DNA of 64,000 nucleotides, taken from assembly GCA_964187785.1 (NCBI GenBank), contig OZ076409.1, forward strand, positions 64,730,001-64,794,000, in the 5' to 3' direction. The position numbers and the translations under genes were made by a program. This DNA comes from Amphiscolops sp. MND2022. Its lineage: Eukaryota. Within the stretch, counting starts at the first letter, position 1, and every line of letters starts with the position of its first letter. This document shows positions 1 through 64,000 of the stretch, piece by piece. A model generated the notes under the pieces. The model did no database searches. It was not told the origin of the DNA and was given only the letters and a program-made list of their open reading frames with translations.

Positions 1-3000
1 CGTTACTCGGACTCAACTGGATGGAAAAACTGGGGATAACAATGAAAACGGAAAATCCACAAGAAACAGTCAACCGCATAAACAAACCGGACCAAACCAA
101 CCGCAGACCGGACAAAAACATAACAATGCTGAAAAATAAGTTCCATAAACTCTTCACAAAAAACCACACCACAAAAAACGTATAAGTAGAAATTCCATTA
201 AAAGAAGGAGAGAGACTGATACAGCAAAAAGGCAAACCGACACCTACTCACTGACAACCCGCGGTGGAAAAAGAAATTGAAAAACTGAAAAAACAAGGAC
301 ACGTCAAGAAAAACAAAAAACATTGACGAAACCTCTTTGGTAAGCCCCGCGGTGATCACAATCAAAAAAGATCAATCGATAAAAATAGCATTAGATTCAA
401 GAAAAATGAACGAAATAATGATAAAGGCACAATTGACAGAAACCAATTTCGCGAATTTCCAGAAAAATAGCACATGGACCAGCACACGAAATCTGGATTG
501 CCAAATTCGATCTCGACTACGCTTACGGCCAATTACATACAACTCTCGAAGAGAACAATGGACGTATGCATCGTTGCGGTCACTGGAGGGAATGTTACCG
601 GATATTACTTTTTATTTAAAGGGTTTTACGGTCTAGCGGATATCCCAACGATACTCCTGGAAGAAATCGACCAAACATTGGATACCAAACACCCAGCTTG
701 GCTGGAGGACATGATAGTTGTAACAAAATGTTCCAAACAAAAACATATGGACGATTTGATAGATGTAATATCAAGATTACAAAACGCGGACTACCAAAGC
801 AATTCCAAGCTATTCAAAACTGAAAAGTAATGGATCGGCCATAAAATATAACAAAACTGAATTCGATCGTTACACGATGAGTTACTCGCGATCAAATAAC
901 TGAAAAAACCGGAAAACGACAAAGAACTAAAATCATTTCTGGGCGTAGTTCAGTACTTGTCCAGATACATTGAAATTTTTCAGCCCAAACGGATAGTTTG
1001 AGACAATTACTCAAAAAAGACACCGAATGGATATAGACTGAAGAATAAACAATAGCATTCGAAAATTTGGAACAAAAAACGACGAAAATACCGTGTCTGG
1101 TACACTATAATTCAAATTATCCTAACACTATAACAACGGACACAAGCACAAAAGGCCTTGGGGCCACACTATGGCAAGAACAACCGGATAGTAAAATGAG
1201 GCCAATTGGTTTAACCAGTCGCTTCCTTTCCGACACGGAAAAGAGGTATGCTATTAAGGAATTGGGGTTACTGGCGGTCGGATGGTCTGGGGACTTGAAC
1301 ATTTTCGCCTAAATACATACGGAAAACAGATCAATTTGCTTACGGATCATTAAGCACTAGAACCGCTAATTAAACAAAATCGGTCGAAAAAATCATACAT
1401 ACAGCACAAGGCTAACTAGATGGTTAGACCAATTAGTTCACTTTTCAATGAACGTGAGCCATATAGCCGGCAAACAATTAGCACTCAGGGATTATCTAGG
1501 AAGAAATCCGTTCGCACCACCGCTAGCGGATGACGGATAGCGATCAAGAATAGCTAATCAACAGCATCATACAGCACTACAAACTTAAGACCAAATGTGG
1601 TAGCCTCAGCAACCATTTGGACCAATCACAAAGCGAGATATTACGTAACGAACCGAAGCAACCCAAAACGCGTGAACAAACTGCCATTTCTGGCCCTAAT
1701 CAACCGAAAAAACTTACACAAATTCTCTTCCGACAAAAGACTATTTAAATTTGGACGCACGCACTAATGACAAAGAAATCGCGGACTCTTCCGCAGAAAC
1801 CAGAAAGTTGATTCCACGCTGGCGAAACATCGTTAAACCTGGGTTTATGGACAACCTGGTGGCCGATGGAAAAAGTACCAAGAACCCAGATTCCTTCGTA
1901 ATGACAAAAAGGTCATAGACGAGAAGTTACAGTTGGCAATTCGAAACATAAAGAACGATAAAACAGCTCAACACCAAATCTTCCAATAACAGGAAAGACG
2001 GAACGAACAATGGACAGTCGATCCATTCTGGGAGGTAGACCGTCTTTAGCGCCATCAACTACAACAAGAAGACGAACCCGGACCGTCTTCAAAACAAATA
2101 CAGTACACACCGATGGAAGAAGGCGAAAATGATTCAGAGACGGACCAAAACCCGTCAGTGCTAGAAGTGCCGGCAATCAACTGGGCCAAATATGTCGGCG
2201 TCGAAAGCGTCCAATACAAAAAAATTGGTCATGCATGCACCAAAAGTGGACGCAGAAGAGCCCAACGACTTGGAGACAACAAACGATTAGTCTCCTGAAA
2301 ACACTCATCTGCTTAGAACGGCAACAGCAAGAGATAATGCCCGAAGATAAACTGCTGTATAAGAAGAGACTGTCGACGAGATACGGGCTGGTGTTCTACG
2401 AAGACAGAATAATAGTCCCAAAGAACTTAAGGAGAACCGTCATCAGCCTCCTCCGCAAGGGTCACCCGGCCATAACAAAATGTCAATGGCGGCAAGACAC
2501 TTCTGGTGGCCACGGATCACCAAAGCCATACATAAGAAATGCGGAAGCTCCGTACCTTGCAAAATGTCCGGTAGGAACGTTAAACCTAATATACCCAGTA
2601 CAGTAAAGAACGAGCTACCAACGCTAAGTAAACCAAACTAAGAAATCCAATTGGATTTCATCGGTCCAATCACCGAAAGGAACCATAGATTTTATATTTC
2701 ATTCTCAAAGGACCTGTCAGATTTCTGGAGCAATTTATAAGTTTAAACGGCATTCCAAAAATAATTATAACGGATGAGGCGACCGCGTTTGTATAGAGAA
2801 TTTTGCGAAAAATCACCCAGCACACGATTAAACAAAACCGCTTTCGAGCTACATTATGGTCGTGAACCAAATAAGGAAATCAGTAAGTTATTAAACCTGG
2901 ACGCGTTGAAAAAAAAATGAAAAAGTGTATCTCATCGAAACCAGATAGGAAGAAGATACCCACGATAGGAAGAGGACGCCGGAAACTGATCCGCAACCTC

Positions 3001-3820
3001 CAGAATTGGGACTCAGCTGGAGGGTCTCCGCGAATAATCCAGTCACAAGCCACCACCGGACCGCTGATTAGAGAAGCGGAGAACATGACGGACGAAGAAG
3101 TAGACCGTGTTATCGAGGACACCAGGGTGGCAAACACAGAGTCACACATTACAGACAAAAAGGAAAGGTATTTCAAAATAACCATAAAAACACCATCCAA
3201 CGGGAGGAAGAAGAAAACATTAGAACAAAAAAGATGAAAATTCAGAACTAGAACTACTATGAAATCTAGTACCGAAACAGAACAAGAAACAAAAGAACAC
3301 AAACTGAGTTGATCAAAACAGTTAAAAAACGTATCCAATTGTTAGACCTAATAACCCAGTACCGTCTGATTATAGAAAAATTGTCAAAAGATTTTAACGA
3401 CAGGAAAATTGTCTTAACGACAGGAAAATGACACAGGACATCGAAGACAACAACTGACCACATTTAACAAAAGGCTTGACCGGAAGAAGCCTACAACGAC
3501 CATAATCAGGGACACAACACGGAACACCGCAGCGAAACAATGCTTGGCCCGGACAACCGCCTATACAGAGAACCACATTCCCCTATTGGCCAACTCTGGC
3601 CCAATCACGGAGGGGAATGAAGAATAAGAACAACTTAGAGGAAAAACTATTTTGAGACACTACTTTGCCATTCTGTTTATCTATTTACTAAATTAGTCTC
3701 AAGTACCTGCTACCATTTCATTATGATGTAATGCTAATCGTTCTCATTCGCAAATGATACGAAATAAAATTCAGTTTTGCTTGTAACATTATATTCTTGC
3801 ATTCTCAAGTTACAACATCA
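1..3820 (+). mobile_element. Degenerate Ty3/gypsy LTR retrotransposon (pol remnants plus 3' LTR); 5' part lies outside the window
   Basis: Frameshifted ORF fragments run in gypsy order. RT: VSPAVITIKKDQSIKIALDSRKMN, GFYGLADIP, WLEDM. RNase H: TDTSTKGLGATLWQ, RYAIKELGLLAV. Integrase: GHPAITK...FWW, IITDEATAF. A polypurine tract and LTR follow. Confidence 0.9.
3618..3820 (+). repeat. Putative 3' LTR of the gypsy element
   Basis: Directly follows the G-rich polypurine tract at ~3609-3617. Starts TGAAG, ends CATCA (TG...CA), and contains AATAAA near 3763. Confidence 0.6.
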
Positions 3821-3963
3821 GCAAACCTTAAGAACATCGCTTTTGTCTTTTTCACGCCGGAACTATGTAAAGTCACAAGGTACTTTTCATGACATTTCCA
3901 AATGAAAGGGATCTGAGCGACACAACAGCGATGTCGTATGGCGAATTGGAAAGATTTTTTTAC

Positions 3964-4438
3964 TTTTAGTCGACGCATTTTAGTGGAAAATGTGCCCGAC
4001 TCTTACAGTGGGTAGTTTTTTTAGACGCGTAAGGTCCACTTTTTTGTTCATTTGTTCAACAACTTGAACTATGTAGGTTCAAAACACTCGAACCTCAGAA
4101 GCGCGTCCAAAACGAAAAGAAAGAACAAAACACGCCCAGAACCTCGAAAATACACTAAGAATTCCACCTTAGCCCCACTTTTTTCGCACTATGCGACTTT
4201 TTTTTGAAATTTTTGGATTGCACCAAAGGGCCCCCTTCATTTCTTTCGATACTTTGCAACACAATGGATGTCAAAAAATCCCAAAGGGTCCCCCTTTTAC
4301 ATTTTCCGGCACTGTGACCATGTTCAAAAATCACATTTTCAAAAAATTTTTTAGGAAATTTTTTAAAGTCAAAAGGTCCCCCCTTTTACAATTTTAAGCT
4401 TTAGATATGGCGCCGACTTTGGCCCTTCTCGGCTAGTT
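3964..4438 (+). mobile_element. Non-autonomous Helentron/DINE-1-like element, terminal type 1 (HINE1)
   Basis: 5' end TTTT-AGTCGACGC with adjacent partial inverted repeat (CCCGACT). Internal CCAAAGGGTCCCC repeats. 3' GCGCCGACT followed by a small hairpin and GTT. Confidence 0.75.
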
Positions 4439-4670
4439 TAAGCTTTAAAAAGGGCGCCGACGTGGTGTATGATCTTATTTTTTCAGGAAACACTTTTCAG
4501 GATCTCATTTTTGGATAATGTTTTCGCCATTTCAATAACTTCGACCAAAATCTGAGTACTCTTTTTGCTAATAACATTTCCGTCAAACGTTTTAAAATGA
4601 AAAGCGTCGGAAAATAAAACTTTCGCTGAGAACGTGACATAATAGCCAATGTTTTAGTGTCACTTAGACT

Positions 4671-4794
4671 GTTTTGGCATTGGCTTACTTGGCATTGGCT
4701 TATTTGGCATTGGCTTTTTGGGCATTGGCTAATTTGGCATATTGGATATTATGACATTGGCGATTTTGACCTTGGTTATTTTGTCCTGTCACCC
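4671..4794. repeat. 15-bp tandem array (TTTGGCATTGGCTWA-like) ending GTCACCC; likely the terminal repeat of a Mutator/foldback-type MITE
   Basis: Visible 15-bp periodicity; same architecture as the TIRs at 12347, 26363, 31040 and 31453. Confidence 0.55.
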
Positions 4795-5216
4795 CTTTCT
4801 ATACTATTTTATCTTGTTCCAAACAGCAATGTTTGGTATTTTGGACAATAATATCAAAACACTAGGGTAATTTTTTGCCTGATGTGTCAAAAGAGTTGTA
4901 GAGACAACCCTCTAAGTATTTAAATTCATACTATATTCTCTAATTAGTGAAATATTTTTTATTCAAGAACAAAATGTGCTTTTGTGTTGGGGGGGGGGGG
5001 GGTGGAATTCCCAACAAGGGGGGTGGAATTGAACACATGGTCCTATGTTTGAATTTCTTTAAAACAAGAAGTCAAGTGAGTTTTTTTGCTGAGAAGGGTT
5101 TTTTCACTACTTGAGCTTAAGCAGGGGGCCAATTCAAGCCTTTCCCAGCTGTTTGTACTGAAAGGTTGCTTCAAGACTAAAAACGTTCCAAATCGGTTGA
5201 ACAATTGTTGAACAAT

Positions 5217-5282
5217 TGAAGATTTTTATTCATCTTTTCAAACTGATTTAAATCAGTTTGAAAAGATGAATAAAAATCTTCA
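5217..5282. repeat. Perfect 66-bp palindrome with no spacer
   Basis: TGAAGATTTTTATTCATCTTTTCAAACTGATTT is immediately followed by its exact reverse complement. Confidence 0.95.
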
Positions 5283-5484
5283 TATATTTCTCTCTTGAAA
5301 CCATTTTGGCCAGCCAACTTTGGAAGTGATATAATATGAAATCTAATGTTAATATATTTAGGTATCTAATATTTAATATCTGAAATATATTTAACATCTA
5401 ATATTTAAGTAAAAGAATGTATAAAAATTTTGAAGTTCATCAATTGTGTATTGAATTATATTATGTGAATGAGATTTAGCGTAC

Positions 5485-5696
5485 CAGCAACAGGACTTGT
5501 GTAGATATGGATCCTTTCTAATGTTTCAGCTGCACGTCTCGTGCGATTCTGGCTTTCCTCGCCTTTCAGGATGTTTGCGTGTTGCGCCTTAGCCAAGCAT
5601 ATCGCCACAGCCATTATAATCACCAATGTAATGAAAATGGCCGTCGACAAAATCCACTGCATCCGAGTCATGCGAATCAGCGGCCTCATTGAATCC
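5485..5696 (-). CDS. Candidate coding exon B of an unidentified type II membrane or secreted protein (TM segment plus furin site)
   Basis: Acceptor tatgcttttaAG and donor G|GTACGC. Encodes the hydrophobic stretch WILSTAIFITLVIIMAVAICLA followed by RTRR. In frame with exon A. Confidence 0.55.
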
Positions 5697-6182
5697 CTTA
5701 AAAGCATAGAGAACTTTTTGTTGGAGGCCTATTTCTCTACCAAAAGGTTTCTATAATGTTGCTCACAAATTTGGATTCCATTGGACTGAAATAATCGAGT
5801 TTCAAAACAAAAAACAGTTATTCTAACGCTATAGAACTGTCTCTAACTATAAACCCAACTTAAATGGGGCTAGCTCTTTTTTACCCCCACCTTGGAGAAT
5901 TTTTTTGAATGTTTTCTAACTGTTCAGAAAAGAACCAAAATAGGATGGTTGCCGATGTCATTGAATGCTACCATAAGAATTACATCATTTTCAGATTTCA
6001 TGTAAACAACTTGTTTCAATTTCACAATGTGTATGCCCAATGCAGTCAATGATTATTGTGTATACTATACATGTGTTTGATCATACTATAATTAGCAGCA
6101 ATCACACAGTGTTTATTGTGGTTGTTGTGATTAGCCTGCTTTTGTAAGAAGCAAACCCGGGTTTTCATACGCACGTACTTAC

Positions 6183-6403
6183 TTTTTGATTGTGTAAGGG
6201 AACGTAATTTTTTGTGCACCTGTGGGGGGCAATCGTCTCCTAACTCCCCCCTGGATGGTTTTGGTTGGGTCATCAATAGGCGCAGAGGAATAGAGTTTGA
6301 ACCTGGCCTCGCTGACAGTCAAACTGGTTTCGTCTTCTCCCCACCGGGAACTAGCTGATGTCTGAGTGCGTAAGTCGTAGTAGTCGCTTCTGCGGGTGTA
6401 CAT
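6183..6403 (-). CDS. Candidate coding exon A (N-terminal hydrophilic region) of the same gene
   Basis: Acceptor ttgcAG two bases before the ATG at 6403. Open frame MYTRRSDYY...PYTIK. Strong phase-2 donor AA|GTAAGT joins exon B in frame (K-D-S-M). Confidence 0.5.
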
Positions 6404-7348
6404 AACTGCAACATACATGTACATATGTGTCCAGTCAAGAAAGACGATGTAACGTTTTCCTCACCCCCCAACAACAAACTAATGTAATTAGACCTGTTAA
6501 ACATTGTTTAACATTATATTGAGTGAATTTTTTAGATGTACAATTAGTTTTGATATGGTGTGGGTGCAAAAGGAAAATTCCTCCGACTCCGAAATTAGGA
6601 ATCTGTAGACTATTTCAAAGCGATACACATCCAAGAGGAAGCGTTTATCCATAAAAAGTTGTTTTTAATGGGAAAAACTGTGGAAATGCGTTTCAGCATT
6701 TCCAATATTGTCAAACTTATATTTTCGTAGGTGTAATGTATGCTATCTAAAAATCAATATCAATTTATTTCCCTAAAAATGAACAAATTACTCCCATGAA
6801 AGGGGTAGAAAAAAAACAAAACTGCCTTTAGAAACACTAAGCATTCAAATAATGGCAATTTAATATGTTTTTTTGCAAGAACGAAACGTTCCAAAATATT
6901 CCTGGAAGCTGTCTCTTATTCGCTTGGAGGGTGTTTTGCCACCAAGTACGAAGTGCAAGTATTTACAGGCTGAAATAGATAACCAAAACAGTGCAAGAAT
7001 CTGGATCTCTAAGGCAGTTCCAAAATGGGCTGTAACGACGTAATGATTCAGGTTGTTAAATTAATAGCGATCAAAACTTCAAGGTCTGATAAACAGCAAT
7101 GACTGAAAAACTGTTTTAAAGTAGTCAATGGGTTTGTATGTAACGGCGAAATTAATATACGTCATTCCTTTTCGAGATTTCATTGATTGGCTGCAATTTC
7201 AGTCGAGTTAGTTATGAGCTTGTTGTATCTAATGCTATTCTCACTGAAATGATATGTAACAATTTGAATCCTTTAGGACAAAGCAAAAAATGCGTCCTTC
7301 AACTGAAAGAAATATTGTTTCTTCATTTAAACGAACGCAAAGTTCTAT

Positions 7349-7850
7349 TTTTAGTCGGCGCTTCATGAAGTGAAACGCGACTATACCAGTGACTTTTTTC
7401 AATCCACACGAACTGACAGAAATAGTTCTACAAAGTTCAACGAAAGTTAAAGGTGTCAAATTGGACCATTTGGCACAATGAACTGAAATATAAAAGTTTT
7501 TTTTTCAGCGTAACATACGATACCGGGCGAGGCTAAAGGGTCCCCGTTTCAGTTTTGTTTTCGGCATTGTGAGACTTTTTTGGAGAAATTTTTTCTCCAA
7601 AAGGTCCCCGCTTCAACTTTTTTGATGTTTTGCGACAGAATTGATGTTGGTAAACCCAAAAAGGTCAGCCCTTTCAGTTTTTTAATTGTGAGACTTTTAA
7701 AAGATTTTTAATTTCTCCCCCGGCGCGCCAATTTGGTCCAATTTTTTGGGTTTTTCGGGTACTGTAAAAGAGAATACTTGACACTTTGAAGTCTTTTTGC
7801 TATTTTTGAGCCGTAGATATGGCGCCGACTTGGGCCGTTCCGGACTTGTT
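7349..7850 (+). mobile_element. HINE1 non-autonomous Helentron-like element
   Basis: TTTT-AGTCGGCGC ... GCGCCGACT-TGGGCCGTTCCGGACTTGTT with internal AAAGGGTCCCC repeats. Confidence 0.8.
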
Positions 7851-7939
7851 CACCTTTCACGAGTGCACATTTTTTGAATCCTATATCACTATATCACATA
7901 CCAAGATATAATACCAAGTTTGCAGCCCAGTATTCGAGC

Positions 7940-8230
7940 AAACAATTGCCTGAAGCTGTGATTCCGAAGTAACTTGCTAAAGGGCAAACACGTCAAACTG
8001 CTCCCCGTTGTTAAAAAAATCTTTCTTATTTCCGTTGACTGCGTTGGTTTAGTCAAGACTATAGAACTAGGGTAGAGATAAGCTTGAAGACTTGCCTACG
8101 GCACAACGAAGCTCATTTGAAGAGTTGGAACACGATATCGCCAACGCTCTAACTTTTCAGTATAATCTCTCATGTGATGCTTCCTGTTAGTTTCAGTATT
8201 AGCCTAACGGCTTCACTTTTTTGGGTAAAA
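7940..8230 (-). mobile_element. Possible highly decayed Penelope-like RT remnant
   Basis: Minus-strand translation gives RALAISCSNSSNELR, resembling the RAxxICS...EL motif of PLE reverse transcriptases. Broken by stops. Confidence 0.25.
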
Positions 8231-11200
8231 GAACGCCGAAGGAATACAGTCCGGTGTTATAAGAAAGGAACCCTCGTTTGATAATTAAGTTTGGAACCCA
8301 TCATGAAATTGCGAATTTCTCCAAAACTGTCGAACTAAAATATGTAATAATACGTCCGCTGAGCAGCGAGATAGTTTCCGCCCCAAACTGTTCTACAATT
8401 GAATATATTTGAGGCTCAAGAATAGCCAATGCACTATAAAAACGCAAAGAACTTCGAAGAAAGGAACGCTTTGATTTATCTTAGCCCATTTTAAAGGCAA
8501 CCCCTATTTATAATTTCTGCGACAACTGGTCACTTTTCCTTTTTTCGCCACTATATGACTTACCGAGAAAAGAGAAAAATTTCAATAAATTTTTTGGAAA
8601 TAATATTCGAAAAACGTATTTTGCAATTTTTAGTTTTGAGGTTTTTCGGTAGAGGAAATAGGTTACCCGAGTCTTGAGGGTGACTTCTGTGTTACTTTTG
8701 ATCATATGGAACTGACGAGGTTTCTTCTTGATAGTTGAAGTTACCTCATTTCAGTTTTTTCGACCCTGTGCGTCTTTCCGAAACTCGTTTCCCCATCATA
8801 GAACTTTACTGGAAAAAAAATCAAAAAATTGGAGTTTCCGTGATTCCTGTTGGGGCAAAAGTGGTTTCCTAGTCTCAGGCGTATTACTTGAGGTAATTTT
8901 TAGCACTAATAAAATGGTAAAAGCTCGAAAAAAGTCTTGTGCAAATTTAGGAAAATTGAGCGATCCCAGATTTTTATATTATTGCATACAGTTTCATCAG
9001 AAGTGTCAAAGGCTGGGAATAGTTTTGACAACTTTGGGGTCAATTTGAGGAACTTTTCTAACACGAATCTACTGATTTTTCTTGAAAATTAAGCCTACTG
9101 TACACCGAGTTTAGCTGTTGTTGAATCTTTATTTTTTTCTAAGCCATGAAGTAGCTTGAAGCATCTTCTTTTGGAAGGTGTACTCCATATCTAGTAATTT
9201 TGCTTAGAGGTTTTTGAATCACATATATTGGATGAAGGAGGTCGAAATTTACGTTTTCAAGTCAAGTTTTTGAAAGTTGGGCAAATAAACTTGTCTGATA
9301 TCTTCTCGAAACGCTATTGGTAGCTACAAGTTTCAATCCTGAGCCTTTGGTTTTCTGATAGAAGTAAATTTTTGGAAACGGTCCAAGTTTCAGACTTTGT
9401 TGTTGAAAATAAAGGAAGTTTGGAATCTTTGACACCTTGTTTGTAACTTCGATGAGCTTCAACCCACTTTTCCCCAATTGCGTTTTGAATACTTTATTGT
9501 TTCAACGCTCATGTCATTGGAAGTTCTCCTTTCAAAAACTTTGGTGGTTTGAATAAAAATTGGGATTAGTTTGTCAAACAACGTGTTTTTATTGTTTCGT
9601 AGATTTTTGGTGGTTTTTGAGTCCAATTTCAACAACAAAATGCAGTTATCTCTTCACAATTGCCACCCTACTGGAAATATCCCCATTAGTCATTGTTGAG
9701 TTGTAAAAACTGTTTTATGCAAGGAAGTAGCTCAAAAATTGTGCAACAAAAAACTGCCTGAAAATGTTTCAAAAAATTTGAAAACTCTTAGTTTTTGCAA
9801 TATTTGGGTCTTTCTGAGAAAACTTTCGACCATAAAAAAAGTCAAATATTTTTGAATAACGCGCGTCGGACCTAATTTTATCTTCTGGAGCATTTCAAAG
9901 CTTTCATCATACCGACGTTTTCCAATCTCAAATAACAATTCAACGAAAATGACGAAAATATACCAAAATTTTGACATTTTCGATGTTTTGCAGACAATTG
10001 TCAGCCATTTTCCAACTGGAGTCTGCGAACATTCATTTAAAAGCTTACTGGAGTTCAATCTTTGTTGATTGTTTGCCACCATTCTGACCCCAAGACGATT
10101 CAAAAAGTACACAAGTTGCACAAAAACGAAGATATTGATAATTTTCGATTCATTTGGAGTCATCCTGAAGTGTTTTTGAAGCTACACGCTGCTACGATCT
10201 CTTCAAAAAATGTAATGCATACCTGGTTCTTTCTTGTTGGGTTGATTTTGTTGGAATTTAGAACGGTATCTCCTGAAAATGTACAGAAACTGAAAAGATT
10301 TTCGAGGGTCAATTTGTGCATTTTTCTATTACAAGTTGAACTTATCTTGTGACGGAAGCTAATCAAAACAACAAATTTGCCCATGTTTTAGGCGTTTTAA
10401 ATTTCTAGTCCACGAAGTCTATCGATATTTTGACAAAAATTGAACAAAAATCGTGAAAAATGGAAGTATGTCGAAATTTTGTCATTTCCGATGTCAATTG
10501 CGGACAGTTTTGGTATAAAAAACTGCCTTCATCTCTTTTCAAAAGATACTGGACAACACACTTTTTCGTTGATGACTTTTTTCAACGTTCCAATTCACAA
10601 AGTCAGTCAAAAATAAAAATTTTGAAAAATGCACAAAATCTTACAAAATTAGGTAAAATTTGAGTTTTTCTGTTGGGTGTCGTTTTAAGACATTTTCATA
10701 CAGAACATTGCAATTATCTCTTCATTAAAAACTACTAGACAGCTTTCCAATCCACTAAGTCTGTCTAAACTCTATCAAAAAATGCATAAAAACTTTGAAA
10801 ATTGAAAAATTTTGAGTTTTGTTTCCGGTGTCAATTTGAGACAATATTACTTAGAAAAACTTCAATCAACTATTCGTAAAAGCCTACTGAACAACACATT
10901 CTTTCCTTGTTGACCTTTTTCAAAATTCCCATTCACAAAGTCTGTCGAAAAATCGGGAAAAAATGCATAAACTTTTCGAAAAAAGGGAAACTTTTGGGAT
11001 TTTTGTCATTTTCGGCGTAAATTTGAGCTTTTTTCATTTAGAAAGCAGCAATGTTTTCTCCGGAAAGGCCTACTTGACAACAAATTGGTGCCATTTTCAG
11101 CGTTTTCAACAAACTAATCTACAAAGTCTGTCAACAAAGTGACAAAATTGCACAAAAACAATAAAATTGAAAGAATTTTTTGCATTTTGTTGTTTTTAAG

Positions 11201-12558
11201 TCTTTGTCTTTCAAAAAATCCGTATTCATCTCTTCATAAACGACTACTGAACAACGAATTTTAGCCTTGTTGATTCTTTTCAACATTGTAATTCACGACA
11301 TGTAACAAAAAATTGACAAAAAATGCATCAAAAGCTAAAAAATTGGAAACTTTTGCAATTTTTTTGGGGTCATTTTTGGGTCACTCTGGGGTCCTTGGTG
11401 TCAACTAAAAATGTCCAGAACTCTCGACAAATACAAATCGCACGAAGCTGAATTTTTGTGAGATGAATTCTATGGGTAGCACCCTTAAAATTAATTATAA
11501 ATTTGGGCGGATATTAACAATAAGAGAGCTGGACACGGATGAGAAAACCGTTTTCAAAAACTTTGAACACACTTTCGCAAGACAACTTTATTGATATAAA
11601 ACATTTCCCAGAATAATGAAATGTCACAGCAAACTGCAGAAAAGATTCCAAATAGAGTAATATTTCTTCTTTGAATGAAGCAAAAAACTTTGTTTGAGGT
11701 TTTTTGTGCAGTGTCAATGACGAGCAATGCGAAAAAAAGACAAAAACGCAGACTAAAAACGGTGCATGCCAATTTGAACGTTATCCTCTTTCTCCCCAAT
11801 TGCGTTTTGAATACCTTATTGTTCAAACGCTCAGGTCATTGGAAGTTCTATTCTTCAAAAATTTTCGTGATTTGAACAAAAATGAGATTAGTTTGTCAAC
11901 CAACGTGCTTTTTTGTTGTTTCATAAAACTTTGGGTGTTTTAGAGACCAATTCCATCAAAAAATGCAGTTATTTCTTCAAAATTGTCTACTATAGATACC
12001 CGGATTAGTCATTGTTGAGTTTTAAACCATTTTATGCAAGGAAGTAGCTCAAAAAAGTACAAAAAACTGCCCAAAAATGTTAGAATAAAAGTGGATAATT
12101 CTGTCGTGGAAAACGTGCTTGGAACCTTGTTTTAGCATTTGGAGTTTTGCATACCTCGTTCTTTCGTTGTTTAGTTGATTGTGTTGGAACGTAGATCGAA
12201 ATCTTTTGGAAAATGTACCGAAATTGCATCAAAATCGACAAAAACTTCAAATTTTTCCACAGTCAGGGTCAATTTGATTTGAGGCATTTTTATTTTACAA
12301 ATTGAACTTATTTCGGACTAAAGCTCACCAAAACAACTAATTTGCCGGGAAATGGTCTTTTCGCCTAATGCCATTTCGCCTAAAGTCATTTCGCCTAACG
12401 TGTTTGGTCACTTCGCCTAATTTTTTTAGGCGAAACGTCTTTTACTTTGGTCACTTCGCCTAATTTTTTTTTCAGAAACGTGAAAAACACATGAAATTGG
12501 AAAACAAATAAATCGTTTAAGATCTAAAACTAAAAAGTGATATAAAATAGAAAACGTG

Positions 12559-12743
12559 CCTCGGATATGTCCCATTCCTTCTAGTGCCCCGCGGCCCCTT
12601 GGGGCCGCTTATGTTCCATCTTGCTAAGCGAGGTCGAACAGGAGCAAAGACCTAGCGGGAACGGAGATCGCGAAGCGATCGTAGTGGGAGCTGGTCTTTG
12701 CGACGGTGAGGGCGAGTGTGCATACACCGCATATGCCCCACAT
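12559..12743. other. GC-rich structured cassette A (copy 1 of 3)
   Basis: Near-identical to 31672-31860 and 32646-32834. Hairpins GCGGCCCC-TT-GGGGCCGC and GATCGC-GAA-GCGATC; long stem GCAAAGACC/GGTCTTTGC. Confidence 0.75.
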
Positions 12744-12880
12744 TTTGATATTTTCGCTTTCAGAAAGCCTTTTTCGAAACATGATCATTTAGACGTTATT
12801 CCCGTTTGGTCAGTAGTAGTAGTAGTAGTAAAAGACTCAATTCCTTTTTAAAGGGTGATACGACATCAAATTGTAATGAG

Positions 12881-15712
12881 TTATGATCTACAAAAAGTAC
12901 ATAGGCATTTCAGGTAGAAACTGCATGAGTGATCAATGTTGAAACAATTTGCAGTTTTATCAGCAAGGAACCGATTTATACAAGACTTGAAAATATCAAG
13001 AGGCATATCAAAAGACACAATTTTCAAATTTATCAGTTCATTTGCTGAACGCGCCGCTCTAATATAGAAATTGTCATTTGTGGAAAAATTGTTGCATTTT
13101 GGAATGTAGAACAGGCCATTCGATGACGAGCGTGTGCATAGGTTGGATCTCATGATATTGTTGTCTAGGTCCACAGAATTGTTACACAACTTCCATAACA
13201 GAATAACGTCGTTTTTCACAATTTGGTAGCATATAGGAAGGATGTCAAGATGTATCAGTGCTGAAACAAGAGAAGAAGTTTTATTGATCCAACGTATTAC
13301 TTTGTATTGAAAATTTTCAAGTTGACGAAGCTGGGTTCTAGTTGGACACCATACAGGTGAGCCATACAGTAAAATAGGAAGAATAAGGGATGAATACAAT
13401 AACTTTTTCCTTTTAGAAGATGTAGAAAATGGAATGTTTCTCTTTAGAAAAAAGAAAACTCTTTTTGATTTTAGGAGCTTAGAATCAACATGTCGTTTCC
13501 ATGATAAGTGGTTAGAGATAATGAAACCAAGGTCATCCATTTCTTCGACAAAGGGAAGAGGATTGCAACCAAGCATCAATTGGTCGGATTTGTTTTTGCG
13601 ACTAAAATCGATAACTTTACACTTTTTAGGGTGAAAGTCAAGATTGTTCAATTCGCTCCATTCAGAAAGACTATTAATGTCGGCTTGAACTGATTGTGCA
13701 TTGAAGTTATTGAAGACCTTAAGATCATCGGCAAAGAGTCGGAATTGGCTGTCTTGTATGCCATCACCAATATCATTTATAAAACATAAAAATAGTAACG
13801 GACCCAACACACTGCCCTGGGGCACACCTGATGTAACAGGTAGGGCCGACGAAATAGATTGATTTATGCGCACACTCTGGTAGCGCCCAAATAGATAAGA
13901 GTTGAATAATTGCAGAAAATTGCTGTCGAAAGAAAATTTTTCAAGTTTTGACAACAACAAATGGTGAGAAACAGAATCAAAGGCCTTTGTGACATCAAAA
14001 TAAACAGCAACGGCATAAGAATCACAATCACAAGAAGCATAAACACTGTCCAGGTAGCTGATCATTTGAGAAACAGTGCTTCTAGATTTCATGAAACCAT
14101 GTTGTTCACGTTTAATCATTCGACTAATTCTAGGGTAAATAAAATTAAACAATATTCTCTCAAGGACAAGCGACAGCTTAGGCAGAATACTAATTGGTCT
14201 GTAGTTGGTAATGTCCGAATGATTTCCAGACTTATGTAGAGGAGTGACAAGTGAAGTTTTCCATTGAGATGGCCAGGTACGGTTCCGTATAATCCAATTA
14301 AATAAATCAAAAGCAAGAGGGGCGAGGATATCAGAACAGCTACTTAGAACAAATGATGGAATATTGTCAGCACCACATGCACTGGAATCAGGGCATTTTC
14401 TCAACAGATCTTCAACATCGGAAACAGACAGTTGGAAGTCATCTAGTTTAATCGAGGGGTTATCAAAGGTCTCAGGAAACTGATGATCTTCTTTCTCATT
14501 GAATACAGACGCAAAATAAGAATTGAACTCTGAAGATTTTTCATGATCGCTATTCAGAGCTTTGGTTTTGTGAAACATTACTGAGGGAAGTGTCTTGCCA
14601 AATCCAAGGTTGCGTAACAACTTGAAACACAGCCTAGAAGATGAAAGATCAAACTGATTTACGAACAATTGTTTGTCTAGTTCAATAGAATCAGAAATAG
14701 CTGTTGTAATTTCTTTGAGTTTGGTAGCTTGCAGGAAAGAACTGTACTTTGACAATTTGCGAAGAGTTGTGTCTCTGGTATTTAGAAGATGAATAGTGTG
14801 AGAAGAATAGTATAACGGCAGTGATAGTCGTTTAGCACGTTTAGTTGCAATGGAGCTGTTTAGCGATGAAGATAGAATCAAATACCACTCTTCGGGATAT
14901 TGACTGTTTGGGATATTGTCGAAACTGACCAGATTGAATAAAGGTTGTAAACAACCATTGAATGAAATCACATTGAAGGATGATCTGGAAAAAACATTCT
15001 TGTAGGAGTTTAAAGACACAGAGGAAGCGAAATCAAAGTATATAGGATAGTGGTCAGAAAATAGAACAGGGCTAATTGACAGGGCTAAACATTGACTATC
15101 ACAGAACACAAGGTCAAGAATGTTTTGATTTTTATGTGTAGGCTCATGAACCATCTGAACTAGGTCTTTTTCAAGAATAAAGTCAAGGAAATAACGTTCC
15201 ATTGAAGAAGTAGAAGAATAGGATTTCCAGTCGACATTTGGGAAGTTGAAATCACCAAGAATGTAGACATTATGGGTACCAGTGTAGCCGAATTGCAGCA
15301 AAATATCAACAAACTTTTTGTAATAGGCTTCCATACATCGGACTAATTCTGAAATAACCACAGAATATTTAGAAGAGTAGTAGGGAGGATTGTATACCAA
15401 TATAAAGAACGAGGGAACATCACTGAGAATTACACAAGCAATGGCGAAACCGAATTCCTCAATAGTAATATCAATTGCACGAATTGGAATGTTGGACGAA
15501 TGGGCAATTAGTAAGCCACCATGTTCACCGCGACTTCTATCAGTGCGCGCAATAGTACGATAAGAGGAACCAATGAAAACTTCTGAGTCAGTAATTTCAT
15601 CATGAAGCCATGTTTCCGTAAGAAAAACCAAAGCAACAGAGTTAGAATTGCACAGATGAACTAAAGTCATACGCTTTTCCATTGGACATATTGATTGACA
15701 ATTCACCAGCAT
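12881..15712 (-). CDS. LINE ORF2: apurinic endonuclease plus reverse transcriptase (943 aa)
   Basis: APE motifs VNCQS, LTETWL, GDFN, LDLVF, SDH. RT motifs NYRPISIL, QHGF, FDVTKAFDSV, GVPQGSVLGPLLF, FADD. Confidence 0.95.
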   Translation of the reverse strand: MLVNCQSICPMEKRMTLVHLCNSNSVALVFLTETWLHDEITDSEVFIGSSYRTIARTDRSRGEHGGLLIAHSSNIPIRAIDITIEEFGFAIACVILSDVPSFFILVYNPPYYSSKYSVVISELVRCMEAYYKKFVDILLQFGYTGTHNVYILGDFNFPNVDWKSYSSTSSMERYFLDFILEKDLVQMVHEPTHKNQNILDLVFCDSQCLALSISPVLFSDHYPIYFDFASSVSLNSYKNVFSRSSFNVISFNGCLQPLFNLVSFDNIPNSQYPEEWYLILSSSLNSSIATKRAKRLSLPLYYSSHTIHLLNTRDTTLRKLSKYSSFLQATKLKEITTAISDSIELDKQLFVNQFDLSSSRLCFKLLRNLGFGKTLPSVMFHKTKALNSDHEKSSEFNSYFASVFNEKEDHQFPETFDNPSIKLDDFQLSVSDVEDLLRKCPDSSACGADNIPSFVLSSCSDILAPLAFDLFNWIIRNRTWPSQWKTSLVTPLHKSGNHSDITNYRPISILPKLSLVLERILFNFIYPRISRMIKREQHGFMKSRSTVSQMISYLDSVYASCDCDSYAVAVYFDVTKAFDSVSHHLLLSKLEKFSFDSNFLQLFNSYLFGRYQSVRINQSISSALPVTSGVPQGSVLGPLLFLCFINDIGDGIQDSQFRLFADDLKVFNNFNAQSVQADINSLSEWSELNNLDFHPKKCKVIDFSRKNKSDQLMLGCNPLPFVEEMDDLGFIISNHLSWKRHVDSKLLKSKRVFFFLKRNIPFSTSSKRKKLLYSSLILPILLYGSPVWCPTRTQLRQLENFQYKVIRWINKTSSLVSALIHLDILPICYQIVKNDVILLWKLCNNSVDLDNNIMRSNLCTRSSSNGLFYIPKCNNFSTNDNFYIRAARSANELINLKIVSFDMPLDIFKSCINRFLADKTANCFNIDHSCSFYLKCLCTFCRS

Positions 15713-15730
15713 ACATCTCAGAGAGTCTAG

Positions 15731-16615
15731 TCAAGTAGATTCAATTTCAACTTCTTTGTTTTGATAATAGAGTTTTAGGTTTCGTATACGGAAATCTTTC
15801 TTGTCTTTATTTTCTGCGTGGATCATATGATATCTTTTGGATAGAATGTTCTTTTCACGTTGGCGATCAGCAGAGGATAAAAGTTTTTTGATGTAGACAC
15901 GATAGTCGAATGTTTGGAGATGGTGACTGCGAGCAAAACAGTGGTTCATGAAGAGAGGATTCGTTGCAGTAACAAGTATTGGACGACATCGTGAACTAGA
16001 ATTCTCTCCCTTATCGGACTCCTTTGTTTTAGAAATCTTTCCCAGTCGGCGAATAGCATTTATATTGCCTTCAGTGCGCAAACCCATGTGCTGAATAATA
16101 TCATCAACCATTTTAGTGTCTTCTTCAACTTGTTTAAAGTATTTTTCTTCTTTTTCAGGAATCCCAGTAATGATAAACTGAGGTTCAGAGGGAGGTTTCT
16201 TGGCATTCAAAACAATATCTCGATAAGAGGGAAGAGAGCTGGTAACAGCCTCTTTGACGTTTTCATTCATGTCAGGTAAGGCATTTTTAATAAGGCCAGG
16301 TACAATTTCAGATACTGAATTTTTAATGGTGACTTGAAAATCGGACAAAATTGAATTCAACTTAGCTTCAGTAAGAGAAGAGACGGCTTCTTCATTGGCA
16401 GTGGGAAGGCACACGTCACAGTTCCATTGGATGTTGGGCTTCTCCCCCAACCAGACAATTTCATCAGAGCTTAGTCCAGCACAGGAGCCATGAACCCAGG
16501 ATGCACAACGGGAACACCCAATACAATTCATATCGTCGTCTTTAATCAACTTCTTGCAGCAACCACATTTGATTGTAGATTTAGAACCACACCTTGGTCT
16601 CATCTTGGGCTTCAT
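15731..16615 (-). CDS. LINE ORF1 with N-terminal PHD finger
   Basis: CxxC...CxxCxxWVHxxC...WxCxxC PHD pattern, followed by IITGIPE/RRLGK/RPILV motifs typical of CR1/L2 ORF1. First ATG at 16615 (the ORF track starts at GTG 16651). Confidence 0.85.
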   Translation of the reverse strand: MKPKMRPRCGSKSTIKCGCCKKLIKDDDMNCIGCSRCASWVHGSCAGLSSDEIVWLGEKPNIQWNCDVCLPTANEEAVSSLTEAKLNSILSDFQVTIKNSVSEIVPGLIKNALPDMNENVKEAVTSSLPSYRDIVLNAKKPPSEPQFIITGIPEKEEKYFKQVEEDTKMVDDIIQHMGLRTEGNINAIRRLGKISKTKESDKGENSSSRCRPILVTATNPLFMNHCFARSHHLQTFDYRVYIKKLLSSADRQREKNILSKRYHMIHAENKDKKDFRIRNLKLYYQNKEVEIEST

Positions 16616-18263
16616 TACATTGAATATGAAACTATTTAATAAGTTTATCACAACAAAAATATTTATTAGGTCATTTCGCCTAATTTTCTTAGGCGAAATG
16701 ACTCAACTAAATTTTTAGGCGAAATGGCATTAGGCGAAATGACCTGCATCCAATTTGCCCACGCCTGAGGCGTTTCAACATTCAAGTCCACAAAGTCCAT
16801 CTATATTTTGACAAAAATTTACCAAAAATAGTGAAAATCGGAAAATTTTCGAAACTTTGTCTTTTTCGATGTCAATTCCGGTTTAAAAAACTGAATTTAT
16901 CTCTTTTCTAAGCATACTGGACATTACGTTTTTTCCTTGTTGACCTTTGTCGATGTTCCAATCCACGAAGACCGACAAAAATTTGGGGAAAAAGCATAAA
17001 GTCATTGAAAAATAGAACATTTTTCGATTTTTGTTTTTTTTCGGTGTTACATGGAGACATTTTCACATACAAACCTGCAATAAACTCTTCGAAAAGCCTA
17101 CTGGACAATACATTTTTTACTTGTTGACCCTTTTCAACGTTCCAATTGACAAAGTCCGTTAAAAATTTGCAGTTAAATGCATAAAATCTTTGAAAAAAGA
17201 AAAACATTGTGGTTTTTGTCATTTTCGGTGTCAATTTGAGATTTGTTTGTTTGAAAAACAGCAATTATCTCAATTATCTCTCCAGAAAAGCCTACTGGAC
17301 ACCGAATTAGTGCCATGTTGAGCGTTTTCAAGAGTGTAATCCACAAAATTCATCAAAATTTTGTCCAAAAATTTTATAAATCGGGAAATTTTTGATTATT
17401 CGTCATTTTCTGGTTTTTTCTTTCCAGCATAACCTCATTCATCTCTCATAATCAACTACTGGACAACAAATTCTTGCCTTGTTGAACCTTTTAACATTCT
17501 AATTCACGTTATGTATCAAAAAAATTGCACTAAAACGTAAAAACTTTGAAATTTTTGCAAACTTTCTCTTTTGGGGGCATTTTTGGGTCATTCTGCGTTT
17601 CTTGGGGTCAACTAAAAAGTCCAGAAGTCTCCGCAAACACAAATCGCACGAAGCTAAATTTATGTGGGTTGCATTCTATGGGTACCACCCTTCAAATTAT
17701 ATATGAGATTGGTGCTTGGCAAATCTTGTTCTATATATCTTGTTGTTGCAGAACTGCTTCTTTCCCGGACTTACTTGCATCGCAAAAAAGTTTTATGGGA
17801 AGACTTCTTTCAGAACTTCCCACTTACACAAGTTTTTTTACCCTTCCTTTGATTATTCTAAATACAGGAAATACAGGTTGGTCTCTCGTTGTTGTGGGCT
17901 GAATTCATGGCACAGCTGTGCTTGCATTTGTAAGAACTTATGCATTTTTTCTAACGCTCCTAATTACGACCTTTTGAAGGCCTTAATTTCAGTTGTTTAT
18001 ATTGCTCCGATTAGCTCTGGGGAATATCTCGGGTGCATAATCGGATTGGCCTTAACGAAAAGCGTCTCTCAAGCCGTGTGGAGCTCGGTGTTCACTCACG
18101 AGGGAAATTTTGAAAAAGACTAAATTGAAGCCCTGTACTTTTAGATGCCGACAACGTCTCAACTTCACTGAATCTCAACCAAGATCTACAAAACATCTAA
18201 ATATTCTACCCTCTCTAAAAAATGGCATTTCAAACTCCTACAAGGAAGCATCCGCTTCCTCAT

Positions 18264-20214
18264 TTTATGATGTGTACACTGATTTAAATGAGTTTTATTA
18301 TATGTTGCCTTGTTTAAGACGAAGAATTGATGTCCCATTGGAATGTGCCTTCTAGTGAACACTGCAAAAACCAGTTTTAATTTAACAGTGTTCTGATCCG
18401 CTGCGGATACGACACGTGGCTTCCAGACCAGAAGGCAATTCAAAATTAGTATGCACAAAAAACTTTTGTCAGTTTACTGTACAATTCCATTGGAATTGTT
18501 GAAATCAGATTGCGTAAGCACATACGAGAACTCGTTAACGTCGATCACGGTTTTGAATTGAATCCAGAGTCCGTGACCATGTCAAACGACGGCTACAGCT
18601 ACCTCAAATCTGAAGAACTGAAAAAGAAAAGAATCATTCTGTGGCACGATATGAACAGTATTACCATCACACTTCAGAGAATTAACAACTACCAACCTCG
18701 ACAGTGATTCAGCTGTTAGCTTCACTGCGAAATCTTACAAACGTATCCGGCATAGCATATTGTCAACGTCGATTGTGAAGAGACATCGATTACCTTTCAA
18801 GCACCGAGAACGTTAGACTGCCCAAAAATCCAAATCACGACTGACATTTTGAGCAAGTCAGCAGCGCAGTGAAGTTATCGTTGAGCAATCGCGAACTCAT
18901 ATCTCTTGGCGTGGACCTACATTACTACCCGAACTTGAAGAAGGTCTGGAAAACGAGGCACAAAATGAAGAACTCACGATCAGAGAAGAGAAGCTAAAAT
19001 AAAAAGGGAAGACAACTAAAGGTGTGTTTTTTGTCTCGCGGAATCAGAGCCGCTGATGTTACCCAGTAATAGCTTTTCAACTTAAAGAAAAGCTTCCAGA
19101 GTGTTGGACTCAGAGGCCCGTGAGTCAGTCTTAGCAGTTAGGACTCAAATTGCACGAATTGTATTTTTCCAATAGTCATCGCCAAATTCATTGGTTAGAC
19201 CGGAAATGAGTCTCCTCTTCGCATCCAGAAACATAGAAGACATGAAATTCATAGACATCCGTAAGATCTCATAAATTATTTGAAGCCATAAGTGAGACTG
19301 GTGTTTCCAGAACGCACTGGAATTTATCACATATCTCACGGGGAGAATTAACTCTGAGTACTTTGAAAAGCTCCGAGAGGCTGTGCCTTTTTGCAAGTTT
19401 GTCGATCTTAAGACTTTCTCGGATCCTGAACCTGACATGACCCGATTACATTTATTCGCTGCCCTATGAGACAGCAAGTCCAAGCTCAAGTTGCGTGAGG
19501 CTTTCAGAGTAAACAACAGCTTGGCGGTCGAAGAATTGCTTCAACTCATTCAATATAGAACATGCGAAGTAACAGGGCCGTAACAGTAAAAACATCTGAG
19601 TCGCCGTTAGAAGACAGGGCTGTGTGGACGATAAGAACAAAAACCATTTCAGTCAAGTTTTGAGTGCCCTGATGAGAGTGAAAAGTATCACAATCGCTCC
19701 AAGCAACGAGACTACTACGGAATGGGCAGACCAAAACGAACTACAAGCAGCGCGGACTGAGGGCAAAACCCATTCAAAATCAACTACATCAGTGTACCAT
19801 TCTTGTGAAGAACTAGATGCAGATTAAATCACCAGTGTATAAGAGGTCATCAATTATCTGCTGTCATCAATTATCCCATCGGAGAGCGTCTGGTCTTTCG
19901 TGCTGGACTTCATAATGCATCTTTTCTTGCGATATATGTCACATGGGACACTTCTTTTGTTGTAGACTCTTCTACCATTCCAGGGATCCTCATTAGGATG
20001 TCAGCAAGGGTCAGGAAACCGAAGTCAACGATCACATTTGTAAGTAACTATGGAAACTCTTGGAAGGTGCGTGATGTGTATACTGATTCATATAAGTTGT
20101 TGTTATATTGCTTTTTATAGATGAAGTGTTGATGCCCTTTTGGCTTGTGCCTTCTAATGAACACTGCCAATACTAGCTTTCATTGAACAGTGTTTTCATT
20201 CTCTGTGGATACGA
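18264..20214 (+). repeat. Pair of diverged ~150-bp direct repeats (18264-18410, 20071-20214) bracketing decayed retroelement-like sequence
   Basis: TGATGTGTACACTGATT...GTGCCTTCTAGTGAACACTGC...GGATACGA occurs twice; only broken ORF fragments lie between. Confidence 0.5.
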
Positions 20215-20961
20215 TTTTTAATTTTCAAAAACAGCTGTAATATGGCGGAAACCTACAACACACCGTTCAGGAAAGTTTTTCAGTTTGCAAAATGTCTCCG
20301 AAACCACCTGGTTCCGCTTGAAGGGCGTTTAGTGTAAATCTGCGAGCTTTCTTTGTAAGACACTCAGCTTTTCCAAAACTTTCACTGAAAAAGAAACACC
20401 TCTTTTTTGGGACAACGACCACTTTCCGATTGGCAAAAAATCATTACTCTTTAACTCAGAACACGTGTGGACTGAGAACCATATATTTTCATGACCGCAC
20501 TGAAGCATACGCATGGTCGAAGGAGGTATCTCGAAACCCTGCGAAACTGACACAACATGCTTGATCGCGAAGCAAAAAGCAACAATATCACGAGTCCACA
20601 ATTGAAAACCTCTGAAACTGAAAACGCAAAAGAGAACTTCATTTATACGTTGACTGACGCTTGGAAAGTCATGAATTTACCTGCCGAAAATGAGTGGTCG
20701 AACTGGCTCAACGTGCTACCGCTGCTGCTGAGATACGGCTCTAACCTCAAAACCCTGATGTCCAAGACGGTTCACGGCTATGTTTCAGTAAGAAACTCAA
20801 ATCTTCAACTGATTCATCTCGATGCGACTAGCATCAAAGTATTATTGTGATACTGCTAAATGTAAACATTGCAGCCTGATTGTTGTGATAAACTTATTGA
20901 TAAGTTTCAGAGACGTTGATTGAAATTGACCCACATCTGGTTGCTGGACACATGTTTGGAT

Positions 20962-21071
20962 CTTGTGGACCTGGATTGGACCTTGACTGGTTTGCAAACG
21001 GCTACAAGGCCATCAGTTGCAGAGATGTTGATTGCTTGCGGACCTGGATTGGACCTTGACTGGTTTGCAAA
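20962..21071 (+). repeat. Short direct repeat, two ~37-bp copies starting 73 bp apart
   Basis: GGACCTGGATTGGACCTTGACTGGTTTGCAAA occurs twice. Confidence 0.8.
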
Positions 21072-21221
21072 AAAGCTAGAGGCTCTACTCTATCCTGTTA
21101 CTTTGTTTCTTTATCCATTATTATCTATGGTCTTCCTTATAGGCGCAAGCTGCTTAGTTAACGCTTATAACCGTAACTTGGCCACTCTTCCGAATTTGGC
21201 ACATTTCGTTTCTGCAACTTC

Positions 21222-21725
21222 TTAAAGCACCAGTTGATTGTATGGTAAAGAAACTCTTGATAAGGATTTTCAGAAAATTTTGCATAGCATTTGGCGCTTT
21301 TTCACGGAATATTGAGATTCCAGGAAATGGGACCAAAAAATCAATAAAAAATTGAGTGCAGATTTTTCCGTTTTTCCAGTTTTTGTTTGAGGCCCTTTCA
21401 TTTCACTGGTATCCACATTGGGTCAAAGCGGCCCCAGCTTCTTTTGAAACATGCTGAAAAGCAATCAGAGACACGACGCGTACAAAGTTCTGGCGCAAAC
21501 TCCGGAGTCAGTGCGGCGAAGCGGAAGACTTTTTGCGCAATGGGCCCGCGCTAGCGAGCCACCAGCTTAACAGTTCAAAAATTGATTTAAAAGCACTGAT
21601 GATCCCCTTTCGAAAGCTCTATAAATTGTTTGTCGGCCTCAATTTGTTTAGGAGCTAATGTGGTTTATAATTTAAGCACCCGATTTTCGATTGGATGCAA
21701 AATCTTCCTGGTCAACCTAAGGTTA
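21222..21725 (+). mobile_element. Dispersed ~500-bp MITE-like repeat (second copy at 61319-61784)
   Basis: Alignable along its length with 61319-61784. Ends CCTGGTCAACCTAAGGTTA, with a weakly inverted left end. Confidence 0.6.
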
Positions 21726-24366
21726 TTTCATTAAAATGCCTCAAGCAAAAAGGACTGAAAGAAATATTCTGACAAATTGTGGCCTATCTTTGAACCCACA
21801 AGCCGTCGATCCTAGGAAAAAGCTCCAAGTTATCTCACTATGAAGTAGAACTGGAAAATTGGTAATTTGTCACGACGTGATCAGCAAATCTATTTCAAAG
21901 CTGCGGTAACAGACCCCGTCAGACAAAGAATTTGTTGGACATCCTGTGTTGGTTCAAGAACAGAATACACGCTATTCTGTACGTCCTACGGGCAAATCAT
22001 TTCATTGCTGATCTCTAAAAAAGACACCCAAACACAGGGACTGGCCTCAAGTTACTACATACTTTATTGCAGAACCAATACAACTTTAGAAATCTGATCC
22101 GCTAAAAACGATCCCTCTCGAAAAACCGACCATCTCAGAGAAAACGAAAGAAAGCCGAAGAAGTCGCCTGTTGAATGTAAGCCACTCAAAACTGTTTATT
22201 TCGCTTAGGCGCCTCAGGGACATCAGTGTCACAGTAGGTACCTTCGTTGAATAGCCAAGCAATGAGTGACCGTAACAAAAAGAAAATCAACAAAACAAGG
22301 ATATGCATCAGTTGCCTAATACAAAGGAAACGAGCCGGCAATCCACCGAGCAGATACTTTTTGTAGAAAACTCAGACAACGGCCTTGCCAACAGTATGGA
22401 TATCAAAAAGGCGTTCTCCAAACATTTCCCAAATGAACAACTGATCCACGCTTTCAGGAACAGTAGAGGAAAAATCCATATGGAAATTGATGCCGCAGAC
22501 ACAGCAGCGGATATTTTGCAAAATTGGAATAACGATGCCATTTGTACAGATACTAGTTGTACAAACCCCAGAGGAAAACTCCGGCAAAATGATCTAATTA
22601 TAAGAGGAGTCGACACAGAAATGAGCGAAAAAACGCTGGCGGAACAAATCTCCGAACAACTCCACAAAGACATCGGAAAGGTCACAATCAGACGTTTCAT
22701 CAAAAAACTTGATAATGCCTGAATGACCACTGTCAAAGTTGACTCACAAGAAAAAAAATGTTAGAGACAGCATTAGCAAACAACGTTTTTGTCAACCAGC
22801 TGTTTTTCGGACCTACTGAATACATCGAGAAAGCAGATATTCACGTGACCAGATGCTTCAAATGCCAGAAATTCGGCAATATAGCATCATCTTGCAAATT
22901 CGGTCAAAAAGGTGGTAAAAGCTCGGAAATTCATAATACCGATAGCTGTCACCAATCGGAACAAAATTACAAATGTGTCAATTGTCTGGAACAACACTCT
23001 TCAGCATCGAAATAATGCCCTGTCTACCTGAAGACTATGGAGAAGTTGCATCAGTGCCGGCCCCTACCAAAACAATTACAAGACAAAATTGACTGACTCA
23101 TCACCGAAAACAATTGGCACACATAATGCAAGTAAATTTGGCAGTGTTAAGAACTCATTAGTCAACCTCGTTGTCTTTTTACCTGAACCAAGAAAAGCCC
23201 AATGCAGTGATTTTAACGGAGACTCCCCGAGAACTAGCAGCACATGAAAACAATAATTATTCTGCCATTAGCTACTGTGGGACGACCGGTCAGGAAGGAA
23301 TTTCTATTTTAGTCAGGAACGATATCACCCACCAAAACCTTCAAAGCCCCGATTGTCTCTTTGTGGACCATTGTCACTATCAACAGAATAGCAATTTTAT
23401 TGGGAGCCGTCTACATACCACCAACCTGCTCACCGAAAGTACAAACCTCCATCAGTCAGCTCGAGGAAGCTGTGACCGTTTCCACTAAACACAAGCTCGA
23501 ACTTCTACTAGCGGTTAACAATAATGCTACACACCCAATGGGGGGATAGATCAACGGATGTGCACGTCAGAACTCTAATTAATGCACTACCCGACTCCTC
23601 CTGGGTGCCAAATGTCATCAACGACGGACAACCCACTTTTGTGTCAACCAACGGAAGCAGTGTTATCGAGCTCTTTATCACGTCAGATAGAAAAACTGAA
23701 CCTACAAACTTCATATTGGTAGACCACGAGAAACAATTGTTCACTGGTGCTCCGACGAGGGACACCTTCCCGTATGGCTGAACATGAAAAGAGAAGACAC
23801 AAAAGAAGTCAAACTTACAAAAGGCCTCACGAACGCCAATTGGGAAGGATTCTACGAGTGTGTAGAAAGCCTTCTAACAGAAGGGATAGATTTAAAGACA
23901 ATGGACGCCAATTCCTCATGGTTGCTACTGAAAGAAACGTTTCAAACTGATTCAGAACAGCATATTCTAGTGACGAATGTCTTTTGCTTTTCAAAACTGT
24001 ATTGGTTTGAAGAACTCAGTTCGAAAAACCGATAGCTCTGTAAGGCACGGAGACACTACCGATACGGTAGCTCGGCGCAAAACCTCAAGCTTTTGAGAGT
24101 GCTTCAACAATCCTCTCAAATTATGGTAAATGAAGCAAACGAATACTTCAGAAGCTCTATCGAAGACGTTATGGATAGTCACTCAAAAGGTTTTCGGAAG
24201 CGTGTCAGTATGCTTTTGACGGAAAAGTCGATGCTGGAGTTTCCCCGTTGTTGAAAGAGGACAAATTACACTTTGCTGAAAGAGACAAATCAGATATATT
24301 TCGTCAAATTTTTCCATAGGAAAACTTTTGGAGAAATTCAACTTCAACGAAGAATTCAAGCTACAC

Positions 24367-25214
24367 GTAGAAAATACTTTACAACAATCCCTACATTCCG
24401 AAAGACCCGAAATAGAACGTGACAGGTGGTTTACTGCGACTTCATCTTCGAGGAACGGGAATACTTTCTGCGTTTTTTGAAAACATCGGGAAAGTCTCTC
24501 AATAACGACAACATCCATCTCAAAATGATCAAGTAGGCAGGTTCCCGATATAAAGAAGTCCGTTTTCGAAATGCAAACCGAAAACGGAATAAAAAGCACT
24601 GGAATCATTCAAAAGTGAAATTTCAGAGGAAGCAAGGTAAAACAGACTACACGACACCGTCAGCGTATCTGCCGATAACAACCTCTAGCTATATCGAAAA
24701 AATTGTGGAAAGATTATTGAATGCCAGGCTGAGCAGCTTCTTCTAAAAATTCAACGTGATAGACGAAGAGCAGCAAAACTTCCACTTCCAGTAGAAAATA
24801 CTTTACAACAATCCCTACATTCCGAAAGACCCGAAATAGAACGTGACAGGTGGTTTACTGCGACTTCATCTTCGAGGAACGGGAATACTTTCTGCGTTTT
24901 TTGAAAACATCGGGAAAGTCTCTCAATAACGACAACATCCATCTCAAAATGATCAAGTAGGCAGGTTTCCGATATAAAGAAGTCCGTTTTCGAAATGCAA
25001 ACCGAAAACGGAATAAAAAGCACTGGAATCATTCAAAAGTGAAATTTCAGAGGAAGCAAGGTAAAACAGACTACACGACACCGTCAGCGTATCTGCCGAT
25101 AACAACCTCTAGCTATATCGAAAAAATTGTGGAAAGATCATTGAATGCCAGGCTGAGCAGCTTCTTCTAAAAATTCAACGTGATAGACGAAGAGCAGCAA
25201 AACTTCCACTTCCA
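24367..25214 (+). repeat. Near-identical 424-bp tandem duplication inside LINE-A
   Basis: 24367-24790 is repeated as 24791-25214; only two substitutions noticed. Confidence 0.9.
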
Positions 25215-26355
25215 CAAGAACACAGTACGGTTGTTGTGTAGGTTGAAAATTGAATGTCAAGAAGTGGGAATGAGCAGAAAAAGTGGCACTTTCATATCCA
25301 TTGACTTCTTAGGAGTTAGAAGCTAATTCATTAAACTGATTGAACGTATTTTGAAAAACCCAAAAGTCAACATAGATATCGGTAATCTGAGAAGCCAACA
25401 CTTCGGAGCCAAAGATGGACTCACAAAAGGTAGTGTGTTATTACAAATTCTGTTCATTTTTTTCGTTTCCGACATGTCCAAAAACCTCAACTGTAAGAAG
25501 TTCAAATTCGCTAGCGATGGAACCGAGACACTGGAACTCAACTCTATCTGAACTGTCAAATTATTCTCAATCAACTGGAACGGTGGTGCAAAAAATGGAG
25601 GATTTCAGTCAATAGTGACAAGATATCAATAACCTACCTCAACACTGAGAAAACGCACGCCCCGAAATTTTTGGCGAGGACTGCAAGGTCACCAGAAACA
25701 CAAGAATCCTGGGTTTGAATGTGGACAACAAACTGAATTTCAACGAACATCTACAGCAAGTAGAAGGAAAAGTTGCTAAACAGCTGAACATATATGAAAA
25801 GTATTGCGACTCTAATTGGGGTCTAAAGCAATCAACGCTCATAAAGTTTTACAAAATTCAAGTGCTCCCCGATTTCTATATGCGGCCCCTGTGTGGGCCA
25901 GGAAACAAGTTCAAGCACTTAACCGAATCCAATACACTGCAATCAAACTTATCATAAGTACAAGTACGAAATTCGACCAGTTGACAGCAGAAATACTGTG
26001 CGGTCTCCCGCCTATGCAATTACAAATTGACATTATCATTATTAAATTTGGAATCATGCTTTCTCAACAGCAGGACATTTTGTAGAAACTGTATCGGAAA
26101 TGGCCTTTGCCAGAAGTAAAAGGTAATGAAAACATCATTGACGCTTTTTATAAAGACACAGGGGCGACAAATTGTTACACGGTGTCAACTTGCTATGAGT
26201 ACTTTAGAAGTTGATGGAACAGAATAATCAAGAACGCGCTCACGACTACCCCACTGGACGGTTCAATCATTCAAACTGAATTGGAAGGAATTGCCTATCT
26301 AAAAACGACAAGTAGTCATCTAGAAAGAACTATCAAACTCCTTTTGAAACGCAAA

Positions 26356-29300
26356 GTTGGAGAACAAGACGTTTCGGCGACACTATGGTGGCGGACTTTT
26401 CGACGACAAAAGTGTCGCTGAAACGTCTCCTCATAGATACGTTTGCTACTTTGTTGCCCAAACGTCCTCAAAATTATTTTTGTTTTACTGTTTTTATATT
26501 TTTTTTATCACAAAACTCAAAATTATGTATTTCAGATGATGGAAAATGGCATGAAACCATTGTTCGTTTTCGAGGAATATTATCCAAGCAGTAGCGAGGA
26601 GGACCAGACGGAAAGTGCTCCAACAACCAAATGTTTTTGCCCAGTTATAAGATCCGGCTCCGCGCACAATCACGGAACCCGAAGATATTAAGTACGAAAT
26701 TCTGGAACATGGTACTAAAAGGCGATCTGATATGTTAACATCCAGTGACGGGTAGTGTTATACGAAGCTGCGCCATAATGAATCTGGTCAGAAAATGTAT
26801 TGGCGTTGTGCAGCAAGGAGCGCAAAATGTTTTTGCAAGGCAACAATTGTGCAGGACGGAAATGAACTTTAGCAAGGACCAAGTCCGCACAGTCACCCAC
26901 CTGATTTTGAACTAGCATCAAACACTATTGTGTATTGTTCAAGTCAAGTCAGAGGAAAGCGGAACGTCTTTGAGCCAGCCGGATCCATTGCCGAGTCTGC
27001 AATAGCGAAGGAAAATATAACATCAACTACACCATCAGCATTAGTTCGAGCCATCAATCGAGCACGTCAAAGCGACCATTAGGAAGAACCAACAGAATTG
27101 TTTTTCAAGTTAAACGAAGAGCACTTTGCTTTTGCTGGCTTTTTGCTGGCGGATATGAATGTTCGGGGTCAACGACATTTCATATTTGCGACTCCTGAGC
27201 AATCAGATCTACTGGGATCTGCTCAACATTTATATGTAAATGGGATATTTATGATCGTACGCAAGCCCTTCATCCAACTTTGGAATATCAATGCTTTTAT
27301 CGCAAGTGGTAGCAAGTTTATACAAGTTCCAATGCTGAATGATCTAATTTCCAGCTGTCGCAAATCCGATTTTGTGGCAATTCTGCGGAAAACAAATGAT
27401 TTGGTACCTGGATTTTCTCCGCTGGAGAATATTGCCGACTTTGAAGCGGCATTATGGACTGCTTCTCGTGTTGTATACCCTAGCATTCAAATGAAATGTT
27501 GTGCGTTTCACCTTTGTCAGGCTATTTATCGAAAAATTACAGATCTTGGTTTGGGAATTCGTTGTCGGAATAATACTCGCACACAGGTTATACGTCAGAA
27601 ATTATTGAGCCTAATATTTGTCCCTGTTGTGTGCGTTTAAGTCGAGTTTAAAACTTTATGGAAACACTTTATTCCTGATCCACATTTTATGCTTTGTTTG
27701 AATACTTAAATAGTTCCTAGTTATCGCATCCTGTTTGGAGTACTACTAATACTACTGAAAGACCTAAATCCTTTGTAATAAAAGGCCTGTGCTGAAAAGG
27801 CGGTATAAAAGTTTTTTACATGGTAAAAAGTAAAATTTCAAGCACGACAGATGCTACAAGAGCACTTAATAAACCAAGTGCATGGAACGATTCATGTCGA
27901 AGGAAAACACTCGATTATGAAGGTAAAAAGAAAGGTCCCTTCTGAATCAGTTGAAGTTATCGAAGACAGATATATTGATTGCTGATAGGTAGCTAGAGTA
28001 GCAGCAGATTCTCTGGAAGTAAGATTCCTGGGTTTTTAATTTGTGACAGGGCTTTACTGGAGAAAGATGGATGAATTTGGAGCTTCTGAGATCTTTAGCA
28101 GGATGGCTAAAACATATAAAGTCTTTAATATTTAGGTCATATTTGCCATGGATGGTCTTATTAGGGAAAAGCATGTCTTGGAAAACAAGATAAAACAACA
28201 TTGGAAGCGTGTATGTTGCAGCAAATTGATCAAGATAGCTTGATAAACCAGTAACCCATTTCAGGCAATTCATGTTGACTAATCCCATTTTACGTCTGTA
28301 AATCAATGAAGGGTACCATATTTGGGAACCAAATAGCAAGACACTCAGTACACACAGACGATAGTAAAGTAGCTTTGTACGGGTACAAACATTTCGAGGC
28401 AGGTTTCGTTTCAAAAACTGGAAAGCCTTCCTAGCTGCAATTAATTTAGTTTGAATATGCTTGTCCCAGAATAAGGTGTCAGAAACCATGATACCCAAGT
28501 CTTTGATAGTATTTACAACTTGTAGTTCGTTGCCATCCAGGAAGAACGGGCCTATTGGTTCTCTATTTTTGAAGTTGACGTTGCTTTTGTCAATATTGAC
28601 TCTCATTAGGTTTTCGCCCGACCAGTAAAGAAAACCGATGATATCATGCTGCATATCAGAAGTTATCAAGACTGAGTGAAGTTTACTGTCATCGGCAAAC
28701 AAGTAACTCGAGGATGTTTTCACTGTTTTGGGTAGATCGTTTATGAAAATAAGAAATAGAAGGGCGCCGAGCACGCTCCCCTGAGGAACACCACTTGTAA
28801 TTTTTGCAGAATCAAAAAGACACCCATTTACGTATACCTTTTGAGATCTTTGATTTAGATAGTATTTGAAAAACACCAAGAAATCGGAGACAAAATTTAA
28901 AGAAGTCTATTTCTGTAGGAGTTTGTGATGAGAGACCCGGTCAAAGGCTTTGAAAAAACCAAAATAGACTGACAAGCTGGGTCCATTTACATCAAGTTGA
29001 AGATACAATTGGTCAAGATAAGGAAGTAATTGCGTAACTGTTGGTCGATTTTTAAAAAAACCAAGTTGTTGGTCACAAATCAATGATCGTATTTGGGGAT
29101 AAATGAAACGAATAATATTTTTTTCAAGAATTAGGGATAATTGAGGCAAATTGCTAACTAGACAATAACTTTCCACATTTTCGGGATTACCAGATTTGAG
29201 AATTGGCTTTATGGTAGAACATTTCCAGAAATCAGGCCACTGTTTTGATTTGATATTGGTAATAAAAAGCTGTGTGACAAGAGGTGCTAGTAGCCCAGGA

Positions 29301-31139
29301 CAGGAGCTAAAAACGAACGTGGGAATTGAACCAGAGTTCGAACAATTCGAGGATGCACTGGAAAGTAATGCTTCAACCATCGAAATTTCGACTGTCATAT
29401 CCTGCAGAAACACTAGCGGATTTTCAGCTATTGGTAAGACTGTTGAGTTGCTTGTTTGGTATACAGAGCTGAAGTAGGAATTGAAGAGGTTAGCGATCTG
29501 AATATTGGTGCTAGCTTTGATATGTTTCCAATGCATCTGGTTAGGAAAATGATTAGGAGAGAATGAGCGCAGGTACTTGAAGCAAGAGCGAATCGAATTG
29601 GGTGATGGACTGTCAATCAAGACAGCTTTGTCCAGTTCGATAGAATTTTGTATGTCGTCCTTCAACTTCTTTTGATATGTTGCTTCATAATTAATTTGGC
29701 AGCTGTGCGGAGCTTAATAATCAAATTTATAGAATGAGAGGAATAGAAATATGGCAACTCAGGTCTCCTGTTAGTTTTGCGATGACAGGATGCATTGATT
29801 GCATTCATAAGCACTTGATACCAGAAGGCAACATAAAAATCAAAAGAGAATTGAAGAAAACTGGAGTTAGGAAAGATCAGAAGATCATAGTAGCGAGAAG
29901 TCAGATTTTGATTGAAGCAGTGAGTGGAGAAAGAAGAAGCTAAATACTTTGATGTTGTTTGAGCACTTTGGTTGGACAAAGGCTTAGGTAAGGAAAACCA
30001 TGCAAAAACAGCAAAGTGATCCGAGTACAGACTATCATCCACACAAACTGTAAAAAGTTCTGGAGTTGAAGTCAATATGAAATCGAGTATGCTTCCGGAC
30101 TTGTAAGTGGTTCGAGAACAAGTGGCAGAAGATTTAAACTTTCGACTTTTTCCAATATTGCTTTAGAGTAATCAGAGTGTGCAGTAATTGTTGCCCAACA
30201 GACGTCCACCAAGTTAATGTCCCCAAGGATTGTGAAAGAATTCGAAGTTACAAGATCGTCGTTGAAGTATGAGGAAATGCAGTCTATTCGTGAATCGGCT
30301 TGAATACGGTAAGGAGAATTTGTGGGCGGGTTATAAATCAGCAGAAACATGTGAGAGCTGTATTCGTCAAATAAGTAGATGGCAGTTGAGTAATCGTTTA
30401 GCTTTGAAACTTCTGAATGGTTGAACTGAAATTCTTTTTTGGTAGCTATCAAAACCCAACCATGTTCCCCAGTTAATCGATCTTGTTTGGAGATTGTTGT
30501 ATAATTGCTTTTTAGTGGAAAAAATTCAGAATCCTTAAGTATTTTTGATATTATTATTTATGACAGCCCCATACGAACCAACAATGATAGCGAAGGATAT
30601 CACAGACGTTTTAATTCAAAAGCTGGGGGACGCAACTCAGTGCAGTTTTACTTTTTGATACAGCTTCTTGCTGGAGAAGCAAAGTTGGTTACGATAACGG
30701 CGGAATTGTTGACGAAAGGACATGTGTACCGATATCAACGTAAAGAATCGAAAGAAGTTCAAGCTGGTATCATCACTTTGTGGAGATCCTATAAGGAAGT
30801 TTCCAATACAGCTACTCAGTTATTGAAAGACATTTCGTTCTGTATACATCGATTTGTTATTTTTGACAGTAATTTGTTATTTTTGATTTTGTTGATAATT
30901 GTTGATGTTTGTTGATGATGATTTGTTGATGTTCGATAATTTTGTTGATATCCATTCTTTACGAGTTTTAATACATTCCATCCTCTTAACATAATCCAAT
31001 AGTAATTCGTATTTAGTTTTAGTTTTTATGTTTTAGAGGACGTTCCGGCAACAAATACGTTTCGGCGACACTTTTGTCGCCGAAATGACCGCCGCCATTT
31101 TGTCGCCGGAACGTCTGTCACCGAAACGTCCAGAATCCC
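26356..31139 (+). mobile_element. Decayed Mutator-like (MULE) DNA transposon interrupted by a LINE
   Basis: Transposase motifs ADFEAAL and CAFHLCQ (27098-27640), and RTNNDSEGYH after 30550. Inverted GACGTTTCGGCGACA-type arrays at ~26363-26470 and ~31040-31139. Possible TSD AACGCAAA/AACGCAGA. Confidence 0.8.
27741..30550 (-). mobile_element. 5'-truncated, frameshifted CR1/L2-group LINE (LINE-B), related to the intact LINE
   Basis: APE motifs IYNPP, LGDIN, SDH and RT motifs FKAFDRV, GVPQGSVLG, LFADD in broken ORFs. Microsatellite tail at 27741-27756. Confidence 0.88.
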
Positions 31140-31319
31140 AACGCAGAATATGCGTACCAAATTTGGCCAGCGGAGAGTCTGCTCTGCCCTTGTCGAGTAG
31201 ATACAGAATTAGTCCTGTACTACTTATTCTTTTGCCCGCTGTACGAGCAGTTTCGTGCGCCCGAACTTGCTACAGGAAATATCTATTCACTTACCTGTAC
31301 CACGAACCTGATGAATTTC

Positions 31320-32231
31320 GGGTGGGCGGAAATAGATCGAAGGAACGGGATCGAAAATCAGAGTTAGTCCTCAGGTCGCCATACCAAATTTTTGAATGGG
31401 ATCGAAACAACTCGGATCGAAATTTTTATAACTTAGTCTGAGATGTTCACATGATAAATGGTCACTTGACTTAATGCCATTTGGCTTAGTCATTTGGCTT
31501 AATACAATTGGTCACTTGGCTTACTTTTTTTAAGCTAAGTGTCTCGGGTATTGGTTACTTGGCTTCAAGTCATTTGACTTAAAACCACTTAGTTGAAAAC
31601 ACGTGGCAGATTTTGTCGAATTTCACTTCATAACGTAGTCAGCGTATTATTATAACATGTCATATCAAGTACCCCTCGGATAAGTCCCCATTTCCTCTAG
31701 TGCCCTGCGTCCCCTCGGGGCCGCTTGTATTCCCATCTTGCTAAGCGAGGTCAAACAGGAGCAAAGACCTAGCGGGAACGAAGATCGCGAAGCGATCGTA
31801 GTGGGAGCTGGTCTTTGCGAAGGTGAGGGCGAGCGTGCATACACCGCATATGCCCCACATTATGATATTTCCGGGAGTTGACATATTTATTCCTTGAGTT
31901 GGAATGGAGTTGGCCTAATTTTGTGGTCACTTGGCTTAAAATTTTTAAGCCAAATGACTCGACGAAAAAATTAAGCCAAATGGTATCAAGCCAAGTGACT
32001 GGTAACCGTTCACATACCCCTAGGGCCCTGAATGCAGGAGTGAAGCGAATCGGAGCGACGTGCCATATGGTCATGCCTCAACGTTGCTACTTGGCGAAGG
32101 GAGCGAAGCGAGCGAGCCATACAACAAATACGATAAAATTCGACCGCATTCCATTCGATCCCTGCAATTCGATCAAAAGGTTCGACCTTTTTCCTTTCGA
32201 CCAGAAAAATTCGACCTATTTACAGCCACCC
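31320..32231. mobile_element. Non-autonomous Mutator-like MITE inserted in the 3' end of LINE-A
   Basis: TIRs GGGTGGGCGGAAATAGATCGAA / TTCGACCTATTTACAGCCACCC. 9-bp TSD ATGAATTTC / ATAAATTTC. Confidence 0.75.
31453..32007. mobile_element. MITE with GTCAYTTGGCTTAA terminal arrays, carrying cassette A
   Basis: Inverted TTGGCTTAA/TTAAGCCAA arrays; perfect 8-bp TSD GTTCACAT at 31445-31452 and 32008-32015. Confidence 0.85.
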
Positions 32232-32424
32232 ATAAATTTCATCATAGATTCTGGACGCTTCGAAAGTAGAACAGAAAAGAAACGGCACTTTCAACAGAGT
32301 ACTCTACTGCTGAAGGCTCAATTTCTTAGGCTATGACTAACAGACTTTCAACTTTTACTTTATTTACACTAAAACATAGTTGCTAGATTAACCCGCAAAT
32401 TAGGGGCTGTGTAGTTTATATATA

Positions 32425-32850
32425 GGTAAATGGTCACTTGGCTTAATGCCATTTGGCTTAAAGTCATTTGGCTTAATCTAATTGGTCACTTGGCCTAATT
32501 TTTTTAAGCTAAGTGTCTCGGGTATTGGTTACTTGGCTTCAAGTCATTTGACTTAAAACCACTTGGTTGAAAACACGTGGCAGATTTTGTCGAATTTCAC
32601 TTCATAACGTAGTCAGCGTATTATTATAACATGTCATATCAAGTACCCCTCGGGTATGTCCCCATTTCCTCTAGTGCCCTGCGGCCCCTCGGGGCCGCTT
32701 ATATTCCCATCTTGCTAAGCGAGGTCAAACAGGAGCAAAGACCTGGCGGGAACGGAGATCGCGAAGCGATCGTAGTGGGTGCTGGTCTTTGCGAAGGTGA
32801 GGGCGAGCGTGCCCACGCTGGATATGCCCCACATTTCAGTTTTCTTATTC
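32425..32850. mobile_element. Truncated second copy of the TTGGCTTAA MITE with cassette A
   Basis: Near-identical to 31453-31860; right TIR missing. Confidence 0.75.
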
Positions 32851-33003
32851 CTTTAGATCCTAGGCAGTGGAGCTCTCAGGATCTTGTGTCAAGGATGTCC
32901 AGTTTGTAGATATTAATGATTCAGATTGTAGGAGCACCTAGGACCAGTTTGTAGAATTCTACAAACTGGTATTTTACAAACTGGACCTATTTCGAAAGAA
33001 CAC

Positions 33004-33330
33004 TTGCTCCTACACGAAGCATCAATCTCGAAAGTACACGTTTTGATGGTCAAACTCAGAACTTTGAAAGTGGCTGCAAAACTGCGACAATTTACTCATC
33101 TCAAGCCAGTATTGTATAAGATAACCCGTTGGAACAGTGTTCATACCATGATTTCGAGGTATTTAGAATTAATTCACGGATTGTTGAATACAAGCATTTT
33201 GAGACTGGTGTTGGCAATATTTTGGAAGGTAAAGATGAAGCTTTGACAGTGTCAGAAATCATTCAATGTACGGTGCTCAGAAGGAATGAAAGTGATGGAA
33301 ATGATGAAATGGACACGATCCGAATACAAG
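33004..33330 (+). mobile_element. hAT transposase remnant
   Basis: LKPVLYKITRWNSVHTMISRYL matches the TRWNS motif of hAT transposases; frameshifted. Confidence 0.6.
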
Positions 33331-33980
33331 GCGGCGATTTCGCCAATGGACTCTGGGGTCAACGCTTCACACTCTGGGGTCATATTTTTTCGTTGTCAAA
33401 ATCTTTAATCCATTGACCAAATCATCAGAACAGCTTGACGATCTGCAAAAATATCACTGAGTCTTGTTTATATATAGAAAGTCTCAATCAGCCCCTATAT
33501 GAGGGGGATGTTTATCACATGATAAGCAGTTGTGTTTTGTCAGACAACGAGTGTCTGAAATGCTAAAATATCGATCGAGAAAACTCAATGTTGAAAGTAG
33601 TGTCGGTCGGCTATTTTAGTGGGGAGACTTCGAATATGAGAAAGAAATACCATGTGTTCGTATTCCAGCAGCTTGGAATTGGGAAAGAATTATCATGTGT
33701 TCGTACTCTTTGACCAGTTTTGAAACTGGGAAAGAAAACCATCTGGAGATAAAATAGAAAAACTAAGAATTTTCCCGGGATTTTTTCAGGAAGGTTTGTT
33801 TCTAACTTAATTCTCTTGGTTGTTAGAATTGGTTGGAATCGAAAGTTCGCAAAATCGTTTGCTGATTGATTCTCTTTTGTTTCCTTTCAGTCGTGGTCTT
33901 GTATTTTGAATGTATTCAAGCGTGATGCAGCATTATCAAGTTTCAGAATTCTGAAGTCATGAAATCTTTTCAGGAATGAC

Positions 33981-34718
33981 ATGTCGAAAATATCATCTTA
34001 TCGCTGCATAGAGTGTGGTGTACGGGTCAACGATTTGTTCATGAAGGGCGCAATGGTCGAGGAACTCAAACCAATTACTTGCAAGCAGTGCAACAGTCTC
34101 GTGGATCAATATGTCGAGTTTGACTCAATATTAGTAGTTCTTGATCTGATGCTTCTGAAAAGGCGCGCTTTCAGCCATGTCCTTTTCAACATTCCCATGA
34201 AAGCGGGTGTCCTTAAGTTATGGGTAATGATGTTGTTTGCCCATGCCTATTACAAGTGGTGGCGAATGCAGGAAGCTGAGAGTCTTTCAGACGTAGGAAA
34301 AAATAGTGAAACGAGAACTAAAACTGATTATAGTAGGCTTGAACTTCAATTTTATGCGCTTTTGCTGCAAAAATTGATTGAAGACGTATTTTATTATGCA
34401 ATAATGGCAGCTTCGGCATCTGCATTAATCAAATGTTCCGTTCTTCACGTTGATTTGACAACATACCTGAAATCTTTGTTGTTTGGGAAGTTCGCCAGAC
34501 TATATGTCTTCGGTGTCTACATTTGGTCTTCTCCGGCGGAGTTATCAATGTGTATATTACTTCTTGAGACATATGTACTTGTTTGTAGATATATTTTCAT
34601 CGCTTGTTGCTGGACTTCGAATAGAATCCAGATGAAATCAATTATCCTATTGTGCATTAGTGTTGCTTTTGAGTACTTTCTTGATAAAAATTTGAAGTTG
34701 TATTCCTTGATTATATGA
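33981..34718 (+). CDS. ARV1: Protein ARV1 (ER sterol/lipid homeostasis and GPI-related membrane protein), 245 aa
   Basis: Arv1 homology domain YRCIECG...CKQC...DQYVEFDSILVVLDLMLLKRRAFSHVLFN followed by hydrophobic TM segments. Probable 5'UTR intron at 33794-33890. Confidence 0.9.
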   Translation: MSKISSYRCIECGVRVNDLFMKGAMVEELKPITCKQCNSLVDQYVEFDSILVVLDLMLLKRRAFSHVLFNIPMKAGVLKLWVMMLFAHAYYKWWRMQEAESLSDVGKNSETRTKTDYSRLELQFYALLLQKLIEDVFYYAIMAASASALIKCSVLHVDLTTYLKSLLFGKFARLYVFGVYIWSSPAELSMCILLLETYVLVCRYIFIACCWTSNRIQMKSIILLCISVAFEYFLDKNLKLYSLII

Positions 34719-35818
34719 CATTTTCTTTCCTTTGATTTAGTATTGTTTTACATTGATTCAAGTCCTTCCTTATATGCAAACACGAAATTAAATGACTTTC
34801 AGATCATTTTTTACTGATATTCGGCCTGGTTCAACAGATATGAACAAAACATCAAGAAACATCGATAATTTACTCAACTTTACTTGAATACTATAAAATT
34901 TTATTCCATTGTACGGTGTGAACTGCTAGCCCAATGTTGGTGGATCAGATAGTGGAATTTTTGGGCATCAAATAACTGGTGGAAAATTTTGCCGATTATC
35001 TGATTGACTCTTGTCGATGATTAGGATAATCGTTTTTCACTGAGATGATGAACTCGCTGATTTTTTGAGTAAATGTTTACAGCATATTTTTATTTTCCGC
35101 CCATATTTCATATGGGAAAGGAATTATTTAAATCAAACGGTTTTTTTCTACAAAATTTGCCAAGCACCAAATTTATATTTAACTTTAAGGGTGTTACCCA
35201 TAGAATTCAACTCACATAAAGCTTCGTGCGATTTGTTTTTGTGGAGATTTCTGGACTTTTTTAAGTTGACCCCAAAATGAGAAAATTTCTATTTTTTAAC
35301 GTTTTGAGGCAGTTTTTGTCAGTTTTTTTGATAGTTATCGTATATTTACACTTGCGATAAGCAGTTGTGTTTTGTCAGACAACGAGTGTCTGAAATGCTA
35401 AAATATCGATCGAGAAAACTCAATGTTGAAAGTAGTGTCGGTCGGCTATTTTAGTGGGGAGACTTCGAATATGAGAAAGAAATACCATGTGTTCGTATTC
35501 CAGCAGCTTGGAATTGGGAAAGAATTATCATGTGTTCGTACTCTTTGACCAGTTTTGAAACTGGGAAAGAAAACCATCTGGAGATAAAATAGAAAAACTA
35601 AGAATTTTCCCGGGATTTTTTCAGGAAGGTTTGTTTCTAACTTAATTCTCTTGGTTGTTAGAATTGGTTGGAATCGAAAGTTCGCAAAATCGTTTGCTGA
35701 TTGATTCTCTTTTTTTGTTTCCTTTCAGTCGTGGTCTTGTATTTTGAATGTATTCAAGCGTGATGCAGCATTATCAAGTTTCAGAATTCTGAAGTCATGA
35801 AATCTTTTCAGGAATGAC

Positions 35819-36556
35819 ATGTCGAAAATATCATCTTATCGCTGCATAGAGTGTGGTGTACGGGTCAACGATTTGTTCATGAAGGGCGCAATGGTCGAGG
35901 AACTCAAACCAATTACTTGAAAGCAGTGCAACAGTCTCGTGGATCAATATGTCGAGTTTGACTCAATATTAGTAGTTCTTGATCTGATGCTTCTGAAAAG
36001 GCGCGCTTTCAGCCATGTCCTTTTCAACATTCCCATGAAAGCGGGTGTCCTTAAGTTATGGGTAATGATGTTGTTTGCCCATGCCTATTACAAGTGGTGG
36101 CGAATGCAGGAAGCTGAGAGTCTTTCAGACGTAGGAAAAAATAGTGAAACGAGAACTAAAACTGATTATAGTAGGCTTGAACTTCAATTTTATGCGCTTT
36201 TGCTGCAAAAATTGATTGAAGACGTATTTTATTATGCAATAATGGCAGCTTCGGCATCTGCATTAATCAAATGTTCCGTTCTTCACGTTGATTTGACAAT
36301 ATACCTGAAATCTTTGTTGTTTGGGAAGTTCGCCAGACTATATGTCTTCGGTGTCTACATTTGGTCTTCTCCGGCGGAGTTATCAATGTGTATATTACTT
36401 CTTGAGACATATGTACTTGTTTGTAGATATATTTTCATCGCTTGTTGCTGGACTTCGAATAGAATCCAGATGAAATCAATTATCCTATTGTGCATTAGTG
36501 TTGCTTTTGAGTACTTTCTTGATAAAAATTTGAAGTTGTATTCCTTGATTATATGA
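35819..36556 (+). pseudogene. ARV1: ARV1 duplicate with premature stop (Cys34 TGC>TGA)
   Basis: Near-identical to copy 1, but has TGA at 35918-35920 plus one Thr>Ile change. Confidence 0.85.
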
Positions 36557-37182
36557 CATTTTCTTTCCTTTGATTTAGTATTGTTTTACATTGATTCAAG
36601 TCCTTCCTTATATGCAAACACGAAATTAAATGACTTTTAGATCATTTTTTACTGATATTCGGCCTGGTTCAACAGATATGAACAAAACATCAAGAAACAT
36701 CGATAATTTACTCAACTTTACTTGAATACTATAAAATTTTATTCCATTGTACGGTGTGAACTGCTAGCCCAATGTTGGTGGATCAGATAGTGGAATTTTT
36801 GGGCATCAAATAACTGGTGGAAAATTTTGCCGATTATCTGATTGACTCTTGTCGATGATTAGGATAATCGTTTTTCACTGAGATGATGAACTCGCTGATT
36901 TTTTGAGTAAATGTTTACAGCATATTTTTATTTTCCGCCCATATTTCATATGGGAAAGGAATTATTTAAATCAAACGGTTTTTTTTACAAAATTTGCCAA
37001 GCACCAAATTTATATTTAACTTTAAGGGTGTTACCCATAGAATTCAACTCACATAAAGCTTCGTGCGATTTGTTTTTGTGGAGATTTCTGGACTTTTTTA
37101 AGTTGACCCCAAAATGAGAAAATTTCTATTTTTTAACGTTTTGAGGCAGTCTTTGTCAGTTTTTTTGATAGTTATCGTATAT

Positions 37183-38313
37183 TTACACTTGCGATAAGCA
37201 AGTGTTATGGGAAAGTGCGAGTGCTTTTTTTTCCGCGCGACAACTCATTTCACGCGGCAAGTCGCACATTTCACGCGTTCGTAGTCTAGTGGTAAGATGC
37301 TTGCTTTTCAACCCAGAGGTTTCGTGTTCGAACCTGTGGGTATGTGCTTTTTTTACAAGTATTCCGAAGCAGAAGGTTCTCACATTTTTCGGCACTATGA
37401 GACTTTTCGGCTTTGTGCGACTTTTTTCGAAATTTTTAAATTTCCCCCAAAGAGTCCTCCTTTATTTTTTTTTGATAATTTGCAACAGAACGAATGTTAA
37501 AAATCTCAAAGGGCCCCTTTTTCAGAATTTTCGGCACTATGAGACTGTTCAAAATTCTCATTTTTTGTTTTTTTTTCAAAAAATTTTTAATGTCTACAAA
37601 GGGTCCACCCTTGTCTTTGATATCTTGCAACAGAACGAATGTTGAAAAATCCCAAAGGGTCCCTTTTTTCAGATCTTTCGGCGCTATGAGACTGCCATTA
37701 AAATTTCTCAATTTTTGTTTTCGAAATTTTTCAAAGTCTCCAATTTTTTGAAATTTTGCAACAGAATGGATTTTAAAAAATTTCAAAGGGTCCCCTCTTT
37801 CACAGTTTCCGGCATTGTGACATTTTTCAAAAGGAATAATTTTCGTGTTAAAATTAGGTTTTCTCAGGTCCGGCACGCCATATCCGATTTTTGTTGTTTT
37901 AAAAGACCGGTATTTTATCTATGCGACTTTAAAATTTTGTTTCACCGAAGCCCCTCCTCAATTTTTGCCAGAAACGAAACGTTTTGCGAGAGTTAACGAC
38001 TCCTCAGGGTTTTCGGCACTATGCGACTTACCGGAGACCATCAAAAATTTAGTCGAAAAAATTAGAAAAAAATGTTTCCTCAATTTTCTGTTTTTTAAAG
38101 GTTTTTCGTTTAGAAAGGTTTTTTGCTGTTTTTCAGTTGGGGAAAATGGTTTTCGAGACTTGTGCGTTTCCTTTCGGGTATTTTTTGGCGCTGTATATTG
38201 TGAAATTGATGAAATTTTAATTTCTTTTACCCTTAGTTCTCCTTATTATATTGCTTATTTGGTTTTCTTCAAAAGTTCGCAAGTGTTTGCGAAGCACGGC
38301 TTCGCCTCTGTGT
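37183..38313 (+). mobile_element. Non-autonomous Helentron-like element, terminal type 2 (HINE2), with tRNA-derived head
   Basis: 5' ACACTTGCGA within the hairpin ACACTTGC-GATAA-GCAAGTGT. 3' TCGCAAGTGT followed by the hairpin GCGAAGC-ACG-GCTTCGC and CTCTGTGT. Inserted at a T-rich site with no TSD. Confidence 0.8.
37275..37347 (+). pseudogene. tRNA-derived (Glu-TTC-like) sequence within HINE2
   Basis: A box TAGTCTAGTGG, B box GTTCGAACC, TTC in the anticodon position; stems degenerate. Confidence 0.55.
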
Positions 38314-40902
38314 AGAATGTTGAAAACGTTCAACAAGGCACAAAGGCGTTGCTCAATAGTCTTTTATGAAGAGATAGTTGCTGTTTTCCAGAAGAAAAAA
38401 ATCTCAAATTGACATCGAAAATGACAAAAACCAAAAATTTCCCGATTTTTAACGTTTTTATGCAATATTTGTTAAAGTTTCCACAGGCTTCGTGGATTGG
38501 AATGTTTTAAAGGGTCAACATGGAAAGGGTTGGTTTTTCAGTAGTCTTTTATGAAGATATTATTGCAATGTTCTGAATGAAAATGTCTGAAATTGACATC
38601 AAAAATGCCACAAATCCCAAAATTTTCCAATTTTCAAAACCTTTGTGTATTTTTCCTAATGTGTTCTCCAGTATGCTTAGAACAGAGAAAAATGCAGTTT
38701 TACAAACGAAAGCTGTCCGGACTTGACATCGAAAAAGACAAAATTTCGAATGTTTCACGATTTTCACTATGTTTGTTCAATTTTGTCAAAATATCGATAG
38801 ACTTCGCGGACTAAAGTGTTAAAACGCCCAAAACATGGGCAAATTTGTTGTTTTGGTGAGTTTTTTCTACGAGATAAAATCTGTTGTTAAAGAAAAATGC
38901 TTCAAATTGACCCTGAATTGTCGAAAAATTGAAGTTTGTCGTTTTTGATTCAATTTCCGAGACATTTCGTTCTAAGTTCCAATACAATCAGCGACCTATG
39001 CATTACAATTTTAGAGGAGAAAGTAGCAGTGTTTTCCTTCCAAAATACTTCAGAATGACTCCAAAGCAGTCGAAAAATTTCAACATCTTCGTTTTTGTGT
39101 AACTAGCGTACTTTTTGAATTGTTTTGAAGTCGGAATGTTGGCAAACGTTCAGCAAAGATTGAACTCATAATCCAGTAGACTTTTCAAGAAATATTTGTG
39201 GACTTCTGTTTGAAAATGGCTCGAAACTAACCGCAAAAATTCGAAAATGTTGAAATTTTTTCCGATATCTGCCATTTTCAATTAAATTTTATTTGAGATT
39301 GGAAAGTTTCGGTATAATAGAAGCTTCGAAAAGTTCAAGATGATAAAACTAGGTCCGAAGCACGTTTTTCAGAAAAATCGCGAATTTATGGTCGAAAGTT
39401 TTCTCAGCATGTCCCAAATATCGGAAAAACTGAGAATTTTCAAGTTTTTAACATTTTAGGCCGTTTTTTGTACGTTTTTTGAGCTACCTTCTTGCATAAA
39501 ATAGTTTGAAAAACTCAGCATTGACTAATCCGGGTATCTCCAGTAGGCAATTTTGAAGAGATAACAGCATTTTTTTGTTGGAATTGGTCTCAAAAACAAC
39601 CAAAAATCCATGAAACAACAGAATGCCCGTTGTTGGACAAACTAATCCGAATTTTTGTTCAAACCACGAACGTTTTTGAAGAATAGAACTTCCAAAGACG
39701 TGAGCGTTGAAACAACAAGATTTTGAAAACGCAATTGGGGAAAAAGTGGGATGAAGTTCATCGAGTTTATAACAAAGGTATCAAAGTTTCCGAACTTCAT
39801 TTTCGACAACATAATCCCAATTTTGGACCCTTTCCGAAAAATAACTTCAATCAGAATACCATACACTCAGGATCGAAACGTGTAGCTACAGATAGTGTTT
39901 CGAAAAAATATCAGACAAGTGTATTTGCCCAACTTTCAAAAACTTTACTTGAAAACGTAACTGTCGACCTCATTTATCCAATATTTGATATTCAAAAACC
40001 TCCAAGCAGAATCACTAGATATGGAGTACACCTTCCAGAGAAAAATGTTTCCAGCTACTTCGTGGGTTAGAATGGTGTAAACATTCAACAACAACTAAAC
40101 CCGATGTCCAATAGGTTTATTTTTGAAGAGACATCTGTAGATTCATGTTAGAAAATTTCCTCAAATTGACCCCAAAGTTGTCAAAACTATTTCCAATTTT
40201 TGACACTTCTGGTGAAACTATGTGCAGTCAAACAAAAACCGGGATCTTTCCTAAATTTGCAAAGGACCTGATTTCAACTTTGCCAATTTCTTAGTGCCAA
40301 AAATTACCTCAAGAAATACGCCTGAGACTAGGAAACCACTTTTGCCCCAACAGGAATCACGAAAACTCCAATTTTTTGATTTTTTTCCAGTAAAGTTTTA
40401 TTCAGCTCGCAAAACTACTTTTTTCAAGCCGAAATCAGCTATAAAAGCAAGGGGTACTCTTTGGCCAAATGAAAGTTTCGGAAAGACGCACAGAGCCGAA
40501 AAATTTGAAATGAGGTAATTTCCACAATCAATAAGAAACCTCGTCAGTTCCATATGATCATAAGTAACAAAGAAGTCTCCCTAAAGACTCGGAAACTCAT
40601 TTTTTACAGCAAACCTCAAAAACTAAAAATTGCGGAAAATGTTTTTCGAAACTTATTTTCAAAAATTTAATTGAAATTTTTCTCTTTTCTCGGTAAGTCG
40701 CAAAGTGCCAAAAAACGAAAAGTGGCCAGCTATCGCAGAAATAATAAATTAGGTGTTTCCTTTAAAATGGGCTAAATGAATCAAAGCTTGATTTTCTTCG
40801 AACTTCTTTGCGTTTTTTAGTGCATTGGCTATTCTTGAGCCTCAAGTTTATGTAGTTGTAGAACAGTTTGGGGCGGAAAATATCTCGCTGCTCAGCGGGC
40901 GT
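38314..40902 (-). repeat. Inverted copy of the large AT-rich repeat at 8352-11500; continues on the other side of HINE2 at ~36990-37180
   Basis: 40861-40902 is the reverse complement of ~8352-8394 (ACGTCCGCTGAGCAGCGAGATA...), and similarity continues colinearly. Confidence 0.75.
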
Positions 40903-41699
40903 CTTGTTGAAATCTACTTCGAAACGGTGTCTGTGACTTCTAAAATGACAAAAATTTGAATGAAAAATCCAAATAGCTGAAATAAATACATCAACTTCAT
41001 GGCATTGTTGGTCATTTAAACCAACTGTTTACAACGAACGTCTCCTAATGGAACATCCGTTTTGTAGTATTGTATTGCTGCTTTTAAAACCGATAGCCCC
41101 TCAAGATAAAACAGCAATTAAGCGACGACAGGACACATGACCGAACAGACTAAAGTTGGACAGCGCAAACAATCTGAAGCTTTTGTTGTCACTATATTAT
41201 AGGAAGCGCTATATCTTAGACAACATCCTGGCTTAAACATCCGCGACTAGAGTTCTCTCGTGTGTACACCGTTTCCACGTTAAATGAAGCACATCAGATG
41301 TTAAATGAACAACCAATAGAAATTGATTAGCTTGCTACAGCAAATCTCAAATAATGTGAACGAAATCGCAGCTTGAATGAAAGTGTAAGCGAATGCCGCA
41401 TACGATTTTGTGTACATGTACAGCACTCTATGGTCAGCGTTTGTTAAATTTGAAAGCGTCGTTGGTGATTCTTATTCGCTAACTCACTTGGAAGCTGATA
41501 TAGTTCACTTGAATTCTGATTGTAAAGCACTTTTAGTTTGGTGGCCGGTGATTGGCTGAAAATTTGGAACGAAAGCCGAGACGATTCACTTAAAATCTGA
41601 TATGCTTCACTCAACGCGGAAACGGTGTATTTTGAGCCCCCTCAGCCACCATTGGTGTTTCTGACAGCATGCTGTGGTGTACCGTATCTTGTAATTCTA

Positions 41700-42508
41700 G
41701 TGTGACGGTATCAATTGATGTCTCCGACTATAGCAGTGGCTTTTTTAAGTCCGATGAAGTGACAGATTTCTATAAGCATTTCTATGAGTTGTGGCTAATT
41801 TGCTCCCGCCTTTTGGCGCGGCGTTTAACGCGGATTTCGAATCCACTCTTTGATCTTTTTTCGGCAGTATACGATTTTTCTGACCTTTTTTTTTTACTGA
41901 AGACCCTTCGATTTTTATTACAAAACAAAGCGTTTCGCCAACATAGAAGGAACCTTTAGGGTTATGTGACTTACCGGAAACTTTTTGATTTAAATTCTTG
42001 AAGAAAAAATTTCACTATTTTAGTATATTGAGATTTCCAGATGAGAAAGCCGTTCTCCGAGTCTCTTTGATTGTTTCTGGTCCTGTGGAACTGATGACAG
42101 TTTTCTCAAAAATTGTGGAAAAGACCTACAATTTTTTCCGGCATTTTTTTGAAAGTTTTCATTTGGTAAAAGGGTACCCCCTTGTTTTTTTTAAAGATTT
42201 CGTCTTGTAAAGAGCGTTTTGCGAACTAAAGGGGTCTCCTTTTGGGTTTTCGGCACCTTGCGACTTTCCGAAAGGAGAAATATTCTATTTTTTTTTTCTA
42301 AATTTGGTTTTTTCGATTAGTCTAGTTAGGAAAGGAGCTGTTTTCGAGTTTTGTGGGTAACTCTTCGGGTATTTTTGGCACTGTAAATTTGATAGAAATT
42401 TTCTCTATTGTGTCTATTTCAAAACACTTTGCTCTTTTTAATGCACTTTGCACTTTGCGCTTTCTACCAACTTCGAGCGGGCGCCGAATTGGACCGTTCC
42501 CGGCTTGT
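41700..42508 (+). mobile_element. Old diverged HINE1-type element
   Basis: 3' end GGCGCCGAATTGGACCGTTCCCGGCTTGT and a HINE-like internal body; 5' boundary approximate. Confidence 0.55.
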
Positions 42509-44413
42509 AAGACAATACGTAACTGAAGATGATCTATTTAATCGAAAAACTTTTAAATCTAGATTGTTTTTTTTTCTGTTTCCTAATATCTCTGTACTGT
42601 ATATGTACTGCATCTCAGACGAAATCGATGGGGGCAACATCTAGTTTCCATTTTTTAAAATGATAACCTTTCCAAGTTGACTCAGGGTCGACTTCAAAAG
42701 CTATCACCATGTAAAAGTCAACTCTATTTTCGAAATTCAACGCACCAAAAAGTTGAGTCTTCTTGGAATCGCAGAAAATTGATAAAACATCACAACGGTC
42801 AATTCTGGTCCGAGAGGGCGTCGTGTCATGTGTCCTCTAACCGTTTTCTTTTTGCTTCGAGTAAGGAAGCCTTATAGCAGCCCTGAAATCTGGACAATAC
42901 TGTTGAAAGCTATGTAAATGCATTATTGGACCGTTTCTGGTTACTAGGCTCAACTTCGGTGAGTCGGCCCAGTTTATTGGTTTTTATCCTTGCTTTGTTT
43001 TAATTTAATGACCTTGCTCAGCTTCATAGTGGTTGAAATACAAAGCAAGCTTCCAGAAACTTTCTAAAAGTTGGGCTTGACCCCATTTACGATAACAAAG
43101 GCACCTAGTTTTGACCACTATGATGTTACAATGTTGAGTTTAGTACGCACATGTTTGATATCCTGATACTATTGTAGCAACGCTCATTTTTAATGAAATT
43201 GTCAGCTTCGGGGCAGAAACAGAAAAACTGATTTCCGGCATGAAGGGTTAGGTTACGGGGGTAGCATTCACGTGTCACAAGATTCACCTCAATATGCTCG
43301 GCAAAGTTCTAGTTTTGAATTTTCGCAAGTTCTGGGGTAAAACGGAAGGGGTACCCCTTCATCGCCAAGGGTGTATCCCGGTCGGAACCAAAATTCCCGG
43401 GAATTGTATATAAGATGGTGCAACGCTACTTGGGAACGACCGAAATCAGAAGGACGCCTTAAAAAATAGGATTGTGGAAAAGTTTGGTCAAGGTAGGGAA
43501 AAATCATTTCTGGTCTCGGGGGAGGGGAGGGGTTGTTAAAACGTCACCTGTGGTCAGACTTACCTCAATATCCCAAAAACAACAGGATAGAGACACGCTC
43601 AATTCATTCCTTTATGCTCAAATATGGTATTTTCCGTTCGCAGTGATAGAGACGAAAGAACATGTCCCTATTTTTCAATTAATGCGTCGATCTCTTGCAA
43701 TTTTTCATCCTTGCTATATTCTCTCGTTTCGAAAGTCCTTTAGATTTAAAAACGGTCTTGAGACTATCGAGAGCTCTGTCCGCTAAAATATTTAATGAAA
43801 ATGTACGTTTAAAATGGAACTCTAATGTAGAATGTCGAAAAGTTTTAGGACATGTTGAAACTTTACCTAAGTGAGGTTCCTAAAACACCGACGACTCTTA
43901 ATAATAGGAGGTGGAAATCGGTTCCATAATGGCAGTGCGTGTTGGGCTAAAATATTGAATCAAGTCGGTGATTTGATTCAGTTTTCCATGTATTGACCAA
44001 TGGGTAAATTCTTTCGATGAAGTTTCAGGATCCTATCTGATGAGCACCATTGGTTTGAGTGAGTGTCAAGTGTTCTTGTTTAAGCTGTTCGTTCTTGGCC
44101 TTATTTTAGTATTTGGTTTCTCTGTTTTTCAAATATTTCATGAGATTCGAGACAAACAATGGTGGAACATGATGAAAGCATATGCATTTTTCAGATTTGC
44201 AGAAATGTCTTATATGGGTTAATGTACTATCGGCTTACTTAATCTGGTATCAACTATCGTAGCACCTGCCACAACCATTGTGTGTCATCTTTTGGCCCGG
44301 CCACTATACGTTATTTCACTGGACACTTTGCATAAGAGGCAGCTTAGCGCTCAAGTATTAGCACTCTGGAGAGTTTGAAGCGGAATAGTGTTCCGCCGCG
44401 AAAACAGCTTCGA

Positions 44414-44614
44414 ATGCTCGGCAGATTTGCACGATATGCCTGCGGGCCTTTTGGCCAGAATGGTTGCTCTCTCAATAACGAGGAACGGCTGGCCGCGTCG
44501 CACAGCAAGACACTTGACAAGACTCTGAGGACTGAAGGAGAAAGGGCGTCCAAAGAAGTCAAACTGTTACTTTTAGGCGCTGGTGAATCCGGTAAAAGCA
44601 CAATTGTCAAGCAA
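44414..44614 (+). CDS. GNAI: G-alpha-i exon 1 (start uncertain)
   Basis: [10 protein letters not shown]...[24 protein letters not shown]. In-frame ATG at 44414; the canonical-position ATG at 44460 is one base out of frame. Confidence 0.85.
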
Positions 44615-47600
44615 GTAAGTATTTCATTTGTCAACAGTTTTGAACTACATTCTTGCCCACTTTTTTTCGAATTCTAGCGACACTCAAATCTATGCCATTC
44701 ACTTAGCTCAAGATCTTTGTCGAATCTATCGTGTTGTTCAGATCTTTCTAATCTTTGTTCATTGTTTTCAAAAAGAAATCGGTGGCTGTTTTTAGATGCG
44801 TATCATCCACGAATGTGGCTACAACGAAGACGACTGTCTCAAGTATCGCCCAGTTGTACACAGCAACACGGTGCAAAGTTTGGTCGCTATTATCAGGGCT
44901 ATGAGCCATCTAGGTTAGCAAGGGGGACGTCATACAGAAATAATGTAATACACATCTAATTTTCAAATAACAGAATTCACTAAGCTGAAAACGCGTGTCT
45001 GATTTTGTCGAAATTATTATAACGTAGTCAGCTATGTTCACATGCCCCTAGTGCCCTAAATGCAGGAGCGAAGCGGAGCGACGTGCCATATGGCCATGCC
45101 TCAATGTTGCTACTTGGCGAAGGGAGCGAAGCGACCGAGCCATACAACAATTTTGCTAACCTCTTGAATAAATCAAGTTCAATACATCTTGGCTGCAACA
45201 GCACTAAAAGCTAGTAATTTGAATTCTGCTGTTTGAAATCTTTTTGTAAATTCCGTTGTATGAATAGTCACCAGAAATTAGATGTGTATTACATTATGTC
45301 TGTAGTAGCTGACTCGTTAGCAACACTTCCATTTATGGTAATCTTTTGTTTGATGGTGATGGATATGTGGCGCTTTTCGTTTTCAGGGATCAAATTCACT
45401 AATGCACAAACTGAAGAAGACGCCAAAGAGTTTTTCATCATGGCTGCCAATCCAGAAATCAATCAAGAAATGTGCTCAATCATGACAAGGCTCTGGGAAG
45501 ACCCTGTTAGTGCAAATTGTCGATAATTATTCTGTAGCCACATGAACCTGATTTTTTGGTGTGCGTTCATTTCACTCCGCGTTGATTTCACCCCACGTCT
45601 TAATTATCTGTAAACTCTGATGCCTACTGCCTATAAGTTGTCCCAGCGTTGATTCGATTGACAGGTTCTTGCGGTAAATAAAAAGCGGAACACGTGAATT
45701 TTTGCCGAGCATAGCACGATCCATAGTTGAAAACTCGATTACGCAACGAGAGCTCCATTTTAAACTATAAATTGGTGGAAAATGTTCTGTGCCTCGTTGG
45801 CAAGTTTTACGTTTCCGATGCGTAAAATTTTTGTGTTGCGTTTTCGTGGTTCACATAGCTAGCGTCGTTTGATTATTATTGGTATTTAGATTTAAGACGT
45901 TTTTAGTCGGCGCATTTTAGTAGAAAATGTGCCCGACTATTACAGTGGGTAGTTTTTTTTTTTTAGACACGAAAGTGCCACTTTTCTTTCTGTCTTTTCT
46001 TTTTGTATTTTGTTCAGTTCATTTCTTCAACAACTTGGCGAACCTGAGAAGCGCGTCCAAAACGAAAAAGAAAACAAAACAAACAAAACCTCGACAACAC
46101 ACTAACGATCTCCCCTAAGCCTCCCCCCCCCCTCACTTTTTTTCGGCACTATGCGACTTTTTTTGAAACTTTTTGGATTGCACCAAAGGGTCCCCTCTTT
46201 ATTTGTTTCGATATTTTGAAACACAATGGATGTCAGAAAATTCCAAAGGGTCCCCCTTTTACATTTTTCGGCACTGTGACACTGTTCAAAAATCACATTT
46301 TAAAATTTTTTTGGGCAATTTTTTTCAGTCCTTAAAGGGTCCCCCCTTCAATTTTTTTCATATTTTGCAACCAGCTGGAGTTTCACAAAGCCCAAAGGGT
46401 CCCCTTTTACATTTTTCGACACTGCGACACTGTTCAATTCATTTTTTTTTCATATTTTGCCACCAGCTGGAGTTTCACAAAACCCAAAGAGTCCCCCCTT
46501 TTACAATTTTGAGCCTTAGATATAGCGCCGACTTTGGCCGTTCTCGGCTTGTTCTTTTTGCACTAAGATTGAAACTCTGTGACAGCGGTAATTAATCTGA
46601 GACGCATTTGAATAATTAAAACGTGGGTGAAAGGATTGTGAACCGTTTTTTTCATCTACTACTTCAACTATATTATTAGCATTTTGCAATAAACATTGGC
46701 TACCAAAGGTCTGTTTAAACCCAAATACTTCAAATTGTTTTTTTAAATGCCATTGAACTCAGGAAGAAAACTTTCTCATTCTTGGCTGATTAACAATTCT
46801 ATCATTCTTTAAAAGCTTCGTGGTTTTAGTACGCATGGTCCCTTTTACAAGAAAAAAGGTAATAACAAAGAAAAGGAAAAATTACATCTTTCGTTCGGAT
46901 AACGTATAAGAAATTTAGAGCTTGTATAGATTGAGCTCTTTGAGTTCCTACTGTATACGCGGGTCCTCTTCAAGGTGAAAAACTTAGCGCCCTTTCATAA
47001 CTGATCATAGCTGTTTGTGTTCTAGGACTTACAGAGTTGTTTTCTGCGAGCACGTGAGTACCAGCTGAACGACTCGGCGTCCTACTATCTGAACGCATTA
47101 GACAGAATCTCCACTCCTGACTATATTCCCACCGTGCAAGATGTGCTGAGAACCAGGGTGAAGACCACTGGCATCGTCGAGACTAGATTTCTATTCAAAA
47201 CTCTTAGCTTCAAAATGATAGATGTCGGCGGACAACGCTCTGAGCGCAAAAAGTGGATCCACTGCTTCGAAGGTAACTCCAATCTTGCTTTCCCGATTTT
47301 TAGTTAGCGTTTTCGTTTTTTTTTTGCATTGCTCGTAACAACGTTGCAGATGTTATGGCACCCATGAAAGTTGAATTTCGATCGTTGTTAGGTCATTGAC
47401 ATTGCAAAAAACGCTCAAACGAAGTTTTTTCTTGCTTTCATCAAATAGAAATATTACTCTATTTGGCATCTTTTCTGTGTTTGGTTTACTCTCTAGCTTG
47501 CTGTGTTATTTCATTATTGTGGGAAATGTTTTAAATCAGTAAATTTATCTTGCGAAAGTGTATTCGAAGTTTGATGCCGCAAAACGGTTTTCTCATTCAC

Positions 47601-50600
47601 ATCCACTCTCTTATTGTTATTACTTTGACTCCGAAATCATTAGCGCTGTAATATTGTTTAAGCTCCTTGTGTTTCTTCACCAAAAAGGAGAAACTTTTTC
47701 CATTGTACAAGAAAACATTCCTTGGCTCGGAAACTGTTTGTCAATGCTTCTGTATAGACGAAGAGTTTCTTGGAAAGGCAAGAGGTCTGTTATGATCAAC
47801 AATATTTTGAAAATTAGAGACATTTGAAACAAATTTGGTTCCAGAAATATTTAGGCCTCATCGCTGAAATGTACATTTATTGATTTTGTTTAGTGTAACA
47901 GTTATACCACAGAATTTCTGTCATCAGGTCGGTAATTCTTTTGTAACTTAAGCTGACTGATGTCTTGATTAAACTGATACTTCGTTTGTGATTTTTATTT
48001 GGAGATCTATTTGAAACAAATACTTTTTAGCTTGACTGTTGTTGGTTTCAAATTCGGAAGTTTCAGCTGAATTTCTTTTCAGTTATCGATATCGAAGAAT
48101 TTTCTTACGTCGACGAACAGTTTTGGAAAAGATGATTTGTTGATTTCCATTAGACCTAGGAACGTTTACTTCATGTTGCCAAAAAGCTGAAGACTGCTAA
48201 TGACTGGCGGAATTATTTCTTCATACATACCTTGACAAAATGCTCGACATCAGCAGCAAAAGCCTTAGATTTCCTTCCGAAGTGCAATGATTTTTTGTTC
48301 TGTAATTGGATGAAAATCACGAAAATAAGATCTTCTGGAATTTGTGAATATTGGAATTTTCGAAAACCACTGGTCGTAGAAACAAGAACTGGTTGAACAT
48401 CTAAAGTCGGCGCTATATCTAAGGCTAAAAAAGCGCAGTTTTTAAAATATGCGTAGGACTCCTCCTCCTTAATAAAACGCAATATAGTTCGGATATAACG
48501 TCAGTAGGTCGAATATAGCGGATATTATAATTCGGATATTACGAGGGGAGATTTCAATAAAATCAAAGGGGGACCCTATGGAGACAAAAAAAATCGAAAA
48601 GTCTCTGTAGGTAGGGGGACCCTTTGCACTAAGTTTCCGCTGGCCGGAATTGGCCTCAGTAGTTCTAGTAGTTTCTGTAAAAAGAGGACCTTTCAGTGTG
48701 AGGTCTGTGGTCTCAAGAAAAAAAGGTCACTGTAAGAGTCGGACATTTTTCCTTTAAAGGGAAATGCGCCGACTAAAAACGCTCTTCAAACATTGTAGCA
48801 TCGTCTCGCTGCTCCAGGAAGTGTAGTTGATTTTTTCATTTTGTGAGTTTTGCGCCGTTAATCGAAAGTGTTCGAATCGAAAGTAAAAGAAGAGGACCAA
48901 GCTCGAAAGTGTCAAAGAAAACCTTCGATCACTGACCTTGGTATCAAAATACAAACGCGTGAAGGAAGTTTAATGCAACTCATAATTTTATGATCTTCTT
49001 TGAAAAGAAAGTCATATTGGAAGGAGTGGAAGGGTGAAAACGTAATTCCTATATCAGAGCGACATTTTGAACATGCCCAAATAACATATAAATGATCAGC
49101 AAAATCTGGGTTTTGATGGATTTTTGAGGAAAGGGTGTTGAAACTGATCGAATCCAAATTATGTTTTTTTCCCGGGAAAAATGGTATTTCGGATAAAATA
49201 GGAAGACTTCGATAAATCTAGAAAAGCAGTTTCAACATTTTTGCTGTTAGATCTCGAACCTCTACACAGTAGATGAAGGAGCATCAGACTTTTCAGAGTC
49301 TTCTGTTAATTCGATAGTTCAAGAGTTTCGTATATCACTCTGCTGTTGACTAGATGTCGTTGGTCACATTTTTGAAGATTATGTGATGTGCACCAGCTTG
49401 AAATGACTGGGAAAACGTTTTCGCCCATAAATGTTGTGAATATGTACGGTAATAGCGTAACTAAATTATTGGAGCCATATTCTATTGCCCATGCTGGTAT
49501 GTTGTGGGCCTGAAAGCTCTGGATTCTTTTTTACGAATTTCTTCGCTGCTTTATTTTGAAGTGGCGGAACAGAAAAACCTTGCTTGTTGGCGAACATCGA
49601 ATCGTATACATTTTAATATCACCGATGTCTGAGTTAGGAAAACGTATAGTTCAAGATTCGCAGTTTCTCATGCGATTCTATGTCATCGAAACAGCTTCTC
49701 AGTCTATCAATTATATAATTTAATTTGCTTTAGTTCTATTTCTCACTTGTTTATTGACAGTTTGTTTAAGCCATTTTGATATCGGCAGCAAGTTTTAAAT
49801 TTGACTCTCGCTTGATATTTGGATTTATTTTGTTACGCATAGAAGTTAGACTTTTTGAAAAGAAGCAATTGGTATTAACCCGCGTTTCTTTTCACTGAAT
49901 AGCAGATGAAATTCAATTCAATGGCTGTTTACACTTGCGATAAGCAAGTGTTATGGGAAAGTGCCGTTGTGCTTTTTTTTCAGACTCGCACAACAACATC
50001 TCTCGTTTCAGCCCGCAAGTCGCATAGTTCAGGCGTTCGTGGTCTAGTGGTAAGATGCTTGCCTTTCAACCCAGAGGGTTCGGGTTCGAACCTGTGCGTA
50101 TGTGCCAATTTTTTTTACAAATATTCCGAAGCAGAAGGTTCTCACTTTTTCGGCACTATGAGACTCCACCCTTTTTTCGGCTTTGTGAGACTTTTTTTTC
50201 GAAAATTTATTAGTGTCCCCAAAGGGTCCTCCCTTCATTTTTTTGATATTTTGCAACAGAACGAATGTTAAAAAATTCCAAAGGGTCTTTCTTTCAGATT
50301 TTTCGGCACTATGACACTGTTAAAACTTCTCATTTTTTTCGAAAATTTTTCAAAGTCTCCAAAGGGTCCCCCTTCATTTTTTTGATACTTTGCAACAGAA
50401 CGAATGTTGAAAAATTCCAAAGGGTCCTTTTTTCAGATTTTTCGGCACTATGAGACTGTTTTTTCGTTTTTTTCGAAAATTTTTCGAAAGACTCCAAAGG
50501 GTCCCCTTCATTTTTTTTTTGAAATTTTGCAACAGAATGGATGTTAAAAAAATCTCGAATGGCCCTCCTTTTACAGGTTTCGGTATTGTGAGATTTTTAA

Positions 50601-53600
50601 AAATGAATAATTAGTCGGTGCTTCATGAAGTGAAACGCGACTATTATAGTGGCTTTTCTTTTTTTTCAATCCACACGAACTGACCAAAATAGTTCTTAAA
50701 AGTTCTACAAAATATTATTGCACCAAATTGCACTATTTGGTCTAGCGAACTGAACCAAAAAGGTTTTTCCTGTTTTCCCGCGTAACATACCATACTGGGC
50801 GAGCCCAAAGGGTCCCCCCTTTCAATTTTTTTTGGCACTGCGAGACTTTTTTTGTGGAAAAAAATTTTTCCCCAAAGGGTCCCCCCCCCAAAATTTTCCC
50901 CTTCAATTTTTTTTGCTGTTTTGCGACAGAATGGATGTTGGAAAATCCCAAAGGGTCCCCCCCTTTCAGTTTTTTTCGGCACTGTGAGTTTTTTTCTGAA
51001 AAAAAATTTTTCCCCCTTTAATTTTTCGATGTTTTGCGACAGAATGGATGTTGATTTTTCGATGTTTTGCGACAGAATGGATGTTGAAAAACCCCAAAGG
51101 GTCCTCCCTTTCAGTTTTTCGGCATTGTGAGACTTTTTTCCTAAAATTATTTTCTCTCCAAAGGCCCCCCTTCAATTTCTTTGATATGTTACAACAGATT
51201 GGGTGTTCAAAATCCCAAAGGATACCCCCTTTCAGTTTTTCGTCGAAAATTTGTTTTTTCTCCGAAGGGTCCCCCCTTCAACTGCGACAAAAATGTTGAC
51301 AATTTCGGAAGTGTCCCCCTTTTAGCGCGCCAGGGGCTCGCGCTAGCGGGCCCCGGCGCGCCACTCGGTTCATTTTTTGAGTATGTAATTTTTTCGAAAA
51401 ATTTTTGTTTTTGATTTTCGAGTACTGTAAAAGAGAATACTTGACACTTGGAAGCCTTTTTGCTATTTTTCAGTCTTGGATATGGCGCCGACTTGGGCCG
51501 GTCCCGGCTTGTTTTTGTCTTAAAATTAGGTTTTCTCAGGGCCCAGCACGCTATATCCGATTTTGTTTTTTTTTTGAAGACCGGTGTTTTTTCTATGCGA
51601 CTTTTTTCTAATTTGTTTTCATCGAATCCCCCTCTCAATTTTACTTGAAACGAAACGTTTTGCGAGCATAAAGGACTGCTCAAGGATTTCGGTACTATGC
51701 GACTTACCGGAGACCTTCATCAAAAAAATTTTCGGAAAATTTTGAAAAAAAATTCCTCAATTTTTTGTTTTTTGAAAGGTTTTCGGTTGAGAAAAATGTT
51801 TTTTTTTGCTGTTTCCAGTTGGGGAAGAATGGTTTTTGAGGTTTATGCGTATCCCTTCGGGTATTTTTGGTGCTGTAAACTCGATAAAATTTCAACAATA
51901 ATGTCCTTTTACTCTTGGTTCTCCGTATGATATTGCTTATTTGGTTTTCTTCAAAAGTTCGCAACTTTCTTCGCAAGTGTTTGCGAAGCACGGCTTCGCC
52001 TCTGTGTTCAAATATTTCGCTTAACGTTGGTTAACCGGCACCTTATTGCGCGTATACATTTTCAGAAACATTTTCAGCCGAGTACTCCTCCTTTTAGTAA
52101 AAGTGCAACAGCTTTTCTTGGGAACAAAACTGTTTTCGTCCTTGATACCAACTGACCCAAGAGGTGTTTCAAAGACAATTACTCTCTGATACTTGGCACC
52201 ACTATAGTGATTAATTTGTTTTTCTTGTTAGTACAGTTTGCATTACAGATGTTAAATCATATGATCAGCATAGTTTCAAGAGATTTTTTGATGGAGACCA
52301 AGTCTTCGTTATTGTAACAACCCATTTAAACCATGGTCTCGTTCCGAATCTATCAAATGAGGTTTCAAATTCATCTAGGAAAAGCTAGATTTTGTGGGAA
52401 TTATTTATTACTGTCGTTTAAATTTGGTGGATGCTTTGCTGTCGCATTCTATCCCAAGACTCAAATGTATGTCGAAGTTAACTTCATATTTTTTCGCGTT
52501 TTTTTAAAGCCGCAATCCGACTTGTGTGGCACAATTGAGTCTTTATTCAACGACCATAAGTTTCAGTTGGTGCATCAATTGTGTTAGGAATGGTCTCACG
52601 CATCAGTTTTTTCTTCAACATGAGTGTTTGACAGTTAATGGTCACATATTTGAACGGTCATAGTGATTTCGCTTAGCTTTTGCTTCGACGTAGCTGATGG
52701 GTCTCGAGTTTTCCATCTCACCGCAAAAAAATTGTATTATTTTGTAATAACTGATTGCTTCGCTCTGTCGTTTGTTGACAGGCTCTCTCGTTTGTTGAAT
52801 GCAAGTCTTCTTGGATAAAGTGTCCAAGGTTAAGGTTTTGGTTCTGAATTTGTTAAATAATGTAAGCTTTTATAATGTGGACGGGGATAAGATTGTGTAT
52901 GGTAGTAGGTTGTTGACTAATTTGGTTTTCTTCGAAAGGTTGCCCGCTATTAAATTCAAAAATACAGCAACATTGTATGTATTTATTGTGTTTTTAGACA
53001 GCCTTTTCGTTAGAAAACGGAGATTATAATAGTGGCTTTTTCAAGACCATCAATCTTATTTTTTTTAAGACCGACGAAGTGACAGATTTTATAAATTTTG
53101 TTCAACTTGCAGACAAGTGAACTACGGACCTACAAAACGTACTAGAACCTCGCAACATACCAAGGCTCCCTTTGGTGTTTTCAACTTTTTTGGCACTGTG
53201 AGACTTTTTCTTTCTGAAAATTATTCTGCGCTTTTTTCGTAAGAGCAGACTATAATAGTGGCTAATTTTTTCAAGTTCCAGTGCGACTCGTCCAAGGCCT
53301 CCCGAACTCAAAAAAAATTGAAAAGCAATGCCTTTCAGGTTGTTTTTTATCTAGTTACACGCTTTTCTTGACTCATGCTGAATATACTTGTTTGTTTCTC
53401 ATAACATCTAACACGTACATAAATTCGGATAAAACGTTTTCAAAGTTCGGATGTAACATTTTCATTTCTCGTATAACGTTATCGATTTTTTATCAAAATT
53501 TCACATAATTTCCGTCCAATGTAAAGCTTCAGGGCCATGTTTTCAGTACTATAAGACACTTTGGATTTTCAAAAAGTCTTTATTCAACAGGTGATACTAC

Positions 53601-55273
53601 GTAACAAGTAACCACGTACGTAGCACGTAACAAGTAACCACGTTCCCCGGGTACACTTTTTGCCTCGAGCGCGGCGCTGACTTCGGCTGTTCCCGACTTG
53701 TTAATAATTTCTTTAACTTGCTACCGCCTAGTGGCTAGGGCGGGTGTGTCTACATGGTGACACAGGCTGTAGAACAGAAATCGTGGGTTCGAATCCCGCG
53801 CTACTTGGAAACGTTATGAACATTTATAAAGTTGATCTAGGTAAAACGGTTCCCCTTTGTTTTTTTCAGCACTGTGCGACATTTCTCGAAAACTCACTAT
53901 AAATCCCCTTTTGAATTTTTGATATTCTGGCCTGTAAAAGCCTTTTGTTACCTTGAGAGCTCGCCCTATCTGGGGTTTTCTCCCTCGTCGGAGAAAATTC
54001 TTAACTGTGTTCTTTGTTGATTTTCAGTGAGGTAAAAAAACTTTTCAATGCTCAAATTTGCCCCTTCGGGTATTTTTGGTGCTGCGAGATTGTTGTTTTT
54101 GAAAAATTTTCCTTGAATTTTTTAAAAAAGCTATGCTCTTTTCGAGTCATAAGCGGGGCTCCGACTTGGTCCGTTCCCGGCTTGTTTTTCATTGCGACAA
54201 GATTCTCAAAAATAGTATTGCATCTTAAAAACACCATTACATTCGATGTTTTAGTCAAATGTACATTTAAAGAATTTGCTGCTAGCGATATCAAATGTCT
54301 TTTCGGTAACCTACTGTACGTGATAAGACCCACTGTTGATTCTGAATTCTTTTCAATCTGTAAGCAGTTACTTTCGTAGAACTTGTTTTGAAAACTCGCA
54401 AAAGCACGAAATAAATGTTGCAAAAGAACAATTCATTGAGGGAATCGAGTCATAAAATATGCATTTATTTTCGATCAATTGCTCGGTTTCACTGACTGAG
54501 ATCTCATTCAATCACATTGCTGTTGTTTGATGCCCTTAAACTTGCAGCCGCCCGAAGCTATTGAGTGTAATTTTTGTTTGTTGCAGGAGTGACCGCTATA
54601 ATCTTTTGCGTGGCCCTGAGTGGCTACGATTGTTTGCTGGCCGAGGACGAGGAGACGAACAGGTTACAGGAATCGATGCGACTCTTCGACTCTATATGCA
54701 ATAACAAGTGGTTCATCGAGACCAGCATCATCTTATTCCTCAATAAAAAAGGTCAGTGTGAAGACATAGTTGGTGGCGTCGTTTTCGAATGATTGACGTG
54801 GTTAAACACCGTGCTTCTTTCACCGGGTAGAAGCTAGATGAAGACTAGCCGTTTTTGTCTTGACATCTCTTTTTGAAATTTAAGTGCTGAAGCTATTCAA
54901 AAGTAGGCCCATTGAGAAATCATCCAATGTGTTTGGGAATAGTTTAGTATGAGCTGCAGTGACTATATTGGCATGTTGCAATGGATGGATGGATTTTCAC
55001 GTGTTCTGTGTTTGTCTTTCAGACTTGTTCGAAGAGAAGATCACGAAGAGTCCCCTAACTCACTGTTTCCCAGAGTACACAGGTCCCAACACCTTCATGG
55101 ACGCTGGCCAGTATATCCAAATGAAGTTCGAGAACCTCAACAGACGCAAGTTGACCAAGGAGGTTTACAGTCATTTTACATGCGCCACAGACACCTCTAA
55201 CATCCAGTTCGTGTTCGACGCGTGCACAGATGTCATCATAAAGACTAATTTGAAAGATTGTGGCCTCTTTTAG
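44414..55273 (+). CDS. GNAI: Heterotrimeric G protein alpha subunit, Gi class; six coding exons: 44414(or 44460)-44614, 44796-44913, 45387-45505, 47026-47272, 54587-54751, 55023-55273
   Basis: [25 protein letters not shown] and TCAT motifs and a C-terminal KDCGLF. All five introns are GT-AG with compatible phases. Confidence 0.93.
44796..44913 (+). CDS. GNAI: G-alpha-i exon 2
   Basis: ttt[46 protein letters not shown]. Confidence 0.92.
44988..45150. other. Structured cassette B in G-alpha-i intron 2 (also at 32008-32127)
   Basis: Matches 32008-32127. Shares the leader (GATTTTGTCGAA...ATAACGTAGTCAGC) and CTAGTGCCC with cassette A. Contains two GCGAAGC motifs. Confidence 0.65.
45387..45505 (+). 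CDS. GNAI: G-alpha-i exon 3
   Basis: tttc[18 protein letters not shown]...RLWEDP|GTTAGT. Confidence 0.9.
45901..46553 (+). mobile_element. HINE1 element in G-alpha-i intron 3
   Basis: AGTCGGCGCATTTT...AAAATGTGCCCGACT 5' hairpin, internal repeats, and 3' GCGCCGACTTTGGCCGTTCTCGGCTTGTT. Confidence 0.85.
47026..47272 (+). CDS. GNAI: G-alpha-i exon 4
   Basis: ttct[20 protein letters not shown]...RVKTTGIVE...[22 protein letters not shown]. Confidence 0.95.
48381..48779 (-). mobile_element. HINE1 element in minus orientation
   Basis: Reverse-complement termini AACAAG...AAAGTCGGCGCTATATC and GCGCCGACTAAAAA; resembles 62932-63538. Confidence 0.75.
50032..50107 (+). pseudogene. tRNA-derived (Glu-TTC-like) sequence within HINE2
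   Basis: TGGTCTAGTGGTAAGAT...CTTTCAA...GGGTTCGAACC; anticodon stem mismatched. Confidence 0.6.
50611..51513 (+). mobile_element. HINE1 nested in HINE2
   Basis: Inserted in a T-run. The uninterrupted site GAATAATTTTCGTGTTAAAATTAGG is visible in the 37183 copy. Confidence 0.85.
52990..54185 (+). mobile_element. Two adjacent diverged HINE-type elements (ends at ~53702 and ~54185); the second has a tRNA-like head at 53726-53800
   Basis: 3' ends GCGCTGACTTCGGCTGTTCCCGACTTGTT and CCGACTTGGTCCGTTCCCGGCTTGTT. A/B boxes GCCTAGTGG and GGTTCGAATCCC. Confidence 0.55.
54587..54751 (+). CDS. GNAI: G-alpha-i exon 5
   Basis: ttgc[17 protein letters not shown]...[15 protein letters not shown]. Confidence 0.95.
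55023..55273 (+). CDS. GNAI: G-alpha-i exon 6 (terminal)
   Basis: tttcAG|DLFEEKI...HFTCATDT...NLKDCGLF*. Confidence 0.95.
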
Positions 55274-58200
55274 CTTTTATTCTTGTTTCTCTCTTCTCTC
55301 CTTCTTTTCTCTCCTCCTCATCTTTCTTCTTCAGATTGTTTCTCTTCTCGTCTATTTTAATTCTTACTATTAATATTAAAAATTGAAATGATATCGCTAT
55401 TACCACCATTTCTCTGTCAAATAATGAATTTTGATTCCCTCTCAATTCTGCTCAATTATCAACTCAGTCGGATAGTTGTCGCCGACTCATGTAGTGACCG
55501 CTCGCCATCCTTGTCTATGTTCCTATCTGCCGTTTCACTGGGTAGTTTCATCCCACAACCTTAAATTACCTGTATAAAGTTGACATCATTTTTAGTTGAC
55601 CTCACCATGTGCTATGACAAGAGGTCACCTGAGTGCAATAAACCTTAGTAAATGACTTTGAGACCTTTGACCTTAAAACCATGACATAATTTTAACAGCA
55701 ATTCAGCATCATGTGCAATCCATTCGCATCTTTCCTTTTTCATCTGCGTCCCCTCATTTCTAAGTTCTGCTGCAATAATTGTGTTTTGGATGGAAAGATC
55801 TGATATCACCAACACTCAAAGTCCCTCCCTTCCCATACAGTTTTAACAATATCCCAAATGAGCTTGATTTGAAGCGGTTCTACTCTTCTGTAGATATATC
55901 CCGGGACGTGCGAAATGTTTTTGTAGTGTTTGTTGGGAGCAACTCAGGGGCAATCAAAACAGTTGGCTAGATCTTGCTACTGTATGAACGAAGACTACCA
56001 AAACAGATCGTGAAAACAGCTGTGCTTGTCTTGAAAACAATTCCTGTCAGGCGAGACTGCTTGTTGTATTCTACTCCAGCCTTCTGTTTGGAAAATTATC
56101 AAAATTTTCAAATGAGTAATTTAATGAATCCAAAGTTCTGGTCGGCGTCATTAGTTTGAAAAGTCGCAATTTTCTCAAGCATTGAGCATTAGTGTGTTGA
56201 TGAGTTATACTACAATAAATCAATTACGGACTAGACCATTTTTACGGTGTCCGCACATTTTGCCTAATAGAAGACCGAGTCATGCAACATTTTCTTTATA
56301 ATAATGGGCGTGACGTCCGCTTTGGGCGTTATGTCCTAGAACCAATCATTACATTTATGTCTAATTGCGCAATTTTAAAAACTATCTGTTGCATTTGGGG
56401 TTGCAATGGAATATTGGAAGTAACTGTTTTTGTGCCTCTGAAAATTGCGATATCCTTGTTTCTAGCCACATTGAAGAATTGATGCAGAATAAGAATTACA
56501 GCGAACTTTTTGCTTTATTTATACTTGAATTTTTGACATTTACCAGATGAAAATGATTCATTACCGAGCCTGGTGTGAAATGTATTTGTTTTGAGTTTCT
56601 CCAGTTGCTTTGCTTCGGAGTTGCATTAACAATTTCATAGACCAGCCCTCATAGTTTTGATTTTCTGAGAAATGTATAAAAATTTTCTCAGCTTCGTGTT
56701 ATCTGAGAACAGGAGATGCCAAATCTCAATAATACGGTCAATTTTTCTCCGAAATACGTCATTTTGATATATCATGTTCATGCCAGGCCTTCCTAGTCGA
56801 TTTTGCAGATATCTTTTGGAAATTGCCGTGACAACAATTGTACGTTGTAGTATATTTTAAAAAGTTGCTAATTTTGATGCAAATATTAAGTGCAATCGAT
56901 ATCAATACAAATGAAATTAGTTTTTAAATTATTATATTTGAAATTATGTTATACAAAATCTGATGACTATATAACCATGTAAAACTTGCTTTTGGTGTAT
57001 TCTTACTATATTAGGTAAAGACTGAATTGCCCAATTAAAAACTATAAAAATGAACCAAAAGTAAGTTTTGCTGGTTTTGCTTGTCAACAATTAAAAGTTA
57101 TTCATTTAATATTTTGTCCCCCTTTTGAATAGAATTTGAATGCAAGACATGTAAATGGAGAGTTAGTTTTTCTTATTTTGATTTTAAATTCCGAAATTAT
57201 TACAATGTTGCAATTTGTGTCAAAGTTTTATTCCACTTTTGCTGTTCCGTGTTTTGAATAGATCATTTATCTTTTCCACAGCTGCTTCGAAGGCGTGAGT
57301 AATGAAAACCTCAAGACAAAATATGGTTATCAAAAAATCCTGACTCCGAATGCCCAATCAAAGCGAACTTTCTCGATGAATGAAGCGCAAAACGACTCAA
57401 TGAAACCAACAGAGCAAAAAAGATACATGTAACTAAACGGTGATGGTAAGACTCGTTCAATCATTACCTTCAAGCGTTGCCGAGGTCTTTAAACATGACA
57501 AAGTGAGTGCTAAAATGTTTTGGGATTTATTGGAGTATTCGTAAATCCCAACAAACATTCTAGCGCAAATGGCCCAAATATTCATTGTGCTTTATATGAT
57601 TAGCTGCAACTGTACTCTTAGCAGTTCGAAGTGTAAAGGGACCTTTTTATGGAATAGTTTCAGGTGAAAAGTCGCAGTGCAGAAAGACTCCCTGATGGGA
57701 GCTCCTTGCTACTGTCTATTTGTAATATGGTCCCAAAAATTGTATGAAAAACCTTGAAAATTGGAAAATATTTATGTATATTCGGGTTATTTTGAGAAAA
57801 CGCTAGATATTCTAACCCATGAAAATGTTCAAAAACAACCAAAATTGTATGAAAATGTTGAAGAGTGGAGGAAATATGAAATGGAGACCCTGCTCTGGAA
57901 GCTAGCAAAAAACACAGTATGAACAAGGCAGTCAAATGAAAGGGCAAAACCAAGCAAGCCGTCAAAAGGAAACTCAGTTACCAAGAGAAAACAAGCAAGC
58001 TTCGCGTATCAAAAAGGACCTAGAAACTAAACTCCGGAACTCCGAACACAGAATTTTCCGTAGAAAGAAGCCAAAATGTCACATGTTACGGTAATGTGAT
58101 TGTGAGAACACGTAAAATGCTGTCATTTTCCGAAATAGGAAGTATGATTGAAATGGAAAGACTAACGTTGTGTATGCCTACGATGTCTGAACGACTGAAA

Positions 58201-58648
58201 ATTTGATTTGGAACATTGGACCTGCTGATGAGAACCACAACCGGTGCCACATAAATGCGCGAAAATACGAGAACACAGCCCTTTTTTGGAACACTGGCTC
58301 GGGATTTATTTTTGAAAAAGTTTTCAGGCCTCGGATGCGATGCTTTTTCCGAATTGAAAACCACAATTCAATGTTGACATTTTGGTGAGAACGAAAAAAT
58401 CTTTACAAAATGTCACTTTTCCAGGAAAAAACTCCAGAAGGAGACCTAGATGAATTTGAGACTTGCAATTGGGCGGCATAAAACCACAAACGAAATTGAA
58501 CAAACTGAAAAATTGGCTATGATAGTAACAGTTGGGGAAAACAATTGGTCACTGTAATCGCCTCCCAAGTTCTTTTTGCCAAAAAGCGCTGACTAAAGAG
58601 AACAGGAGATCAAACAGAGCCAGTTTGTGGACCCGGAAGGTACAATCT

Positions 58649-60861
58649 TAGACCGTGCTCCTCCACACGGACCGAATTTATCTCGAATATTTTAGCCGGG
58701 CCTGTATTTTTAGTCGGCGCTTCATGAAGTGAAACGCGACTATTATAGTGACTATTTTTCAATCCACACGAACTGACCAAAATAGTTCTTGAAAGTTCTA
58801 CAAAATTTTATGGTCCCAAATTGAATCATTTGGCCTAGTGAACCGAACCCAAAAGGTTTTTCCTTTTTCCGCGTAACACCATACCGGGAGAGACTAAAGG
58901 GTACCCCCTTTCAGTTTTTTTTCCGGCATTGTGAGACTTTTTTCGAAAGAAAATTTTTCCCCAAAGGGTCCCCTGTTCAATTTTTTGATGTTTTGCGACA
59001 GAATGGATGTTGAAAAAATCCCAAAGGATCATCCCCCTTTTAGTTTTTTCGGCACTGCGAGACTTTTTTCCGGAATTTTTCCCCCAAAGGGTCCCCCCTT
59101 CAACTTTTTTTTGTTTTGCGACAGAATGGATGTTGAAAAACCCCAAACGGTCCCCCCTTTCAGTTTTTCGGCATTGAGACTTTTTTTCTAAAATTTTTTC
59201 TCTCAAAAGGGCCCCCTTCAACTGCGACAAAAATGTTGACAATTTCGGAAGTGTCTCCCTTTTAGCGCGCCAGGGGCTCGCGCTAGCGGGCCCCGGCGCG
59301 CCACTCGGTCCATTTTTTTGGGTTTTTGGATTTTCGAGTTCTGTAAATTGACACTTGGAAGTCCTTTTGCTATTTTTGAGCCTTGGATATGGCGCCTACT
59401 TGGGCCCGGCGTGTTAAATTCACCAACAGGCCGCAACGGGCCTGAATTTTAAAACATTCGACCATTTTTTTTCAGTGACCACTGTAGAGTTGTAGTAATC
59501 TAAAAGTAATGACCAATACGCCGCTGAGTTGCTTCAACGACAAATTCGAGCAGACAAGAAGCATGAAGCTTTCATATTTATTGAGGAGGAAAGTGTGGGA
59601 GCAGGAAAACATCACAAGTCTGATGTTTGGAAGACGTTCAAGTTTGTCAAAGTTGTTTCAACTGGGTTTGTTATTCCTAATATTTGTTGCTGTCAAAAGT
59701 GTGAAAGTGCGCTATCGTGCCATTTGAAGAGTGGGACCTGGCATTTAAAGCGCCACATAGACACGTGCATTCCGAAGAAGTCTGTCTCTTGTGTGTGAGA
59801 CTTACCTGTGATATGTGGAATGATGATTATCGGAAAGTGGCATACATTGACTACAATGCATTTTGGTTAACAAATGAGTTTGAAATGAAAAGTCTTTGCT
59901 CGCTTTATAAAACATTAACATTAAGGAGTTGGATCACACAACGCAGTGAAAGTATCCAAATCAGTTCAGCCAATTTTTGACCAGTTCAGTCTTTCACGCG
60001 ATCCGATTGCTGTAACGACGGATAGAGGATCCAATATTTTTTGTGCATTGCAATTTAAGCGCCTTGACTTGGATGTAGCTAAAATTCATTTTTTGAAGAA
60101 ATCTATTCTGAAAGCTCCGCATGACAAGTTTTATGGTTCAATAGAGGCAAATCATTGGATTGGAACTTTTTTGGACCCATCATTCCGTTCATTTCCATTC
60201 ATACCAAAGTCGTCCACGAGGACATAGACTTCAAAGAACGAATCTTGGTTGACGTCGACAGATGGGTAATTGTGCAGGTATGTCAGCTGAAGCGTAGTAA
60301 TCACGAGGAACCACCAGCTTCCAGACGTCGGGTGGACACAAACGTTGCTCAACGCGATGACTTTTCGTATTTGCGGGAGGAAGTTGTTGACCGTCCGCAA
60401 ATTGTTGCATCTGTCGATGTTTTATACGACGAGAATATGTTGCTCAGTTCTACGTTGCAGGAACTCGAAGAATACAAGACAATGTCATTAACAACTGGGG
60501 ATTTCGACTCTCAAGTTTTGGGGAAAGAATGTCGATCGGTTTCCGCTGCTTTCGCGTGTGGGGGCGAAAAGTACTGGGGACACCGGCAAGCTCTGATCAA
60601 TCCGAGGGTTTGTATTCTGACCGTGGGTTAGAGGTTTCTGAGAGGTGGGTGAGACTTTCCCCTTCAATGGTTGAAAACATTGAAAAGATCTGTACGACTT
60701 ATAAAAACGGCTTGTGTAAATAATTGAATTTCAAAGTCAATGTTTTGAAAAATTCTTTTCAAGACTACGGGCCGCAAGGGACCGCCGAACCAACGGTTTT
60801 TTTTCGGGCCGCCAACAGGCCTTAAATTAGGTATGTCGGGCCGAGCCCCTTGCCAAGTCTA
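58649..60861 (+). mobile_element. Decayed hAT transposon; left end interrupted by HINE1
   Basis: BED finger (KSDVWKTF, CQKC, HLKRH), catalytic remnants (CDMW, VTTDRGSN, FLDP) and dimerisation motif (TPASSDQSE). CGGGCC subterminal repeats; ends TAGAC / GCCAAGTCTA. No TSD found. Confidence 0.75.
58707..59415 (+). mobile_element. HINE1 element
   Basis: Closely matches 50611-51513; AGTCGGCGC ... GGCGCCTACT termini. Confidence 0.82.
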
Positions 60862-61318
60862 CTCGAAAGCGCACAGTTGAAGATAAAATCCGGACCTTTC
60901 CACAAGCCTCACACCTGATGATTTTTCACCGGTCATTATCAGAGTTTTGAACAATGAAACAAATAGTTATCGTTATGGGCAAGAGAAACTATAAGGTTAA
61001 CAGAAGACATTGCAGCAGAAATAAAGCTTTGGTTGGTTGGCTGGGCCTGAAAAAAAAAGACATCAATTACCTAGAACAAATAAGTCTGACCAATTACACG
61101 AGTCAATTAAAAGACAGTCACTTTATCAAAGGGAAGACAACTACAAAAAAACAATCATTCATAGTAGGATGCCTCCTCTTCAGCTGCGCAGCATTCTACC
61201 TACTGTTTAAATTACAGTACCATACAATAGGCCTCTTGTACAAATGACATGTCTTTTAACCGTAAATGGACCATTGTATGATTTCGTACCAGTTAGTTTT
61301 TACAAACTTCTAAGCTTC

Positions 61319-61784
61319 TAAACTACCAGCTGACCGTATGGTAGAGAAAACACTTGAGCAAGAGTTTCAGATGATATTACATATCATTACACGACTTTTC
61401 ACAAAATATCAACTTGATGTCACCGAAATCAAGGAAACGGGACCAAAAAAATCAAATCAAAATTGGGCGCAGAATTTCCGTTTTTCCAGTTTTCGTTTGT
61501 GGCCACTGGTTTCAAGACTGGGTCAAAATGGCCCTAGCATGTTCTGTAACAATGTGAAATGCAGTCTGTGACAGGCGTGTGAAGTTTTGGCGCAGTCCGG
61601 AGCCAGTGCGCTAGTGGGCCCCAGCCCATCAGTTCCAAAATTGATTTGAAAGCCCTTATTCTCTTCTTTCCAACGCGTTATAAATTGTTTGTCGAACTGG
61701 AACTCTTGAGGAGATATTGCGCTTTAAAGTTTAAGCACCAGATTTTTGGATGGATCCGGAAATTTCCTGGTCAACTTAGGGTTA
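61319..61784 (+). mobile_element. Second copy of the 21222-21725 repeat
   Basis: Colinear similarity; ends CCTGGTCAACTTAGGGTTA. Confidence 0.6.
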
Positions 61785-62265
61785 CCAACAAAAATGCTAA
61801 AAATTTTTGAATTGTGCTCAGGCTATCGTTTGTTAGCTGATTTGAGAACTAAAACGAGTTTTTCATCAATTAGGACAAGTTTCGAGCATTTCATTTTTTG
61901 TCATGATAACAAGAAAAACACAAAAAAGTTTTAAAATTGTGAGAGCAAAAGAACGTTGGGTCCCAGTGTCATCAAGACCGCACCGCTTAAATCAGCATCA
62001 AAAGTCATCAAGGAGCGTGATTGGAGTTCAGCTGACCACTAACCAGAATTGTACTCTCGAACGAAACAATTGTCACTGTCGACCGCTAAACACCTCACCA
62101 TCCCAGCCATGGAAGAGCTCAACACTCTTCTAGTCATTAAACCGAGCAAAACAAATGATGCTCGCGTCAGTGGCAAAGCTTCTGGTGAAGACGGCATCCA
62201 TCCTGAGGCCATCACAGCTGAGAGAAACTTGTTTTCTTGATCAACTTTACAAGTTGCTGCTGCGT

Positions 62266-63773
62266 GTGTGTCTGTGGAATTATTTGGCGCCCAAAAGTGT
62301 TCTTCTGGCAAGCGCTATCGACAAGGCTGGTTATTCAGACGGAGTTCTAGGCGGGGTTCTATGGTGTCGAAAAGTCCTTGGCGGCACCTTGCTGTAGATT
62401 GGCAATTCATCCAATGCTCCATTGTTTGTGGTTCTTCGTGGCATTTGGGGCAATTGGAGTCTAAGCTTCCGTTCATGAGGTGAGCATATGCTTTCAAATA
62501 GCGAGAGTGTCCAGCTCCCAGCTGTGCTTGCAGGTTAGCGTCTTTAGATTGCCTATTTGTTCTTCATCTCTTTTTTTTCTGAGTACCCAGCGTGGGTCCG
62601 TTCAATTCGTTGGTGGGACGGTGCGGGAACCCTGAAGGACCGTTTGATACAAGCTAGAGCAGTTTTGAGACTGGTACTTTCGGGTTGTTCTGTTATCAGT
62701 GTAGATCCATTTTTCGCTTCTTCGTCTGCGATTTCGTTTCTTTCAGTTCAGAATGCCCTGGTACCCATTGGACACCAATCGATTCCTCGCTTCTGTCAAG
62801 GAGTTTTCTCAGGTCTGCGGTGTCTCGGGTTTGTGATTTCAGCGCGGTACAGAGGGAATGGCTGTCTGTGTAGATGAGTGCTTCTTCATCATGGGGATGG
62901 TGTTTTTCATGCATCTCATGTTTTTCATGTGTTTTTAGTCGGCGCCTTTTCCTTTAAGGAAAAAAGCCCGACTATTACAGTGGCTAGTTTTTTTTCGTCA
63001 GACCACAGAGCTCATCGCGTATGTACCACTTTTTACAGAAACTGATAAGACTACTCAGGCGAAGTCAGGGCAATGGAAACTTAGTGCAAAGGGTCCCCCT
63101 TTCATTTTTTACCTTTTTTACGTAACCTACAAAACCGGAAGAGACCAAAGGGTCCCCCCTTTCAATTTCTTTTCGGCACTGTGCGAAATTTTTTGAAAAT
63201 TTTTTAAGGTCTCAAAAGAGCCCCCCCTTCGAGTTTTTTGATATTTTGCAACAGAATGTATGTTAATGAATCCCAAAGGGTCCCCCTTTTCATTTTTCGG
63301 CACTATGCGACATTTTCGAAGTTTTTTCAAAAAAAAATTTCTAAAAAATTTTCAAATTTTATTTTGTTCCCAGTCGGGAAACAGTGATTTTCCAGTCATA
63401 TCGAGCATGAAAGGCACACTTTGGGTGTCTCGAAAGTGTTTTCAAAGCTTTTCATGACTACGTCCTGAGCATATTTAGAAAACTTGGCGCTTCTTGAGCC
63501 TTAGATATAGCACCGACTTTAGACGTTCCCGTCTTGTTCATGTAGGCAGGATTGAAGGGCTATCTTTTCTTCGTCGTTGGATGAGGTGATGACCCTGTCT
63601 CGTTTTCTGATTAATCTGAAAACTTCTGGGGAGGAGGTGCTACCCCTGGTGAAGATAGCGGCGTACCCTCCATCAGTTAGTGGCTGAGCCGTCGGTGTAG
63701 ATAGTTACTTTGCAGTTGTAGGAGTCTGGGCGATATTACTTCCTTCAAGGTTACGTTTTTATTTTGGTTGTTG
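62266..63773 (-). mobile_element. 3' fragment of an RNase H-bearing LINE (I-group), interrupted by HINE1
   Basis: IYTDGS (near 63690), IYTDSHS, QWVPGH and a C-terminal CPKC...EHWMNC zinc finger. Confidence 0.7.
62932..63538 (+). mobile_element. HINE1 element
   Basis: TTTTTAGTCGGCGC...CCCGACT 5' hairpin; 3' GCACCGACTTTAGACGTTCCCGTCTTGTT. Confidence 0.8.
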
Positions 63774-64000
63774 AACTTACTGCTTCATTGCTGGGTTGAG
63801 GAAAAGTCCCCCAGGACACGAACGGGTCCAATATTATACCGTTGTACAAAAACAAAAGTTATCGGAGTAACAACAATTATGGCATATCGCTTCTCAGCCT
63901 AGTCGGTAAGACGTTTGCTCGCGCCTCAATAAAGAGTCTTCGAATGCTTACAGAAAGACCCTATGTGGCTTCTGAGTCATGAAATCGTTAATAGACGTGA

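Follow-up and report, generated by a model that had tools for sequence, protein, structure and literature searches.

How does a GC-rich segment of about 185 bp come to lie, nearly unchanged, inside MITEs whose terminal arrays are built on different motifs? The locus examined here raises this question for a segment, referred to below as cassette A, that recurs in a 64-kb window (the whole 64,000-nucleotide stretch of DNA that was analysed). The window is rich in repeats and holds an intron-containing G-alpha gene, Arv1, remains of LTR and non-LTR retrotransposons and a MULE remnant. A first-pass annotation had proposed that the segment is an unclassified small mobile unit, an ssDNA-processing signal or a structured RNA, which travels within MITEs or targets them. 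On the sequence evidence set out below, cassette A is MITE cargo that bears a probable ssDNA structural signal.

Cassette A and its secondary structures

A homology search of the window places cassette A, always on the plus strand, at 12559..12743 (copy 1, whose homology with copy 2 extends to about 12756), 31674..31860 (copy 2) and 32648..32834 (copy 3). The three cassettes are near-identical, as first described (90-94% alike), although two of the starts had been given as 31672 and 32646. Pairwise identity is 92.5% (1 vs 2), 90.4% (1 vs 3) and 93.6% (2 vs 3), and copy 1 matches the other two at 92.0% over 200 nt and 90.5% over 189 nt; a fourth full copy is absent from the window, as judged by nhmmer and a covariance model. 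The GC hairpin that had been reported is present at 12591..12608 (plus strand; 8 bp, 2-nt loop, with one pair broken in copy 2), and is followed at 12618..12634 (plus strand) by a 7-bp hairpin that is invariant in all three copies and has an outer extension only in copy 1. Also present is the 9-bp stem at 12644-12652/12693-12701 with its GAA-capped hairpin; the stem has three matches in the window and none in 100 shuffles. Direct repeats bound the cassette as claimed, at 12563..12577 (5′) and 12729..12745 (3′) on the plus strand of copy 1, but they are modest: 15-17 nt long and imperfect, they were equalled by 172, 736 and 17 of 5000 shuffles for copies 1-3, respectively, and so are significant in two of the three copies, the 5′ repeat of copy 2 being mutated.

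On the minus strand, CTAG stands 6 nt past the GC hairpin in every copy, an arrangement that had been likened to a Helitron 3′ end. In the available text of PMC4067079, Helitrons are defined by a 3′ CTRR inserted between A and T, a 5′ TC and a palindrome of 16-20 nt about 11 nt from the end. In cassette A, an 18-nt palindrome and an internal CTAG lie 6 nt apart, and the recurrence of this pair in all three copies fits the capture of a Helitron 3′ end on the minus strand. We nevertheless consider such a capture extremely improbable: homology between the copies runs on for 22 nt beyond CTAG, the next base is A and not T, there is no 5′ TC at the minus-strand 5′ boundary, the spacing of 6 nt departs from the canonical one, and the G·A fold described below sits on the opposite strand. 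A Helentron or HINE was rejected as well, since no inverted repeat longer than 5 bp joins the ends of cassette A and the end repeats are direct, which leaves no subTIRs of 12-15 bp. Elsewhere in the window, a repeat family at 37182-38313 and 49928-52007 has within it a tRNA-like segment (Rfam tRNA, 30.8 bits at 50033-50104) and tandem repeats, ends in a GC palindrome, and is HINE-like or SINE-like.

Folded as RNA, the plus strand is more stable than its shuffles for copy 1 (z of -3.25) and copy 3 (-3.54), but not significantly so for copy 2 (-1.01); the signal is weaker when it is folded as DNA (-2.65, -1.74 and -1.84 for copies 1-3). The RNA values for copies 1 and 3 would suit a structured RNA (a ribozyme, a SINE head or a divergent small-RNA gene) captured by a MITE, as would the finding that phage attC-like sites, discussed below, bear the arm motif on the mRNA-sense strand; moreover, purine-rich symmetric loops, such as GAA/GUA, occur in RNA too. 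Still, a captured RNA seems very unlikely to us. The best Rfam match of the cassette, to an lncRNA, scores 13.3 bits against a gathering score of 50, and ribozyme and Pol III descriptors, run on both strands without a positive control (those for HDV-like and hammerhead ribozymes also on a circular mimic), detected neither an A or B box nor the core of an HDV-like, hammerhead, twister or pistol ribozyme, so that the structured RNA of the annotation matches none of the known kinds searched. In addition, d(GCGAAGC), the cap sequence of the central arm, melts at 76.5 C, compared with 39 C for r(GCGAAAGC), the one RNA counterpart quoted in the available text (PMC13037366). Relaxed HDV matches on the circular mimic (19, 0 and 4 for copies 1-3) have no CC core and do not occur in every copy, a tRNA-derived SINE was rejected in view of the missing A and B boxes and tail, and suspected resemblances to SRP RNA, HDV, pistol and REP sequences found no support in Rfam or the descriptors. 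Separating RNA from ssDNA motifs by computation is described as hard (PMC5737381, available text).

Covariation, which had been proposed as a check, is not significant among the three copies: it was found at one of 46 modelled pairs, a result equalled by 340 of 500 shuffles, with 41 of the 46 pairs invariant. The lone double change, in the last hairpin, was dismissed as covariation, both sides being CpG-type transitions and the shuffles not being beaten. The answer to whether stems are less variable than loops changes with the definition used (six tests, with p from 0.006 to 1.0): confidently paired positions are less variable in two of three folds (p=0.03, 0.006 and 0.81), and MFE-based tests gave p=0.46, 1.0 and 0.81.

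The MITE shells and the probable exchange of their interiors

Copy 1 is housed in a MITE (shell 1) that spans 12347-16751 and is flanked by an 8-bp TSD, AATTTGCC, at 12339-12346 and 16752-16759. Its left arm, a subterminal array with a 15-nt period, lies at 12347..12463 (plus strand), and its right arm has been displaced to 16669..16751 (plus strand) by a minus-strand non-LTR retrotransposon at 12813..16668, which has a PHD ORF1, an APE-RT ORF2 and a TAC-repeat tail and is flanked by a 5-bp duplication, GGTCA. The APE-RT frame of this LINE is uninterrupted over 949 aa and its 5′ leader is very short; a 99%-identical protein cluster counts 69 members, which suggests recent activity, and a search of viral contigs with ORF2 gave no loci. 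Just upstream of shell 1, at 12260-12315, is a degenerate copy of a third type of arm. Copy 2 sits in a complete MITE of the second kind (shell 2) at 31453..32007 (plus strand), with the 8-bp TSD GTTCACAT, inserted into the head of another cassette, B1. Copy 3 is preceded by a shell-2 left arm and spacer at 32425..32647 (plus strand), about 96% identical to those of copy 2, and is followed at 32895..32996 (plus strand), at the same distance from the cassette as elsewhere, by a right-arm-like array of the third motif (CAGTTTGTA), with no TSD match between the two.

The long TIRs of the shells are 15-nt-period subterminal tandem arrays, inverted at both ends, and the TSDs measure 8 bp for shell 1 and the shell of copy 2 and 9 bp, with one mismatch, for the shell of B1, none being found for copy 3. 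A TSD of 8-10 bp is expected of a MULE foldback MITE, and in their 8-bp TSD and 15-nt-period arrays the shells match the Muta1-like type; TSD length alone would also fit hAT, P or Merlin. Muta1 itself is described with TSDs of 8-9 bp and 12-bp subterminal repeats separated by 3-4 bp linkers, and non-autonomous MULEs as carriers of internal cargo (PMC5499845, available text). A decayed MULE at 26367..31143 (plus strand), interrupted by a LINE, has inverted ends of a similar style, with arm motifs that differ from those of the shells and a TSD of its own that is unclear; it lacks the cassette and retains part of a transposase (PF10551, just under the cut-off at E 4.9e-6), which had no match among 427 longer candidates.

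The annotation had treated the two shells as different MITEs. This did not stand, as both arms of shells 1 and 2 are homologous in register (65-70% identity, equalled by 0 of 500 shuffles), and the CGCC versus GGCT difference between them comes from one repeated motif that has changed in concert. Cassette A, which has the same place and orientation in each shell, is set off from these arms: between shells 1 and 2, identity runs from 65% in the left arm to 43% in the left spacer, 92.5% in the cassette, 48% in the right spacer and 69% in the right arm. Since the adjoining spacers align little better than shuffles (257 of 500 were as good for the left spacer and 23 of 500 for the right), cassette A is a sharply bounded module, most likely traded between MITE families by recombination. 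That the cassette is distinct, and has not simply aged with its shell, was thereby upheld. Within shell 2, moreover, copies 2 and 3 differ at 12 of 187 positions in the cassette and by seven substitutions and one indel in the 223 nt of arm and spacer. From the divergences within shell 2 and between shells, the cassettes are about equally distant from one another, whatever the shell, and the faster divergence of the cassette than of arm and spacer in shell 2 does not suggest strong purifying selection.

These figures bear on the possibility that cassette A is an ancestral, cis-acting interior under selection, whose fold aids MITE copying (in gap-repair synthesis, excision efficiency or single-strand protection, for example) and whose AT-rich spacers have drifted. 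Its constant position and orientation in homologous shells, the invariance of 41 of the 46 modelled pairs and the G...A form of all four non-Watson-Crick elements of the central arm (rough post hoc chance 3e-9) agree with this reading. We regard it as unlikely, however, as the cassette outpaces its flanks in divergence within shell 2, covariation does not rise above the control (one of 46 pairs, 340 of 500 shuffles) and a relative, cassette B, forms small hairpins only, with folding z of 0.3 or higher. The annotation had itself named, as the outcome that would speak against a mobile unit, a cassette that is just the ancestral interior of one MITE lineage, shows no covariation and never occurs outside it. 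In the window, covariation among the three copies is indeed not significant and no copy lies outside MITEs, but a mere ancestral interior misfits the divergence pattern.

Five of the eight private changes of copy 3 fall within 9 nt near the 3′ end (p=4e-4), after which come an unrelated spacer of similar length and the third-motif arm. Three of the five clustered changes make an imperfect hairpin perfect, and palindrome correction by template switching would perfect imperfect hairpins. Because the left arm and the third-motif right arm share no TSD, copy 3 is probably a chimera.

The same features have to be weighed against an independent origin, in which cassette A would be a non-autonomous ssDNA element that targets MITE interiors and is moved by an HUH enzyme or a tyrosine recombinase encoded elsewhere, with its short direct repeats and one-strand fold serving its movement. 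The sharp left boundary and the 15-17-nt terminal direct repeats are what such an element would show, Replitrons are described as having a terminal hairpin, with short direct repeats at the termini or close to them (PMC10288648, available text), the same loop fold is present at attC-like sites and mobilization regions, and the relatives A and B occupy several different shells. Independent movement is nonetheless improbable in our view, and the mobility suggested by the annotation is not borne out within the window: each of the three copies occupies the same relative site within related MITE arms, the left junction is one and the same in copies 2 and 3 and the right boundary varies between pairs, neither an empty site nor a free copy was found in the 64 kb, and the direct repeats are significant in two of three copies only. 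Moreover, none of the 143 window ORFs of at least 82 aa encodes an HUH, RepHel, tyrosine recombinase, TnpB or GIY-YIG protein, and the hosts given for Replitrons in the available text are plants, algae and protists (PMC10288648).

Cassette B, a distant relative of A, is found at two places. B1 lies at 32008..32127 (plus strand), with its head continued at 31417-31452, in a MITE at 31320-32231 whose 9-bp TSD has one mismatch; nesting there has three levels, as this MITE holds B1 and the head of B1 has received a cassette-A MITE. B2 lies at about 45008..45152 (plus strand; also delimited as 45036-45150) and includes a tandem-GA hairpin at 45122-45136; its shell assignment is uncertain, as two inverted-repeat pairs interleave. 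The spacer before B2 (44978-45032) is the shell-2 left spacer found before A, about 80% alike, and modules therefore recombine at more than one point. Cassette B has the head and tail motifs of A, and all five window matches of the 10-nt head motif are at A or B (1.29 expected; 1 of 100 shuffles). Standard scoring gives A and B a marginal similarity (equalled by 1 to 141 of 1000 shuffles); with cheap long gaps, a scoring picked post hoc, after the motifs were seen, it was equalled by 0-1 of 2000 shuffles for B2 and by 1, 3 and 92 of 2000 for B1; B loci took the top eight places among 3146 window tiles. The folding z of cassette B amounts to no signal, and its patterns gave no loci in viral contigs. 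Introns of the G-alpha gene (44348-55270) contain B2 and several repeats. Two tandem duplications were also seen in the window, one of 1.8 kb at 33521-37200 (99.6% identity), which duplicates an intronless Arv1 frame, has a 5′-shortened second copy and is either recent or an assembly artefact, and one of 430 bp at 24367-25220 (99% identity).

The central arm and its core in other DNA

The central arm of cassette A, at 12641..12704 on the plus strand, consists of Watson-Crick stems broken by G·A-type loops, with one bulged T at 12653. From the base, the loops are GA/GA (12642-43/12702-03), GGGA/GGGA (12657-60/12686-89) and GGA/GTA (12663-65/12681-83), below the cap GCGAAGC (12670-76). Every internal loop, on both sides, and the GAA cap begin with G and end with A, the regularity for which the post hoc chance was given above. 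Sheared G·A pairs are known from NMR work to close 2x2, 3x3 and 4x4 DNA loops, and the predicted loops fit a sheared-G·A fold on the plus strand only, as the minus strand would carry pyrimidine loops. A G·A-aware score of our own puts the sites of A1, A2, A3 and B2 in the top four places among the 291 C-GNA-G sites of the window, and all four arm substitutions among the copies of cassette A retain a G..A loop or a wobble pair. GNA-type hairpin caps are reported from the phage G4 origin, ssiA and N4 promoters (PMC13037366, available text). The arm defines a motif, a chain of G·A loops able to form on one strand only, to which neither Rfam nor the usual folding programs assign a score.

The arm core was sought elsewhere with a strict pattern in which only the flanks of the 3x3 loop and the cap are fixed. 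It returned 18 metagenome, 9 GTDB and 7 viral loci, the GTDB number being about the chance estimate, and a looser pattern gave 31 viral loci against 36 for a flipped-cap control, so that raw counts are not enriched. Pairing tells more. With loci grouped into families by a rule of our own, and with G·A and G·G allowed in the inner arms, the families with symmetric, pairable inner arms numbered 5 out of 21 for viruses (chance 0.027, p=2e-4), 3 out of 10 for metagenomes (p=1e-3) and 1 out of 7 for GTDB, compared with 1 out of 19 for the flipped-loop control (p=0.40), the direct comparison of viral families with the control giving p=0.11. A second G..A/G..A loop and a stem come next in 4 of the 10 metagenome families. 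Across unrelated loci the unfixed arms of the core pair above chance, with stems that differ yet are complementary. The core is taken here as a common fold with different stems rather than as evidence of descent, since similarity beyond about 40 nt was never convincing.

Some of these loci belong to mobile-element DNA. The core lies beside a NikA/MobC gene (L136), near ArdC (L128), at the non-coding end of an IS110 element, antisense to the transposase (L125), and at attC-like sites between co-oriented phage ORFs, on the ORF-sense strand (L152-L154, L176). Many other matches are in coding DNA and were judged to be due to chance, and one is in a group II intron. Recombination of attC by the integrase uses the bottom strand (PMC2727003, available text). 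The position of the motif on the ORF-sense strand and the lack of an integrase in all five attC-like phage records, three of them incomplete, disfavour a simple integrase link. Two phage contigs (L225:1201-6040 and L226:2089-2410) carry several attC-like sites between short co-oriented ORFs, and neither record yielded an integrase. A long chain of G..A/G..A loops was also seen in a repeated non-coding element several hundred bases in length (L122, L124, L127, L128, L135, L146); this element has one copy in a Methanomicrobiales genome and no Rfam match.

No full-length homolog of cassette A was found outside the window. Exact cassette A patterns gave no loci in viral or metagenome contigs, and blastn of the cassette returned 5 plasmid and 19 phage records, none with E below 2. 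Taken by itself, the 15-nt GAA hairpin has at least 121 viral loci, with no homology past the hairpin among the viral matches listed. In large-virus contigs, GAA-capped hairpins and GA-rich runs form the basis of repeats dispersed through non-coding DNA (L003, L051, L053 and L067, on one 403-kb viral contig, and L160 and L164). The literature covered, mostly outside subscription journals, holds no account of cassette A or of the composite motif, although supplementary drawings of PMC5737381 may bear on its novelty.

The ssDNA-type signal of the annotation is plausible, given that the plus strand carries an arm of G·A loops and that the fold of this arm recurs in the DNA of mobile elements. What is surprising in cassette A is this predicted fold with its prokaryotic parallels; its role as a signal and a mobility of its own are putative. 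A bolder proposal is that the G·A arm is a functional signal, which prokaryotic mobile-element sites and a family of small elements of animals (A and B) have in common by convergence or transfer, and that an unnamed ssDNA-acting enzyme (HUH, tyrosine recombinase or primase) reads this signal and brings the cassette, by moving or copying it, into the interiors of transposons, as a parasite or helper of MITEs. We put it forward as doubtful; if it were true that an enzyme of an animal genome reads the arm, a prokaryote-style ssDNA signal would be tied to animal transposons.

Proposed origin and spread, and known counterparts

Capture of cassette A from an ssDNA-using element, followed by its spread through gap-repair template switching, is an account to which we give an even chance. 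Cassette A would be a passenger of non-autonomous foldback MULE elements, in which a MULE transposase, presumably paired with these shells, acts in trans to cut and paste the whole MITE, cassette included; the 8-bp TSDs, the tandem subterminal arrays and the MULE remnant nearby speak for such movement. The central arm, being built like an ssDNA signal, points to a single capture, in the manner of Pack-MULEs, from an ssDNA-based element; no donor was found in the viral, metagenome, plasmid or phage searches. The mosaic pattern is observed directly, and template switching or gene conversion during excision-gap repair could have produced it, joining the arms of one MITE family to the interior of another. 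Possibly, the stable one-strand fold favours switching near the edges of the cassette.

Support for carriage as a passenger comes from arms that are homologous in register around a cassette of constant place and orientation, from copy 3, with its shell-2 left part, clustered 3′ changes, right arm of the third type and lack of a TSD, and from the recurrence of the arm fold in mobile-element DNA. On the other side, the four of four fold-keeping arm substitutions and the less variable paired positions (in two of three folds) could mean selection, which tells against passive carriage; there are only three copies, in one 64-kb window, and the nearby MULE remnant has no cassette. The end direct repeats of cassette A are not accounted for by carriage as a passenger. 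The interiors of MITEs are usually viewed as inert. A module common to families with different transposase-binding motifs shows that interiors are traded, and cassette A offers a marker for measuring template switching.

Several known systems resemble cassette A in part. Helitrons and HINEs likewise have a GC palindrome followed by CTAG on one strand; in cassette A, unlike in these elements, CTAG is not terminal, and there is no A|T or TT target and no subTIRs. Replitrons, too, have a hairpin and short direct repeats near the ends (PMC10288648, available text), the repeats of cassette A being modest and imperfect; cassette A has no Rep gene, no independent insertions seen in the window and an animal-like host. 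The mini-hairpin ssDNA signals of the G4 origin, ssiA and the N4 promoter also have a hairpin with a GNA cap and a sheared G·A pair (PMC13037366, available text); they have a known primase or polymerase partner and none is known for the arm of cassette A, which has three additional internal G·A loops. The attC-like phage sites (the L129 family, L152-L154 and L176) share the AC-GRA ... GCGAAGC ... GTA-GT core. Integron attC sites have the core sites RYYYAAC ... GTTRRRY on one long stem, and cassette A, whose sequence lacks these ends, was rejected as an attC site. The non-coding regions of mobilizable elements and IS110 (L136, L128, L125) share the core and a second G..A/G..A loop, a likeness limited to about 40 nt (best CM scores of 14-17 bits among 51 loci). 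Finally, Muta1-like foldback MULEs and Pack-MULEs have, like the shells, TSDs of 8-9 bp, a short terminal motif, subterminal repeats of about 15 nt and unrelated cargo; in contrast to theirs, the cargo represented by cassette A is not a recognisable gene fragment, is shared at more than 90% between families whose arm motifs differ and shows a predicted G·A fold on one strand.

What the first reader, a model, noticed from the sequence alone, without database searches (positions are those of the whole stretch)
33509..37205. ARV1 tandem duplication joined by 8-bp microhomology between two hairpins, one being a Helentron-like 5' terminus
Seen: the unit begins at GATAAGCA (33521), the right arm of the imperfect hairpin TGTTTATCA-CA-TGATAAGCA. 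It ends at GATAAGCA (37193) inside the HINE2 5' hairpin ACACTTGC-GATAA-GCAAGTGT. The junction at ~35345-35363 carries only the first ~16 nt of HINE2 fused to the ARV1 upstream region. Established: Helitron/Helentron transposases nick element termini and can mobilise flanking DNA; microhomology template switching produces tandem duplications. Inference: a nick or stall at the HINE terminus duplicated a whole host gene, giving an unusually clean snapshot of rolling-circle-element-associated gene duplication.
Basis: partly seen in the sequence, partly recalled or inferred. Interest (0 to 1): 0.8.

Follow-up and report, generated by a model that had tools for sequence, protein, structure and literature searches.

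The report
Transposon-edge duplication yields broken ARV1 copy
A 1.8-kb head-to-tail duplication of the lipid-handling gene ARV1 ends inside the hairpin at the start of a rolling-circle-type transposon, likely through an ordinary copying slip at an 8-base match, and the second copy carries an early stop codon, so this is likely routine genome turnover rather than a new gene.

Summary
The duplication is in the sequence: 33521-35355 and 35356-37192 differ by 4 substitutions and 2 T-run indels, and are joined by the 8-bp microhomology GATAAGCA (chance about 3e-4). The right breakpoint lies at nt 11-18 of a structurally complete non-autonomous Helentron-type element (37183-38312), inside its strong 5' hairpin. 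Three corrections. (1) The left 'hairpin' is chance-level: 55% of window positions have one as stable nearby. (3) The geometry is not rolling-circle capture: the DNA 5' of the element was copied, and the join is inside the element, not at its end. Best reading: a host microhomology template switch at the hairpin (0.5). Abortive transposase initiation remains possible (0.18), as do coincidence (0.2) and assembly artefact (0.1). No reads or genome were available, so junction support and genome-wide enrichment are untested. A second young tandem duplication in the window has a blunt join and no such element end. The scan's notes showed nothing similar on other DNA.

The parts
33521..35355 (+). 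Copy 1 of the tandem unit (1835 bp)
35356..37192 (+). Copy 2 of the tandem unit (1837 bp)
33521..33528 (+). Left breakpoint, microhomology GATAAGCA
33509..33528 (+). Weak imperfect palindrome (-2.4 kcal/mol), chance-level
33981..34718 (+). Intact single-exon ARV1 reading frame, 245 aa
35819..36556 (+). ARV1 copy 2, broken by a stop at codon 34 (35918-35920) and carrying T161I
35346..35363 (+). Junction: first 10-18 nt of the element fused to the unit start
35150..35345 (+). Duplicated end of an older repeat (family B) into which the element inserted
36987..37182 (+). Family-B repeat, part left of the element insertion
37183..38312 (+).
37185..37205 (+). 5' hairpin (8-bp stem, 5-nt loop); 10-bp subterminal repeat 37185-37194
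37193..37200 (+). Right breakpoint, microhomology over the loop and 3 nt of the right arm (element nt 11-18)
37275..37336 (+). Weak tRNA-like stretch inside the element
   Evidence: 20.4 bits, below gathering 29; E 0.068
38277..38305 (+). 3' subterminal inverted repeat (38277-38286) followed by a 7-bp-stem palindrome (38289-38305)
   Evidence: read from the sequence
38313..40908 (+). Family-B repeat, part right of the insertion
49929..52006 (+). Second full copy of the element, identical termini, 79-83% identical interior

Best explanation
This is a young 1.8-kb tandem duplication that likely arose by a host microhomology template switch, likely provoked by the strong hairpin at the 5' end of a resident non-autonomous Helentron-type element, and its second ARV1 copy is likely a pseudogene. 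Order of events: a family-B repeat inserted downstream of ARV1; the element inserted into it at T^T (shown by paralogous empty sites); DNA synthesis then likely stalled or broke at the element's hairpin, and the nascent end ending in GATAAGCA re-annealed 1.8 kb away at the same 8 bases and re-copied the interval (inferred; the mirror route, with the single-stranded loop as landing site, gives the same product); copy 2 then gained a stop at Cys34. No transposase is needed for any step after the insertion.
For: Shown: 8-nt microhomology, chance 3.1e-4, and no longer homology at the breakpoints. The breakpoint covers the loop of a -8.1 kcal/mol hairpin; only 1.3% of window positions lie near a fold of -8 or better. 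Partners were available: 7 sites in the 11.8 kb upstream match 8 nt of the element's first 31 nt. The stub in copy 1 shows that the element came first. The join is inside the element and copies 5' flank, unlike the nick-at-terminus, 3'-read-through model (PMC4778049, passages). Both coding differences hit columns invariant in 4 of 4 aligned ARV1 proteins (C34, T161) and are in copy 2. After the stop, the first ATG is out of frame (7 codons); the in-frame one (M57) would drop the zinc motif, which human ARV1 needs for lipid binding in vitro (PMC11952846, passages).
Against: One event only. The window's other young duplication of 400 bp or more (24367-25214, 2 differences in 424) has a blunt join and best folds of -1.2 and -4.8 kcal/mol, so duplications form here without such a hairpin. 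A polymerase blocked by a template hairpin would be expected to stop at the stem base (nt 2-3), not at nt 11-18 (inference). The element family looks recently mobile, so a transposase was probably present. An 8-bp stem is short for a fork block (own knowledge). No reads were seen.
Confidence: 0.5

Rival explanations
1. Abortive rolling-circle initiation. The Helentron transposase nicked the top strand at the element's 5' end (37182/37183), the flank's free 3'-OH was extended 10-18 nt, synthesis aborted, and the end re-annealed upstream by microhomology, duplicating the 5' flank. A variant places the event during insertion, when the element strand is single-stranded and its loop is exposed.
For: The breakpoint is 10-18 nt to the 3' side of the expected nick, the side on which a primed 3'-OH grows (model in PMC4778049, passages). 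Helraiser also cut at an internal AT on the bottom strand of its left end in vitro (same passages); the loop here holds an AT, but that is a different element family. The two element copies share 37 of 37 and 38 of 38 terminal bases while interiors are 79-83% alike, which implies young insertions (chance 0.05 at 2% decay per copy).
Against: No RepHel motif in any stop-free frame of 100 aa or more in the window (two simple motif patterns), and the genome could not be searched. The upstream site must be single-stranded, which needs a fork or resection anyway. The second element copy in the window shows no such duplication. One case.
Confidence: 0.18
2. Ordinary microhomology duplication whose breakpoint falls in the hairpin by coincidence.
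For: Young tandem duplications are common here: 1835 bp, 424 bp and a perfect 33 bp in 64 kb. With four breakpoints and 1.3% of positions near such a fold, about 5% of such windows would show one hit, and the case was picked after the fact from a very large scan.
Against: The breakpoint hits the loop of one of the most stable short hairpins in the window (0.3% of 9139 sampled 30-nt frames are as stable).
Confidence: 0.2
3. Assembly or library artefact: two haplotypes, or an amplification chimera, joined in tandem.
For: The 189-aa product of copy 2 is on 1 contig only, whereas intact ARV1 of this cluster is on that contig and two others (P0001 on 2 contigs, P0006 on 1). Several differences lie beside homopolymer runs. 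Amplification chimeras use short homologies (own knowledge).
Against: A chimera within one molecule would give identical copies; one between haplotypes would need a null ARV1 haplotype. The 3 differences that can be polarised all fall in copy 2 (two by protein alignment; one by a single paralog). Intact 943-aa and 294-aa retroelement frames in the window suggest accurate consensus (inference). Absence from other contigs fits polymorphism or collapse as well.
Confidence: 0.1
4. Canonical Helitron/Helentron gene capture by terminator bypass or composite transposition.
For: Proposed for DINE-1-associated duplicates (PMC4067079 section 15).
Against: Capture takes the 3' flank and joins at an element end; here the 5' flank is copied in place, the join is internal, and there is no 3' end around the unit.
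Confidence: 0.02

Closest known systems
HINE / DINE-1 non-autonomous Helentron partners (PMC4067079, passages and section 15; PMC7492417, passages)
   Same: Subterminal inverted repeats, 5' hairpin, 3' palindrome, central tandem repeats of about 140 bp, T^T insertion without target duplication.
   Different: Subterminal repeat is 10 bp (11-13 reported); no clear microsatellite; a weak tRNA-like stretch; autonomous partner not found.
DNAREP1/DINE-1 at breakpoints of young Drosophila gene duplicates (PMC2211543, passages)
   Same: A HINE-type element at the breakpoint of a young gene duplicate, mechanism left open.
   Different: Those are dispersed duplicates, mostly functional, explained by ectopic recombination or mobilisation; this one is tandem, has only 8 bp of homology and is broken.
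FoSTeS / gap-filling template switches at DNA transposons (PMC8277862, passages)
   Same: Transposition-independent, microhomology-guided duplication at a transposon's fragile site.
   Different: That study concerns TIR elements that capture sequence internally; here host DNA is duplicated beside the element.
ToxB tandem amplification by a proposed Helitron-like unit (bioRxiv 10.1101/2025.11.13.688278, passages)
   Same: Tandem gene copies with a Helitron-type interpretation.
   Different: There the edges recur across independent events and the unit itself is read as the element; the authors rejected microhomology repair. Here there is one event with a clear microhomology.
Helraiser 3' transduction (PMC4778049, passages)
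   Same: Rolling-circle element next to copied host DNA.
   Different: Opposite flank, no join at the terminus, no movement to a new site.

Membership tests
HINE (non-autonomous Helentron) | Subterminal inverted repeats | tested here: met
   37185-37194 and 38277-38286 are exact reverse complements, 10 bp, read; the same in the copy at 49929-52006
HINE (non-autonomous Helentron) | 5' hairpin formed by the subterminal repeat and a nearby inverted repeat | tested here: met
   -8.1 kcal/mol, 0 of 200 shuffles
HINE (non-autonomous Helentron) | Palindrome after the 3' subterminal repeat | tested here: met
   7-bp stem 38289-38305 read; region folds better than 199 of 200 shuffles, though the predicted lowest-energy fold is a different pairing
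HINE (non-autonomous Helentron) | Insertion in TT without target-site duplication | tested here: met
   2 of 2 copies lie between T and T; two paralogous family-B empty sites align across the site
HINE (non-autonomous Helentron) | Central tandem repeats | tested here: met
   spacings 146 and 131 in this copy; period 139 in the second copy
HINE (non-autonomous Helentron) | Autonomous RepHel(-endonuclease) partner with the same termini | not testable with these tools
   no genome held; no motif in the window
Rolling-circle gene capture (3' transduction) | Copied host DNA lies 3' of the element and joins at a terminus | tested here: not met
   copied DNA is 5' of the element, join at nt 11-18
Microhomology-mediated tandem duplication | Short identity at both breakpoints, beyond chance, no insertion | tested here: met
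   8 nt, chance 3.1e-4
Microhomology-mediated tandem duplication | Junction exists in the animal's DNA | not testable with these tools
   no sequencing run was available to lay on the region
Non-allelic homologous recombination | Long homology at both breakpoints | tested here: not met
   left flank 33000-33520 has no match elsewhere in the window
ARV1 family | Pfam PF04161 above cut-off with two Cys pairs | tested here: met
   97 bits against 20; C9, C12, C34, C37 invariant in 4 of 4; copy 2 breaks at C34

The most novel reading that the evidence does not exclude
Helentron transposases create tandem duplications of the DNA 5' of their elements: an aborted rolling-circle start leaves a primed end 10-18 nt inside the element that slips back by microhomology. 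Every active HINE 5' end would then be a one-sided hotspot for duplicating neighbouring genes, a route distinct from 3' read-through capture and a candidate explanation for the long-noted link between DINE-1 and young gene duplicates. I did not find this route described in four searches.
Probability: 0.18. Interest if true: 0.6.

Novelty: new member of a known kind. Interest (0 to 1): 0.22.

Why it matters
As it stands, little: young microhomology duplications beside repeats are common, and the extra copy is broken. Its use is as a base-resolved example and as a recipe for a test. If duplications in this genome pile up just inside HINE 5' ends, on one side only, that would tie rolling-circle initiation to host gene duplication, an association left mechanistically open in Drosophila (PMC2211543, PMC4067079).

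Tried and rejected
Whole genome: none held, so the genome-wide breakpoint test and the search for an autonomous partner could not be run. Sequencing runs: none was listed for 33000-37300 (no RNA holder listed), which is no evidence either way; no reads were laid. Collection scans with an 18-nt terminal motif: 13 metagenome loci, 0 of 13 continue as the element or as the junction beyond 2 bases, read as chance matches; 0 in viral contigs. Earlier findings: nothing by element sequence, ARV1 protein, nearby place or words. Left-flank frames 32955-33116 and 33120-33413: no Pfam family; no homolog among longer proteins for the second. Rejected: 'two hairpins' (left one is chance-level); unequal crossover between repeats (8 bp only); 3' transduction (wrong flank); a target-site duplication (1.8 kb, and the element has none). 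The fact that 2 of 2 coding changes are non-silent is not informative alone: 79% of possible changes are (1744 of 2205). Supplements of the papers were not read; terminal-sequence tables in PMC4067079 and cleavage maps in PMC4778049 may bear on the nick position.
Full report
Observation. The window holds a head-to-tail repeat, 33521-35363 against 35356-37200, 99.6% identical. The copies are 1835 and 1837 bp and differ by four substitutions (34082/35920 C/A, 34462/36300 C/T, 34800/36638 C/T, 35314/37151 T/C) and two T-run indels: 0.22% divergence, 95% interval 0.06-0.56%. The same eight bases, GATAAGCA, stand at both breakpoints and at the join; random pairs of sites in this window reach 8 nt at 3.1e-4. 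The unit holds 460 bp of upstream DNA with what looks like a short intron (donor and acceptor read, not tested), a single-exon 245-aa ARV1 frame (PF04161, E 2e-27), about 430 bp of 3' DNA, about 195 bp of an older repeat, and the first bases of the element. Whether the whole promoter is included is not known.

The element. 37183-38312 has a second copy at 49929-52006. The two share 37 of 37 bases at the 5' end and 38 of 38 at the 3' end (each count includes a flanking T), while interiors are 79-83% alike. It has a 10-bp subterminal inverted repeat, a 5' hairpin (-8.1 kcal/mol, 0 of 200 shuffles), a 3' palindrome after the repeat, and central repeats of 131-146 bp. Both copies sit between two T's. 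This copy interrupts a family-B repeat, and two paralogous B copies align across the empty site with no target duplication. These are the features given for HINE/DINE-1 elements (PMC4067079, passages; PMC7492417, passages). The autonomous partner could not be sought: no genome is held and no helicase or HUH motif pattern hit a long frame in the window. Identical ends on divergent interiors imply that both insertions are young (inference).

The two hairpins. Only the right one stands out: 0.3% of 9139 sampled frames fold as well, and 1.3% of positions lie near such a fold. The left one is -2.4 kcal/mol, matched by 22 of 200 shuffles, absent on the minus strand, and 55% of positions have its equal nearby. 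By a looser count, stems of 9 bp with one mismatch cover 2.5% of the window, so it is mildly unusual as a palindrome but not as a structure.

The second copy is broken. The C/A difference turns Cys34 into a stop (35918-35920) and the first C/T gives T161I. C34 and T161 are invariant in 4 of 4 aligned ARV1 proteins, from 100% down to 45% identity, so both changes are derived in copy 2. A third difference is also derived in copy 2 by one paralog; the fourth cannot be polarised. After the stop the first ATG is out of frame and gives 7 codons; the in-frame ATG gives 189 aa without the zinc motif, which human ARV1 needs for lipid binding in vitro (PMC11952846, passages). Copy 2 is therefore likely a pseudogene. 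The protein collection holds the intact protein on this contig and one other, a one-residue variant on a third, and the 189-aa form only on this one. That fits a private or polymorphic duplication, collapse in other assemblies, or an artefact.

Mechanism. The element's first bases are in both copies, so insertion came first. In the Helraiser model the nick is at the 5' end, the flank's 3'-OH primes synthesis, and host DNA is captured by reading past the 3' end (PMC4778049, passages); bypass and composite transposition are likewise the routes proposed for DINE-1 duplicates (PMC4067079 section 15). Here the 5' flank is copied in place and the join is at element nt 11-18, so this is not capture. 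An 8-bp join with no insertion points to a template switch or microhomology end joining by host enzymes, as described for duplications at other DNA transposons (PMC8277862, passages). Partners are easy to find: 7 sites in the upstream 11.8 kb match 8 nt of the element's first 31 nt. What made the end is the open question. A stall or break at the hairpin needs no transposase and is my best reading (0.5). An aborted rolling-circle start predicts a breakpoint just inside the 5' end, as seen, and the family looks recently mobile (0.18). Coincidence is real competition (0.2): the window has another young duplication, 24367-25214, 2 differences in 424 bp, blunt join, best folds -1.2 and -4.8 kcal/mol, and a perfect 33-bp one. 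Artefact is 0.1. All steps after the insertion are inferred; no reads were seen.

Against my reading: a template hairpin would be expected to stop a polymerase at the stem base rather than the loop; an 8-bp stem is short; the left palindrome could still be the stall site with the element's loop as the landing site; and n is 1.

Comparison and novelty. HINE-type elements at breakpoints of young gene duplicates are known from Drosophila (repeats at 10 of 17 dispersed duplicates, 7 of them DNAREP1; PMC2211543, passages), and Helitron-like tandem amplification has been proposed for ToxB (bioRxiv 10.1101/2025.11.13.688278, passages). I did not find a tandem duplication of the 5' flank with its join inside a Helentron 5' hairpin, which cover open-access text only. 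PMC5148889 was seen as passages; PMC12182360, PMC7368036 and PMC8355091 only as search listings. Three papers hold 'acoel', 'genome assembly' and 'Helitron' (listing only). The case is a new member of a known kind.

Verdict. Real in the assembly, precisely described in most respects, but an ordinary kind of event with a dead product and an unproven cause. Interest 0.22; the bold reading has probability 0.18 and would deserve 0.6.

Noticed in passing
window 24367-25214: Second young tandem duplication, period 424, 2 differences, blunt join, no strong hairpin or element end found at its breakpoints.
   Followed up: partly
window 51021-51087: Perfect 33-bp tandem duplication inside the second element copy, 1-nt microhomology.
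   Followed up: partly
window 37275-37336 and the matching part near 50030-50090: tRNA-like stretch inside both element copies (Rfam 20.4 bits, below gathering, tested in the first copy only); may be a captured SINE head or internal promoter.
   Followed up: partly
window 36987-40908, 8346-11506 (minus), 16752-17729 (minus): Family-B repeat with ~180-bp internal repeats and short terminal hairpins, perhaps a second HINE family; the element is nested in it.
   Followed up: partly
window 12881-16615 (minus): Intact LINE: 294-aa PHD-finger ORF1 and 943-aa endonuclease/reverse transcriptase ORF2, so probably young.
   Followed up: partly
window 27083-27640: MULE transposase fragment (PF10551 at cut-off).
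   Followed up: no
window 53728-53808: ARAGORN calls a tRNA-Val(CAC).
   Followed up: no
window 31455-31861, 32427-32835, 12347-12756: A further repeat family; the two neighbouring copies are 95% identical and 974 bp apart.
   Followed up: no
window 32955-33413: Two in-frame stop-free stretches just left of the duplication with no Pfam family or homolog found; perhaps a decayed coding sequence.
   Followed up: partly
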